A stretch of DNA of 64,000 nucleotides from Dendrobates tinctorius (lineage: Eukaryota): positions 31,124,001 through 31,188,000 of the forward strand of contig NW_027361784.1 in NCBI RefSeq assembly GCF_039654945.1, in the 5' to 3' direction. Of this stretch, positions 1 through 64,000 are shown piece by piece. How positions within the stretch are numbered: the stretch's first letter is position 1; every line of letters starts with the position of its first letter. The notes beneath the pieces were generated by a model, which saw nothing but the letters and a program-made list of their open reading frames with translations, searched no databases and had not been told where the DNA came from. The position numbers were made by a program, and so were the translations under genes.

Positions 1-2001
1 ATGATCCACAGTGTCGAATGCTGCAGAGAGATCCAAGAGAATTAGCATGGAGTAATGACCATTTGATTTAGCTGTTAGTAGATCATTAGAGACTTTAATG
101 AGGGCAGTTTCAGTAGAGTGTAAAGAGCGGAAATCGGATTGGAGAGGGTCAAGAAGAGAGTTATCAAAGAGATAGCGGATAAGACAGGAATGGACTAGGA
201 GTTCCAGGAGTTTAGAGATGAAGGGAAGATTAGAGACAGGTCTATATTTAGTGGCACAGTTTTGGTCGAGGGATGGTTTTTTAAGTATGATGGCATGCTT
301 AAATCAGGAGGGAAAGATACCAGAAGAGAGAGAGAAGTTAAATATTTTAGTTAGGTGAGGGGTGACAGCAGGGGAAAGGGACTGGAGGAGATGTGACAGA
401 AATGGGTCACTGGTGCAAGTGGTTGAGCGAGAAGATGCAAGGAGCCTGCTTACTTCTTCTTCTGTGACTGGTTCAAAATCAGAGAGTGAGCTAGATGGAG
501 TGGGGGAGGGAGGACAGTGCATGGTATGAGGTGATTGGGAGATAATTTCCTGTCGGATCTGGTCAATTTTTTCTTTGAAGTAATTGGCCAGATCGTCAGC
601 TCGGAGCTCCGTGGTTGCAGCCTGTACTCTTGGGTTGAGTAGAGAATGAAAAGTGTCAAAGAGACATTTAGGGTTATAGGACAGTGAGGTGATGAGGGTG
701 TTGAAATAGGTTTGTTTGGAGAGGTGAAGGGCAGTGTTGTATGTTCTAAGCATGAACTTATAATGGATGAAATCTTTGTGTAGATTGGATTTTCTCCACA
801 GACGTTCGGCGCACCTAGAGCACCGCTGCAGGAAACTTGTTTGCAGGGTGTGCCAGGGTTGTCGCCATCTCTGATGTGGTGTGCTCTTTATAGGGGGTGC
901 AAATTCATCCAGGGCACTTTGAAGTGTTTCATTGTAATGCTTCAATGCAGAATCAGGACAGGAGAGGGAGGAGATAGGGGCCAATGAAGACTGCAAGTTC
1001 TTCATAAGTTTCTGGGTGTTAATGGCCTGTATGTTTCTATAAGTCTGGACAGTGGGGGTGACCTGAGCAGGCTGACAGTTCTTGATAGAGAATGAAAGAA
1101 GATTGTGGTCAGAGAGCGGGAGAGGGGAGTTTGCAAAATCATCCACTGCACAAAGCCGAGAGAAGACCAAGTTGATGGAGTTTCCGTCTTCATGTGTTGG
1201 AGAATTAGTAAGCTGCGAAAGGCCAAATGAGGAGGTTAGAGATAAAAGGTGAGTAGCAGATGGTGAGAGGGGAAGAGCAATGGGGATGTTGAAATCTCCC
1301 ATGATGAGGGTAAAGATGTCACAGGAAAGAAAATGTGGAAGCCAAGTGGCAAAATGATCCAGGAACTGTTGACAAGGGCTGGGAGGACGATACAGCACCG
1401 CCACTCGCATGGAGAAGAGGGTGTAGAGTCTGACGGCATGGACCTCAAAAGAAGGGAAGACTAGTGAGGGTAGTTGAGGGATAACCTGAAAGGTACATTT
1501 TGGTGATAGGAGCAGACCAACGCCTCCACCTACTCAATTGTCTGATCTTGGGGTATGAGAGAAGTGTAGTCCCCCGTATGAAAGAGCAGCAGCAGCGGTA
1601 GTGTCTGACTGCTGGATCCAGGTTTCAGTAAGAGCCAGGAGGTTAAGAGACTTAGAAAGGAAAAAGTCATGAGTGAAGGAGAGTTTGTTACACACCGAGC
1701 GAGAATTCCAAAGTGCACAATTAAGAGAGACAGATGGCATGCAGGGAATATTAATAAGATTAGAGGGGTTTCTGAGTGTAGCAGTTGGGGGGTTTGACTT
1801 TCTGTAACATGGGGGACCAGGGTTGGGAGCAATGTCTCCTGCGACTAGGAGAAGGAGGAAAGAAAGAGTGAGTAGATGGTTAAGTGATTTGTGAGAGCAT
1901 CTCTTATGTTGAATGGTGGGACTGACTGGATCTGTGCAATTTAACAATGTGAAAAGAGCGCGAGTGCTATACATAGGAGAGGAAAGGAGTGAGGGGCCCA
2001 A
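1..2001 (-). pseudogene. L2-clade LINE ORF2, 5' part (2A-like leader, APE endonuclease, start of reverse transcriptase); continues beyond the left window edge
   Basis: ORFs 1534-2001 and 304-1410 plus 1-303 are in one frame, broken by two TGA stops (1534-1536, 304-306). APE motifs: LWNSRS, LALTETW, MGDFN, SDHNLL. RT motifs: [38 protein letters not shown]. Confidence 0.93.
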
Positions 2002-2167
2002 TATGGATGGAGTGTAGAGAGTTAATGCCAGGGCAGTGGATGTGTGTGAATGCAGCGGCCAGGATATAAATTACACAAATGCATATGGTATATATTTGTT
2101 GCACTCCAAATGTACAGGGAGTAGATGTATATAAATGTCTTACCTGTCTCCTGCCCTGTCTAACTGT

Positions 2168-2693
2168 CATGTTATAACTGCCTCGTACTTTGATACATGT
2201 ACTTCGATTACATGTGCATAAATGCCCCCCTGCATAAATGCTCCCCCAAACTATGTCTGAATATATAGGAGGCTAAGGCTTAGATTTTTTTTTTGCTTTT
2301 TCTCTTCTCGTTAATCAATCAAACTAAATTGAGACAGCAGGAGCCAATAAATGTTGTGGTCAGATAAACAGATGTCCAGCACTACATAGATCATAAAGCA
2401 CTTTGAAAAGTTTCTTGACCTCACAATATAAGGGGACAAGAAGAGTAAGTTGAAATAACTATATATCAGATATAAGCTTGCATAGTTGAAGACACATATA
2501 AAGCTTTCAGGATTAATTGCTGGCTGACATTGAATGAAGTGGAGAAACACAGGAGTTGATTCAGAGCAGAGATTGAAAGAGCTGGTTTCCTGTATGAAGA
2601 GAATAAAGATGCGTGTCACATTCATCCATGTTATGACTGCCTCGTACTTTGATACATGTACTTCGATTACATGTGCATGAATGCCCCCTGCAT
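2168..2693 (-). repeat. ~67-bp direct repeat pair (2168-2235, 2627-2693) in the putative L2 5' leader
   Basis: catgttat(a/g)actgcctcgtactttgatacatgtacttcgattacatgtgcat..aatgccccc(c)tgcat is present twice. Confidence 0.8.
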
Positions 2694-5600
2694 TCCCTTC
2701 CCATCCTCGTCCATTCTTTTTCCTAAAAAATGGAATATCCCTTTATAGAATATTCCCAATCCTTTTAGCAAGTTCTCAAACAGCCTTTCGGTTGACAGCT
2801 ATTCTTTACGATATATAACCCTCCTATATACACAAGACCGAGCATGCATGTGGTCTCTATAAGAAGAATGAAAAATAGAGGATTGGGCATGCTAAAATCC
2901 AACATGTCCAACCTTTTTTTTTTTACCCTCAATAAGGGAGATCTGGAGGAATCCCATATACTTTAGAAATGAGCGAGTTCGGTTGACATTCCTATATTGT
3001 GTCAGTAACTTTTAATAATATACACTATATATACAGTATATAAATAGCTTAAAAACATGTGACATGCACATGTGTGAACAAGTCGGTATATAAATAGCAC
3101 CTATGTAGATGCGTTTCTATAATAACAGACTACAAAAGAATCCTGTGTAGTCTGATTGTGCATTCACTCAATGTTCCATATCATGTCCCCCTGTTACTAA
3201 CCTACAGATAATAAACAAGTGACAGATTGGGCAAATTTACTATCCCATATCCATCTTTTGTATCTAGTTTTGTAAATTATAAAACAGTGGTGCTGGAAAC
3301 CAGATGCAGATTATCAAAAAGGGGGTGTGGCTTAAAGTGGAAGAAGGAGGGGCCTTAAATACACCAAGTTGTACCAGATTTTGGCACAAAAAATGGTTTA
3401 ACTGGGTTATGCAGATCTATGATATTGATTAAATACCCTTAAAGTGTCAAATGATAAATTCCTCTACGGTTGGTGGGTGAACCATTGAAAAATCCCCGGG
3501 CTTTCTGATTATATTGCCTACTGTTGGGAATGCCCTAACCACTACCTGTGTGCTGGTAGCATAAAAACTAAAGTACTAATAAAAATACATTTTGTAAAAT
3601 AAAAAAAGTCATAAAATGGTTAAAATAAAAAAGGCAAAAATAAATAAATAAATAAATAATTAAATATAAAGATGGGCCTGTTCTTCAAAGGGTTAATTTG
3701 TGTCCACGCAGAAGAACAGTGAAGCAATAATTACTTCCAAAATGATTATTTACTGAGCTACAGTATATTCAGCTGTTTTCAGGGACAAAAGCGATTACGG
3801 CCTCGTTACCAAATGCGAAGAGGATTTTCATAATTTAAGTCAAACACGACGGAAAATAGAATACACAAGTGCTGCTGACTTTCCTGCAACTTGGGGTGAA
3901 AACTTGAAACAGATGCATGTCGGATCAGTGCAAGGAGGGTTGAGAACTGCGTGGCGGGAGACAGAACCCGATCTGTATCCTATGTTCCTATATGAGGAGT
4001 CGTTAATTAATTTAAAGGATGTTTCTAGTTTGAACTACTTCACCATGGCTCCGCTAATCGCCATATATTAATAACTGTATTTCTCAAAAATATCCCTCTA
4101 GGCTGTTTCTCTCCTGTCTAGAGGCATGAAAGAGAGGTGGGCTTTCAGTATAGGACAGGATAGCCATTGGGACAATGACAAGAGACATACATCGAGGGAA
4201 GAAAGGAAGAAAAGAAGTACTTAAAGTTCTGGCAAAATGATGCCAGGGAAGGAAAGGATCAGCACCTATAGTAATGGTAGAATGCTGCTTGGAAAGGAAG
4301 TTACAGAACTTATAGTGCTGGTAGAATACTGCTAGGAAAGAAAGATCCAGCACCTATTGTGATGGCAGAATGTTAAAGAAAATTAAGTGCCTAATTAATA
4401 TGAGTAGAGCGTAAGAATTGGGACACTCTCTGGATTTAAGAGTAGTTTTATGTTGTTGCAGGGAGTGAGGGCAACAAAATCATGTTTTTTTCTATAGATA
4501 TATGTAAGAAAGTACAGGTTTTATGTAATACTAAAGAGATATCTACAACCTGACCTACCTGAAATAGCAGTACTAATCAAAAGAAGAGGCCAAAAAGGAT
4601 GCCAATCAACTCCTAACCAAGCTCCACCGCCATAGGGAATCGCAACTTTGACATCAAACCACCACTTTCCAGGCCAAAGCAATGGAATGTGCATGAGTGG
4701 CATTTACCTCTGTCACAATACTTACACAGTATTTGAGTAGTATAAGTTAATAATGCTTGATCGATGAGCGTCAAACCTCCTTGACCCCCCCCCACAAATC
4801 ATTGGTGATCAAACCTTTACCAATCAGTACAATGAAGAAGCTGCTATGTTTCCTTGAGGACTTCACCAATTCATGGTGTATATAGGCACTGTGGGATGGC
4901 ATTACTTGAACTGGATGTGCGGCAGTATCGGGAAGAGCCACCCATACATATAAGCCACTGTGGCCCTTCATTGAGCTTTGTGTCCCCAAGGTTGGACGTT
5001 CACTGATGAAAAATTGAAAATTTATCCTAAGGTTGGACCATCAATGTTAAAACGCTGAAGAAACCCTTAAAGATGACATTGCCAAGTTGCTATGCTAGCA
5101 AAGAAGTTGTGACACGTTCTCATTTACACTTTTGGATGTTTTTCCTGGCAAAACGAAGACTGAGCTTAAAAAAACACGGCCCTGAACAATTTTTTTCTGT
5201 TGACTCCATTTTTTTTGTCCACAATCTGTTCCATCAGAATCATTGTATTGTAGATAGTTGTTACGTAATACTAATTACCAGGCTGACCGCTTGTAAATAC
5301 AGAAAATCTGACAATGAAATGCATCTGACCGGCTCTTCCAGGTTCTATCTCTCTTTTTGTCATCTCCAATCAAACAAATTACTGATCATAATCAAAGAAT
5401 GTTGGAAGTTTGCCATCTTCACATCCTCGAGGAAACACGCTTCCCCTAGGCTATTGCTTATTTTGCAATATTGCATCAGCTTTTGCTAGTTGGGTTTGGT
5501 TTTTCTTTCATGTCCCGAGGGTAGGGAATGAGATGCTCATGTAGGAGTGTATAAACAAAATGAGGGTCCTTATTGGGGCTGGTTTTTCCCTCCATATCTC

Positions 5601-5886
5601 CGAACTTGGGACTTCATTGCCTTCTCCATCATCTTTCTAGTAGAGTAGGAGGTATATGCCAACATTGAGGTGTTAGAGGAGAGAGAATTCCTATGTAAGC
5701 TCACATGGCCCACTGGATGGAGAAGAGGGAGAGGGCCAACTTTGTAGATAAAGACATGAATGCCATAATTGTCTGATTGGTGGGGTTTTATGGCCAAGAA
5801 TTCTGAATGGCATTGTGATTCATTTCCTAGCCTAGTCAAGGTAAATGCTCTGTCGCCCCTTTGATCTGGACTCATTGAAGGTCTGA

Positions 5887-6088
5887 CTAGAGATTGGCTG
5901 GTCAGTTCGAGGAACTCCGGACCAGCATCCAGGTCAGTGGTACCTGGCAGCACATTGACAGATGACATGGCACAATCCCCTTCCGTGTCGCCAGAATGTA
6001 AGAAATTTGTGACCTTCCGTCTAGCTGCCATGTACCACTGACCTGGACACTGAACCAGAGTCCCTCAAATCAATCCGGTCATCTCTAA
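5887..6088. mobile_element. Decayed palindromic MITE (hAT-like TAGAGAT ends)
   Basis: Termini tagagattg / catctcta; inner inverted arms tccaggtcagtggtac / gtaccactgacctgga. Confidence 0.55.
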
Positions 6089-6374
6089 GTCTGCCAGTTG
6101 GTGAAAACAAAACCCAACTCATCCGACAGTAAATTTTGTACCAAGCCACCAACCATGAGACAGTGATGCTATCTTTCAGTGGCAGGCCTTGCACCACGGT
6201 GGGCCTCCTCCAAGACTTTTTATGGTAACACCCACCCGACTTCAGTTTTTACACTCCTGGGTCCGGCCACTAATTTGTCATAAATTATATTAATGGATAA
6301 ATCCCCAGATAACCTCAATCCTTCAAATTGCAATCTCTAGGCATATGGCTCTACTCACTTCAGTCTCGTGAGTG

Positions 6375-6408
6375 CTGATGAGGGCCAAAAGGTGGAAACA
6401 GGCCTGTC
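6375..6408 (+). ncRNA. Minimal type I hammerhead ribozyme-like motif (probably decayed)
   Basis: CTGATGA-gggccaaaaggtg-GAAAC-aggcct-GTC: both conserved core boxes, a palindromic stem III and a GUC cleavage triplet. Stem II is imperfect. Confidence 0.6.
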
Positions 6409-6694
6409 TATAGATGGGAATCTAAAATGTCTAGTTGAGCAAAAAAAATTTGCAGACCCTGGTCCATAAGTCACATTAGTAGCAATGTGAACCTCCGGCT
6501 ACTTACAACAACCCTGGTACCTCTTCTGATTAGTAGACCTAACAATATCATTACATTACACATACTTGATGACTTTCTAATCAGATGAAGATGCCACAGT
6601 TAGTACGACGTTCGGAGAAGCCATGGATGGACAGGTCCTGTGAATCTATTTGCTCCACTCTAGTATTTAGTTATTTTAGATTCCCATCTACAGA

Positions 6695-6728
6695 GACAGG
6701 CCTGTTTCCACCTTTTGCACCTCATCAG
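6695..6728 (-). ncRNA. Second hammerhead-like motif, inverted relative to the first
   Basis: The minus strand reads CTGATGA-ggtgcaaaaggtg-GAAAC-aggcct-GTC. It lies in a ~78-bp inverted repeat (about 6352-6428 vs 6673-6750). Confidence 0.55.
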
Positions 6729-7296
6729 TGCACACGAGACAGAAGTGAGAAGAGTCACTGGCATAAGGATTCAATTTCCAAGATTGTTTTCTGGAGCTAC
6801 TGTATATCTTCTGAGTTCAATTATGGTGTATTGATGGTCGTACCCAGGACTGTAATAATCACAGTCATAAAGTGTGCAACCATGACCGGACCCAAAGGGG
6901 ACCCACAGTGGATCCTCAGTGGCACAAGGTCACCCACTAAAAACAGCAGTGCTATCTTGCTCAACTCTCGCTTGTATGTTTGGTGGCTCGGTCCACAGTT
7001 TACTCTCAGATCAGTTTTGCACTAATTACACCATGGACTACCGACATTCCCACTAGACCAAAGTCCTTTGAATCTTTTTGCTCACTTCTACTAAATGCTC
7101 AAATTAATTTCAACTCCAAAGTACAATGGGACGAATTAAGCCTGTATGCTAGTAAATGGTGTTGGGGTGGGCGATTGCTGCTGATTATTGACTACTCAGA
7201 ATATAAAAAAAAAATATTTGCCTGCTTTGGCGGCACACAAGTCCCTTCAACAGTGGTAGATCAGCTCATTGCACTTCGGGTGAAAGTTTCCGTGCT

Positions 7297-7596
7297 CACT
7301 AGTGAAGCGCAAACGACGTGCTGGGATAAGGTGTTATCTGACCATGCTCAAGTGCTAACTGAGTGTTTTCAGCGTGTTCGAAAAATATGTTTGAGTCCTT
7401 ACAGCTGCATGTCTCGCAGATCATTGACAGCCTCAACACATGAGGGATTGTCTGTTTGTTAGACAATCCCTGCATGTGTTGCGGCTGTCGAACAGCCGTA
7501 AGGACTCAAACATATTTTTCGAACATGCCGAAAACACTCAGCACCTGAGCCCACTCGGATAACACCATATCCGAGCACGTTCGCTCATCACTAGTG
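7297..7596. mobile_element. Palindromic MITE (TAGTGATGAGCGA-type, hAT-like)
   Basis: Left end ctagtgaagcg..cgtgctgggataaggtgttatc and right end gataacaccatatccgagcacgttcgctcatcactag are inverted; internal arms are also inverted. Confidence 0.7.
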
Positions 7597-10564
7597 GTTA
7601 CAATATAGGTGATAGTTTAGTAAACATGATGACAGTTCTGGGAAATGCTCCTCCATTAAGCCGCTCATCAGTGTGGTCTGTGACCTTTACAGAGGTGCCG
7701 GGTCCTGTTAATGAGTGATGGTGTACATCTGCTGCCACTTGGCTTTGTCATAGTAGGATTGCAGTAAGTTTGCTCATTCATACAAATGGCTAAAAAAAAA
7801 AAATTCACTTTGAAAGACAGTGTAAATTATCAGTATATCATGAGCGAGTCGGACTCGGTAGGAGGGTAGTGGTGGTCAGCAATAATTAAAGGTCTGCATA
7901 GGAAGACTGGACATTCTCACTGTATACCCTCATGGCTGTGTCTGTACATGTGCGATGATAAAGAGGATGTGGCTACCAAACCACATGTCATGCCACGCAA
8001 CCAATATTGGGCCAAAGTGATGCCGTCATCATGGTGGCTGCTTTATGCTTCGATGTTACTATTCAAAAGAGGGGTGAAAAGCCAGGGAGGTTCTCCTATG
8101 CAGTGAACGTGACCAATAGCTGTAGTGCCAAAGCCAAAATTACATGGCAAAAATAATCATGGTACATGCATGACTCAAGGGTAGCATGAAAATTAGGAAG
8201 CAGCCACCCTATAAGTCAAGGCTGACCATTTCTCGAGCCCTGTAACGAGCTGTTTGAGAATTCTTGGCCCTCATAATTGCAGAGGAGGGTCCGTGCTGGT
8301 TGGTTGGGTGATAGGTCTTTCAAGTGGGTGCAGGGGGTAATGATTTTGTCAGCTGGCATAGGAAGCAGATGGATGTCTCGTTCTTTGTTTCTTTTGTCTG
8401 GTTGCAAAGTTTGTTAAAGGCTCAGGTATTAATTTACTGGGTAGCTGCTAATGAAGAGAGAGCCCAGCAAGATTCTTATGTGGAAGACTCACTCAAATTT
8501 GGCCAGGAGATTCGAGTCGATGCAAAATGAATGGACATTATTATGACCTCGGAGCACCAGGCCTTCACCTCTTCAGCAACACAGCCTTTTTTGTGTTCGA
8601 TCATCTTCTTCTGTCTGCAATCTGCACTGGGACATTTTGAGCATCTTCCGACTCCTTTGATGTCTTGTCTTAGTATTGGGTGCGTTGAACAATGAACGTC
8701 AAGACATCATGGCCTATTTAGTGCAGTAGACGCCAAAGATTCTGGGCACTCGAAGATGCATAAGATGGCCTAATGAAGACCATATGACCAAAGAAGACAA
8801 CTGTACCATGGTGGAAGATAAGATTTTTGAGAACGAAATGACAGAAAAATTGAGATCCTGGAGTTTTGAAGTGATTCACTCATTTCGAAAACCTACTTGT
8901 GGGTGGCACCAGATAGAGATTTACTTTCTTCTATAGGAGAGCTGATTTGCATGTCTTTATTCTCAGAGAGCATTGCATGCCCTGTATATCTTCTTAAACC
9001 TGTTGGTGGTGTGCACAGGCAAAGCAGTACCCCTTAGCAGACATATGCGGGATCACTTCCTCTTTAGAGGTGGAGACATAAAGGTTAGGGAATCAATAAG
9101 CAGCTAGTGCTCTAAGAGGGACAAGTACAGTGGCCATTACGGTCCCATAGAGGCCAAAAATAAAAAAGATACCTGTATCTCGGAGCCTCCATGTCTGTAA
9201 ACCCTCACCTTTATGGACATGAATTTTCTTGTTGTGACCCAACTTAGCATTTGACAGGCCCATATTTCACATAAAGAGGAAAACAGCTGTTTCAAATGAC
9301 CGGGTGCATAAATCTCAAGCACCTAGACCTGCTGTTAGTAAAATCTCTGCACGTTTCATGTTTACCCAGAGGTCATTTCTCCTGGTCAGACAGGTTATCA
9401 GAAGAATCCCCGGCCTTGCCCTCTCGACCTCTCCATGGCTCAAGTAGCTGCAGTAAATTCTTGTTGAGGATGATATTTGCAGCAGTTGCTCGGGGAGGAC
9501 ATTACTGCTTCTGTGACACATTACCTATAACTATTTCAGGATATTATGTCTCTAATGCAGGTTACTAACTAACGAAGCGCAAATAAGTGATAACCCATAG
9601 TAAACAATTAGCTGTAAGCCTTCACCTGTCAGTGGGGTGGGCCGCGGTATAGGGACTGATAGTAATGGCTGCCTGGTGCTTTGCACAGTAGCTGGTAATG
9701 AAGGGGGGGGTAAAATGATCAAAATTCATTATAACATGCTGGAACTATTATTAAAAAAAATGGCACATGAATGTTGTGTAAAATGAAAAATGTAAAATGA
9801 AAAATGCTCTTTATTTTTATCTTATACCTTTTTTCAATCTTCACTGCAAAACATTGTTCCCACTAAAATGTAGCAAAAATTTGTGAACAAAGTTAAATTG
9901 ACTCTAGGGGGACAGGAAAAGTTGTGACTTTTTATAAAAAGTCGATGAGCGAATTAATGAATCTGCCATTGACATCTGGAAAAAAATGAACATAGAAAAA
10001 AGCGCCTTGCTCATATAAATTAGACATATAGGAGAGAAATTGTAATCCGGCTCCATGGGAAAATTAAAAATCCAATTTTAATTCAGAAAAATTCCATCAA
10101 AAAGGGTGAGATTAAGAGAGGGATTTAGATAATATTAAATATTAATATTAACGTGATTAAACCTCACGCGTCTCATACTATGACTTGTCCTTACTCATTA
10201 AAATAGACTGTGAAAAAGACGCAAATTAAAATAAGAAAAAGGAGCAAATAAAAAACAGGCAAAAAAAAAAAATAGAGGGAAAAAAAGGTACAAATGCACT
10301 AATGTATCGGACCTTATGATTCAACTCAATTTCAAGATCTCTGCTTGGAATGATCATACTTATATCCAGAGAACACAGGGCCCTGAGCAAGAGTGAATCT
10401 AAAACCCAAAGGACCCGATTCATTATCGCAATCCAGATGTTTGTGGACTATTCACTTTCTGAAACCTTTTAAAAAGTTGTATTTTTTTTGTACAGCAGAG
10501 TTTAACGGATCGCGCAACTTTTTACTCTAAGAAAAGTGCAAAAAAGTAAAAAAAAACAAAGATA

Positions 10565-10902
10565 GGCCGGTTTCACATTTGCGTGTCAGGGTGCAGCGAC
10601 GGCCTGCGCATCCCGCCGCTAAACCCCGCCCCCTGCCGCGCCTCCACCGGTAGCTCTGCCTACCGGCGCATGACGCTGCATGCGTTCTGCGTCCCCTATC
10701 TTTATTACTGGGGATGCAGGCTGTGCGCAGTATGCGTTTGGCAGCGCATGCGTCCTTTTGACGGTGCGCCAAGCACAACCAAATTGTAACAGGTTGCGTT
10801 TGGCGCTGGTTGGCGCACAGTCAAAATGACGCATGACGCATGCGCCGGTAGGCAGAGCTACCGGAGGAGGCTGCGCCCTGACACGCAAATGTGAAACCGG
10901 CC
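10565..10902. mobile_element. PIF/Harbinger-like MITE
   Basis: ~33-bp TIRs ggccggtttcacatttgcgtgtcaggg(t/c)gcagc; ATA on both flanks; CpG-rich interior. Confidence 0.8.
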
Positions 10903-12081
10903 ATAATGAGCATTTTTGATTTTGTGCAAAACTCATGAACCCGAATTTTGAAGAAAAAGCAGCAATGAATTCCATAAGGCAAAAAAGCAAAGTAACTTTA
11001 AACCGACCCCCCCAAAAAATGCAACTAATGGGGCTCATGGTACTTTATATTATATGGTTGCTGACCTTTCCAAGTGCTCAAAATTAGGATCAAGTCACAT
11101 TTTCTCATAATTCAGTCCTTTGTTTTGCATTTACAGTATTTTTGCACTTTGCGCTGGATTGGATCTTTAGAAAAAAATCTCTATTTTTTTATTGTTTTTT
11201 TTTTTTTTTGCAGGCTACCGAGAAAAAAACACGGCCGTCATAGACTATAACAGATACTAGTTCTATCCATGAGAAACACAGAGAGAACTTGCACGTAAAA
11301 AACGGACGTCTGAATGAGGCCCTGTAAGGAATTGACACAGATCTTCGGTCTAGATTGGTGCCTTTGGGGGAAACTCGACTCAGTTCTGAAACAAAGTTCT
11401 AGACTGGATGCAATTGTAGCAAACCCTCAGCTGTGAGAAGTATTAGGTCTGAACTGGTTTACAGTTTCTGCATGTTAAAAAAGAAGATGCAGAGATGTTG
11501 AAAACAATGAAAAAAAATATTAGCAAATATTCTAAAGCTTTTCTTTTTTGCAGTTTTTCAGTCCGCAGTTTCTTGTGGATACAGGTCACGGTTATTGCTG
11601 AGTTGGCGCTTTTCCCTTTGTTCATGGGACTTTGCGTAAGAGTTGTACAAACGATAGCACTTGAGGCCCACGGTCCTAATCTACACCCTGCACAAAGGAC
11701 TATTACCAGGAGATCATAAAACACTGGCAGAAGGAAGGCTGTTATTGAGCAATAGGGCCCGGGGCCCGACAGGGGCTGAGGACAGATAACATGATCTTCA
11801 AAAGCAGCAGGTGTGTATCAGCGAGTCCCAACTTTCCTTTATCTATGAGATGGAGACAGTCAGCAGATCGGGATGAGCCCGCCGACTGGCCCCCAACTAC
11901 CGCAGACCACAGAGGGCACAACAAAATCACAGAATATATACTGTATATGTATAAAACATGACTGGTACACAGCGACAAAGATGACAGATCTGACCACAAG
12001 CGATCCTCAGTTCATTGTGTCATGAAAAGTTCTAAAACTTTCCAAAAGACTTTAGGCCCAAGTTGTCATTCGTGATGGTTT

Positions 12082-12153
12082 CATAGAATCATAGAATCAT
12101 AGAATCGTAGAGTTGGAAGGGACCTCCTGGGCCATCTGGTCCAACCCCCTGCT
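12082..12153 (-). mobile_element. CR1 LINE extreme 3' end
   Basis: Minus strand: gggggttggaccagatggcccaggaggtcccttccaactctacgattctatgattctatgattctatga, the CR1 3' hairpin region plus (ATTCTATG)n tail. Confidence 0.85.
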
Positions 12154-12339
12154 GTTTCTTCTAAGTCACTTTTCTTTTTGTGTCTTGTGTTATTCGCTGT
12201 GCTAGGACTCACACAGGTTTATGAATTCTGCTGAAAATCAAAAATGCTTTTCTTTTTCTTTTACCGTTTTGTACCTTTTTGAACCAAAAAAAATGTCAGC
12301 TTTAAAATGTTTCTAAAGTACGATAATGTGGGACATCAA

Positions 12340-13510
12340 ATTGTGTAGGGAGCTGTGGGGGCTATCATACTGTGTGAGGGAGCAGTGAGGGGTCCATCAT
12401 GCTCTATAGGATACTGCGGGGGCTATCCTACTGTGTGAGGGAGCAGTGAGGGGTCCATCATGCTCTATAGGATACTGCGGGGGCTATCCTACTGTGTGAG
12501 GGAGCTATGGGGATCCATGAAACTGGGGGAGCGGTGAGGGCCATAATACTGTGTGAGGGAGCAGTGAGGGGTCCATCATACTCTATAGGATACTGCGGGG
12601 GCTATCATACTGTGTGAGGGAGCAGTGAGGGGTCCATCATACTCTATAGGATACTGCGGGGGCTATCATACTGTGTGAGGGAGCAGTGAGGGGTCCATCA
12701 TGCTCTATAGGATACTGCGGGGGCTATCCTACTGTGTGAGGGAGCTATGGGGATCCATGAAACTGGGGGAGGGAGCGGTGAGGGCCATAGTACTGTGTGA
12801 GGGAGCTGTGGGGGTCTATTATCACACTGTCTCAGATAGCTGTGGGGGCCATAATACTGTGTGAGGGAGCAGTGAGGGGTCCATCATACTGTATGAGGGA
12901 GCTGTGGGGGTCCATCATACTCTATAGGATTCAGTGGGGGCCATAATACTGTGTGAGGGAGCAGTGAGGGGTCCATCATGCTCTATAGGATACTGCGGGG
13001 GCTATCCTACTGTGTGAGGGAGCAGTGAGGGGTCCATCATACTGTATGAGGGAGCTGTGGGGGCCATTTTACTGTGTGGGGGGACCTGTAGCGGTCCATC
13101 ATACTGTACAGGGAGCTGTGGGGGTCCATCATACTCTATAGGATACTGTGGGGGCCATTATACTGTGTGAGGGAGCTGTGGGGGCCATTATTCTGTGTGA
13201 GGGATCCATGGGGTCCATCATACTGTATAGGATGCTGAAGGGGTCATCATACTGTGTGAGAGTGCTGTGGCGGCAATCATATTCTATGGGTTGTTGTTGT
13301 GGGGCAATCATAAATGGTGTTGGGGCTGTTGGTGCCATTATATTGTATGGGGACCTGTGGGACTCTCGCACTGTGTGAGGCTTTTTCTGGGGTCATCATA
13401 CTGTGTTTAAGACGTACTGTGGGAGCGAATTGTGGGGCTGGGTTCACTGTGGATATGATACTGTGTGGGGGGGCATCTTTTCAGAGCGTGATACTCTATG
13501 GGAGCTATGG
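12340..13510. repeat. Minisatellite, ~28-29 bp unit (gggggccatcatactgtgtgagggagctgt) with a ~57-bp higher-order dimer
   Basis: Directly visible tandem array that decays towards the right. Confidence 0.92.
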
Positions 13511-13935
13511 AACTGGTGTCCTTCAGCAGGGACACTTTCTGTGTACAATTTTCAAAACATGTCCTTCTCCCGATACATGACATGACCCCACCAAACATTT
13601 TTTTTTTGTTGCCTATGTGTCAGCTGCGGCTGCACAGGTTGCACTAATGATATGTTCACTTCTGAAACCTGGGAATCCATCCCCCAGGAATCTTAATGTC
13701 ACCAAATGACTATATCCACCCAACTGTCCTATAAGAATATAGCACCCCCTACAGGGGAAACGTACGTTGCACCTCATCTATTTGAGTCAAATGGGTTCTC
13801 CAGGCTGCAGGTTTTTGTTAATGCGCTTCAGTCACCCTCCCCTGGTCCAGTACTGATTCTTCACTGCTGCTCCCTGTGCCAATCAGTGATCCCAGTGCTG
13901 TTGATGTGAGGTCAGGTCTGCAGAAAATAACATAC

Positions 13936-14284
13936 CATAAAAACAAACAAAAGCCAGCTCACCAAATGTAGACCGCAGACCTCGGAGCTCCGTCTGGACT
14001 GACGTGTGATCAATAGGAAAAAGCAATTAGTTCCAGCTGCGTGTAAAAAAATTTCTTCTTTATTTCAACATTAAAATTATGTCATCTTCATAGTATGCCA
14101 TACACACGGACGCGGCAACGCGTTTCGATCTGTAAGATCTTTGTCAGAGCCAAGACAAAGATCTTACAGATCGAAACGCGTTGCCGTGTCCGTGTGTATG
14201 GCATACTATGAAGATGACATAATTTTAATGTTGAAATAAAGAAGAAATTTTTTTACACGCAGCTGGAACTAATTGCTTTTTCCT
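13936..14284. mobile_element. Short Penelope-like (PLE) insertion forming an inverted duplication
   Basis: 132-bp arms (14014-14145 / 14154-14285, 1 mismatch seen) with an 8-nt loop. A 14-bp direct repeat agaaaataacatac flanks it (13922-13935, 14285-14298). It carries a CTGACAA..GAAACGCGT hammerhead-like motif. Confidence 0.7.
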
Positions 14285-14433
14285 AGAAAATAACATACAC
14301 CATGGCAGCAATGGAGACTTAGTGTCGGACCAGGGGAGGGTATGTAGAGACCTTTAAAAAAATGCACCTGTAGGTCCAGTTTATTCCCAAGATAATATAA
14401 AAAGGTAGGGGACCACCAGCGATGATGTCCAAA

Positions 14434-15474
14434 TGTGGTGCCCCCAGGAGTATGGTCTCCACAATGGCATTGCCTTCCTCCTAGGGAGTGTGATGTCATG
14501 CTTGGAAGCAATAAAGGATCTCTCTGGCAGTTAATCACAACACACAACACAGCTCCTGCTTTAGGCCAGCAGAGGGAGCTGTGAACCCAAAACTGGGGGA
14601 AGAGCGATTCTCTGGGGGCCAGGAAGGGAAAATTAGGAGTTCGTGTGAGGAGGGCAACGTGTGTGGACGTGAGAAGAAGAGATGCGGGATTGAGCAGAGT
14701 TCAGGCTCATTCCCAGCTATAGCGCATGATCTGGAGCCTGGTCTCCAAGGCTGTATGGACACTGATGGTCCTGCAACAGAAACCGGAGGAATAGGAAGCT
14801 GTAAATGCTCTATTCCCACATAAGACTCGGAGGCACAACAGCGACGTGTGAGCCAGAAGAGGAAGGCTACAGATGTCTGCCATACGAGGGAGTTCTAAAG
14901 AGAATAAGCAAGTGGAACTTCAGTGTAACACAGTACTGCAAGTCCTTAAAGATAAGCGCTAGGAAGGAGACTGCACTACCCATCTGCATATAGAGATTCC
15001 TAAGTTGCTTCCAGGCTAGCCAGCTCCTGTGCCATCTGTAATCTGGACCCTGGACTGCATTTGCCAAGCAAAGTAAAGGTAAAGAAACTGCACCCTGTTG
15101 TGTCATTGCCTTCTTCCTGCAACCTCTCCAGCACTGCTGCATCTCTGTGCCAGACACTACACCCTCTTCCTCAACACCTTCCCTCTCCATCTACACTGCC
15201 CTGGGACTACAGCCCTGCCTGTGGAGGGCTACAACATCATTGCTGCACCACACCATCTGTCCCAGAGGATCTGTCTGCAGCGTTGGCTTAACACCTTAAT
15301 TGCCGAACACCACAGGTGGCGTCACGAATCATTCACTCATAAACTTTATTCCCAACTCAACCCCTTTTACATGGGCGCCCAGGGCCACGGACCGGGTCAC
15401 CGCTGCTGTGACACCTCCCTCTGAGAGACTGGCACGGTACCGAGTACCCCACAGCCCTGGGAGGGCGACCCACA
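14434..15474 (+). mobile_element. Solo LTR (Gypsy-type), same family as 23145-24073
   Basis: TGTGG...CCACA termini and clear similarity along its length to 23145-24073. No TSD recognised. Confidence 0.7.
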
Positions 15475-16159
15475 TATCTCCCAATAGGTCATATAAAACA
15501 GGACGGGACAACCTCTTCAACCTATTTGCACAGCGATTAAACCTGTATTAGAAGGAAAACAAACGGCCGCCATTGATAACTCACCGCAACTGTTTTTTTA
15601 ACACTTCTTTTTACAATTTCATAAACTATTGTTAAAAAAAAAGAAAGGAAACAGGTTGAACAAGTCAATGGAAGATAAAGGTAAGGATGGGAACGGGAGT
15701 AACACCGCGCATGTTTGCATTTACAAATTTGTTCCAGTAGCTGCGCACACATCCTGCCGTACAGTGTGAGAAGCAGTGGGGGGAGGGGGCAGCTGCAGGT
15801 TACTACGCAAGATCAAGGGATCTGTGCAATGCTGATTAACCTATCCCAATGTCTAGAGAAGTCCTCACCAGCCTAATATCTGAAAGATTTTCCATAGGGG
15901 AAAAGGGACGTACGGAGGATTCCTACTAAGTCACACTTGCCAACAGTCCTCATTTTTCTGTTACGCCTATCCTATGAACCAGATACCACAGGGTGGGGGT
16001 TTAGTGAATTTTTTTTTTTTTTTACAGGGTAAATATTTGGGGGAATTTTAGAAAAGAAAAGTGTGTTGCTTAAAGTGTTTGTGCCGTTTGAATTGTTATT
16101 TAATAAATCCTTATTACACATGAAAATAAGAAACTCTGTAAGTTATTTTATCAGAGGAA

Positions 16160-16462
16160 ACCGCTTCTTTCTTCTCCTGGACTGATCGTTCATTCTCAGT
16201 TCAGGAGTAAAATTTGTATTCAGTGAAGACATATTTCCCCATTACTGAGATAGGAGATGACAGTTGGTGCTTGAGAGATTCTATGGAGGAGGAGGAGCTA
16301 GAGCTCGACACAGACATTCTGCTGCAAGTTCTTCATAGAGTCTTATGAGCACCATCTGTCATCTCCTATCTCAGAAATGAGAAAATCTATATTCACTGAA
16401 GACACATTGTACCCAGGAATTGAGAACAATCAATCCAGGAGGAGAAAGAAGCAGATTTCTTT
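16160..16462. mobile_element. Decayed palindromic MITE
   Basis: Inverted arms, e.g. ctgagataggagatgacag / ctgtcatctcctatctcag and cttctttcttctcctgga / tccaggaggagaaagaag. Confidence 0.6.
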
Positions 16463-16472
16463 ATTATATATA

Positions 16473-16741
16473 CAGTTGTGCTCACAAGTTTATATACCCT
16501 GGCAAAATTTTTGCTTTCTTGGCCTTTTTTCAGAGAATATGAATGATCTCCACTCATGGTTACTGGTCGGGTTGTCATTATGATTTAAAAAGAGAAAACA
16601 CAGTAGTTTGACAATAAATGGCTTCACCCAACCACTAACCATGAGTGGAGAAAAAGTTTTGGTGTTTTCATTCATATTTCTTGAAAAAAGGCCAAGAAAG
16701 CAAAAATTCTGCCGGGGTCTGTAAACTTTAGAGTACAACTA
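16473..16741. mobile_element. Tc1-derived MITE
   Basis: TA|cagttgtgctcacaagtttatataccctggca... with an ~80-bp inverted counterpart ending aaactttagagtacaact. Confidence 0.75.
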
Positions 16742-16753
16742 TTTATACATATA

Positions 16754-18291
16754 CACTGCTCAAAAAATAAAGGGAACACTTAAACAACATAATGTAACTC
16801 CAAGTCAATCACACATTTGTAAAATCAACCTGTCCAGGTATGAAGCAACACAGATTGTGGATCAGTTGCTCCTGCTGTTGTGCAAATGGAACAGACAACA
16901 TGTAGACATGTAGAGATGATCGGCAATTAGCAAGACAACCCCTATAAAGGAGGGGTTCTGCAGGGGTGACCACATACCATTTCTCTGTTCTCATTCTTTT
17001 TGGCTGTTGTTTTGATCACTTTTGCTTTTTGTCATTGCTCTCACCCCTAGAGGTACAGTAGCATAAGGCGGTGTCTACAACCCACAGAAGTTGCTCATGA
17101 TGGCACATCAAGGCGAGCTGTGGCAAGAAGAGTAGCTGTGTATGTCAGCAGAATGTCCAGATGATGGAGCAGATACCAGGATCCAGGCCTGTACACCAGG
17201 AGCCGTGGATGGGGCCGTAGGAGGGCAACAACCCACAGCAGGATGACTACCTCATCCTTTGTACAAGGAGAAACAGGAGGAGCACTACCAGAGCCATGAA
17301 AAATTACCTCCATCAGGCCACTAACATCCATGTGTCTGCTGAAACTGTCAGGAACAGACTCCATGATGGTGGTACGAGGGTCCAACTTCCACAAGTGGTT
17401 GTTGTGCCTTCAGTCCAACACTGTGCGATTGGCTTTTGCCAGAGAATACCAAGATTGGCAGATTCAACATTGGCGCCTGGTGCTCTTCACAGATGAAAGC
17501 AGGTTCACACTGAGCATATGTGACAGACGTTATAGAGTCAGGAGACGACGTGGAGAATGTTCTGCTGCCTGCAACATCCTCCAGCATTACAAGTTTGGCA
17601 GTGGGTCAGTAATAGTGTGGGGAGACATTTCTTTGGAGGGCCGCACAGCCTGCCATGTGCTAGCCAGAGGTAGCCTGACTGCCATTAGGTATCGGGATGA
17701 GATCCTCAGACCCATTGTGAGACCATATGCAGGTGCACTTGGCCCTGGGTTCCTTCTGATACATGGCAATGTTAGGCCTCCTGTGGCTGAAGTGTGTCAG
17801 CAGTTCCTGCATGATGAAGGAATTGATGCTATGGACTGACCTGCCCGTTCCACAGACCTGAATCCAATCGAGGACATCAAGTCTATTTCCATCCACCAAT
17901 GCCACATTGGACCACAGACTGTACAGGTCTAGGAGGAGATCCCTTCGAAGAACATCCGCCGCCTCATCAGGTGCATGCCTAAGCATTGTAGAGAGTCATA
18001 CAGGCACGTGGAGGCCACACACACACTACTGAGCATCATTCCTTGTCTTGAGGCATTTCCACTGAAGTTGGATCAGCCTGTAATTTGATTTTCCATTTTG
18101 ATTTCGAGAATCATTCCAAATTCAGACCTCCATGGGATATTAACTTTGATTTACATTGATCATTTTTAGGTTTTATCGTTCTCAATGCATTCCACTATGT
18201 AATGAATAAAGATTTGCAACTGGAATATTTCATTCAGTGAGATCAATGAGAATGTGGTATTTTAGTGTTCCCTTTATTTTTTTGAGCAATA
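16754..18291 (+). mobile_element. Full-length decayed Tc1 transposon (~1.54 kb)
   Basis: TIRs cactgctcaaaaaataaagggaacact / agtgttccctttatttttttgagcaata with TA flanks, and an internal transposase relic. Confidence 0.92.
17063..18031 (+). pseudogene. Tc1 transposase pseudogene
   Basis: Fragments [44 protein letters not shown] and D*PARSTDLNPIE, with frameshifts, a stop, and the second catalytic D changed (HGN). Confidence 0.88.
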
Positions 18292-18293
18292 TA

Positions 18294-18306
18294 TGTATAT
18301 ATACAG

Positions 18307-18337
<31 letters not shown>

Positions 18338-18347
18338 ATACATATAT
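18294..18347. repeat. (TA)n microsatellite
   Basis: Directly visible next to the Tc1 right end. Confidence 0.9.
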
Positions 18348-19549
18348 AAAAGCTATATTACCAAGATGCTTATTTTCATGTCAACTATTGCCTTCTGAAT
18401 GTTCCTCCTTGCACGTCAGATGGATGTTATCCAAATCTGCCCATAATCTTTTGGGGAGTGTCCCAGCAATTCCTGACTGGAGATGATAGGGCATGTTGAG
18501 TTTCTACATGTCCAATCCTTTTTCTTTCACCTTAGATAAGTTGCCACCAGAAGTGTCTGTGAACAGTTTATTACTATACATACATACTTGGCCACATGTA
18601 TTGGGGGTTGGTCATAAGGAAAACAGGTGAATGAGAATATGTAGAATTAAGGATGTCCCATTATAAATATCACAATTGGTCCCAATTATTTTTCCAGGTT
18701 GACCCAACAGTTAACGTCCACTTCCTGTTTTGTACAATTTCTGCTTATGTGACACAAATGTCCACACCTGACACTGCTATGGACCCCACAGCACTTAATA
18801 TAGCCTGGGGGAAGAACATGGCACGGTTTCAGTAATCACTGTGGTCTCTTTTATGACGAGGTCCTGCGATCACACCATCAACTGATCCCAAATTAATTGC
18901 TGCTCCTATTAATTCCATACAGCTATCAATCTAATTCTCGATGACTCTCACTTTGGCATTCATTAACATGCCGTAATATGGTGAAAACCATGTAGTTCAA
19001 CAGCTGAAAGGTCACGTGTTACTATTCTGCACTTTTCGGGACAAGCCTTGAATAGTCATTTCATAACAATTGGACAGGTCTCCTGTTTTACTAGACATGA
19101 GCCAGGATTTTCCAAGACAGCTGGAAAGCCAAAGATTTCTCATCATTGTGCCTTCAAATAACATCAACCCTCCTTAGATATGAGAGGACATGATGAAGGC
19201 TAACAAGTATTTCTCCTAAATACTGAGATAGGAGGCCATGCACATGTCAACCTTATCACTGTAAAGCTATACAGGCAAATGCTTCTTATCTTTCCACAGT
19301 TTGTCTCTTCTGGTTGGAAGTGATGACCACAATTGTGTCCTCCTCTATCCAGATGCCTTCATGGGTGGTCATTTCTGATTACAGCTCCAGACCTTCGAAT
19401 GTCAGCAGATCCCATCCAAAATAAGAAGCCTACAGGCAAATGTAGAGGAGATGACCCTTGGTTATCATTGATTTATGGGCACAATTACAATGAGTCCAGT
19501 CTTGTTTTGTGTTTTCCAGGAATGTCCTCTCTCCTACAGAATGTTTTTG

Positions 19550-19660
19550 TAGTGGAGGATCTGGAGGAAACGCACTAAACACATGGAGAACATGCAAACT
19601 CCATGCAGATGTTCTGTGAACCGCAATGCCAAACCCCTCAGCCAAGATACCACCATGTAC
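19550..19660 (-). mobile_element. Decayed tRNA-derived SINE (V-SINE-like) fragment
   Basis: Minus strand has tgcatggagtttgcatgttctccatgtgtttagtgcgtttcctccag, which resembles the V-domain, preceded by a degenerate tRNA-like head. Confidence 0.6.
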
Positions 19661-20269
19661 CATCCTATTTCAAAAGCAGCATCAACCTCTGATGAAGTCA
19701 GAGAAGATCTGACCCCACAAACTGACACAGTATGGATATAAATGCCTATATAATAGACAAATGCAAAATTAGCTCTCCTCCAGAAGGAAGAAAACTAATA
19801 TCCCCCATTGAATTTTCCACCCTACAAGTCAATTTTCTACCCTTTAACAAGCCAAATGAGCAAAACCTGAGTCTTCTCCAAAAGGAATAGATTCCTGCTC
19901 ATCAGTGCACAATAGGGTGTTGGTTGGTCGGATATGACCTGAAGGGCCTGATTCTCCTTGGCAGTTCTCAACTTTTTATCCCACCATTCAACATGGCTGA
20001 ATCATATCCTGAGTTCCTTGGTCATGCTATAAGGCTCGCCAGCAGGTTGTACATTGACATAAAAAGATAGCTGCCTCACTTAGATGGCACTAGAGAGCAG
20101 GCATAGTTTCTACTACACAAAAGATAATTTGCATACCGTATTCCCAGGATGCTTTGCCTGTCCTATAAAACTCACTACATGCTATAAATTTATATTCCTG
20201 ACCTCTTCTTTTTCCATAAAGCATCAGCAGTTATTTTCAATAGCTATCTGAGCTGTCACGTAGTCACCA

Positions 20270-20790
20270 GGTCACCAAAGCTTCACATTCATTCTTATTC
20301 ATTCTCGTCTGGACTACTGCAACTCTCTAAGGATCGGTCTGCCGCTTACCAATCTTTCTCCTTTCCAATATGTCCTGAATGCAGCAGCCAAGGTTGTAGT
20401 TCTTTCCAGCCTCTACACTGATGCCTCCTCCTTGTGCCAGTCATTACACTGGTTACCCATTCACTGCAGAATACAATATAAACTTATCTTTTTCACCCAC
20501 AAAGCTATCTTCTGCACCATTTTACATCTCCTCCCTCATCTCTGGCCTTCACCCTATCTGTGCTCTCCATTTTGCAACTGATCTAAGACTAACATCCTAC
20601 ATAATCCGAACCTCGCACTTCTGCCTCCCAGATTTCTCTTGTGCTGCACCAGTTTTCTCTAATGCACTACCAATGACAATCTGATTAATACCTAGCCCTC
20701 ACATTTTTAAGAGTGCATTAAAAACACATCTCTTTACACAGGCCAATCACCTCACTTCACTAATCTAACTCATTCCTCTATCCTCTTTCT
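20270..20790 (+). mobile_element. Old L2 LINE 3' fragment
   Basis: Translates in pieces to SRLDYCNSL, NAAA, LHWLP and DFSCAAP; heavily decayed. Confidence 0.8.
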
Positions 20791-21859
20791 AAATTTTCCT
20801 CCGAAGCGGGTCCCCGCATGCTCTGTGCACTCAATAGGGACATCTAACTAGAGATTGACTTTAGAGGACTTGTCAGCTCTTGTACCATGACTGTTTCATT
20901 TATACGGATTTTAGGGCATCCTCTCTTAGAAAGCCTTCAGCTGTGCCTCAGTTATTCCTCCTGGAAATGTATGAATATCTTGATAAATAGCTACGATTTT
21001 CCTTCTCCCAGAGGCGTAACCGTACACGCTATAAAGTGACCTGCCCTTTTTCTAAAGGGAATGGGGGCATCCAGTTGACAATTCATTGTTATTGCCATTA
21101 GGACTAACAGAGGAATGCCACAATTTTTACTTAAAGCTTCTTCCTGTAGAACAAAAGAATCGACAAACCAAGGACGATCAGTAGACCCGGTAAACCTTCT
21201 GGAAGGATATTAAATCTGATACATTTTCTCCGCTGCGGCTCGGATTATCCTTCCTTCCGCACATACGCCAAGGAGCTTTTATCAGCTTTTTGCATATTTA
21301 CATCTGAACAGCTGGGAGATTCATTATTAATTGGAGACTTCTGCTTGATTAAACATCACAATATGCGAGCAGCAGCTAACCTCATATAGGGCGCTAATTA
21401 CCGTATATGTCACAAATTGTATACTGACTGTCCTCGTCCTCCTGTGTGTCCTAGAGGACGTGTGCCGCTACTGCGCTCCATGACTTCTCTAGACATCATT
21501 ATTACTATGGTTCACCAGCTAATAATTAGACAAACGGTCATTTATAAGATATAAATACATGCCACAAGTCAGAATTATTGGTAGATATATTTATATTAAT
21601 GATCTAAATATCAAAATGTTTTAATCTCCCTAGTTAAAAGGGTCCAACCATCATATTACAAAGTTATCCCCTATAGATTGGATAGGTGATAATAAGGTAT
21701 TGATCACTTGTAGACCAACTGCTGAAACAACCAACATCCTGAGGAAGGGGTTCTGGATTAGAGTTCGATATCCAATCTAGAGCCTCATCCATCAGATGCA
21801 AAGGGGCCGAGTGGGATCACAGTTATCCCTTGTCCTATTAATAGAAGATAACTTATTAA

Positions 21860-22157
21860 AGAGGTTGTCCGGCACTTTAATTCTGATGGTCCATCCTTAG
21901 GACAGGTCATCAATGCTGGATCAGTGAAGGTGCAACGCCCTGTACCCTGCCGATCAGCTGTTCCCGGTGTCGGCGGCGGCAGTACAGTACCTGGCCGTGG
22001 TCTCTATTCTGTCAATGGAGCTGTGCAGCTCTGCAACTGACAAGTCCCAGCCGCTGCCGATGCTGAGAACAGCAGATAGTTGGGGATCTTCACCGATCAG
22101 TCATTGATGACCTATTGTAAAGAAAGGCCATCAATATTAAAGTCTCCAACAACCTCT
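21860..22157. mobile_element. TTAA-target MITE (T2/Kolobok-like)
   Basis: TTAA|agaggttgt...acaacctct|TTAA with long subterminal inverted arms. Confidence 0.8.
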
Positions 22158-22459
22158 TTAACTTGGAACAAATCCTTTAAAGAGACCTTTCTCCGCTTAT
22201 ATTTCCATTTTGTTTTTTGCCTTTTTAAAGTCTGCCATATGTTTCCGAAGATATAAACCTTTTTATTGACTCCTAATTTTTTTTCCTTTCCCAAAACGGC
22301 AAATGGTAAAAATCCAAAGGAGCCTAAAGACACGCCCCTGAGGATCCTGTGAACCACACCCCCTAGGTAAGGACCATAAAAATTAGTACTAAGTAAAATA
22401 GTCCATATTTCTGAAACTGAAGAATAGCCAGGGGAGATGAAAGAATAAAATAGGAGTAA

Positions 22460-22845
22460 GGCTGTGTGCCCACGCAGCGTTTTTTAAGCGTTTCCGCAGC
22501 GCTTTTAGACAAACGTTTCTGCTGCGGAAACGCTTAAGAAAAGCATCCAATTAATTATAATGGAATCCGCACATGTTGTGCTAATAGTGCGTTTTTTTCC
22601 GCTGCGGAAATGCTAAGCGGAAAAAAACGCAGCATGTTCATTAATTTTGCGGAAATGCACGCGTTTTCACATACATACAATTGTATTGCAAAAACGCATA
22701 GGAAAACGCATGCGAAAATGCTTAACAAAAGCATCAAAAATGCTTACAAAAGCGCTTCATAAAACGCATGCGTTTTCCCGGGAAGAGGGTGTGCGTTTCC
22801 GCTCAGGAATATTCTGCTTCAAAAGTGCAACGTGGGCACATAGCC
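22460..22845. mobile_element. PIF/Harbinger-like MITE
   Basis: TAA|ggctgtgtgcccacg...cgtgggcacatagcc|TAA. Confidence 0.82.
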
Positions 22846-23144
22846 TAAAAACTGGACACTTTTGATCTTGTGACAAGTCCACTTTAAGCAATGGTTAGTT
22901 AAGGTGATAAGCAATTATCCTATGATCCATGTGAGGGGCTCTGAGCTCTGGGACCCTACTGATCCTCTGCACGCAGAGGCCACAGTACTGTTTTAGTACT
23001 GTATCCTCCTTGTAGCCCATGAGATTGCAGTTGTCCTCAATGGGACCATGTTGAACGCACGTATGTGTAGTCTGGAGTCCCCTATAGCAGCAGTCTGGGT
23101 GTGTAGTCTGGAGCCCCCCTGTAATATGTGTAGTCTGGAGCTAG

Positions 23145-24073
23145 GCTTGGAAGCAGTGAAGGGTCTCTCTCGCAGTTAACCTATACATGCAACACAGTTC
23201 CACTCCAGCCCAGCAGGGGGGACTCTGAACTGAAGGGAGGAGTGCTCGCTGAGGGCCAAGAGGAAGGAGTAGTCAGTTAGTGTGAGGAGGTCCACATGTG
23301 CAGACGTGTAGAGAGAAACTGGAGGTTGAGCTGAGGAAAAGGGAGCTCCCTCCTAGTGAGAGCGCATAAACTGGAGCCTGGTCTCCACCGTTGTACGCAT
23401 ACTAACGGTCCTGCAACAGACACCAGAGGAGTAGGAGGCTGTAAGTGCCCTACCCCCATCTAAGACTCGGAGGCACAACAGCACAGAGTGAGCCAAGAGA
23501 GGAATAGCGGCTACAGCTGTCTGCCATACGAGAAGTGCTAGTAGAAGAGAATTAGGAGGAACTTCAGTGTAACTCAGTACAAGGAGTACTTAATTCAAAT
23601 AAGCGCTAAGAAGGAGACTGCACAGCCCATCTGCTGAGAGAGAATCCTGAGCTGCTTCCAGGCTAGCCTGTTCCGGTACCATCTGTAATCAGGACCCTGG
23701 ACTGCATTTATCAAGTAAAGGTACAGAAATTGCACCCTGCTGTGTCTTTGTCTGCTTCCTACCCTTCCGGCACTGCTACATCCCCATGCCAACCCCATCT
23801 ACACTGCCCTGGGACTACAGCTTCACCTGTGGGGAGCTTTTACATCTTTGCTGCACCATACCATCAGTCCCATTGGATCTGCATGCAGCGTTGGCTTAAC
23901 ACCTCACTTGCCGAACACCACAGGTGGTGTCACAAACTATTCCATTAACTACATTCCGCCATTCAAACTTCCCCTATTACTTGGGCGCGCAGGGCCACGG
24001 ACCGGGTCACCGCTGCTGTGACACATCCCGCTGACACCGGCCCGGTACCGAGTAGCCTGGGAGGGCGACCCAT
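23145..24073 (+). mobile_element. 5'-truncated solo LTR, family of 14434-15474
   Basis: Shared blocks such as taagactcggaggcacaacagc, gcagcgttggcttaacacct and cagggccacggaccgggtcaccgctgctgtgacac. Confidence 0.75.
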
Positions 24074-24126
24074 AGTCCTGGAGCCCCCCTGTAATATGTG
24101 TAGTCTGGAGCCACCTATAACAGCAG

Positions 24127-27100
24127 TGTCATGATCCATGCTGGATCAGGACTGATAAGAGTCACAGGTGTTGCAATCAGTGTTGGTGATAGTGTTTATT
24201 TCAACCATGCTTGGTGGAGGAAGGAGCTGGAGAACGTTCCTTGCAGCACTGTCTTAGCCTGGTGTGGAACGAGTCATAGGGGATTTCCTTGTAGCTCTGA
24301 CAGAGCTTGGTGGCAGCGATTCAGGAGGAGAGCTGCATTTTGGTGGTGGACTCTTGCCAGAAGCAAGTGCAACAGAGTAAAGCTAAGTGGTGTTTCCCTG
24401 TTTGTGTTTTTCCTTAGTGTGTATTAGTACAGCAGTGGGGCCAGTGCCTGCGCCACCCAGCTCCCTAGCAAGGGATAGGTGTAGGGTGTGCTAGGGCGAC
24501 AGGTTCCTGAACGGCGCCCGGTGAGGAACCGGCATAGGGAACATTAGGAGCGTTAGGGACACTGACACAGGGGAGTGCAGGAGGTCTCCACGTCCCCTTT
24601 CCCTATCGCAGGGCCCACTGTTGTAACTGTTTCCCCTTTCCCTGTGTCTTGTTGTTTTAGTTACCGGCCTGTGGGCTGCGTCACACAGAACCGTATCACG
24701 TGCCGCGTCTTGTTGTTTTAGTTACCGGCCTGCGGGTCGCGTCACACAGGACGGGTCATCGTGACATTATCACCAACCTATAGTTTTTTTTCTGCTGAGC
24801 CATGGACCCAGTTCAGCCCTTTGCCCAAATGCTGCAGATCCTTACTAATGAGATTAGGGGGCTGCGCGGAGGGTTGGTGCTGCAGCTGCGGCTGTTGGTG
24901 GGCTTTGGGGGCTTGGTTCAGGAACAGGCTCAGCCAGAACCCAAGATATCCCTCCCTGACAGATTTTCTGGAGGGAGAGATCAATTCTTGGTGTTTCAAT
25001 AAGCCTGTAAATTGTATTTCAGGCTACGCCCTCGTTCATCAGGGAGTGAAGAGCAACGGGTGGGAATCATTATGTCCCTTCTTAAAGGGGATCCCCAATC
25101 CTGGGCCTTCTCCCTACCGGACAATTCTCCATCATTGGTGTCCGTGGACGAGTTTTTTGCGGCCTTGGCGCTTGTGTATGGGGATCCTGATGGCGTCACC
25201 CTGGTGGAATCCCGAATCCGTAGGTGTAAACAGGGAGCACGTGTTGCTGAGGAGTACTGCTCAGAGTTTAGGAGATGGGCCACTAACACTCAGTGGAATG
25301 ACCCTGCACTTAGGAGTCAATTTGTGCAGGGTTTGTCTCCAAAGTTGCAGGATACTCTGGTGCAGTACGCTGCCCCCAGGTCGCTGGAGGCCGCCATGTC
25401 CCTTGCCATCTGGGTGGATAGACGCCTCAGGGAAAGACATATACAAAAAGTGCCCCCTGATGTCTTCGCTAGGGAGGAGGACCCACCAGTGCAGATGGAG
25501 GAACCCAGACAGCCCGGTGTTGTTGATTCAAAAAAGGTGGCGTCTGCTGCTCGTCGTGGTGGGGGGTATGCTTTTCCTGTGGGAAGCCTGGCCATTTTAT
25601 GAGAGCCTGCCTAGTTCATGCCAAGTCTGCAGATGAACCTATGCAAGTAGGAGGAGCTAGTTTGTATTCGGAGCTGCCTACGGTTCGGCGAGTGGTGTCG
25701 GCATGTATGTACTGTGGGCAGACTGGTCATGTCCTGAAAGCTTGCCCATTGCGCGCCAAATTATCTGTGCCATCTGAGGAGCCGCATTCCCCTGTTCACT
25801 TGGAGGGAGGCGACCAGGGAGTATACGTTTCCTCCATTTTGCCCTCCCAAGGTACCATGTCAGCCGAGGTCTTGGCTGGCGGGGTACCGGAGGTGATACC
25901 GGTGCTTGTGGACAGCAGAGCAGGAGTCAGTCTGGTGGATGCTCGCTTTGTCCAGACTCATGGTCTGAGGTGTAGGACGCTAGCCCAACCTATTAGCGTC
26001 CAGGCCATAAACTCGGTTTCACTGAGCCAGGGGAGCTTGACCCAAGTCGTAGAAAAGATCCATCTACATATAGGACATCATGAGGAGTCCTTGTCATGCT
26101 ACGTCTTGGAGGGAATGCCAGTACCTATTGTTTTAGGCCTCCCTTGGCTGAAAAGACACAACCCAGTAATAGATTGGCAGGCGAGGGGAGTGGTCAGCTG
26201 AGGGCAGTCGTGTGAGGGCTGCTGCCTAGGAACTGCTGTCTCTGCCGTCTCTCTTCAACGGACCCCTTCCTCTCCGGTGAGAGCAGCAGATGTGCTGCAG
26301 GAGAGCAGGGGCAAGTCTCAACCCTCGCCATTGGCCAACCCTGGGAGGCGCAGACCTCGTGGTGGAAGTGCGGGGGTGTGATTGTGGTGACACAGGGGGA
26401 TGCCTCTGTTATCAGTCCCAGAAAGAGTTCTCCAAATGGTGACAAACGAGCGAGTGGCAATAAACGTTCAGGTCCGGACCTGTGTGTGAACGAGCGTGTA
26501 TGGGTGGCCACCAAAAAACATCCAGTGGAAATGTGTTGTGGAGTGTTACCAGCTCATACCAAACATACACATACACAACTCGTTCCCCAGGTCAACGCTT
26601 CGGAGATGTGTGGTGCCTCCAGAATCGTTGCCAATACCAGCGGGCTCGTTTGTCATCAACCTGATGTACAGGTAGTTGCTGGGGTGAACTCTCGGTCTGG
26701 GCGTCCCCGCTGTAGGTGGTTCCCTGATGAGGAGCGGTCTTGAGGGTCCAGCGGTCCCTCATTAAGGGGAGGGTACCGTCATGATCCATGCTGGATCAGG
26801 ACTAATAAGAGTCACAGGTGTTGCAATCAGTGTTGGTGATAGTGTTCATTTCAACCATCCTTGGTGGAGGAAGGAGCTGGAGAACGTTCCTTGCAGCACT
26901 GTCTTCGCCTGGTGTGGAACGAGTCATAGGGGATTTCCTTGTAGCTCTGACAGAGCTTGGTGGCAGCGATTCAGGAGGAGAGCTGCATTCTGGTGGTGGA
27001 CTCTTGCCAGGAGCAAGTGCAACAGAGTAAAGCTAAGTGGTGTTTCCCTGTTTGTGTTTTTCCTTAGTGTGTATTAGTACAGCAGTGGGGCCAGTGCCTG

Positions 27101-27355
27101 CGCCACCCAGCTCCCTAGCAAGGGATAGGTGTAGGGTGTGCTAGGGAGACAGGTTCCTGAGCAGCGTCCGGTGCGGAACCGGCATATGGAACGTTAGGAG
27201 AGTTAGGGACACTGACTCAGGGGAGTGCAGGAGGTCTCCATGTCACCTTTCCCTATCGCAGGGCCCACCATTGTAACTGTTTCCCCTTTCCCTGTGTCTT
27301 GATGTTTTAATTACCGGCCTGCGGGCCGCATCACACAGGACGGGTCATCGTGACA
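24127..27355 (+). mobile_element. Non-autonomous Tf1/sushi-type Gypsy LTR element (gag + protease only)
   Basis: LTRs 24127-24766 (640 bp, with a 61-bp tandem duplication) and 26777-27355 (579 bp), roughly 96% identical by eye. TSD AGCAG; PPT aaggggagggtac; no RT, RNase H or integrase core. Confidence 0.92.
24802..26201 (+). pseudogene. Gag-protease pseudogene (sushi/PEG10-like capsid, two CCHC knuckles, aspartic protease)
   Basis: PEPKISLPDRFSG, LLKGDPQSWA, WNDPALRSQF; CFSCGKPGHFMRAC (25569-25610); CMYCGQTGHVLKAC; LVDSRAG; IVLGLPWLKRHNPVIDW. Stop at 25000-25002 and a frameshift near 25565. Confidence 0.88.
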
Positions 27356-27583
27356 AGCAGTCTGGATGTGTAGTCTGGAGCCCCCCTATAATATATGTAG
27401 TCTGGATCCCCCTATAGCAGCAGTCTGGGTGTGTAGTCTGGAGCCCCCCTGTAATATGTGTAGTCTGGAGCCCATTTAACAGCAGTCTGGATGTGTAGTC
27501 TGGAGCCCCCTATAACAGCTGTCTGGATGTGTAGTCTGGAGCCCCCTATAACAGCAGTCTGGGTGTGTAGTCTAGAACCCCCC

Positions 27584-29038
27584 TTTCACGGGGTTACCAC
27601 AACGGAGCAGAGCCAGAAGACAGCAGCATCTGGTTTCTCCTACTCCGGCGCTGAGAAGAAGCACGTCTCCGCCGGTTTATTAAACGTGTTTATTTCTTGC
27701 AGCAGAACAGGGGTTAATTAGCCATGTTGGAAATTCTTGTGTTCAGCTGTGCTCGTGTAAGGAGGAAGACTGGGCTGCGGGTACCTGCATCATGTCGGGT
27801 CCGGAACTGTCAAGGCTGCGTCCAGTGTTGCCGGGGGGAAGAATGGGGAATTGGACAGGTCCCATGTTCCAGGGAGAGCGTGTGTGGCTAAGCCAGGCAG
27901 TGAGCAGGGAGCGTGGGAAAGTCTCCTCAGTTCCGCTCCGGCAGTGAGAGAGGAGGCAGGTGTGCGACGCACTCCGCAGAGAGAGGCAGCGCGGAGCTGT
28001 GCTCCAGCAGAGTCTGCGGGGACGCTCTGGTGAGACAGTGCATGTGCAGAGTGCCGTGCGCCCGGCTAATCAGAGTGCAGAGCTTGCACGGAGGAGTGAG
28101 GGCCAAGTGCAGGACCAGGAGGTGCATCTTCCATTGCTGATGGACGCGCAGTGGCACCCGTGTTAGAAAGAGACTACTGTAGCGCTCCTCACTTCAGCTG
28201 CACAGATTTATGGACTAGGGGCTCAGTGGGCAGAACAGGTGACCGCCCATTGCCACCAGAAGCCAGACCGTGATCTGTTGAGATCCATCTGAAGACCATA
28301 CCGGTTGCTGCTGGTACTACTACCCTCAGTGGACGGCCTGCGGCTGAGGAACCTAGAGACACGATAAGTTTATAACCGGACTGTTGTTACATTGCAATTT
28401 CTGGTCTCAATTTAACTGTTATCTCCCTGCGAAGAGTTCCCTTATTGTTATAATTAAATTGTTTACTGTTAACCCCTGCTCTGCCTCCCCTGCTTCACTG
28501 CATCCTGCAACCTGCTTATACTCGGTTAGCCACTCCTTTTCCCTATATAATCTGGCATCTATTACCTCGTCCTTGTCAGAGTTATCTCTTGCTGCATGGC
28601 AATAGGAGAGAGAGAAGTTGGTATGAGAAGGAGAGCTGGCGGAGCTGGAGGAGTTAGAAGTGACTGTTGCTTGATTTGTAAGTATGGTAATCCCTTATCT
28701 TTCCCTGTTTTGCTTTCTTCCCCTTCCTGCATACCCTGGTGGATTCCTTTGTTATATGTGAGTGAATATTTTGTGTATGTGGAATTTTCTGTTTCCCCTT
28801 GCCTTTGCTGCCCTGTTTGTCGGGTTGGTGTTCTGCAGTGCACAGTAGCATCTTCTCTTCCCTGGGTGGGGGAAAGGGACAGACAGAGGGCTGTACTAGG
28901 AGATAAGGCAAGGGCGGAGGCCCGGTGTCTTCACCATCTAAACTATATCGGGGAACAGGGCGAGCTAGGGTGCCCCCTAGTATTGGGGTCAGGAAAGGCG
29001 CCCCTGGTTCCAGGTCACTCGACAGCTGTGTCGCTGCA
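27584..29038 (+). mobile_element. Decayed solo LTR inserted in the C-run of a minisatellite unit
   Basis: Flanked by CCCCC on both sides (gaacccccc|...|ccccctataac); degenerate termini tttcacg...ctgca; TATAA near 28546. Confidence 0.6.
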
Positions 29039-30464
29039 CCCCCTATAACAGCAGTCTGGTTGTGTAGTCTGGAGCCCCCTATAACAACAGTCTGGTTGTG
29101 TAGTGTGGCGTCCCTCTATAGCAGCAGTCTGGATGTGCATTCTGGAGCCCCCTATACCAGCAGTCTGGATGTGTAGTCTGGAGGCTCCCTATAACAGCAG
29201 TCTGGGTGTGTAGTCTGCAGGCCCCCTATAACAGTAGTCTGGGAGTGTAGTCTGCAGGCCCCCTATAACAGTAGTCTGTGTGTGTAGTCTGGAGGCCCCC
29301 TATAACAGTAGTCTGTGTGTGTAGTCTGGTGCCCCCTATAGTCGCAGTCTGGATGTGCAGTCTGGAGCCCCCTATAGCAGCAGCTGCAAATAGGGTAGCC
29401 CATCCCTGTCCTGTATGTTCTTATATGCCGATCTCCCCTTCTGTTCCTGAGTTTTGCTGACATCCGCACTTCAGATTCTCTTTCCAGTAAAGATTTGGAG
29501 CCTTACATCTACAGCTGAGAGATTCTTGGAAACATTTAGCAATATGAACTAAAATGAGGTCACGAGGTTCCGCTGCTGCTACAACCACAATTAACACGTA
29601 AAGAAGCTAATATGACATTTCTTCAAATTGAAGACTGAGCTAAAATTAGTCATAAAATACATAAATTCTGAAACATTTACAGCAGCATGTCACAAAATGT
29701 AATGAAGTTATCACATTTACCTTCATCAACTTCATTTGTGTCCAGAAGCGAGAAGTGAAAGACACCAGTGGGATGGTGGAATCTGACCTTAGCTTCTAAA
29801 CTGGAGGAGAGCGCCTGTGCTCCCATAGTCTTTGCACCCTGAATATATGTTCTTTTCATCATTTACTCCAATGCTACATTTTGGGTAATATGTTTTCTAG
29901 AAAGAAAAATAAGTTTTTTGCTTTGGCATTCTTGTTGGTTATTTAGAGCGATGGGAGCCGTGAGACCTCTGCTAGAGATTTCTGTCTTGTTGAGTCTGCT
30001 GGGGAACAGTGAGAGTAGGAACATGAACGTGGCTCTGGAGTAATGAGTGATTATAGTCCGCTTTCACAATTTTGTCTATGGGTGACCCTGTCCAGTTAGA
30101 ACATCCTAATCTAAAGATATGCCCTTTTTTCTATGCCCTGTAACTTGTGGATGACCTAACCAACTGGAGTGCTTCGAGACTGCCTATGAAGAGGGTGATT
30201 GGCTTGACACAGCACCAGAAGCTGACCTTTGGGCATAATGAAAGAAAGAGAGCGTTCCTGCATCCAGCTGGGGTCCGGGACCGCTACATTATGGCTGGTG
30301 ACTGGGAGCGAGGAATAGTCAGTGAGCTTTCCACGTTTTTCTACATAGAATTGTAACCACCAAGCAGAGACTGCTCATGTTGTACTACAACCAGCAAGCT
30401 CATTGTCTAGTTTGTGACATGAAATCACCAAGACAAATGCCAATATGTTGCTGTGTGACTATTA

Positions 30465-30856
30465 ATGGAGTTGGCTAGGCTTGTCACTAAAGTCTGCAGT
30501 CACTCTATGCTACTGCAGACTTGTGAACCATCATGCGTGCAGTGCACACTGTCAGGATAATCTGGTGCTGGCTCTGGGAGTGGGTAGTCGTGTCACCGCA
30601 AGTATGCAAAATTTATACTCAAGCCACATTACGACTATACATTTGCAGCCTCATACAATGCTAGTGAATTAGATAATGCACGTCTAGTGGGAATGTGGCC
30701 GGAAGTAAGCGTAGTTGCGATCACTTGACCGCTCAATCTTGCTGCCGAAATGACAAATTCATAACAGCTTGCTCTGAGCGCACTGTGAGGTTTCACAAGT
30801 CTGCAGTCATATACAGTGACTGCAGACTTTAGTACCAAACCTGGACAACTTCTTAA
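30465..30856. mobile_element. Palindromic TTAA-type MITE
   Basis: Inverted arms ctaaagtctgcagtcact..ctgcagacttgtgaa / ttcacaagtctgcag..agtgactgcagactttag; ends ggacaacttcttaa. Confidence 0.65.
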
Positions 30857-31429
30857 AGCTTGTGCCCTTATGGAGAGTCTGTAACCATTCCGATTGCTTA
30901 CCTTGTCTATGTCAAGTGAAATTAACTCTGGTCCCTGGTGTGTCCACAACTGTGACATCCTCAAACTGGGGGCTGTGATTACAGCCTAAATGCACCATAC
31001 ACAACTTTTGACCTGTTTACAAACTTATAATTTACATTATCCAAAATATAAAAGAAATACATGGAAGAGTGATTCCCGCAGAATGTCTGCAAACGACCCC
31101 AATGCCGTTCGTACCTCCTGAAACATCCCCACCATTTTTTCCTGTCTGTACTGACCAGCAGTGTACAAGAGAAGAAACCGGAATAGAAGGTTGTGGATAT
31201 TTTTAAAGAATAAGTATATGACAATAACCAAACACAAAGTCACAATCTTAGATGCAACTGTATTTTATGATTCTGCACAGCTATAATGAGGTGGGGAGAG
31301 GGGTTACAGCACTGTACAGTCTCAGGGAAAGCCGAGAAAACAGTCTATAGACAAGGAGGAAAGCACAGGAAGAGGAAATAAGTGCAGGACAGAAGTTATG
31401 CTGATATATGAAAAAATGTAGACAGCAGC

Positions 31430-32026
31430 ACCCTGGTTACACACAGAGCTCAGATCCAGCCTTTATTACCGGGAGAACAAAAAGCTCCCATCCAGCCTAT
31501 ATTACTGGGAGAGACACAGAACTAACATCCAGCCTATATTACTGGGAGAACACAGAGCTCACATCCAGCCTATATTACTAGGAGAAACACACAGCTCACA
31601 TCCAGCCTATATTACTGGGAGAGATGCAGAGCTCACATCCAGCCTATATTACTGGGAGAGACACACAGCTCACATCCAGCCTACATTTCTGGGAGAGACA
31701 CAGAGCTCCCATCCAGTCTATATTACTGTGAGAGACACAGAGCTCACATCCAGCCTATATTACTGGGAGAGACACACAGAGCTCACATCCAGCCTATATT
31801 ACTGGGAGAGACACACAGAGCTTACAATCAGCCTATATTACTGGGCGATACACAGAGGTCACATCCAGCATATATTACTAGGAGACACACTGAACTGACA
31901 TCTAGCCTATATTACTGGGAGAGACACAGACCTCACATCCAGCCTATATTACTGGGAGAGACACACAGTTCACATCCAGCCTACATTTCTGGGAGAGACA
32001 CAGAGCTCCCATCCAGCCTATATTAC
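31430..32026. repeat. Minisatellite, ~38-40 bp unit (cacagagctcacatccagcctatattactgggagaga)
   Basis: About 15 visible tandem copies. Confidence 0.92.
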
Positions 32027-34053
32027 TTGTAGACATCATCCCACAAGAGAAAAATCTGAAACTTGGATCAGGCTGCAAACTTCATATTAGGTGGTTTTTG
32101 AACAGTAGCACAGGGGGCTTCCTGCTTGTCCCATGGGGATGGGGGGAAAACCCGCTCTAGATTGATTAACAGTTTAGAGAAGTAGAATGATTGCTCTACT
32201 GGCCCAAAATGTATGCTTTCCAAGTTGCAAGCAAATTCAATGAAGATGGCTAATGATCCAGAGCAGCCCTCCATCCTCTATTGGACAGATTTTGTGTTAC
32301 TTGCATAGGAAAGCGACCACCAATGTACCAGTAACCCAGGCAGTAAACAATAAAATAAAAAATCTCAATGAGAGCAAGGAGCATTTAATAAGTAAATAAA
32401 AGTAAAAAGTTCACTGTTTTTACAACAACTTTAATTCAGGAAAGGAGAATGCAGTTTGAAAATTAAGTGCAATTTTATAAACTGAAGGTTACCACTAACA
32501 TATGTAAAAAATAAAAAAAAACATTATTTGCATGTCAAAGGTGTCCATAACCATTCAGCCTTAAGTCATTTTTATTGCCAAGGTTTAAAAGAGTACAGAT
32601 AAGACTATATTACACCTATAGCCAATATTAACTGTTAACCTCATTCCTGAGACAGCAAACATTCTGACTGATGAAATCTTTGATTCATGAGCATTTTGAT
32701 ATTTTATGGCAATGGATGAAAGGAAATGTTTCCTCCATAAATGACTGTGCAAACAGGGATCCGGAACAGGATATCTGAGTGCTGTATAGAAACCTAATTA
32801 CTGGTTATCGTGATGTATGGACTAGATAAGTAACCCGAGGTATGGACAACAGCGTAAGGGGAGTAGAAAATTTCAGGGGTATGCTGACACTCAAAACAAT
32901 ATTCGAGTTAAAGGGAACCTGTTACCAGGTTTTCCCAACATAAACTAAAGCCACCACTTTTAATTGGCAGTCCATCAACCTGTGTGAAAGCCCCCAACTC
33001 CCTGCATACAAATAATACTTTTTATAAGTCACCCTCGCCATATGCTAATCAGCACAGTAAAGTCTGAAGAGATCCGGTGGGTTGGAGTCTGCGCCACCAC
33101 TATCGGCACAATAGCCATCCTCTTGCTTTGATCGATTTGGATGATACGTCTTACGTCATCCAGAGATCTTTGCGAATATTACACCTGCGCAGTTGAAGCT
33201 CAGATCTGAGGGGTGTCGGAATTGAGAGTGCCAGTCCACAGCGGGAAGTGAAATGGAGAGAAAAGATCCACCTAGTAAGGTGTGGCCTGAGGAAATGGGC
33301 AGAGACTATGGAGAAACGGGATGATGAGTAAGAAAAAAATCCACCCAGTGAAAGGCGGGGCCGTGACAGTCCTCAGGAGTTCTAAGATGAAGGTGCTAGT
33401 TGCACCAGTGTTTTGATGGACCAAGGCTCCATCGGGTCTAGGGCCCGCGTATCTGGGACTCCCCTCAAGGATAATGGTGGCAGATGGCCTAAATTGTTTC
33501 CCTTTGCTAATTTTGTTGAGCCCATTTCGCATTCCTCTGCTGTATTGCAGAGATACTGCATCCGCTGGAGGGTCCTACACCTTCAGTCCAGTAATGAACC
33601 ATATCCAGTAAGAGGACTGCCTCTAAAGGACTGCAACCCTTGAGCTGATGGAGGACTGATGGACTGTGTCCTTGCCACAAGGAGCAATGTTTTGAGGGAG
33701 GTGTGGATGGATGACCTGACAATCCGCCTGGTTTGAAAGCAGATGGAAATGTTCCATGGACTTTTGGGGCTGCTCTTGTTTTGGTCTGAGGATGCCTTGT
33801 TAAAAAAATTGAACTCTGTATTCTGGGGTCCCAACCCAGTGGGACCGGGGTCAGTGCTGACCAGTAAGGAAAAGGACACTGAATACCCTCCAGAAAAGAG
33901 ACTGTTGCACATGTTCTGTTATGTGTATTGATATCTTCAAGAAAGTCCTAATGGTCGAGGATGACCATTGTTAAAGAGCGCCGGAATGTAATGGAGGTGG
34001 AATGCAGCGGTCACATTCTTTTCCCTGAAGGCACCGATTGCCTTGTTGTAGTG

Positions 34054-34577
34054 TGTGACAGGGTCACTGGCACTGTATGTGAGGTGAGATATGTGTCAGA
34101 TTGCTTTCTTCCGTGATCTGAAATTCAGAAGTTTCTCTCCAGTATGCTATGTGCTGAAGGGGTTAACCAGTCATTATAAGGGATTGAGTTTTTTGGTGAG
34201 TAGGTGAGAGAGGGGCGGGACGCCTACTCACCATATTTTCACCTCAAAGGTGTGGCTGCTGGGGAGTTAAATGTTTAGCCACTGTTTTTTGGGGGGGGTT
34301 TTGTGTGTGTGTTGTGTGTTTGAAGAGAAAAGTCTACAGTTGTGGCTCCAGGAGGAGCTGAGGACTTTGACTGTTCCCTGAAGGTGAATCTTGCAGGAAA
34401 AAAGAACTTTGTTGGACTATCTTTGTTTTGTTTTGCCATTAGGCCCTAAAGGTCACGGTTACTTTGTTCAACGCTGCTACGGTTTATGCTGTGCCCTAAT
34501 AAACAAGCAGGTGATTTACCACAAGATGCCTTCCTGTGTCTACCTCTGCGAGTAGCTGAGTGAGTCAACCCCTCACA
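34054..34577 (+). mobile_element. Solo LTR, 524 bp
   Basis: TGTGA...TCACA termini, 5-bp TSD TAGTG on both sides, AATAAA near 34498. Confidence 0.82.
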
Positions 34578-34744
34578 TAGTGTTATGTGAATTGTGTCCT
34601 GCATCCATTTGTATAGACTGTGTAATGTGAATCTTGTTGTAATATGTTATATGGTGCAATGTTTACTGCTATACCATGATGTAGGTTGAATAGTGTTATG
34701 CGTTAGTATATGTATAATTGACTATAGGAATGTTTGGAGTCAAT

Positions 34745-35240
34745 GTTTGGGACTAGAGTTAGGGAAGGTGACTGTTTCCTGCTGAGAAGACAGATAGGGC
34801 CTGGAGTGCTGAGTGAGCAGACCTAGAGGTCCGAGGTGAACAGTACAGCATTTGAGGGTGACCCTGAATAAGAGGAGACCGAAGAGAAGAGATATCGAGA
34901 CCCTGAGCATAAGTGACTAACAAAGACAGAGTGACCTCCTGGAGACAGGGCATAGGAGAGGACTCCTAGCGACGAGACCTCGAGCTTGTAACGCTGAAAG
35001 GTAAGAGGCCTGAACGGACTGAGTGACTGGGTCTAGTGAGCGGGAGATTCAGTGTGCGAGTAGTGGAAGAAATAGGATGCCGAACCGCTGAAGACATAAA
35101 GGAGACTTGTTAATCAGAACTGTAGCATTAAAGTTGTGTCGAAGTAGGGAGAAACATAAGCATCCCTGGACTATACTACTGAGGAAGAATACTGTGTGGA
35201 AAATGCTTCATACTGTAACGGAAACGTCCATAAGACTTTG
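34745..35240 (+). mobile_element. LTR-like repeat related to ~46219-46980
   Basis: Shared block gaggaag.atactgtgt.gaaaatg.ttcatactgtaa.ggaaacgt..ataag.ctttgtacc.gctatc.cttgt. Confidence 0.5.
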
Positions 35241-35452
35241 TACCTGCTATCACTTGTGCATAACCCTTGCCAGCTGTTACGCCGGAGACGGCGTACCTGC
35301 TATCACTTGTGCATAACCCTTGCCAGCTGTTACGCCGGAGACGGCGTACCTGCTATCACTTGTGCATAACCCTTGCCAGCTGTTACGCCGGAGACGGCGT
35401 ACCTGCTATCACTTGTGCATAACCCTTACCAGCTGTTACGCCGGAGACGGCG
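35241..35452. repeat. 53-bp tandem repeat x4
   Basis: Units start at 35241, 35294, 35347 and 35400; one mismatch in the last copy. Confidence 0.95.
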
Positions 35453-38400
35453 AGTACCAAGAGTGGACCCACTGGACCGTGATTCTGAACCTCCCCCCGA
35501 GTGAGAGCACCAGGTTTGACCAACCCCTATACAGGGATCGTTTGGGAACAAGCTCAGTGGCCTCAAGAACTACAGATGCCAGGACCAGGGGTCGGCTCAG
35601 GGAACAAAAGCGTAAAACACGGAAAGATAACTAGAAGGGGAGGACCAGAGCCGGAGGGCACAATAGAGGTAAGGAGACGGAGGGAAGCCAGATGGAGAGG
35701 TAATGGGGCAGAGAGGAGAGAAGGTAAAACCGTTAGCTGACAGGGGAAGGCGTAGGTGGAAATGGTAGCTGGACGGAGATACAGACGGTAGCTGGACTTG
35801 AGGAGAGATGGGAGGCAGGCACCAGAGGGAACACGGGATGGGTTTGGATCCTGGAAGAGAGGGAGGAGAACAAGGGTTCAGTTCCTAGCTGTGCAGGGCA
35901 AGCAGTGGCAGCAAGGTGGCCTAAAATGTGGCATAAAGAACACGATAATCAGGCACCTCCACTAATGGAGGGCGGCCTGAAATACCCGGCATCTGTCCCC
36001 CATTGGGGGGACAGTTGCCTTTACCATAAGCCAACAACAGGTTGACTCGTTCCTACATGTGTAAATTGTCGTGAAACCTAGCTGTAAGTGTTCAATCTCC
36101 CTGCAGCGCCTCTACAGGTGAGTGAAGTATTACTCAATCCTCAATGGTCTGTACATTCAATGCAAGGACATGTTGGGTCCTCCAGATTAAGAGACGCTCT
36201 TTGTTGCCACTCTCCATTATGATTACTACAATGTAGCCTTAAAAAAGGGGATTCCTTTTTGAATTTTCTAATCAGGTGTTTCCCATGGGTTTTATAAATC
36301 AGAGAACCACTGTAACATTAGTAAAGATAGATGTGGAATATAAAAGCTCAGAAGCTTCCAAAATGAGGCACAATACTAAAGTCTCAAAATGGTGCGAGGA
36401 ATGCATGGATGCCCACGGGGCAGAATGGCTATTCCTTGGCCACCGTGAATTAGAAGGTCTGTAAGGTAGTTGTCCTAATATGATCTCACCAATAACAGCT
36501 GACCTGGCTATTCCTACTCTACTTTTTTGTACTTTGCCTAAATTAGTTTTTGTAGGCAGGAACTAGGAATAGAGAAGTTACTTTTCTCGCATCCTCTGAC
36601 CCATCTTTGCTCTCTGTGCTTAGGGAAGGGTTGTGCAAGTATTTCATATTGTGGTACAATATGGTTCTGACACGTACAACTACAGGCTGTACATCTTTAC
36701 CGCCGGTAATGGAGTAACGCATTGATCAGGTGCATTTCCACCTGGCAGCATCGGGTTCACCAAGGTGGACGCGGCTCTGCAAACTGGTTACAAAGAAAGG
36801 AGATCCACAGCATAGGAACCGTCTTAGGTCATAACAGAAAACATGGACAGGGATTGTTCTCCTAAATCAAACATTTTTTTTTAGTGAAGCCTCAGAGGTC
36901 AGAGAGTACCACCATTGTAAAAAAAAAAATCGGAAGTCATATGAAGGAAGAATAGAGAGGAAGGGAGAGGTGGAGAAAAGAAGTTGAGAGAAGAGAAAGA
37001 GGATTAGAGGAAGCCAAAAGAGCCTCTCCATTGCCTAAACTCTTGCTGATGAATACGGCCATGGTGGGGAGCGTGTCTACAGTCCAAATTTATGACCAAA
37101 GCCACGTCATTTCACGATCAGGAGAGAAGTCAACTTGCGTCTCCAATGTTCAATTATTCGTGTACTTTCACTACAACATCAATTCCACCCCTTGTGTTTG
37201 CCGAAAAAGGCACTAATAATATCAGAAGTCTCCAGAATGGGATATTGGGTCATTGGACCCACATTCTGGTGAGATTTACTGCTGTAATTTAGGCACAAAA
37301 ATGCACCTGAAATAAAACCAGCCTTGCATAGTTTCCAATGGTTTTCTTACTAAAGAGGTTCTTAAAGAGTAGGTAACATCAGAAAATGTCCTTTTTTGTA
37401 TTAAGTGATGTTTTTCCCTATTATAAAATGTATCAAATATAAAAAAAATGGAAATTTTTTGCAATTTTCACACTGAATACTGAGGCTTTTTTAGATTCTA
37501 ACATCTTGATGTTTTAGGAAACAATACATGTACAGACCCTGACACTATCTTTTGTATTAGTGCAAAGGTCATTGTGAAGGGACGGGGATATGGTCAGCTG
37601 TGACTTCGCTTGTTGTGATTGGTGGATCCTATTTTATCAGCTGTGTACGGAGTTGTTACCTGACATTCTTATCCTGGCTCTGCTGATAAGGAAACTGATG
37701 AAAACTCTTACTAAAATGAAAGGAAGTATGAATGTAAAAAGGCCCAGTGGCCAGTATAAAAATTGAAAGATTACTAATAATCAGATTTAAACAAGTAACT
37801 TTGTGGTGAAATCTTCCCTTCAAAATCATGTCATAAGGTGGAGTTATCAGCATGTATCCTGGCGTTTAAATGGATGGACGTTAAGAAAACAGTGCAAAAA
37901 AATCAGAGAAGAGGAAAAATGATTAAAACAGAAGAGTTTTAATTTTACTCTGCTCCCACACAGCAGTACAACACGCTTAATGGTTACAACCTATACATGA
38001 GGCAGAGGAGCTGATGGTTGCAGTTCTTCCTGGATAACATTATTTCTTGAATGGTCCAGAAAACAGCAATACACAAGTTCCAGAGCTTCCTCTTTCAGGC
38101 TACCATTGACTTCACAGAGACCGTGGGACACTGTTGACCTTACACAGGGAGTAGGTCATTATGGCTCTGGCACTGTCTTACCAAACTTAAAACAGAGGCC
38201 TAAGCTCAAGTCTTCTTCATTTCAGCTGAAAAATTCCTCTAATTATAGGTCTACCATGATTCAACCCCGTTTGGCTCCATCTCTCTCACTTCCCACTTTC
38301 ACACCGGCGGTACGGTCATTCCACACTGTTTCACCAGCGGTGAGAACAGAGCTTTGCAATCTGCTACCCTCCGTAGCTAGACTACCTCAGTGCACTGCTC

Positions 38401-38744
38401 TAGACGGAGAATGGTGGGGGCTTGGATTGCTTTCTGTGCCTGTGTAGGGTTCGAGCAGGCTCACAGGATGCAGTGACGAGACACGAGACTGAATGTGGGG
38501 TGAAATAAACTTTTATAAGTTTTAAAGCCGCAAGGGCTAAAACTGCTTAAATCAGACAAAAGGGGAAACACTTATTTGTCCTCGCAGGGACTCGTAAAAC
38601 AACATTAAAAAAACAAAAAGGGTCCTTATTTTCTCTATAATACACTTAGCCTTCCGGGCGTCGCTCGAGTTCACGACCACTCAGGGGTTGCAGATGTGGC
38701 TGCCTTGTAATCCACGACTTCCCGGAAGGACTTGTGCTTGTCCA

Positions 38745-39097
38745 GCCCCGAAGAGACCAGAACGATGGGGCGCAGCAGGCCCTTAAGAAACTGGACGGTG
38801 GGGCGCAACGGGCCCTGTAGTAACCGGAACGATGGGGCACAACAGGCCCTGAAGAAACCGGAACGATGGGGCACAACAGGCCCTGAAGAAACTGGGCGGT
38901 GGGGCGCAACGGGCCCTGAAGAAATGGGGTCGGTGGGGCACAACGGGCCCTGAAGAAGCTGGCACGGTGGGGCACAACAGGCCCTGAAGAAATGGGGTCG
39001 GTGGGGCACAACGGGCCCTGAAGAAGCTGGCACGGTGGGGCACAACAGGCCCTGAAGAAGTGGGGTCGGTGGGGCACAACGGGCCCTGAAGAAACTG
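38745..39097. repeat. 33-34 bp tandem array inside the 3' LTR (also at 45090-45442 in the 5' LTR)
   Basis: About 10 copies of ggtggggcacaac(a/g)ggccctgaagaa-N8. Confidence 0.92.
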
Positions 39098-39752
39098 TTC
39101 AGGGGGTCAATCTCCCAGGCGTCCGTTTAGAGGCGCTCGTTCCCCAGCCAGGTCATGACGCAGTTTCAAAAAAGACATAAACGTTAACAAATTCTGCTCA
39201 GTGTCCCCTCAGTAACCGGGACGGGCTCTGCGGCCGCCTATAGCGAGGTGACGTCCCCTGAGGTCGGTGATGACGGGGCCGCGGCTGTGGGAGAAGACAG
39301 GGGGGCAGTGTCCTGGCCACTGTACCGGATTGCTGTGTCGTCGCAGCGGTCGCCTGAGATCCCGGTCCTGTCACACCACGGAGGGAATCAGCGGCCGTCA
39401 CTTTATCTGAATCTTTGCGGGGGGAAACTCCCGGGGAGAGTCTCTTACGCGTCAACCTTCGGTAAGTCTCAAATTTCCCTTTTTCAATCTCCTGCCTGTC
39501 TCTCTTTTCCACACCGTCAGTTGCCACAGTCCTCTCTCTGCCGCACGGCTTCCTCTCTCCTGTCAGGCTCTCTGCCAACTGCCACCTCAGCGCGTCCCCT
39601 GCTCCTTTTACCCTCGCCCCGCCCCCTGTTGCCCTGACAACTTCAGTCGCATGTCTCCCTTTGTAATCCCCCTGATGTGGTTTCTTCAACAACCCTGATG
39701 GCGGTCCCCCTGGTTCTAGCCCAATCACTGTATGGGGGTCCTCCTCCCCACA

Positions 39753-39764
39753 TTCTCCCACCCT
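39753..39764 (-). promoter_or_regulatory. Polypurine tract
   Basis: AGGGTGGGAGAA immediately before the 3' LTR on the minus strand. Confidence 0.8.
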
Positions 39765-39798
39765 GTAAGCTCGCCAGTCCTCGGGCGAGGGTGTTAGT

Positions 39799-42700
39799 CT
39801 ATTGAGATTGGACTGTAAAGGTGTTTAATATTTGTTGCCATACGAACTGGTCTTGTTCATACCGTTCGGGGGGTTTGCCGGCTGTTGACCGCTCGGAGCG
39901 TCTAAGTTCGACTGGGGTGGAATCTTCTGGGGTGGTGGACGTCGGTGAGCTGCAAGATGCCGGTGGGTTAATTGTGTCAACTGGCTCATTATTGGGTGGA
40001 GGGCCCTTGGGAACTGGAGGGAAATCCTCGTCGTCTGAGTTCCAGCATATGGACTCCGGTTCGGATGTCTTCGGGACGGGTTCCAGTTGCTTCGGGTCGG
40101 AAGAAATACACAGGCGTAACATATTACGATGCACAATGCGAGTGGGCAGTGTTTCATCCTGCTCGGGCTGTATTTCATACACAGGTCCTTCTGAATGGAT
40201 ACGGCGTAGTACCCGATAAGGACTCTCTTCCCAACGTGACTCCAGTTTATTCTGGGGGCGTTGATCTAGTACAAGCACACGGTCCCCGCTTTGGAGATGG
40301 GGAGGGGAGGTTGTATTCTTCCCGGGGTGTTCCCAGTCTTGAAGTTTGGTATGTACAATTCGGTGAAGAGTTTGCAACCTGTGGCGATGATTTCGGACCC
40401 AAGACGACACTCCGGTCCAGGGCCGAGGCTCTTCGGGGTCCAACTCTACCTCCGTGATCCCTTTACCCTCTCGTCCGAACAGCAGGAAATAAGGAGTATA
40501 GCCCGTTACTCGATGTACCCGATTATTATAAACCCACACTAATTCAGAAACATATTCAGGCCAACGAGCTTTCTTGTCACTCTCCAGAGTGCGTAGCATT
40601 TGAATCAATGTCCGATTAAATCGCTCACAAGCCCCATTCCCTTGCGGGTGATATGGTGTGGTCCGGGATTTATCAATCCCATAAAGATGATGTAGTTCCT
40701 CCATAACTTTCCACAAAAAACATGCTCCCTGGTCGGAATGTATGCGTTGAGGACAGCCGTACACTTGTATAAAATTTCTGCAAATTACGGAGGCGGCTGA
40801 CTCCGCGGTCTGGTCTCGAGTAGGGGTGACCACAGCGAATTTAGTGAAATGATCCACCATGACGAGGCAGTGTTCGTATCCCTGGAATGCGGGACCAATG
40901 TGCAGATAATCCACCGTCAAGAGCTCCAAGGGTTCTGAAGTCACAATCGTCTGTGTTGCGGCCCTCTGAGCAGGCGGTTTGGCCAATTCACATAAGCGGC
41001 AAGTACGACAAACTTCGTCCACAACAGTCGACAAGCGTGGGTGATAAACTTTCTGTTGTAACCATTGCAAAGTCTTTTTGACTCCAAAGTGGGCCCCTTT
41101 TTCGTGAGCCTCTCGAGCCAGTTCGTGTAGTTGAGCTCCGGGCGTAACCACCTGCCAAACAGTCGTTGAGGTTGTTTGCGAAGTGATCTTACGGTACAGT
41201 AATCCACTTCGGATAATCAGTCTCTCCCATTGTCGCAGCATCAGCGACAGGTCTTGGGTCAAAGCTTGTCGTTGAGTGTCAGTGGGTAATTGACCAGCAG
41301 CGACCCATTTCCGGAGAAGTCCAACTTCTTCATCTTCTTGTTGCTGTTGTATCCACTTATTACGAGATTGTTCCAGGATGCCCCTGTGGGCCTCTGGGGA
41401 AGATACTTTTGCATCAACATTGGTGAGCACGGCAGCGGTAAGAGCGAACGGTATTTCCTCTCCTTCTAATTCTTCGTCTCGATTCTGTCCAGGAGTTGTA
41501 TGTCGAATCCTAGAGAGAGCATCTGCATGAACATTCTCGGCCCCTCTTTTGTAAATAATCTTGTAATTGTACTTTGCCATTCGGGCCACCCATCGCTGCT
41601 CCAAAGCCCCCAACTTGGCGTTTTCCAAATGAGCCAGTGGGTTATTGTCAGTTCGCACTACCACCTCGGAGCCCGCTAGGTACTCTGCGAATCTCTCCGT
41701 CATAGCCCACACCACTGCGAGGAGCTCGAGCTTAAAAGAGCTGTAATTGTCAGGGTTACGCTCGGAGTCATGGAGTGAACGGCTTCCATATGCGATCACC
41801 CTTTCCCGGCCATCCTGAACTTGTGACAACACAGCTCCTAGCCCGTGAAGACTCCCGTCAGTGTGCAGGATGAACGGCTGAGAAAAATCCGCATAAGCCA
41901 ACACTGGGGCATCCGAGAGTGCAGCCTTGAGATCTCGGAAGGCCTCTTCCTGAGGGTGTTGCCACTGGATTTTTCGCCCATTGGCCCCAGCGGGAGCCCC
42001 CTTCAGCAGGTCATGTAGGGCTCGAGCTCGACATGCAAAATTCTTTACGAAACGACGGTAATATCCAGCTAACCCCAGAAAAGCCCGCACGTCTTTCACC
42101 GTCTCGGGGGTAGGCCATTCCTGGATAGCAGCAATCTTCTCCCGGGATGGCCTCACACCTTCTGCCGAAACGACATGACCCAGATACTCAATCTGAGAGC
42201 GAAATAGGTGACATTTCTGAGGCTTCACCTTCAACCCGTACTTTTGCAGCCGGCTGAGTACCTGTCCCAACCGCTTCAGGTGGTCCTCGAAGGAGGCGGC
42301 ATAGACGATGATGTCGTCCAGGTAGATCAACGTGGCCTCAAAATTGAGATCCCCTAGACATCGCTCCATCAATCGCTGAAATGTCCCGGGGGCGTTGGCC
42401 AGCCCGAATGGCATTCGATTAAACTCAAACAGTCCCATGGGCACTATGAACGCCGTCTTAGCTCTGTCCTCTTCTGACATAGGCACCTGCCAGTACCCAC
42501 TGGCCAAGTCCAGGGTCGAAAAATATGTTGCTTTACCCAATGCAGACAGAGATTCTTCTATGCGGGGCAGTGGGTATGAGTCTTTAATAGTGCAAGCATT
42601 CAATTTACGATAATCCACACAGAATCGTAGTGTACCATCTTTCTTCCGAACCAACACGATGGGGGCCGCCCAAGGGCTTTGACTTTCCCGTATCACCCCT

Positions 42701-43929
42701 TTTTGTAGCATCTGAGCCAGCAAAGTTTTCACCTCCTGATAGAGTTGTGGCGGGATCTGTCGATATCGTTCTCGGATAGGGGCCGCTCCTGCTGTGGGGA
42801 TCTCATGAGTGATGGCGGTGGTACACCCAAAGTCGTCCTCATGACTAGCAAATACTTCATGGTACTGTCCCAGCAATGCTTTTACTTGTGAAAGTTGGGC
42901 CGCAGTTAGTCCAGAAAGCTCGGCCCGCATCTGCTCCAAAATATTTCGGCCCTTCTCTTGTGTCGAGACTTCGTGGGCCTGTAGGGTTCGTATTGTTTCC
43001 TCCCCGGGATCCTCGGGGTGTACTCGTAATTGAACCGCAGCAGCGGGCAGCACTTCTTCTAGAGGCTTTACTAGTTTGGCCAGTACAGTCCGTGCTTTCA
43101 GAATGATATCTCGGTCTTCAAGGTTAACGCAGCGGACCAGGGCGGTTCCTTTTCGCACCGTAGCGAGGGAACGGGCCACCAGTATGCCAGGAGGTAAGTG
43201 CTCTGAGTGACACGGCTCCACCTGCACCTCTACGCCTTCCAAAGGTATCGGGGCCCGAATTGGCAGGGCCACCACTGTCTGTCCAGGAGGCAGCACAAGC
43301 AGGGGTGCCGCTGTCGCGATGACCTTGCCCAGAGCCTCACCCTCCTGGCAGTCCCGATGCACCCGCGCACCTCGCACCAGCTGCTGGAATACCTGTCCCT
43401 GAGCTGTGCGAGAACCCCACTGCTTCAGTGTCCTTTGTGTGGGATCATTAAGCAACAGGTTACCAAACTCTTTTAAAATATTCATGCCTAGGGTGACGGG
43501 GTGTCGTTGATCAGCTTCTCCTTGAGTCAGCACCACCCCTCTGCGGCCGAGGGGTTTACCGCACAACGTCACCTGCACCCACACTACCCCGGCAACCGGA
43601 ACCGGCAGTTGGTTGGCGGCTACTAGTCTAATCATGGGCCCCCACTGAGGCCTTGCTGCCTCCGGAAAGTTTTGTTGAAAGTACGCTGCGGGCATAGTGG
43701 TTACTTGTGACCCCGTGTCCACCAGACACCGGACGGCCCGGCCCTCTACTTCTGCCCAAACTTCAGGACACTTTGCTACCAAATCTTCGGGACTTCCACC
43801 ACCCCTAGTTGTGGTTTTCGGCTCCGAGCGGCGTCCCCCCAGCCCGGAGCCCTTTAGTTTAATGGCCGCCGGGGTGGGTATCTCCCACGCCGCGGACACT
43901 CTCGGGCGAAGTGGCCTGGTTCTCCACAC
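39799..43929 (-). CDS. pol: Gypsy Pol polyprotein (protease, RT, RNase H, integrase), probably expressed by -1 frameshift from gag
   Basis: Uninterrupted 1376-codon ORF: LVDTGS, LRFCVDYRKLN, MPFGL, YLDD, TDGS/ELLA/TDNNPL, H..H..CRTC, VDHFTK/SDQG/ERFNRTL. Confidence 0.96.
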   Translation of the reverse strand: MWRTRPLRPRVSAAWEIPTPAAIKLKGSGLGGRRSEPKTTTRGGGSPEDLVAKCPEVWAEVEGRAVRCLVDTGSQVTTMPAAYFQQNFPEAARPQWGPMIRLVAANQLPVPVAGVVWVQVTLCGKPLGRRGVVLTQGEADQRHPVTLGMNILKEFGNLLLNDPTQRTLKQWGSRTAQGQVFQQLVRGARVHRDCQEGEALGKVIATAAPLLVLPPGQTVVALPIRAPIPLEGVEVQVEPCHSEHLPPGILVARSLATVRKGTALVRCVNLEDRDIILKARTVLAKLVKPLEEVLPAAAVQLRVHPEDPGEETIRTLQAHEVSTQEKGRNILEQMRAELSGLTAAQLSQVKALLGQYHEVFASHEDDFGCTTAITHEIPTAGAAPIRERYRQIPPQLYQEVKTLLAQMLQKGVIRESQSPWAAPIVLVRKKDGTLRFCVDYRKLNACTIKDSYPLPRIEESLSALGKATYFSTLDLASGYWQVPMSEEDRAKTAFIVPMGLFEFNRMPFGLANAPGTFQRLMERCLGDLNFEATLIYLDDIIVYAASFEDHLKRLGQVLSRLQKYGLKVKPQKCHLFRSQIEYLGHVVSAEGVRPSREKIAAIQEWPTPETVKDVRAFLGLAGYYRRFVKNFACRARALHDLLKGAPAGANGRKIQWQHPQEEAFRDLKAALSDAPVLAYADFSQPFILHTDGSLHGLGAVLSQVQDGRERVIAYGSRSLHDSERNPDNYSSFKLELLAVVWAMTERFAEYLAGSEVVVRTDNNPLAHLENAKLGALEQRWVARMAKYNYKIIYKRGAENVHADALSRIRHTTPGQNRDEELEGEEIPFALTAAVLTNVDAKVSSPEAHRGILEQSRNKWIQQQQEDEEVGLLRKWVAAGQLPTDTQRQALTQDLSLMLRQWERLIIRSGLLYRKITSQTTSTTVWQVVTPGAQLHELAREAHEKGAHFGVKKTLQWLQQKVYHPRLSTVVDEVCRTCRLCELAKPPAQRAATQTIVTSEPLELLTVDYLHIGPAFQGYEHCLVMVDHFTKFAVVTPTRDQTAESAASVICRNFIQVYGCPQRIHSDQGACFLWKVMEELHHLYGIDKSRTTPYHPQGNGACERFNRTLIQMLRTLESDKKARWPEYVSELVWVYNNRVHRVTGYTPYFLLFGREGKGITEVELDPEEPRPWTGVSSWVRNHRHRLQTLHRIVHTKLQDWEHPGKNTTSPPHLQSGDRVLVLDQRPQNKLESRWEESPYRVLRRIHSEGPVYEIQPEQDETLPTRIVHRNMLRLCISSDPKQLEPVPKTSEPESICWNSDDEDFPPVPKGPPPNNEPVDTINPPASCSSPTSTTPEDSTPVELRRSERSTAGKPPERYEQDQFVWQQILNTFTVQSQ

Positions 43930-44768
43930 TCATAACACCGGGCCGGTAGAGATTGACCACCTCGCGGAGAGCGTGACCCCCAGGGACCGGGATTAGCACT
44001 GGGTCGTCCAGTCTCCGGTTCGGTTCTTCTCTTTACTTCAGCCATCTCGCTCTTTATATTTTTCAATTCACGCTTCATCTCCTCCACCCATTGAGGTTCC
44101 TCAACTGTGTTCGAGGAGGCCTCCACACCTCGGACCTTCCCCACGGGGACCGCCATCCCCTGCTCTTGCTCCTGAACCCGTGCCTGACTTCCCACTTCTG
44201 AAAAGTCGATTTGGGGATTCATTCTGATCCGTTCCCTTAAAGCCTGCTTTATCAGTGGATCTCGCAGTCCAGTCACCAGTAGGTCACGTAGGGTTATGTC
44301 AACAGGTCCTACCCCTACCCCATCTTTTCTTTCAATAGCCGTATGCAACTCTTGGAGTACATTCATATACTGAGTAATCGTCTCCCCCTCTGCCTGCATC
44401 CGGCTAAACAGTCGGGTCCTTAACTCTCCCACATTAGTGGGATCCCCGTGGGTCTGTTCCACTATCTGCAACACCTTTTCAAAAGTGTTGCGGTGCCCCG
44501 GGGGTTTCAACATCACTGACCTCCGCACCTCCCCGTCTAGGGCCATGAGTGCCACTTCAGCTTCCAGGTCAGGGGTCATTGGGTGCATCCGAAAAAGCCC
44601 CCTCATCCTCTCTGTCCAGCTCCATAGCATAGTATTTGAGCCAGAGAATCTAGGCAGGTTGTTCAACATGGCCCCCAATGAGATGCTGGTACGGGGACCC
44701 TCATTATTTACAGAGCTTACAGCTCCCCCATGTTCGGGGCTACCACTGTCCGCGCTCGGAGACTGCAT
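43854..44768 (-). CDS. gag: Gypsy Gag (capsid plus CCHC zinc knuckle)
   Basis: 304-aa ORF with Q.EGETI..Y and CYECGEPGHFAREC; overlaps pol, which is in the -1 frame. Confidence 0.93.
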   Translation of the reverse strand: MQSPSADSGSPEHGGAVSSVNNEGPRTSISLGAMLNNLPRFSGSNTMLWSWTERMRGLFRMHPMTPDLEAEVALMALDGEVRRSVMLKPPGHRNTFEKVLQIVEQTHGDPTNVGELRTRLFSRMQAEGETITQYMNVLQELHTAIERKDGVGVGPVDITLRDLLVTGLRDPLIKQALRERIRMNPQIDFSEVGSQARVQEQEQGMAVPVGKVRGVEASSNTVEEPQWVEEMKRELKNIKSEMAEVKRRTEPETGRPSANPGPWGSRSPRGGQSLPARCYECGEPGHFARECPRRGRYPPRRPLN

Positions 44769-44784
44769 CCTGCCGACTACGCCA
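44767..44784 (-). promoter_or_regulatory. Primer binding site, tRNA-Ser
   Basis: TGGCGTAGTCGGCAGGAT, 2 nt after the 5' LTR, is complementary to the vertebrate tRNA-Ser(AGA/TGA) 3' end ATCCTGCCGACTACGCCA. Confidence 0.9.
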
Positions 44785-47669
44785 AGTGTAGGGTTCGAGC
44801 AGGCTCACAGGATGCAGTGACGAGACACGAGACTGAATGTGGGGTGAAATAAACTTTTATAAGTTTTAAAGCCGCAAGGGCTAAAACTGCTTAAATCAGA
44901 CAAAAGGGGAAACACTTATTTGTCCTCGCAGGGACTCGTAAAACAACATTAAAAAAAACAAAAAGGGTCCTTATTTTCTCTATAATACACTTAGCCTTCC
45001 GGGCGTCGCTCGAGTTCACGACCACTCAGGGGTTGCAGATGTGGCTGCCTTGTAATCCACGACTTCCCGGAAGGACTTGTGCTTGTCCAGCCCCGAAGAG
45101 ACCAGAACGATGGGGCGCAGCAGGCCCTTAAGAAACTGGACGGTGGGGCGCAACGGGCCCTGTAGTAACCGGAACGATGGGGCACAACAGGCCCTGAAGA
45201 AACCGGAACGATGGGGCACAACAGGCCCTGAAGAAACTGGGCGGTGGGGCGCAACGGGCCCTGAAGAAATGGGGTCGGTGGGGCACAACGGGCCCTGAAG
45301 AAGCTGGCACGGTGGGGCACAACAGGCCCTGAAGAAATGGGGTCGGTGGGGCACAACGGGCCCTGAAGAAGCTGGCACGGTGGGGCACAACAGGCCCTGA
45401 AGAAGTGGGGTCGGTGGGGCACAACGGGCCCTGAAGAAACTGTTCAGGGGGTCAATCTCCCAGGCGTCCGTTTAGAGGCGCTCGTTCCCCAGCCAGGTCA
45501 TGACGCAGTTTCAAAAAAGACATAAACGTTAACAAATTCTGCTCAGTGTCCCCTCAGTAACCGGGACGGGCTCTGCGGCCGCCTATAGCGAGGTGACGTC
45601 CCCTGAGGTCGGTGATGACGGGGCCGCGGCTGTGGGAGAAGACAGGGGGGCAGTGTCCTGGCCACTGTACCGGATTGCTGTGTCGTCGCAGCGGTCGCCT
45701 GAGATCCCGGTCCTGTCACACCACGGAGGGAATCAGCGGCCGTCACTTTATCTGAATCTTTGCGGGGGGAAACTCCCGGGGAGAGTCTCTTACGCGTCAA
45801 CCTTCGGTAAGTCTCAAATTTCCCTTTTTCAATCTCCTGCCTGTCTCTCTTTTCCACACCGTCAGTTGCCACAGTCCTCTCTCTGCCGCACGGCTTCCTC
45901 TCTCCTGTCAGGCTCTCTGCCAACTGCCACCTCAGCGCGTCCCCTGCTCCTTTTACCCTCGCCCCGCCCCCTGTTGCCCTGACAACTTCAGTCGCATGTC
46001 TCCCTTTGTAATCCCCCTGATGTGGTTTCTTCAACAACCCTGATGGCGGTCCCCCTGGTTCTAGCCCAATCACTGTATGGGGGTCCTCCTCCCCACACCT
46101 GTAGGCCTCTTTCAGGTTGATGGCTCTTACCCATGGGCTTCACAAAATTGCTCCAAATGATTCACTGTGCAGCGTCTTCGTAGACCTCGCCAATCACAAT
46201 TCAGCCAGATACAGTTAATGTTGGGACTAGCCCACAGTGGAAGGGGTTAGTGTTTTGGAAAGTGACAAAGATCCTGTTAGTTTTTCAGATAGGTTTGGGA
46301 GTGAAAAGTGAGCACAGCTGCATGAATGGGTGACTCTAAGTGAAAAGAGACTAAGGACAAGGGATAGCGTGATCCTAAAGAAAAGTTACAAACGAAACAG
46401 GGTGAATGTCCATAGAAGGGTTCTTTGATAGGATGCCGAGTCACGATCACCAGAGCTTGTAACACATAAGGTAACGAACCTAAGCAGGACTGAGTACAAT
46501 GGACTAGTGATGGTCCTGAGTGCAATGGCTCCAGGGTGCCTGTTGTGGAACAAATAGGATGAGGAACCGCTGAGCAAGTAAGGAGCCGTGCTGATCAGGA
46601 CTGTAGCGTTAAACCTGGGTGGTGGTGGAGTAGAGCGAAACAGTGTGCCTCACTAGCCCTGGAGTAAACTACAGAGGAAGGATACTGTGTCGAAAATGTT
46701 TCATACTGTAAAGGAAACGTTTATAAGGCTTTGTACCCGCTATCCCTTGTATATAGCACAAGTTACCGTTTGGTAAAGAGTTTATGTTTGGTGGTCTCCC
46801 TCTCTGAACTGTACAACATCTGGTCCCGGCACACCCACAACGCCAGTTCATGCAGCTTGCAGGAGCGTAATGCCCTCACAGCACAAGTCCACACACCCAA
46901 GTAGGACCCACAATTTCATGTAGTGCACCGGGGCGTAAAAGGAGACCGGTGACTCTCCGCTTTTACCGACCTGCACTACACTATCTCAGCTCACATTTCT
47001 CTTCAGTTCCAGATCCATTTTTGCAACAGAGCGGTTGCCCCGCTTCTCCACTTAGCATACCTTGCAGTGTCTCCTGTTCACTATGGATTGGCTATGGGGA
47101 TGACTCATGGACCACCATTATTTACGTGACGTGGAGCTTAGTATGCAGGACATGCGGCAAAGCAGCAGAGTGTATGCAAGGAGATGCAAAATGAGTTGGA
47201 AGAGGGTGTGAAGCCATGGGCATACCTAGAATGGGAACGTATGTGGCAGTGGCACTCGAGGCAGCTATAAAGATAAGACTATGGGTGACCGAACACACAA
47301 TATGATACTGGTAGGCTTGGACAGATATGAGAACCTGCAGAAAGATTCGGCATATCTATTTTCAGATTGCCGGTTCTTTTGTTCTTAGTGAGATAAGTCG
47401 CCAACATTGAAGAACACTGAAGTGATTGGCAGCGTGAGCGCTCCTGCGTAAGGAGGAGTCAGGAGAAACGTCTGTCGTCTGAAACATCCTTTGGGCGACA
47501 GGTAAGTTGGCAATTGGCAAATATGGCTTAAGGGCGAAAATTTTTTTAAAGAACATGGAAAACATAACGTGCAGATCGGGAGAATAATTCCATAATATTT
47601 CATACTGCATACATGATAGATGTCTCTGTAAATTTCTCATAGATGAAATGTGAAGATGTATTGTTTATA

Positions 47670-48665
47670 CCGGGTGAGTCATAAAGGACGGACGTTTTTA
47701 AACTAATCATAAAATCGTTAAATATTTATTAAATATAAATGTATTCACAGATTTGGTTACGTATACTAATAGCATTTGACAAATTCAAGTGTGGAAAACA
47801 ACATCTGCCATGTGGTGGCCATTATCAGTGATGCATTTCCAAAGGTGTTCTTGGAAGTTGGCATCAACACGTTCCAACACAACTCTGTCGATTTGGGCAA
47901 CTTCCACTCGAATAGCTTCCTTCAGTTCTAATGATCGAGGCTTAAGCTTGTATACACGTGATTTGAGGTGACCCCATAAGTAATAATCGCACATGGACAG
48001 GTCTGGGGACCTAGGAGGCCAATTAATATCGCCAAACCTGGAAATGATGCGACCAGGGAAGAGAGGGCGAAGAACGTTCATTGTTGCTCCGGCTGTGTGG
48101 GCCGTTGCCCCATCTTGTTGAAACCACACACTAGAGATGGGGATATGTTGCCGTCGTAACTCAGGAACAAAGAAGTTATTTATCATGGCGATATAACGTT
48201 GTGAGTTCACGGTAACAGTATTGCCATTATCGCCTTCGAAAAAGTACGGACCGATCACGCCATATTTGCCCATAGCGCACCACACCGTTACCTTAGGGCT
48301 GTGCAGCGGTACGTGCCGTTCGTGGAGCCCCCGGTGGTCGTTTGTTCATTAGTGTACCTCGTGTACGGAGTGCTTCAACCCAACGTAGGATAGTGTTACG
48401 AGCGGGAACAGCTTGATTTCTGTGAATATTGAAATGACGCCGAAACTCACGCTGAACGGCTGTGATACACTCATTATTCTTGACAAAATTGTCGTACGCA
48501 AAAACGCGATGTTCTATCGTCCACGGCACCATAGCTTAAACTGAAACTAAAATAAAAACAATGCTTTCACCTCACAAACATAACCCCGCCTCCCGCACAT
48601 CTCTACCTCCACCTGGTGGTGAGTTATAGCCACTTCAAATACATCCGTCCTTTATGACTCACCCG
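47670..48665 (-). mobile_element. Internally deleted DD41D (rosa/Visitor) Tc1/mariner transposon
   Basis: TIRs cgggtgagtcataaaggacgga (47671-47692 / 48644-48665), TA flanks, ~1 kb. Confidence 0.9.
47785..48532 (-). pseudogene. DD41D transposase with central deletion
   Basis: The N-terminal HTH segment (VQREFRRHFN..VPARNTILRWV) is joined out of frame to LHSPKVTVWCA...WFQQDGATAH...WPPRSPDLSMCDYYLWG. There are 41 residues between the last two catalytic Asp. Confidence 0.88.
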
Positions 48666-48974
48666 TATAATGGGGTATGATTCTTGCTTTGTTCTGGCGC
48701 TCATTCTAGCGATATTTTGGATGGCCGTACCTCGCAGTCAGCATTGTGTGTCCTATTAACCGAATGAATGTACAAGTGTTTCCAACATATGGCCATCTAT
48801 TCAGGATAGTTAAATAATGTGTATCCTGCAGCATCTGTTCCCTGCAGCTCCATGTGCAAGCTTATTGTAGGCCAGTGATTTACAAGAATTTGCCTTGTCA
48901 GATGTGTTCGGATATGAATTTCTATAATGAAATTTGAATCCGTGTTGGAGTCTGACCAGCAGTCAATATTCTTG

Positions 48975-49790
48975 ATTGGCAGCACCTCAGTTTCCTCCCT
49001 ACCTACAGCCTTCTGAATCTCTGCCCAGCTAGCTTAATTGACAGCTCCTCATTGTCACTCCTCCCTGTTGCTGCTGAATCGGTGTTTCTCCTCAGTGCTG
49101 CTGTTGAATCTCTGCCCACCTTGCCTGATTAACAGGTCCTCAATATCCCTCCATCCTGCTGCAGAATCTCTGACCACCTAGATTTATAGACAGTACCTCA
49201 GTGCCCCTCTTCCCTGCTGCTGCTGAATTTCCACCTCTGTAGCTTGTTAGAGAGCTAGTCACTGTCATTCCGTAATGCTGCTGAATCTCTATACTCCGTG
49301 CTGACAGGTCCTCAACATCCCTCCTCTCTGCTGCTGAATCTCTGCTCAACTAACTTAACTAATAGCTCCTCAATGTCCCTCCTCCCTGCTGCTTCTGTAT
49401 GCCTACCCACCTAGCTTGAATGAGAGAAAATCAGTGTACCTTCTGCTGATGAATCTCCACCACTCTAGCTCGTTAGACAGCTAGTCACTGTCCCTCCTTA
49501 ATTCTGCTACTGAGAGGTCCTAAATGTCCCTCCTCTCTGTTGCTGAATTTCTGCTCAACTAGCTTGATTGACAGCACCTCAGTGTCCCTCCTCCCTGCTG
49601 CTGCTAGATCTCCATCACTCTAGCTTTCTAGACAGCTAGCCACTGTCCCTCCTTAATGCTGCTGGATCTCTGTACACCTTGTTACTGCCAGGTCCTCAAT
49701 GTCCCTCCTCCCTGCTGCTGAATTTCTGCTCAACTAGCTTGATTGACAGCACCTCAGTGTCCCTTGTCCCTGCTGCTTCTGAGTCCCTAC
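48975..49790. repeat. Degenerate tandem repeat (gacagcacctcagtgtccctcctccctgctgctgaatctctg...)
   Basis: Recurrent ~55-60 bp motif. Confidence 0.75.
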
Positions 49791-49882
49791 CGAGCAGTAC
49801 AAGCTACAGCTTTCAGTCAGGCTAGGTGGGTGGGGATTTACTTTCATTCACATTAAATACTGTTGTTTGACTCCTTATGTCA

Positions 49883-51232
49883 TCTACTCTGTCCTCCTTC
49901 TCCTAGACCCATCGTCTGCCTTCGACACCGTAGACCATTCCCTCCTGCTACAGACTCTCTCATCTCTTGGCATCACAGACTTGGCCCTATCCTGGATCTC
50001 ATCATACCTAACACACCGAACATTTAGTGTCTCCCTCTCACACACCACCTCCTAACCTCGCCCCCTGTCTGTTGGTGTTCCTCAAGGCTCTGTCCTAGGA
50101 CCCCTACTATTCTCCATCTACACTTTTGGCTTGGGACAGCTCATAGAATCCTACGGTTTGCAGTATCACCTCTATGCCGATGACACGCAGATCTACCTAT
50201 CTGGACCCAACCTCGCCTCCTTACTGACTGAAATCCCACTATCTCAGCCTTCTTCTCTGCTCGCTTTCTCAAACTGAACATGGACAAGACAGAATTCATC
50301 ATCTTTCCCCCATCCCCATCTCACTCTACCCCTCCACCAGACCTATCCATCAGCGTCAATGGCTGCTTTCTTTCCCCAGTCCTGCACGCTCGGTGCTTTG
50401 GGGTGATCCTCGACTCTGCGCTCTCTTTCAAACCACATATCCATGCCCTCGCCTCCTCCTGCCACTTCAAACTCAAAAATATTTCCCGGATCCGCTCATT
50501 CCTCAACCACGAAACCACAAAAACACTAGTGCATGCTCTTATCATCTCCTGCCTCGACTACTACAACCTCCTACTCTTTGGCCTCCCCTCTAGCACTCTG
50601 GCTCCGCTCCAGTCCATCCTACACTCCGCTGCCCGACTAATCAACCTGTCTCCCCGCTATTCCCCAGCCTCCCCCCTATGCCAGGCCCTTCACTGGCTTC
50701 CTATTGCCCAGAGGCTCCAATTCAAAACCCTAACCATGAAATACAAAGCCATCCACAACCTGTCTCCTCCATACATCTGTGACATGGTCTCTAGGTACCT
50801 ACCTGCACGCAACCTTTGATCATCTCAAGGTCTCCTTCTCTACTCCCCCCTTATCTCTTCTTCCCAAAAACGAATACAAGACTTCTCCCGTGCTTCCCCC
50901 ATACTCTGGAACTCTCTGGCGCAACACATCAGACTCTCACCATCAACGGAAACCTTCAAGAAGAACCTGAAGACCCACCTGTTCTGACAAGCCTACAGCC
51001 TGCAATGATCCTCGGTCTACTGAACCACCGCACGACCTGCTCTACCCTCTCCTACTGTATCCTCACCCATCCCTGTAGACTGTGAGCCCTCGCGGGCAGG
51101 GTCCCCTCTCCTTATGTACTTGTGTGTCCCTTGTCTTACACATGTTTATTATACTTGTCTATATTTCCCCTTTTCACATGTAAAGCGCCATGGAATAAAT
51201 GGTGCTATATAAATGCATAATAATAATAATAA
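49883..51232 (+). mobile_element. 5'-truncated L2 LINE (RT C-terminal half, 3' UTR, (TAA)n tail)
   Basis: [44 protein letters not shown]; ends tgtaaagcgccatggaataaatggtgctatataaatgca(taa)n. Confidence 0.94.
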
Positions 51233-51795
51233 TCTATCCTGAATCTGCCATTAACAGCTCAGCCCCAGCCCAGGGACATAATAATAATAAATGCAGGGGT
51301 TGCAATTGCACCCGTGTCCTGGAGCTTATGGGCCAAAAAGATTCCTTTGGCCTTTATGAAAAGACCTTTATTAATAAAGATCTGTTGTAATTGGGGGCCA
51401 CATTGGAGGTTTTGCATTGAGGCCCACGAGCTTCAAGTTACACCACTGGCTCAGCCTATTTATTTCAATTAGGAGGGCTAAATGGGTTGTCTCGTGAAGG
51501 CAACCCATTTTTACATACAATCAATTACTTTATTCTGTAGGTTCCCAATGTGCAGACCTGTAGAAGGGTCTTCCAAGCTTGAGCTCCCCACAATAACATC
51601 CATATGTCCTATGAAGACATATGGACATGGGTTTTCTTCAAGTACCAACCACTTTAGACCAGTTCGGACACTTTTTGAAGACCAACATGGAGGCAGCCAG
51701 AACCCAAAGACAATTGATCGTCATCTCATCCTGTCTGACTTATGACCAGCTTTGAAGAAATAACAGAGAGGACCCTAGTAGATAATGTGATTTGG

Positions 51796-53548
51796 TGTAA
51801 CGCTCGTGCCCTGACTGGTTGTTGCGAGCATGGGATTGTGGCCCCACTGTGCCACAAACAAGACTACTCTGGAAGGGGCGTGACTAAGCAACTACCTTGG
51901 TGTTCACCGGAGTCTCTGATGGTGAGGTCAGGCTGGTGCGGCAGGTAGCTTCCAGGTACCACTCCAGGGCGGTGTCTGGCTATAGCAGCTGATCCCACTG
52001 AGGGACTGAACACTGATAGCAGGTGCGGGCATGTACAGACGGGCACGACTGGTACTCTGGTGGGCATGGCTGGCACTCTGGCAGGCGGGTACGGCTAGCA
52101 CTCTGGCAGGCAGGCACGGCTGGCATTCTGACAGGCAGGCAGGCACGACTGGCACTCTGGCAGGTAGGCGGGCATGGCTGACACTCTGGCAGGAAGGCGG
52201 GCACAGCTGGCACTCTGGCAGGCAGGCAGGCACAGCCGGCACTCTGGCAGGCAGGCGGGCACAGCCGGCACTCTGGCAGACAGGTGGGCACGGCTAGCAG
52301 GCAGGTGGGCATGACTGTCACTTTGGCAGGTGGGCATGGACAAAAGGGACAGGAACTGACTCGGAGGGGACAAGAACACGGGCTGGTACGTGTGGTATAT
52401 GGAAGCAGGTAGGGACCTATTCAGACTGGAGAAGCTGGAAAAGATTAGGGAAGGACATGTACACAAACAGGTATGAGTAGTGTGTGGTAACAGGTAGGAA
52501 CCAGTTGAGACTGGAGAGACAGGAACTGGTAGGGTACGGAGCGGAAAAAGAGCAGAGCCGCATGGTGCGGAACCGCAAGGTGCGGAACAGGAGCAGATCT
52601 GCAAGGTGCTGAACAGGAGCAGAACCGCAGGGTGCGGAACAGAAGCAAAGCAGAACGGCAAGGTGCGGAGCGAGAGCAAAGCAGAACCACAAGGTGCAGA
52701 GCGAGAGCAAAGCAGAACTACAAGGTGTAGAGTGAGAGACAAAGCAGAACTGCAAGGTGCGGAGCGACAGGAATGCAGAACCGCAATGTGCGGAGCGAGA
52801 GCAAAGCAGAACTGCAAGGTGTAGAGTGAGAGCAAAGCAGAACTGCAAGGTGCGGAGCGACAGGAATGCAGAACCGCAATGTGCGGAGCGAGAGCAGAAC
52901 CGCAGGATGCGGATCGAGAGCAGAACCGCAGGATGCGGAGCGAGAGCAGAACCGCAGGAGGCGTAACAAGAGCAGAACCGCAGGATGCAGAGCGAGAGCG
53001 CAACAAAGTCGCAGGAGGAGAGACGACAAGGAAAGGCAACAGACAGGGATACGAATGGACACCACAGGTAAAGGACTTAGATCAGACAAGGTCAGGTACG
53101 GGACAAGGTACAGGAATAGAACACAGTCCAGACAAGGACGGACACGGGAACAAATAAAGGACAAGGACACAGGCCTGACTATGCAGCCCTCAGGGAGGCA
53201 GGAACACAAGACACATATAGCACAGTAACAGGTCTGGGAATGCAGCCCCCAGAGAAGGTGTAAAACAGGACAGGACCTGGCAACTCAGCAGCAAGGCACT
53301 GACTGAGCGAAATCGTTGATCAGGCATCCTCCAATGCCTTAAGCACCTGATGCCTCTTGGCAATTGGCTGGGGACACCTTAGGAAGGTGTACACTGTCTC
53401 TACAAGAACCAGAAGACCCAGCGCCTCTTAAGCATACAGCCAGGAAGTATGCAAAGACCAGGCAGGAGTCATGAGGTTTCAGAGCATAAGTAAGATGGTA
53501 CCTGATGGGAGATGGAAGCCATGCAGTGATGCTGACAGGGTTGTTACA
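51796..53548 (-). mobile_element. Solo LTR expanded by two internal minisatellites (~52020-52340, ~52555-53010)
   Basis: TGTAAC...GTTACA termini; flanks TTTGG / TGTGG give a 5-bp TSD with one mismatch. Orientation is inferred. Confidence 0.72.
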
Positions 53549-55099
53549 TGTGGCTTCAAATAGGCTCATCTCAATAAGGTCTAGTATTCTGATAAATCTT
53601 TATAACATCTTAGCTCCTCATGAATGAGTTCTTAAGTTTTTAAGTTAGTTTTTTTAGATTTACTAAATTTAGGTTATACATGGTTTACTTTAGTCTCCTA
53701 TCACTAATGTCTCCTCGACTAAAAATTGTACAGTAGCTAACCCCATGAAAAGAGAAAGCTCAATATTATTATCTACATACGGGTGACTGACATGGAATGC
53801 AAATGTTGACCAGGGAATATTCTATGGACGATTTAAGATTGTAGCATCCAGCCGGCCCAAAACTGGAATGAAATAGTGAACTGGACAAGATAATTGTCAC
53901 TTGTTTCGTTTCAGGTTGTCAGGTTCTAGATTTCTTTGTTAGCTCTGAAGATGAAGGATGACAGGTGCACCGCATAAGTCAATCACATTTCTTTGGCAGT
54001 AGAATTGCCCGTGCACCCTCCTGCCAGGGTTATGTCTTCACGGATGGCTTTTTTTTTGGGTGTACAGCTAGAGCCAAAGGAACTAAGGACCGTGACAAAT
54101 TATTCAAAGGGGCATCGTCGAAGAACAGACACCCAGACAATACATAAGTCTTGTATATACTGGAAGCCACTTGTAGCCCTGTCCTACGTGACCGGTTTCT
54201 CAAACTTTGTCTTGACAGTCCCAGATTGCTTGTCATATCCAACTCCGAGAGGCAATAGTATTTCACTTGGTGTCAAACAGATGTGACAATTTACAAGGAC
54301 TCCTTGGTAAAATAGAAACTGTCATACCTTATTGTAAACCAAGTTGAAGAGTGCCTACAGGTTGGAATACTAATCTCGGCTCTCAGCGACACTGTTTGAC
54401 TATAGGGACTTCTTGTCATGTTTTTGGTTTTAGGAGTTTATCAGGCATGGAAGTTATAGGCCAGGAATGTCCAACCTGCTGCCAGGGGGCCACATGTGGC
54501 CTTCAGTGCCATTCTCTGTGGCCCTCAACTATCTGCATATCGACATGTTTGTCTGGCTGTAGCTGCTGACATGAGTTATTCATGCCAAACATTAGAAGGG
54601 TGGCACAAGGGCAACAGCAGAGGCATAGCTTGGGGTTTAGTTCATGGGGCAGGATAAAACATCTGATCATGGCCCCTAACCAGGTTACCCTGACTACAAA
54701 TACAGTGTTGCACCCGAATAGTGAGTATAGGGGAACCTTGTCAGATGACTACTCGGGTACCGAAAATTACCATCCAATACAGAGCCGCTGCTGCCGTATG
54801 TGTCCCTATTACTGCACTTACTGTGTAGTACAATAGCAGCGCCAGTCTTACTGACCGACATAATAATGCCACCACTGTGCCCCTTTCAAGTTAAAATGCC
54901 TCCTTTGTGCCCCCCAGATAGTAAAATTGCCCTCTAGAAAAAATGAATGCCCAGTGCAAGTGCCCTAGAAAACAGTGTCCATATTTTGTCTACTAGAAAC
55001 TAATAATGTCCCGTGTGCCCCTTTGACAGTCACAATACCCTGAGTACCTTCAATAACAAGACGTGTCCAATTAACATTTAATAATGTTCCCTAAATCTC

Positions 55100-56100
55100 C
55101 CCCTATACAATAATGATGTCCCCTGAATCACCCCTGTAGAGTAATAATGTCCCCTGAGTCCCACTACAAACAGTAATAATGTCCCCTGAGTCTCTCCAGC
55201 ACAGCTCCTCTATACACAGTCAGCATGATGTCCCCACAGCTCCCTATACTCAGTATAATGCCCCCAAACTGCATAATGGCAATAACAGTAGTCTCCACAC
55301 TGTATGATGGGCCCACAGTAGTATACACTCTGTACTATGGCACCATTTGAAGCTTCTGTTCTGTATTATGACTCCACTTAGTAGCTCCCACACTGTGTGA
55401 AAGCCCCCTTAGCAGCTACCACTCTGTATGGGTGTGTTGTCTGCACCCCCTTAGTATCCCTTATACTGTATGAAAGCCCAGTTTACTAACCCTGACGCTG
55501 TATGAAGGTCCCACACTGTATGATGGTCCCCAAAATTTATGACGGTTCCCTTAATAGCTCCCAAGCTGTATAATGGCCTCTTTAGTATCCACATTCTGTA
55601 TGATAGACCCTCTTAGTAGCCCCTACAGCTGTAAAATGGCCTCTTTTGTATCATACACAATGTTGATGGACCCTCTTAGTAGCCCCTACAGCTGTACAAT
55701 GGCCTCTTTAGTATCCCCATTCTGTATGATAGACCCTCTTAGTAGCCCCTACAGCTGTACAATGGCCTCTTTAGTATCCCCATTCTGTATGATAGACCCT
55801 CTTAGTAGCCCCTACAGCTGTAAAATGGCCTCTTTTGTATCATACATAATGTTGATGGACCCTCTTAGTAGCCCCAAGCTGTACAATGGCCTCTTTAGTA
55901 TCCCCATTCTGTATGATAGACCCTCTTAGTAGCCCCTACAGCTGTACAATGGCCTCTTTTGTAGCATACACAATGTTAATGGACCACTTAGTAGCCCCAA
56001 GCTGTAATATGGACACATTAGTAGGGCCCATGCCTTATGATCACCCCCCTTAGTAGCCCTCACACTGTATGATGGACACCCTAGCAGCCTACATATTATT
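55100..56100. repeat. Minisatellite with ~30-bp subunit and 63-bp higher-order repeat (55570-55990), probably inside a non-autonomous hAT element starting near 54462
   Basis: gaccctcttagtagcccctacagctgtacaatggcctct... repeats; Charlie-like end caggaatgtccaacctg..gggccacatgtggcc at ~54462. Confidence 0.8.
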
Positions 56101-58318
56101 GATGGCTCCTACACGATATTAAAATGTAAAATATTGTACACACATATACCTTGGAGAGTCTGGCGGCAGGCGGCAAGGCACGGACGAACCAATATGGTGA
56201 CTGTCATCAAGGCATGCACTCGATGTCAGAGTTCCAACTCGGTTATGTTACCACATCGCTCAGCCTGAGACCTGCCCTTCTACAATCCAATTCCAAATTA
56301 GCCTGTGGCCAACAGAACGGAGAGCAGTAGTGCAGGTAGACTTAGTCGCCTCTTCCCCCTGCAGAGTAACTGTATTGGCAAGCTGTGGTTACCAATTCAG
56401 TTTAGAGTGGGGTCACTTCGGGTGGACCTCTCTGAGTCAGGGTCCTGGAGTGACCATCCCCTCTGTACTCCTGTTAGCTATGTTACTTGGAAAGAGGGAA
56501 GATGGGCAAATGCTAAGGGTATGTGCACGTAGAATCTTTGGGAACATGAGATTATACCAAAAGATGTCTGAGAAATCAATTAAAAAATTGCTTAAACATT
56601 TGTCTTGCTAATTTCTATAGTAAAATAACTAGCTGGCATCCAGTCTTTTGGGCATTTTTCTTTTGCTTCAAGTTTTGAAAAACGCCAGGGAGAAAAGAAT
56701 GTGCTGATTATCCGGATCCGCTCATTCCTCAACCATGAAACCACAAAAACACTACTGCATGCTCTTATCATCTCCCGCCTTGACTACTGCAACCTCCTAC
56801 TCTCTGGCCTCCCCTCTAGCACTCTGGCTCCGCTCCAGTCCATCCTACACTCTGCTGCCTGACTAATCCACCTGTCTCCCTGCTATTCCCCAGCCTCCCC
56901 CTATGCCTGGCCCTTCACTGGCTTCCCATTGCCCAGAGGCTCCAATTCAAAACCCTAACCATGACATACAAAGCCATCCACAACCTGTCTCCTCCATACA
57001 TCTGTGACATGGTCTCTAGGTACCTACCCGCACGCAACCTTCGATCATCTCAAGATCTCCTTCTCTACTTCCCCCTTATCTCTTCTTCCAACAACCGCAT
57101 ACAAGACTTCTCCCGTGCTTCCCCCATACTCTGGAACTCCCTGCCGCAACAAATCAGAGTCTCACCATCAACCGAAACCTTCAAGAAGAACCTGAAAACC
57201 CACCTGTTCCGACAAGCCTACAGCCTGTAATGATCCTCGGTCTACTGAACCACCGCACGACCTGCTCTACCCTCTCCTACTGTATCCTCACCCATCCCTG
57301 TAGACTGTGAGCCCTCGCGGGCAGGGTCCCCTTTCCTTATGTACTTGTGTGTCCCTTGTCTTACACATGTTTATTATACTTGTCTGTTGTGAGTTCATTT
57401 TCCCCTTCACTACTGAGGCCCGAGGAACTCCCTCTTCTGGTGAAGAAAGGTAGTGAGCCTGATTGTCAAACACCTGGGGCTGATGATGATGACTGGCTGA
57501 GTGGAGTTAATGACTGGATATAAGGCTGCCGACGCCCTTCTGGCCTGCGGGTGATTTCTCTGTGGACTTCTAGGAAACCAGTGTGATTCCTGCTCTTCTA
57601 AAGCTAAGATTTCTGCTTTGCCTTTTTGCATTAGTGTTTTGTTTTCCTTGCTTTTCTGGATTCTGCCATTCCCTGCTGGGGTGAGCTGAATCTCCTTTTG
57701 CCTGTTGCTCTATCTTCAGAATATTCCTGAGTACTGACATAGCTTTTTTGAAGCCTAGCGTCTTCAGGGCCTTTTTACTGTCAGTTTGTTGGCTCTTATT
57801 TTCTTAGGGTTTTTCACGGATTGCAGACAGCAGCCTTCCTGTCCTTTCCTATCTAAGCTAGCGTGGGCCCCATCTTTGCTCAGTCTATCTTTCTGTCTGT
57901 GTTTTGTTCTTTCTTCTTGCTTCACCGTCATTATATGTGGGGGGCTGCCTTTTGCTTTGGGGTCTGCTCTGGGGCAGTTTAGATTTCCCTTTCTGTCTTT
58001 AGGCTATGTAGTCCTCCGGCTGTGATCGAGGGGTCTAGGGCATCGTAGGAGCCCCCCACGGCTACTGCTAGTTGTGTTGATAGGTTCAGGGGTCTGCAAT
58101 CCGATAGCTGCCAACTTCTCTGGTTTTCTGGACTTAGCTAGCATTTCTATTTTTGCCTCCTACGGTGACTCAATCATAACAGAATCACCCGCCATACCGC
58201 AGATTCTAGGGTACTCAATAGCAGGAAAGAATTATATAAAAAAAAAAAAAAAAAAGGGGTGTGTATATTTTTTCCTCTATATCCCTGAGGCCGTAGTGGG
58301 AATTTTTTTTCTCTCTCA

Positions 58319-59359
58319 ATGGAGATAAAGCAATTGTCTGATCGTGTGGAGCAGCTCGCTGCGGAAGTGCAGGGAATTTCCACCTACCTTGCTCATTCAC
58401 ATGCTGCTGAACCAAAGATTCCTACACCTGATGTATTTTTTGGGGATCGGTCTAAATTTTTGAATTTCAAAAATAATTGTAAATTATTTTTTGCCTTGAA
58501 GCCTAACTCGTCAGGGAGCTCCGCGCAGCAGGTTAAAATTGTCATCTCTTTGCTGCGTGGCGATCCCCAGGATTGGGCGTTTTCTTTGAAACCAGATGAT
58601 CCTATTCTGACTAATGTGAACACATTTTTTCAGGCCTTGGGGTTGTTGTATGACGAACCTAATGCCATTGATCAGGCTGAAAAGACCCTGCTGGCATTGA
58701 ACCAGGGTCGTGATTCTGCAGAATTGTACTGTCAAAAATTCCGAAAGTGGGCAGTACTTACTACCTGGAATGATAATGCCTTGGCTGCTCTCTTTCGGAA
58801 GGGGTTGTCAGAAGCCATAAAAGATACTATGGTGGGATTTCCTGTTCCCTCTGGTCTTGACGATTCTATGTCTTTAGCCATTCAGGTTGATCGGCGTTTA
58901 CGTGAACGCAGAGCTGCACGAGAGGTGTTGCCACCTGTTGAACAGATGTCTGAACCTATGCAATGTGATAGAGTTTTTTCCAGAGAGCAGCGTCAGGAGT
59001 TTAGAAGGCGTAATAAGTTGTGTTTTTTCTGTGGAGATGCCTCGCATATTATTTCTGTCTGTCCTAAACGCGAGAAACGCTTTGCACACACGTTTTCTGT
59101 TGGTGGTGTTCAACAAAAGTTTCTTCTGGCTATTACTCTGATCTGCTCCCTGTCCACATTTTCCGCCAAGGCTTTTGTGGATTCGGGAGCAGCTCTAAAC
59201 CTAATGGACTTGGATTTTGCTAAACGTTGTGGATTTCCGATGACACCTCTGCAGACGCCTATCCCTTTGAGGGGGATTGATGCTACTCCTTTGGCTAAAA
59301 ATAAACCTCAGTTTTGGACCCAGGTGGTAATGCGGGTCGCCCCAGACCATCAAGTGTAA
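58319..59359 (+). CDS. gag: Gag plus protease N-terminal part, truncated by an insertion
   Basis: EPKIPTPD.F.GD, LRGDPQDWA, CFFCGDASHIISVC, FVDSGA. The stop codon comes from the inserted sequence. Confidence 0.9.
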   Translation: MEIKQLSDRVEQLAAEVQGISTYLAHSHAAEPKIPTPDVFFGDRSKFLNFKNNCKLFFALKPNSSGSSAQQVKIVISLLRGDPQDWAFSLKPDDPILTNVNTFFQALGLLYDEPNAIDQAEKTLLALNQGRDSAELYCQKFRKWAVLTTWNDNALAALFRKGLSEAIKDTMVGFPVPSGLDDSMSLAIQVDRRLRERRAAREVLPPVEQMSEPMQCDRVFSREQRQEFRRRNKLCFFCGDASHIISVCPKREKRFAHTFSVGGVQQKFLLAITLICSLSTFSAKAFVDSGAALNLMDLDFAKRCGFPMTPLQTPIPLRGIDATPLAKNKPQFWTQVVMRVAPDHQV

Positions 59360-59659
59360 GTGTAAGTGTGCGTGCGTAGCCCATTCACTATCTCCATCCA
59401 TCCTTCACTCCTGCAAGATGGCTGGACCTTCATTGTAAATACACCATTGTAAATACACACCTGTACTCTGTATCTCCCTCACCTCATTGTAGATTGCACG
59501 CTCTCACGAGCAGGGTCGTCTTATTTCGTCTTATTTTGCTTTAATTATTGTATTGTTAGCGTTGTTACTTATGACTTGTGTTTTGAAACTGTTAAACTGT
59601 AAAGCGCTGCGGAATATGTTGGCGCTATATAAATAAAGATTATTATTATTATTATTATT
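59355..59659 (+). mobile_element. L2-type 3' tail or L2-dependent SINE inserted in the protease region
   Basis: Ends tgtaaagcgctgcggaatatgttggcgctatataaataaag(att)n; flanked by ATCAAG at 59349-59354 and 59660-59665. Confidence 0.9.
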
Positions 59660-59661
59660 AT

Positions 59662-62600
59662 CAAGAAAATTGCAGGTTTTTGGTGTTACATAATCTGCAT
59701 GATACTATTGTTCTGGGGTTTCCCTGGTTACAAATTCATAATCCAGTTTTGGATTGGAAATCTGTGTCTGTGGTGAGTTGGGGTTGTCGGTGTGCCTTTA
59801 GTGAGGCTCCGGTGTTTTCCACCTCTCCTCAGTCGCATGATGTTCCTGATTATTTGGCGGACTTTTATGATGTATTTAGTGAGAATGAGTCTGCGTCTCT
59901 GCCTCCTCATAGGAGTTATGACTGTGCTATTGAACTGAGCCCGGGGTGTAAATTTCCCAAGGGTCGGCTCTTCAATTTATCTGTACCCGAGCACGAGGCT
60001 ATGCGATCCTATATTAAGGAGACGTTGGAGAAGGGTCATATTAGACCATCCTCGTCACCCTTAGGTGCCGGTTTTTTTTTTGTAGCCAAAAAGGATGGAT
60101 CATTAAGACCTTGTATTGATTATCGTGCTCTCAACAAAATTACTGTTAAATATCAGTATCCGTTACCCCTGATTTCTGATCTATTCTCCAGAGTTAAAGG
60201 TGCTTGCTGGTTTACCAAGCTTGACCTCAGGGGGGCGTATAATCTTATTCGCATTAAGCATGGGGATGAATGGAAGACGGCGTTTAATACTCCGGAGGGA
60301 CATTTTGAGTACCTGGTGATGCCTTTTGGGCTCACTAATGCCCCTTCTGTCTTCCAGTGCTTCATGAACGATATTTTCCGAGATTTTGTGGATACATTTT
60401 TGATTATCTATCTGGATGATATTTTGATCTTCTCCAAGGATTGGGATTCTCATGTGGAACATATTCGGACTGTGTTCCGGATCTTGAGGGAGAATTCCCT
60501 GTATGTCAAAGGATCTAAATGCCTTTTTGGAGTACAGAGGATTTCTTTTTTGGGATTTATTTTGTCCCCGTCAACTATTGAAATGGACCCAGCCAAGGTA
60601 CAGGCCATTTACGATTGGATTCAGCCCACTTCTTTGAAGGCCCTCCAGAAGTTTTTGGGTTTTGCTAATTTTTATCAGAAATTTATAGCAAAGTTTTCAA
60701 GTATTGCAGAGCCATTGACTGATTTGACTAAGAAGGGTGCTGATGTGTTAAATTGGTCTCCGGAGGCTGTTTCTTCCTTTCAGGAGCTGAAGCGAAGATT
60801 CACCTCCGCCCCGGTTTTGCGGCAACCTGATGTCTCACTTCCGTTCCAGGTAGAGGTGGATGCTTCTGAGATTGGTGCAGGAGCTGTTTTGTCCCAAAAG
60901 GATCCTGTAACATCTAAAATGAATCCCTGTGCTTTCTTTTCCCGAAAGTTCTCTCCATCTGAACGTAACTATGATGTGGGGAATCGGGAACTGTTAGCCA
61001 TGAAATGGGCATTTGAGGAGTGGAGACATTGGTTGGAGGGAGGTAAGCATCAAGTCGTGGTCCTCACTGACCACAAGAATTTGATTTACCTAGAGTCGGC
61101 GAAGCGCTTGAACCCTAGACAGGCTAGGTGGGCCTTGTTTTTTACACGTTTTGATTTTGTGGTTTCTTTTCTTCCTGGAACTAAGAATGTCAAGGCTGAC
61201 GCCCTCTCTAGGAGCTTCTTTGCTGATTCTCCTGTGGTGACCAAGCCTGCTACCATCTTAGGCGAAGGGGTAGTTCTTTCTACCATCTCGCCCGATTTGA
61301 GACGTGCTCTGGAAGAGTTCCAGGAGGACAAACCTGAGCGTTGTCCCAGTGGAAAGTTGTATGTTACTGACCAGTGGAAGAAGAGAGTGATGTCTGAAGT
61401 TCATTGCTCTGCTTTGGCTGGTCATCCAGGTATTTTTGGTACTAGAGATTTGGTGAGTCGGTCTTTTTGGTGGCCCTCCTTGTCTCGTGATGTCAGGAAT
61501 TTTGTGCAGTCCTGTGGGACGTGCTCCCGGTCTAAATCGTGTTCTCGCTTTAGTGGGTTGTTGATGCCTTTGCCTGTCCCCAAGAGGCCATGGACTCATA
61601 TTTCAATGGATTTCATCTCTGATATGCCTGTCTCTCAAAGGATGACTGTTATTTGGGTGATTTGTGATAGGTTCTCTAAGATGGTTCATCTTGTACCACT
61701 CCCTAAGTTGCCGTCTTCCTCTGAATTGGTGCCCCTGTTTTTACAACAGGTGGTTCGCTTGCACGGGATTCCTGAGAACATTGTATCTAACAGAGGAGTC
61801 CAGTTTGTGTCTAGATTTTGGAGAACTTTCTGTTCCAAGCTGGGAATTCAGTTGTCCTTCTCCTCTGCTTTTCACCCTCAGACCAATGGGCAGACAGAGA
61901 GAACAAACCAGACCTTGGAGTCATATTTGAGATGTTTTATTTCTGCTGATCAGAATGATTGGGTTTCATTTTTGCCCTTGGCCGAATTTGCTTTAAATAA
62001 TAGAGCTAGTTCTGCCATTTTGATGTCTCCTTTTTTTTGTAACTTTGGGTTTCATCCTCGATTTTCTTCAGGGCAGGTGGAGCCCTCTGCCTGCCCAGGG
62101 GTTGACACTGTGGTGGAGAGAATGCACCAGATCTGGGACCAAGTGGTGGATAAGTTATCTCTCTCCCAGGAAAAGGCCCAGCGGTTTTCCAACCGACATA
62201 GGACCATTGGTCCCCAATTTAAGGTTGGTGATATGGTGTGGTTATCATCAAAACATATTGCTATGAAGGTGGCTTCTCCTAAGTTTAAGCCTAGATTTAT
62301 TGGACCTTACAAGATTTTGGAGATTATTAATCCGGTCTCCATTCGTTTGGCTCTTCCTGTCACATTTAAAATCCATAATGTGTTCCATAAATCTTTGTTG
62401 AAGAGGTTTGTTGAACCTGTTATTCCGGGGGTTGCACCTCCAGACCCTGTATTGGTTGAAGGTAACATGGAATATGAGGTAGAGAAAGTACTGGATTCCC
62501 GTCTGGCTAGACGGAGACTCCAGTATTTGGTTAAGTGGAAGGGTTATGGTCAGGAGGATAATTCCTGGGTCTCTGCCTCTGATATTCATGCCAAAAGATT

Positions 62601-62823
62601 GGTGCGTGCCTTTCATCGGGCTCACCCTGATCGCCCTGGTGGCGTGGTTGAGGGTTCGGTGACCCCTCCTCAAGGGGGAGGTACTGTTGTGAGTTCATTT
62701 TCCCCTTCACTACTGAGGCCCGAGGAACTCCCTCTTCTGGTGAAGAAAGGTAGTGAGCCTGATTGTCAAACACCTGGGGCTGATGATGATGACTGGCTGA
62801 GTGGAGTTAATGACTGGATATAA
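59662..62823 (+). CDS. pol: Pol remainder: protease end, RT, RNase H, integrase, chromodomain
   Basis: VLGFPWL..HNP..DW, LRPCIDYRALN, YLDD, VDAS, TDHKNL, H..GH..C..C, ICDRFSK, ERTNQTL, YEVEKVLDSR..QYLVKWKGY..EDNSW. The integrase has SNRG where SDRG is expected. Confidence 0.94.
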   Translation, partial: QENCRFLVLHNLHDTIVLGFPWLQIHNPVLDWKSVSVVSWGCRCAFSEAPVFSTSPQSHDVPDYLADFYDVFSENESASLPPHRSYDCAIELSPGCKFPKGRLFNLSVPEHEAMRSYIKETLEKGHIRPSSSPLGAGFFFVAKKDGSLRPCIDYRALNKITVKYQYPLPLISDLFSRVKGACWFTKLDLRGAYNLIRIKHGDEWKTAFNTPEGHFEYLVMPFGLTNAPSVFQCFMNDIFRDFVDTFLIIYLDDILIFSKDWDSHVEHIRTVFRILRENSLYVKGSKCLFGVQRISFLGFILSPSTIEMDPAKVQAIYDWIQPTSLKALQKFLGFANFYQKFIAKFSSIAEPLTDLTKKGADVLNWSPEAVSSFQELKRRFTSAPVLRQPDVSLPFQVEVDASEIGAGAVLSQKDPVTSKMNPCAFFSRKFSPSERNYDVGNRELLAMKWAFEEWRHWLEGGKHQVVVLTDHKNLIYLESAKRLNPRQARWALFFTRFDFVVSFLPGTKNVKADALSRSFFADSPVVTKPATILGEGVVLSTISPDLRRALEEFQEDKPERCPSGKLYVTDQWKKRVMSEVHCSALAGHPGIFGTRDLVSRSFWWPSLSRDVRNFVQSCGTCSRSKSCSRFSGLLMPLPVPKRPWTHISMDFISDMPVSQRMTVIWVICDRFSKMVHLVPLPKLPSSSELVPLFLQQVVRLHGIPENIVSNRGVQFVSRFWRTFCSKLGIQLSFSSAFHPQTNGQTERTNQTLESYLRCFISADQNDWVSFLPLAEFALNNRASSAILMSPFFCNFGFHPRFSSGQVEPSACPGVDTVVERMHQIWDQVVDKLSLSQEKAQRFSNRHRTIGPQFKVGDMVWLSSKHIAMKVASPKFKPRFIGPYKILEIINPVSIRLALPVTFKIHNVFHKSLLKRFVEPVIPGVAPPDPVLVEGNMEYEVEKVLDSRLARRRLQYLVKWKGYGQEDNSWVSASDIHAKRLVRAFHRAHPDRPGGVVEGSVTPPQGGGTVVSSFSPSLLRPEELPLLVKKGSEPDCQTPGADDDDWLSGVNDWI

Positions 62824-63654
62824 GGCTGCCGACGCCCTTCTGGCCTGCGGGTGATTTCTCTGTGGACTTCTAGGAAACCAGTCTGATTCCTGCTCATCTA
62901 AAGCTAAGATTTCTGCTTTGCCTTTTTGCATTAGTGTTTTGTTTTCCTTGCTTTTCTGGATTCTGCCATTCCCTGCTGGGGTGAGCTGAATCTCCTTTTG
63001 CCTGTTGCTCTGTCTTCAGAATATTCCTAAGTACTGACATAGCTTTTTTGAAGCCTAGCGTCTTCAGGGCCTTTTTACTGTCAGTTTGTTGGCTCTTATT
63101 TTCATAGGGTTTTTCACGGATTGCAGACAGCAGCCTTCCTGTCCTTTCCTATCTAAGCTAGCATGGGCCCCATCTTTGCTCAGTCTATCTTTCTGTCTGT
63201 GTTTTGTTCTTTCTTCTTGCTTCACCGTCATTATATGTGGGGGGCTGCCTTTTGCTTTGGGGTCTGCTCTGGGGCAGTTTAGATTTCCCTTTCTGTCTTT
63301 AGGCTATGTAGTCCTCCGGCTGTGATCGAGGGGCCTAGGGCATCATAGGAGCCCCCCACGGCTACTGCTAGTTGTGTTGATAGGTTCAGGGGTCTGCAAT
63401 CCGATAGCTACCAACTTCTCTGGTTTTCTGGACTTAGCTAGCATTTCTATTTTTGCCTCCTACGGTGACTCATTCATAACACTTGTCTATATTTCCCCTT
63501 TTCACATGTAAAGCGCCACGGAATAAATGGCGCTATATAAATGCATAATAATAATAATAATTACTACTTTGAATCAGCCGCTGATGGCAAATGCTCCAAA
63601 CCAGGCACAATCCAGTCAAAAAGTTTAAAAAAAAAAACACTCACCAAGAGAAAC

Positions 63655-64000
63655 AGATCACAGACTGTACATGAGTCAACTGGGTGATGCAGCAGCAAAA
63701 AAGGCAAACACAGTTCTAGGATGTATAAAGAGAAGCATGGAGTCTAGAGCACGTGACGTAATTATCCTCCTCTACTCCTCCTTGATCAGACCTATCTGGA
63801 ATACTGTGTCCAATTCTGGGCACCAGATTTTAAAAAAGACTGAAAAACTGAAGCAAGTTCAGAGAAGAGGTGCCAGGATGGTGAGCAGACTGCAAAGTAT
63901 GTCCTATGAGGAACATTTAAAGGATCTGGGAATATTTAGCTTGCAAAAAAGAAGGCTAAGAGGAGACTTAATAGCTGTCTACAAATATCTGAGGGGCTGT
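63655..64000 (+). mobile_element. CR1 LINE RT fragment running off the right edge
   Basis: DAAAKKANTVLGCIKRS, LEYCVQFWAP, QVQRR, YEE.LK.LGIFSL.KRRLRGDLIAVYKYL, with frameshifts. Confidence 0.9.

What the first reader, a model, noticed from the sequence alone, without database searches (positions are those of the whole stretch)
24154..24777. A second element shows the same self-priming pairing with different, compensatory sequence
Seen: TATCACCAAC (24768-24777) pairs perfectly with GTTGGTGATA (24182-24191), again extending to 11 bp with G-U (24192/24767) and again about 28 nt after a TATA-like box (gataag; aataag in the 3' LTR). Relative to the chromovirus (GCGGGTGATT / AATCACCCGC), three positions differ on both strands while pairing is kept. 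This is covariation evidence from within one window. The implied U3 is only about 55 nt, which is unusually short.
Basis: partly seen in the sequence, partly recalled or inferred. Interest (0 to 1): 0.7.

Follow-up and report, generated by a model that had tools for sequence, protein, structure and literature searches.

The report
Self-priming signal in a frog retrotransposon
A decayed, internally deleted sushi-type LTR retrotransposon has, right after its 5' LTR, a 10-base site that pairs perfectly with the predicted first bases of its own transcript; this is the known tRNA-independent "self-priming" signal of the Tf1/sushi group, so the finding is real but ordinary.

Summary
TATCACCAAC (24768-24777) is the exact reverse complement of GTTGGTGATA (24182-24191). 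That site starts 28 nt after a weak TATA-like box and 55 nt into the 5' LTR.

The element (24127-27356, 5-bp target duplication AGCAG) keeps gag, a zinc knuckle and protease. It has lost RT, RNase H and most of the integrase. Its gag is 45% identical to that of the chromovirus at 57385-63481 and 68% identical to a full-length chromodomain element (L002).

I collected eight more related frog and metagenome elements. In all ten, a 9-11-nt perfect duplex joins a site 1-2 nt after the LTR end to one LTR site preceded by T. In the seven where I measured it, an A/T-rich box lies 28-31 nt upstream. Almost every family has different letters. In swap controls, cognate pairs reach 9-11 bp and non-cognate pairs never reach 10. 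Four alignable Ranitomeya LTRs show three compensatory double changes.

The G-U eleventh pair is not conserved. The 55-nt U3 is the shortest of ten (55-223 nt).

This is the self-priming already described for Tf1/sushi elements, vertebrates included. The transcript start could not be tested, because only contigs were available. The scan had already noted the same signature on another piece of this genome.

The parts
24122..24126 (.). 5' target-site duplication AGCAG
   Evidence: The same 5 nt follow the 3' LTR at 27357-27361. Joining the flanks restores the 37-nt satellite unit.
24127..24766 (+). 5' LTR, 640 nt, running TGTCATG...CGTGACA. It carries a 61-nt tandem duplication (24647-24707 and 24708-24766) that the 3' LTR lacks.
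   Evidence: The alignment with the 3' LTR is 95.7% identical over 561 nt. The termini fit the Sushi-clade motifs TGTYANR / CNTNACA (PMC3601003).
24154..24159 (+). Weak TATA-like box GATAAG (AATAAG in the 3' LTR), 28 nt before the primer
   Evidence: The box sits in the same register as TATAAG in the chromovirus and in L001.
24182..24195 (+). Predicted transcript start and self-primer. The core is GTTGGTGATA (24182-24191). It is followed by G24192 (G-U pair) and TGT, which pairs with the LTR end.
   Evidence: T at -1 and G at +1 appear in all seven elements compared.
24767..24777 (+). Spacer T24767 followed by the 10-nt primer-binding site TATCACCAAC
   Evidence: It is the perfect complement of 24182-24191. 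It has no TGG start.
24802..25602 (+). gag, broken into two frames (24802-25002 and 25012-25602)
   Evidence: Pfam Retrotrans_gag at 5.6e-11. It is 45% identical to the chromovirus gag and 62-68% identical to the L002 gag.
25599..26324 (+). CCHC zinc knuckle, aspartic protease and the first residues of pol
   Evidence: Pfam zf-CCHC and RVP_2. tblastn with the L002 protease and the chromovirus pol N-terminus.
26325..26443 (+). Region holding the internal deletion junction. RT, RNase H and the integrase core are missing.
   Evidence: The L002 RT-RNase H ORF gives no match. Only integrase C-terminal pieces match, at 26444-26515 and 26550-26639.
26764..26773 (+). Polypurine tract AAGGGGAGGG, followed by TAC and then the LTR
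   Evidence: The same order (purine run, TAC, TGT) occurs in the chromovirus, L001, L002, L006 and L010.
26777..27356 (+). 3' LTR, 580 nt, with an identical copy of the primer at 26832-26841
27357..27361 (.). 3' target-site duplication AGCAG

Best explanation
The region is the 5' LTR and leader of a dead, non-autonomous Tf1/sushi-type (vertebrate V-clade) Ty3/gypsy chromovirus. The pairing is its tRNA-independent self-priming signal.

Shown by sequence:
- It is an LTR element with a target duplication.
- A 10-nt site lies one base after the LTR end and is perfectly complementary to an LTR site 28 nt downstream of a TATA-like box.
- The same architecture, with compensating letters, occurs in ten related elements.
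- This copy lacks RT, RNase H and the integrase core.

Inferred from the Tf1 experiments of Levin and of Lin and Levin (as cited in PMC4600332 and bioRxiv 10.1101/2022.12.06.519325):
- Transcription starts at G24182.
- The RNA 5' end folds back about 585 nt onto the site after the LTR.
- The RNase H domain of RT cuts the RNA after about 10-11 nt and frees a 3'-OH.
- RT extends this primer through U5 and R, and the product jumps to the 3' R.
- Plus-strand synthesis starts at the polypurine tract (26764-26773).
- Plus-strand strong-stop synthesis copies the RNA primer and so rewrites the binding site. This step would itself keep the primer and its site matched as they drift.
- The 1-2-nt spacer after CA would be trimmed by integrase.

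This copy would have needed all enzymes in trans from a full-length relative such as L002.
For: - Pairing and its position. It is rare in shuffles (48 of 5000), and the full-leader minimum-energy fold closes on it.
- Group membership: gag is 45% identical to the chromodomain-bearing element in the window and 68% identical to L002, which encodes RT, RNase H, integrase, SH3_Tf2-1 and Chromo. The LTR termini fit the Sushi-clade motif.
- Family test: seven elements show 69 of 70 Watson-Crick pairs, and only 1 of 5040 permutations reaches that total.
- Swap control on ten elements: cognate pairs reach 9-11 bp, non-cognate pairs average 6.6 bp, and none reaches 10 bp.
- Four alignable Ranitomeya LTRs (80-93% identical) show three compensatory double substitutions in columns fixed by the flanking homology.
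- An A/T-rich box lies at -31 to -23 in all seven elements tested. Combining the per-element background fractions by Fisher's method, by hand, gives about 2.5e-4. T at -1 and G at +1 occur in all seven.
- Contrast: the element at 38443-46097 has a TGG-starting, tRNA-type site.
- Literature: self-priming is described as a common feature of Tf1/sushi elements, vertebrates included.
Against: - The transcript start is not measured. The runs found hold only short contigs, and none is on record as RNA.
- The TATA-like box of this element is the weakest of the set (GATAAG or AATAAG; background fraction 0.17).
- The primer sites in the relatives were found by searching for complementarity, so the 69 of 70 figure is partly by construction. 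The swap control, the alignment-anchored columns and the box position are the independent parts.
- In three of seven elements the unconstrained fold prefers other local pairings.
- The three-duplex "pretzel" of Tf1 is only partly recognisable here.
Confidence: 0.85

Rival explanations
1. Self-complementarity is used, but not as in Tf1. The transcript starts upstream of 24182, so the 10-mer is internal. The primer would then be freed by two cuts, or the hairpin would act without the 5' end being the primer end.
For: No transcript-start data could be obtained. The box in this element is a poor TATA. In L014b and L015 the complementarity runs 1-2 nt further upstream, so the exact start is ambiguous there.
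Against: An A/T-rich box lies at a fixed 28-31 nt, and T(-1)/G(+1) occurs in all seven elements tested. In most elements complementarity stops exactly at that G.
Confidence: 0.07
2. The long-range helix serves another purpose in the RNA, such as packaging, dimerisation or control of gag translation. Reverse transcription would be primed by some other RNA.
For: The helix closes the whole leader just upstream of the gag start codon at 24802. Priming itself was not observed.
Against: The 3' strand always begins 1-2 nt after the CA end of the LTR, which is exactly where the primer must sit for the LTR end to be made. No alternative tRNA-type site follows the LTR. Related elements have unrelated sequences there, so a shared host primer cannot explain them.
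Confidence: 0.06
3. The complementarity is chance.
For: For this element alone the shuffle frequency is about 1%. The same 10-mer also occurs once by chance in the window, at 62224.
Against: The same arrangement recurs in ten elements with different letters, and non-cognate pairs never reach 10 bp.
Confidence: 0.02

Closest known systems
Tf1 and Tf2 of Schizosaccharomyces pombe (and Tj1, Tosmo, Tcry1): experimentally shown self-primed reverse transcription
   Same: The binding site after the 5' LTR is complementary to the start of R rather than to a tRNA. The element is a chromovirus of the Tf1/sushi group. A TATA box lies upstream of the primer. Sequence just downstream of the primer pairs with the end of U5, which resembles one arm of the Tf1 "pretzel".
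   Different: Tf1 uses 11 nt, and its site appears to abut the LTR: the first five bases of the Tf1 site match the flank directly after the LTR (PMC11042837). The frog elements share a 10-nt duplex after a 1-2-nt spacer. The full three-duplex structure is not demonstrated here. Cleavage and priming are not tested. This copy has no RT or RNase H of its own.
Vertebrate Tf1/sushi or V-clade chromoviruses (sushi-ichi of Takifugu; Amn-ichi, Amn-ni and Amn-san, the last from Xenopus tropicalis); Butler et al. 2001 J Mol Evol 52:260, as cited
   Same: The host range fits: fish, amphibians and reptiles, with frogs carrying hundreds of Amn-san copies (PMC4131045). The gag, protease and chromodomain-integrase architecture is present in the relatives. 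The LTR termini are Sushi-type. Self-priming has been inferred from sequence for these elements.
   Different: This copy is an internally deleted, frameshifted derivative. Its U3 is the shortest seen here (55 nt). I could not read Butler et al. directly, so I cannot say whether this frog family or its primer sequence was listed there.

Membership tests
Tf1/sushi (V-clade) chromovirus, Ty3/gypsy | LTR retrotransposon with TG...CA LTRs and a short target-site duplication | tested here: met
   LTRs at 24127-24766 and 26777-27356, running TGTCA...TGACA, with target duplication AGCAG.
Tf1/sushi (V-clade) chromovirus, Ty3/gypsy | Sushi-clade LTR end motifs TGTYANR / CNTNACA (PMC3601003) | tested here: met
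   TGTCATG at the start and CGTGACA at the end.
Tf1/sushi (V-clade) chromovirus, Ty3/gypsy | gag and protease homologous to members of the group | tested here: met
   gag is 45% identical (E = 4e-57) to the chromovirus in the window and 68% identical to the L002 gag. Pfam gives Retrotrans_gag, zf-CCHC and RVP_2.
Tf1/sushi (V-clade) chromovirus, Ty3/gypsy | Integrase with a C-terminal chromodomain, and RT placement in the Tf1/sushi clade | tested here: not met
   This copy has lost RT, RNase H, the integrase core and any recognisable chromodomain. The features are present in its nearest full-length relative L002 (SH3_Tf2-1 and Chromo) and in the chromovirus at 57385-63481. Membership therefore rests on gag, protease and the LTRs. 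No tree was built.
Tf1-type self-priming | The site after the 5' LTR is not complementary to a tRNA 3' end | tested here: met
   The site reads TTATCACCAAC and has no TGG start. Related elements have unrelated sequences there. The control element at 38443-46097 has a TGG-starting site. The window holds no tRNA gene for a direct comparison.
Tf1-type self-priming | The site is complementary to a sequence inside the 5' LTR, and complementarity is kept by compensating changes between relatives | tested here: met
Tf1-type self-priming | The complementary LTR sequence is the very 5' end of the mRNA | not testable with these tools
   Only Logan contigs were available, and none is recorded as RNA. The indirect support is the A/T-rich box at -28 to -31 and T(-1)/G(+1) in all seven elements.
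Tf1-type self-priming | 11-nt primer and the three-duplex "pretzel" structure | tested here: inconclusive
   The conserved duplex is 10 nt (9-11). The eleventh pair is G-U here, U-G in the chromovirus and a mismatch in five others. A second duplex, TGT with ACA at the LTR end, is seen in this element, the chromovirus and L001. No third duplex was established.
Tf1-type self-priming | RNase H cut of the RNA duplex creates the primer | not testable with these tools
   This is a biochemical step. This copy encodes no RNase H.

The most novel reading that the evidence does not exclude
Frog V-clade chromoviruses may use a variant of Tf1 self-priming: a 10-nt primer and a 1-2-nt spacer that integrase trims. 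The primer and its site would diversify fast because plus-strand synthesis rewrites the site from the primer. Nearly every sublineage carries its own primer letters: nine different sequences occur in ten elements, and three compensated changes occur among LTRs that are 80-93% identical. Because the signal lies wholly in cis, enzyme-less derivatives such as this gag-protease-only copy could still be copied in trans.
Probability: 0.3. Interest if true: 0.35.

Novelty: new member of a known kind. Interest (0 to 1): 0.2.

Why it matters
The finding adds a clean, statistically controlled set of vertebrate examples to a priming mechanism that has been shown experimentally only in fission-yeast elements. 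It gives a simple rule for annotating transcript starts and U3/R borders in frog chromovirus LTRs: an A/T-rich box, then 28-31 nt, then T|G and a 10-mer complementary to the bases 1-2 nt after the LTR. It also shows that a non-autonomous derivative keeps the signal. It does not change what is known about how these elements replicate.

Tried and rejected
- RNA evidence for the transcript start: the run search returned 15 small runs kept only as contigs, none recorded as RNA. Laying four of them showed many diverged copies of the family in two organisms but no ends or strand information.
- Direct nucleotide comparison of this LTR with the chromovirus LTR and with the L002 LTR gave no alignable similarity. 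Covariation between families therefore cannot be anchored by alignment. It was anchored only within the Ranitomeya lineage.
- The apparent 9-nt complement next to the LTR at 39753-39761 is not a primer site. That element lies on the minus strand, and the motif is its polypurine tract.
- The repeat pair 50486-51160 / 56712-57385 is not an LTR pair of the chromovirus. It is a repeated unit that the chromovirus interrupted.
- Rfam and tRNA scans of the window found nothing.
- L004, L007 and L013 carry only the site after the LTR (TTATCACCGGC, TAATAGCCGGC and GTACAAACCAGC). Their contigs end before the expected primer, so they could not be scored.
- The original Tf1 papers (PMC230564, PMC109269) are not held.
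- I did not run the count of structure pairs, because it would have required a very long typed dot string.

Full report
**What is there**

Positions 24127-27356 hold an LTR retrotransposon on the + strand.
- The two LTRs are 24127-24766 and 26777-27356. They are 95.7% identical over 561 aligned bases.
- They begin TGTCATG and end CGTGACA, which fits the end motifs published for the Sushi LTR clade (TGTYANR / CNTNACA; PMC3601003).
- The element is flanked by the 5-bp duplication AGCAG (24122-24126 and 27357-27361).
- It sits inside a 37-nt satellite whose unit is restored when the element is removed.
- The 5' LTR carries a 61-nt tandem duplication at its 3' end (24647-24707 and 24708-24766). 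The 3' LTR lacks it, and other copies of the family in public runs skip it.

**The internal part**

- gag is split by a frameshift into 24802-25002 and 25012-25602.
- A CCHC knuckle and an aspartic protease follow, running to about 26324.
- RT, RNase H and the integrase core are absent. With the proteins of the full-length relative L002 as queries, gag and protease match. The RT-RNase H ORF gives nothing. Only two short integrase C-terminal pieces match, at 26444-26515 and 26550-26639.
- The copy is therefore non-autonomous and decayed.

**Relationship to other elements**

- Its gag is 45% identical (E = 4e-57) to that of the intact-looking chromovirus at 57385-63481. That element carries RT, RNase H, integrase, the Tf2-1-type SH3 domain and a chromodomain.
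- Its gag is 68% identical to that of L002, a collapsed-LTR metagenome contig with the same full domain set.
- The nearest named proteins come from the frogs Ranitomeya imitator and Engystomops pustulosus. The window is therefore most likely anuran.

**The observation**

- GTTGGTGATA lies at 24182-24191 and, identically, at 26832-26841 in the 3' LTR. Its reverse complement lies at 24768-24777, one base after the LTR end.
- G24192 faces T24767. TGT at 24193-24195 pairs with the terminal ACA of the LTR, so the helix is 14 contiguous pairs.
- An unconstrained fold of the 629-nt RNA from 24182 to 24810 closes on this helix.
- A perfect helix of 10 bp or more between the 15 nt after the LTR and any LTR position arose in 48 of 5000 dinucleotide shuffles.
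- GATAAG (AATAAG in the 3' LTR) starts 28 nt before G24182. TATAAG starts exactly 28 nt before G57547 in the chromovirus, whose pair GCGGGTGATT / AATCACCCGC I also confirmed.

**Family test**

Using gag relatives I fetched DNA for eight further elements:
- L001 from Engystomops;
- L002, L010 and L012 from metagenome or Logan contigs;
- L006, L014a, L014b and L015 from Ranitomeya.

In every one of the ten elements, a perfect 9-11-nt duplex joins a site beginning 1-2 nt after the ...ACA end of the LTR to a single site inside the LTR.
- The primer letters differ between families: GTTGGTGATA, GCGGGTGATT, GCTGGCTATT, GCCAGATATA, GCTCCTTGT, GCCAGATCGT, GCTGCCAGAT, GGCTTCCTGT and GGCTTCCAGT.
- For the seven elements scored first, 69 of 70 positions are Watson-Crick pairs. 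Nine of the ten columns show 2-3 pair types. Only the true assignment, out of 5040 permutations, reaches that total.
- Those sites were found by looking for complementarity, so I ran a swap control with the same search. Cognate LTRs gave 9-11 bp. Non-cognate LTRs gave a mean of 6.6 bp and never 10 bp. The nine non-cognate values of 9 bp are partly between related families.
- The four Ranitomeya LTRs are alignable (80-93% identity). In columns fixed by their flanks, the core reads GCTCCTTGT, GCTTCCTGT or GCTTCCAGT, against ACAAGGAGC, ACAGGAAGC or ACTGGAAGC. That is three compensated double changes.

Two features that were not used in the search also agree.
- An A/T-rich box lies at -31 to -23 in all seven elements tested. 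Combining the per-element background fractions by Fisher's method, by hand, gives about 2.5e-4.
- T at -1 and G at +1 occur in all seven.

- The eleventh pair is G-U here and U-G in the chromovirus, but a mismatch in five other elements. The conserved design is a 10-nt duplex after a 1-2-nt spacer. A spacer of that length is what integrase would trim beyond CA, as in retroviruses (my own knowledge).
- The 55-nt U3 is real and is the shortest of ten. The series runs 55, 79, 94, 134, 134, 142, 162, 182, 194 and 223 nt. The published Sushi LTR profile also places its A/T-rich promoter box near match positions 51-57.

**Mechanism**

The arrangement matches the self-primed reverse transcription shown for Tf1.
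- In Tf1 the first bases of the mRNA fold back on the site after the 5' LTR, and RNase H cuts the duplex to make the primer.
- Reviews and later papers call this a common feature of Tf1/sushi elements from fungi to vertebrates. They cite Levin 1995 and 1996, Lin and Levin 1997 and Butler et al. 2001 (PMC6317226, PMC4600332 and bioRxiv 10.1101/2022.12.06.519325).
- In that scheme plus-strand strong-stop synthesis copies the primer. This gives a direct way for the site to follow changes in the primer (inference).
- The polypurine tract AAGGGGAGGG, then TAC, then the LTR is shared across the relatives.
- As a contrast, the young element at 38443-46097 on the minus strand has a TGG-starting site. 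It reads like the complement of a tRNA-Ser 3' end (the tRNA identity is from memory).

**Not shown**

- The transcript start is not measured. The only runs holding this DNA are short contigs, not recorded as RNA.
- The RNase H cut, the third helix of the Tf1 "pretzel", and any past mobilisation of this deleted copy in trans are not shown.
- In three of seven relatives the unconstrained fold prefers other pairings.

**Verdict**

This is a new member of a known kind. The scan had already noted the same signature on another piece of this genome (s1-369579), with the same conclusion, and on the chromovirus of this window (s1-377021).

The one functional test that would need an active element is referred.

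Noticed in passing
window 38443-46097 (minus strand): A young LTR element. Its LTRs are 1312 nt and 99.9% identical, the target duplication is CCTG, and long gag (304 aa) and pol (1376 aa) ORFs are present without a chromodomain. Its primer-binding site starts with TGG and reads like the complement of a tRNA-Ser 3' end (tRNA identity from memory). I used it as the tRNA-primed contrast.
   Followed up: partly
window 50486-51160, 56712-57385 and 63482 onward: A repeated unit of at least 675 nt occurs twice, 6.2 kb apart (95% identity). The chromovirus at 57385-63481 is inserted into the second copy, with target duplication CTTGTC or a shorter part of it. The nature of the unit is unknown.
   Followed up: no
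window 14500-15446 and 23145-24054: An old direct-repeat pair (76% identity, 8.6 kb apart) ends about 70 nt upstream of the element studied. It may be the LTRs of an ancient element.
   Followed up: no
window 23062-24126, 27357-27605 and 29001-29395: Arrays of a satellite of about 37 nt (unit like CAGCAGTCTGGATGTGTAGTCTGGAGCCCCCTATAA) surround the element, which is inserted in one unit.
   Followed up: no
window 24647-24766: A 61-nt tandem duplication lies at the U5 end of the 5' LTR only. Contigs of other family copies in public runs skip about 70 nt here.
   Followed up: partly
window 24378-24387 and 57599-57608: The two otherwise unalignable LTRs share TAAAGCTAAG followed by a G/T-rich run, at +197 and +53 nt from the predicted starts. 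This may be a polyadenylation region that marks the R/U5 border. It was not found in the other relatives.
   Followed up: partly
window 62224-62233 and 40644-40652: The primer-like strings GTTGGTGATA and GCGGGTGAT recur inside integrase SH3 coding sequence (...GGTGATATGGTGTGG). This is compatible with chance (expected 0.14 per window).
   Followed up: no
L001:10614-16671 (Engystomops pustulosus): The related element there has a 3-kb internal tandem duplication covering gag and part of pol (99% identity) between its LTRs.
   Followed up: no

Follow-up and report, generated by a model that had tools for sequence, protein, structure and literature searches.

The chromovirus at approximately 57385-63481 (+) of the window, by which we mean the whole 64-kb stretch of DNA that was analyzed, very probably starts reverse transcription from the 5' end of its own RNA and not from a tRNA, as judged from sequence comparisons. 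This reading is favored because the pairing between the predicted RNA 5' end and the candidate primer-binding site (PBS) covaries, because five further families in the same genome pair their own 10-11-mers, because the partner of the PBS lies behind a TATA-like box, and because a tRNA-type control element is unpaired. The initial annotation had proposed such tRNA-independent self-priming, and the proposal is supported in that the complementarity is kept in young copies and covaries across subfamilies and families. The element is an addition to the recognized self-priming Tf1/sushi group, vertebrates included; the comparative support exceeds what a single copy gives, and strengthens rather than alters an accepted idea.

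Anatomy of the element and its predicted primer/PBS duplex

The element was identified as a Ty3/gypsy chromovirus from the alignment of its LTRs and the order of its Pfam domains (Table 1). LTRs, gag, and then the order RT-RNase H-integrase are all present, and the integrase closes with a chromodomain that scores above cut-off (PF00385, E 4.7e-14). Pfam assigns retrotransposon gag and DUF4939 to the first frame, and RT, RNase H, integrase, SH3-like and chromo domains to the second. The two LTRs are 98.7% identical over a 798-bp alignment; the CA of the 5' LTR ends at 58181, making G58182 the first base outside. Neither of the polyadenylation signals AATAAA and ATTAAA was found in the LTR, and for this reason the R/U5 boundary was not placed. 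The window copy is probably not autonomous, because its gag-pol is interrupted. The interrupting insertion closes with an ATT repeat, and its end resembles a LINE-like tail at 63507-63542. The chromovirus itself is inserted in the 3' tail of a LINE-like repeat (flanks 56707-57384 and 63482-63561), an uninterrupted copy of which lies at approximately 50481-51250. Degenerate tandem repeats with units of 25-31 nt and 30-63 nt form arrays at 51930-53300 and 55000-56100.

Table 1. Features of the window and predicted primers of the related families F2 to F6.
Feature	Position	Strand	Remark
F2 relative, internally deleted, Gag ~46-50% identical	24127-27355	+	24182-24191 pairs with 24768-24777
F2 predicted primer GTTGGTGATA	24182-24191		window example
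F3 predicted primer GTCTGAGATA			one copy
F4 predicted primer GCGTGATTATT			plus a variant
F5 predicted primer GCTTGAGTAT
F6 predicted primer GCGCTAGTGTA
Control, non-chromovirus gypsy element	38442-46097	-	TGG-type PBS; longest self-complement 5-6 nt
5' target-site duplication, 6 bp	57379-57384	+	second copy 63482-63487
5' LTR, 797 bp, TGT...ACA	57385-58181	+	10 mismatches to 3' LTR
TATA-like box TATAAG, predicted promoter	57519-57524	+	spacing class matches related families
Predicted self-primer GCGGGTGATT, predicted RNA nt 1-10	57547-57556	+	T at -1, G at +1
Candidate flanking helix	57953-57967	+	partner in leader, 58199-58213; 15 pairs, 6 of them G-U
Candidate flanking helix	58041-58051	+	partner in U5, 58157-58167
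Single G between LTR end and Watson-Crick duplex	58182	+	G-U with 57557 in window copy
Candidate PBS AATCACCCGC	58183-58192	+	exact complement of 57547-57556
gag (retrotransposon gag, DUF4939, CCHC motif) and start of protease region	58319-59356	+
Foreign insertion, ~0.3 kb, interrupting gag-pol	59355-59661	.	borders approximate
pol: RT, RNase H, integrase, SH3-like, chromodomain	59662-62823	+	frame terminates within 3' LTR
Polypurine tract, 3 nt upstream of 3' LTR	62672-62681	+	read from sequence
3' LTR	62685-63481	+	second 10-mer copy at 62847-62856

The initial annotation had stated that no TGG-type tRNA PBS follows the 5' LTR, that the first ten bases from 58183 are instead the exact reverse complement of a site in the LTR, and that this site begins 28 nt after TATAA (57519-57523). 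Each of these statements was borne out with all its coordinates: no TGG follows the CA of the LTR, and the distance of 28 nt holds when counted from the first T of TATAA. The PBS position is thus complementary to the LTR stretch at the predicted RNA start, as in the Tf1/sushi group; it is not the PBS of the tRNA-primed class, which starts with TGG and is complementary to a tRNA 3' end. Within the window the predicted primer sequence occurs at 57547 and 62847 only, and its complement at 58183 only. An eleventh pair, the G-U pair T57557/G58182, had also been claimed; it is present in the window copy but proved not to be constrained across family copies.

Chance complementarity is one alternative, given that an LTR of approximately 800 bp contains many 10-mers. 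When the LTR was dinucleotide-shuffled 5000 times, 10 of the shuffles gave a match of at least 10 Watson-Crick pairs to the 18 nt beyond the LTR. Among 4460 internal 18-nt segments of the element, 4 (all from one site) match the LTR equally well at any position, and none matches the 28-nt stretch behind the TATA box that well, the longest such match being 7. The comparison of families described below disposes of this alternative.

Folding of the RNA from the primer into the leader (57547-58260), a check that had been put forward with the original proposal, gave a minimum-energy structure in which nt 1-9 pair with the PBS. When the fold extended from 57547 to 60 nt past the PBS, the pairing probability was 0.92-1.0 for nt 1-9, 0.43 for nt 10 and 0.27 for nt 11. 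The region 57547-58260 as a whole is no stabler than shuffles (z 1.02). Tf1 is described as requiring two duplexes that flank the PBS, a structure termed the 'pretzel' (10.1101/2022.12.06.519325). Two candidate flanking helices were picked on the window copy. In an alignment of 40 rows, 98% of cells are paired in the first (57953-57967/58199-58213) and 89% in the second (58041-58051/58157-58167); all changes are one-sided, and the partners selected by RNAalifold are different ones. Scans of the flanks of the window copy for two such duplexes did not rise above shuffles (p 0.80 and 0.25).

Conservation and covariation of the pairing within the window family

The window's own genome was searched for family copies, yielding 2688 first-look candidates (a rough figure), of which 40 were scored; 30 of the loci, the window copy included, are 97-100% identical. 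All 10 Watson-Crick pairs are kept in 23 of these 30 young copies, with a G-U pair in 1 and one mismatch in 6. Loss of complementarity in other young copies had been named in the initial annotation as an observation that would count against self-priming, and the copies instead preserve it. The primer is intact in the 3' LTR of both mismatched copies that were checked (L008 and L013), which points to decay after insertion as the source of the mismatches. Pairs 1-10 hold nearly without exception in an alignment of 40 rows, and over all 11 pairs 99% of cells are paired, as compared to 27-58% when the pairing is slid.

Older subfamilies were added by protein searches, giving 76 copies, 63 with both sides readable and 13 without; L012 and L110 were excluded from the family covariation count. 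Alignment of family copies for covariation, which had been recommended at the outset, gave a positive result, in that pair 3 switches between G-C and T-A and the five further families pair different letters. The 63 scorable copies have at pair 3 the states G-C (39), T-A (18), A-C (4), G-T (1) and C-C (1), and the mixed states T-C and G-A occur in none of the 63. The swap from T-A to G-C marks a sister subfamily and is a single event on the gag tree (support 73/76), not 18 events, so the covariation at pair 3 counts once. At pair 11 the same copies have T-G (55), G-G (3), T-A (2), C-G (2) and C-T (1), and the base following the CA of the LTR remains G regardless of nt 11. The base after the PBS (58193 in the window copy) is C in 75 of 76 family copies; it is also C in families F2, F3, F5 and F6, and G in F4a. 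The genomic base preceding the predicted start is mostly T, although the base adjacent to the PBS is C. It is conceivable, purely as an idea, that the C after the PBS would face the cap position.

Covariation demonstrates pairing, not function. The duplex could be selected for a structural role in packaging, dimerization or translation control, or the primer could originate in the 3' R copy (62847-62856) or come in trans from another RNA, the 10-mer being present in the 3' LTR as well. We consider these readings unlikely: the duplex ends 1-2 nt from the CA of the LTR in every family, where minus-strand synthesis must begin, its far end coincides with the predicted start site, and no other primer site is present. 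Priming by the element's own RNA 5' end is the reading that we prefer.

Related families and a control element in the same genome

Forty further stretches were examined together with the two window elements. Five further families (F2-F6) were recognized in the same genome; their Gag is approximately 29-51% identical to that of the window family, and their RT, where pol exists, approximately 56-61% identical. Each of the five pairs its own, different 10-11-mer. The predicted primers across families are the window primer, GCTGGTGATT and those listed for F2-F6 in Table 1, each with its own exact PBS complement. This complement begins 1-2 nt beyond the CA of the family's own LTR, the duplex of F4 starting one base later than the first base after CA. 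At least 10 pairs are found in 34 of 43 distinct copies outside the window family (F1). When eight PBS sequences were compared with eight LTRs, each matched its own LTR over 10-13 nt and the LTRs of the others over 4-9 nt. The observed match length was reached by 0-10 of 1000 shuffles for each of the seven representatives other than the window copy, and the duplex lies at the same position in all families. The cross-family matrix rules out chance complementarity, to which we assign a negligible probability.

When the fold was left unconstrained, primer-PBS pairing was low or reduced for 5 of 11 representatives (near 0 in L165, L132, L137 and L147; 0.78 in L127). In the F4 copies L127 and L136 the gag start codon lies just a few bases past the PBS, and because gag adjoins the PBS in this way a leader-side helix in F4 would need coding sequence. 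The F2 element of the window (24127-27355) lacks pol, in a family for which there were 7442 first-look candidates (a rough figure). Because no full-length F2 copy fetched had pol, F2 may be a non-autonomous self-priming family. The control gypsy element (38442-46097) is very young, with LTRs that are 99.9% identical.

A potential concern is that a fragment of a host tRNA (a tRNA half, for example) or some other host small RNA primes at 58182-58199, the match to the LTR being incidental. Half-tRNA priming is described for some copia lineages (PMC6317226). The initial annotation had regarded a tRNA matching this site as grounds for rejecting self-priming; a mature tRNA 3' end is excluded because no TGG follows the LTR, and for fragments the comparison covered three isotypes (Lys, Ser and Cys) plus ARAGORN 'Stop' calls, with a longest shared word of 5-7 nt among the three isotypes. 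A tRNA fragment would hardly explain why seven or more distinct PBS sequences each match the LTR they belong to but not those of the others, and within the window family one pair, pair 3, switches in step. Priming by a host small RNA is for these reasons very improbable, and self-priming remains the preferred reading.

The context of the predicted start was compared with mouse CAGE data, in which functional TATA boxes are reported at -29 to -32 with a PyPu start, a box at -28 being marginal and accompanied by alternative starts downstream (PMC1779604). In one representative of each of the six families, the partner of the PBS opens with a G preceded by T, and a TATA-like box lies 28-31 nt upstream, counted from its first T; the reading of this context was not clean for the two F4b rows. 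The TATA-like box of the window family sits at -28 relative to the predicted start. The predicted TATA spacing and T/G start across families fit the mouse rules, and we infer that transcription starts at G57547. Assembled contigs beginning at 57546 were considered as evidence for the start and dropped, a branch point between subfamilies explaining them.

Proposed priming mechanism and relation to known elements

Tf1 reportedly uses an 11-nt primer from the 5' end of its own mRNA, which is said to be released by an RNase H cut. As compared to this length, the window element has a Watson-Crick duplex of 10 bp and a one-base spacer. The RNA of the window element would start at G57547 and, folding back, pair its first 10 nt with 58183-58192. 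If the element works like Tf1, the RNase H activity of its RT would cleave where the duplex ends, and the 3' OH so released would be elongated by RT into U5, yielding minus-strand strong-stop DNA. Cleavage would probably occur no later than nt 10, because G persists after the CA irrespective of the identity of nt 11. A primer of at most 10 nt, not 11, is also probable because the eleventh G-U pair is not constrained across copies.

Approximately half of Tf1 cDNA is reported to carry a PBS copied from the primer (PMC11042837). If the PBS of the window element is likewise copied from the primer, priming with 11 nt would replace G58182 by A. Of the 57 copies with T at nt 11, just 2 have A at this position, which makes a primer of no more than 10 nt the more likely. 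Were the primer copied back into PBS DNA, as in Tf1, both bases of a pair would change in a single step, and by this analogy such copying could account for the switch from T-A to G-C without intermediates. A broader proposal, which we regard as possible but doubtful, is that frog sushi-group elements use a variant of Tf1 priming. In this variant a primer of at most 10 nt, cut before the edge of the LTR is reached, would leave the cDNA end with 1-2 spacer bases, and a retained capped primer would serve to rewrite the PBS in each cycle; the window family would in addition have changed its integrase spacing from 5 to 6 bp. If this proposal is true, PBS rewriting would give one-step, double-sided base changes and the near-invariant cap-facing C (75 of 76 family copies, five of six families).

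Self-priming is described as shown for Tf1 and as common to, or implicated in, the Tf1/sushi group from fungi to vertebrates; in these papers the experimental proof is that for fission-yeast Tf1, vertebrate elements being called implicated or covered by the statement for the group, and all three credit Butler et al. 2001 (PMC6317226, 10.1101/2022.12.06.519325, PMC4600332). Self-priming has also been predicted, from like complementarity, for the Tcn1 clade of mosses and fungi and for the TAR copia lineage (PMC6317226); these occur in other host groups than the window element, and TAR belongs to another superfamily. A literature search conducted mostly without subscription journals found no direct report of a self-priming chromovirus in Xenopus or other amphibians, nor of a 6-bp target duplication in a vertebrate chromovirus. 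The six families with their differing, matched primer/PBS pairs, together with many young copies, form a natural compensatory series, in which start and cut sites should be easy to map from tissue RNA. Self-priming elements would presumably also lack the tRNA site at which tRNA-derived small RNAs are aimed.

The window element shares with the Tf1/sushi group a chromodomain integrase, a CCHC Gag, the lack of a tRNA PBS, and a PBS complementary to the predicted RNA 5' end. The predicted fold-back geometry of 5' end and PBS is the same as in Tf1 and Tf2 of Schizosaccharomyces pombe and Tj1 of S. japonicus. In an RT tree of 22 rows, which used 14 of 120 listed homologues and did not include Tf1 and sushi-ichi, the window element falls in a clade of fish and frog elements (97/95) beside a fungal element (100/99), with plant and algal rows outside this grouping, a topology compatible with the cluster of fungal and vertebrate elements expected for the Tf1/sushi group. 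RT-RNase H homologues are mostly from frogs and fish among the 120 matches listed, and every Gag homologue with a name comes from the poison frog Ranitomeya imitator; a frog is accordingly the likely host. The only solved-structure match of Gag is PEG10, which we take to be a sushi-derived gene.

Gag and pol share one frame in the window family, and stop-free frames of at least 1360 codons are present in 6 of 12 full-length copies. Tf1 and Tf2 likewise have a single ORF, whereas members of the group outside fission yeast are described as mostly using a -1 frameshift, and the fission-yeast elements are described as lacking the CCHC motif that the Gag of the window element has (10.1101/2022.12.06.519325). 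The fungal members described make 5-bp target duplications (PMC4600332, 10.1101/2022.12.06.519325), in contrast to the 6 bp of the window family: the 32 copies examined include 19 with perfect 6-bp duplications, 4 with one mismatch, 3 with none and 6 not scorable. Among 19 copies of the related families, 13 have perfect 5-bp duplications, 3 have one mismatch and 3 are not scorable, with none of 6 bp.
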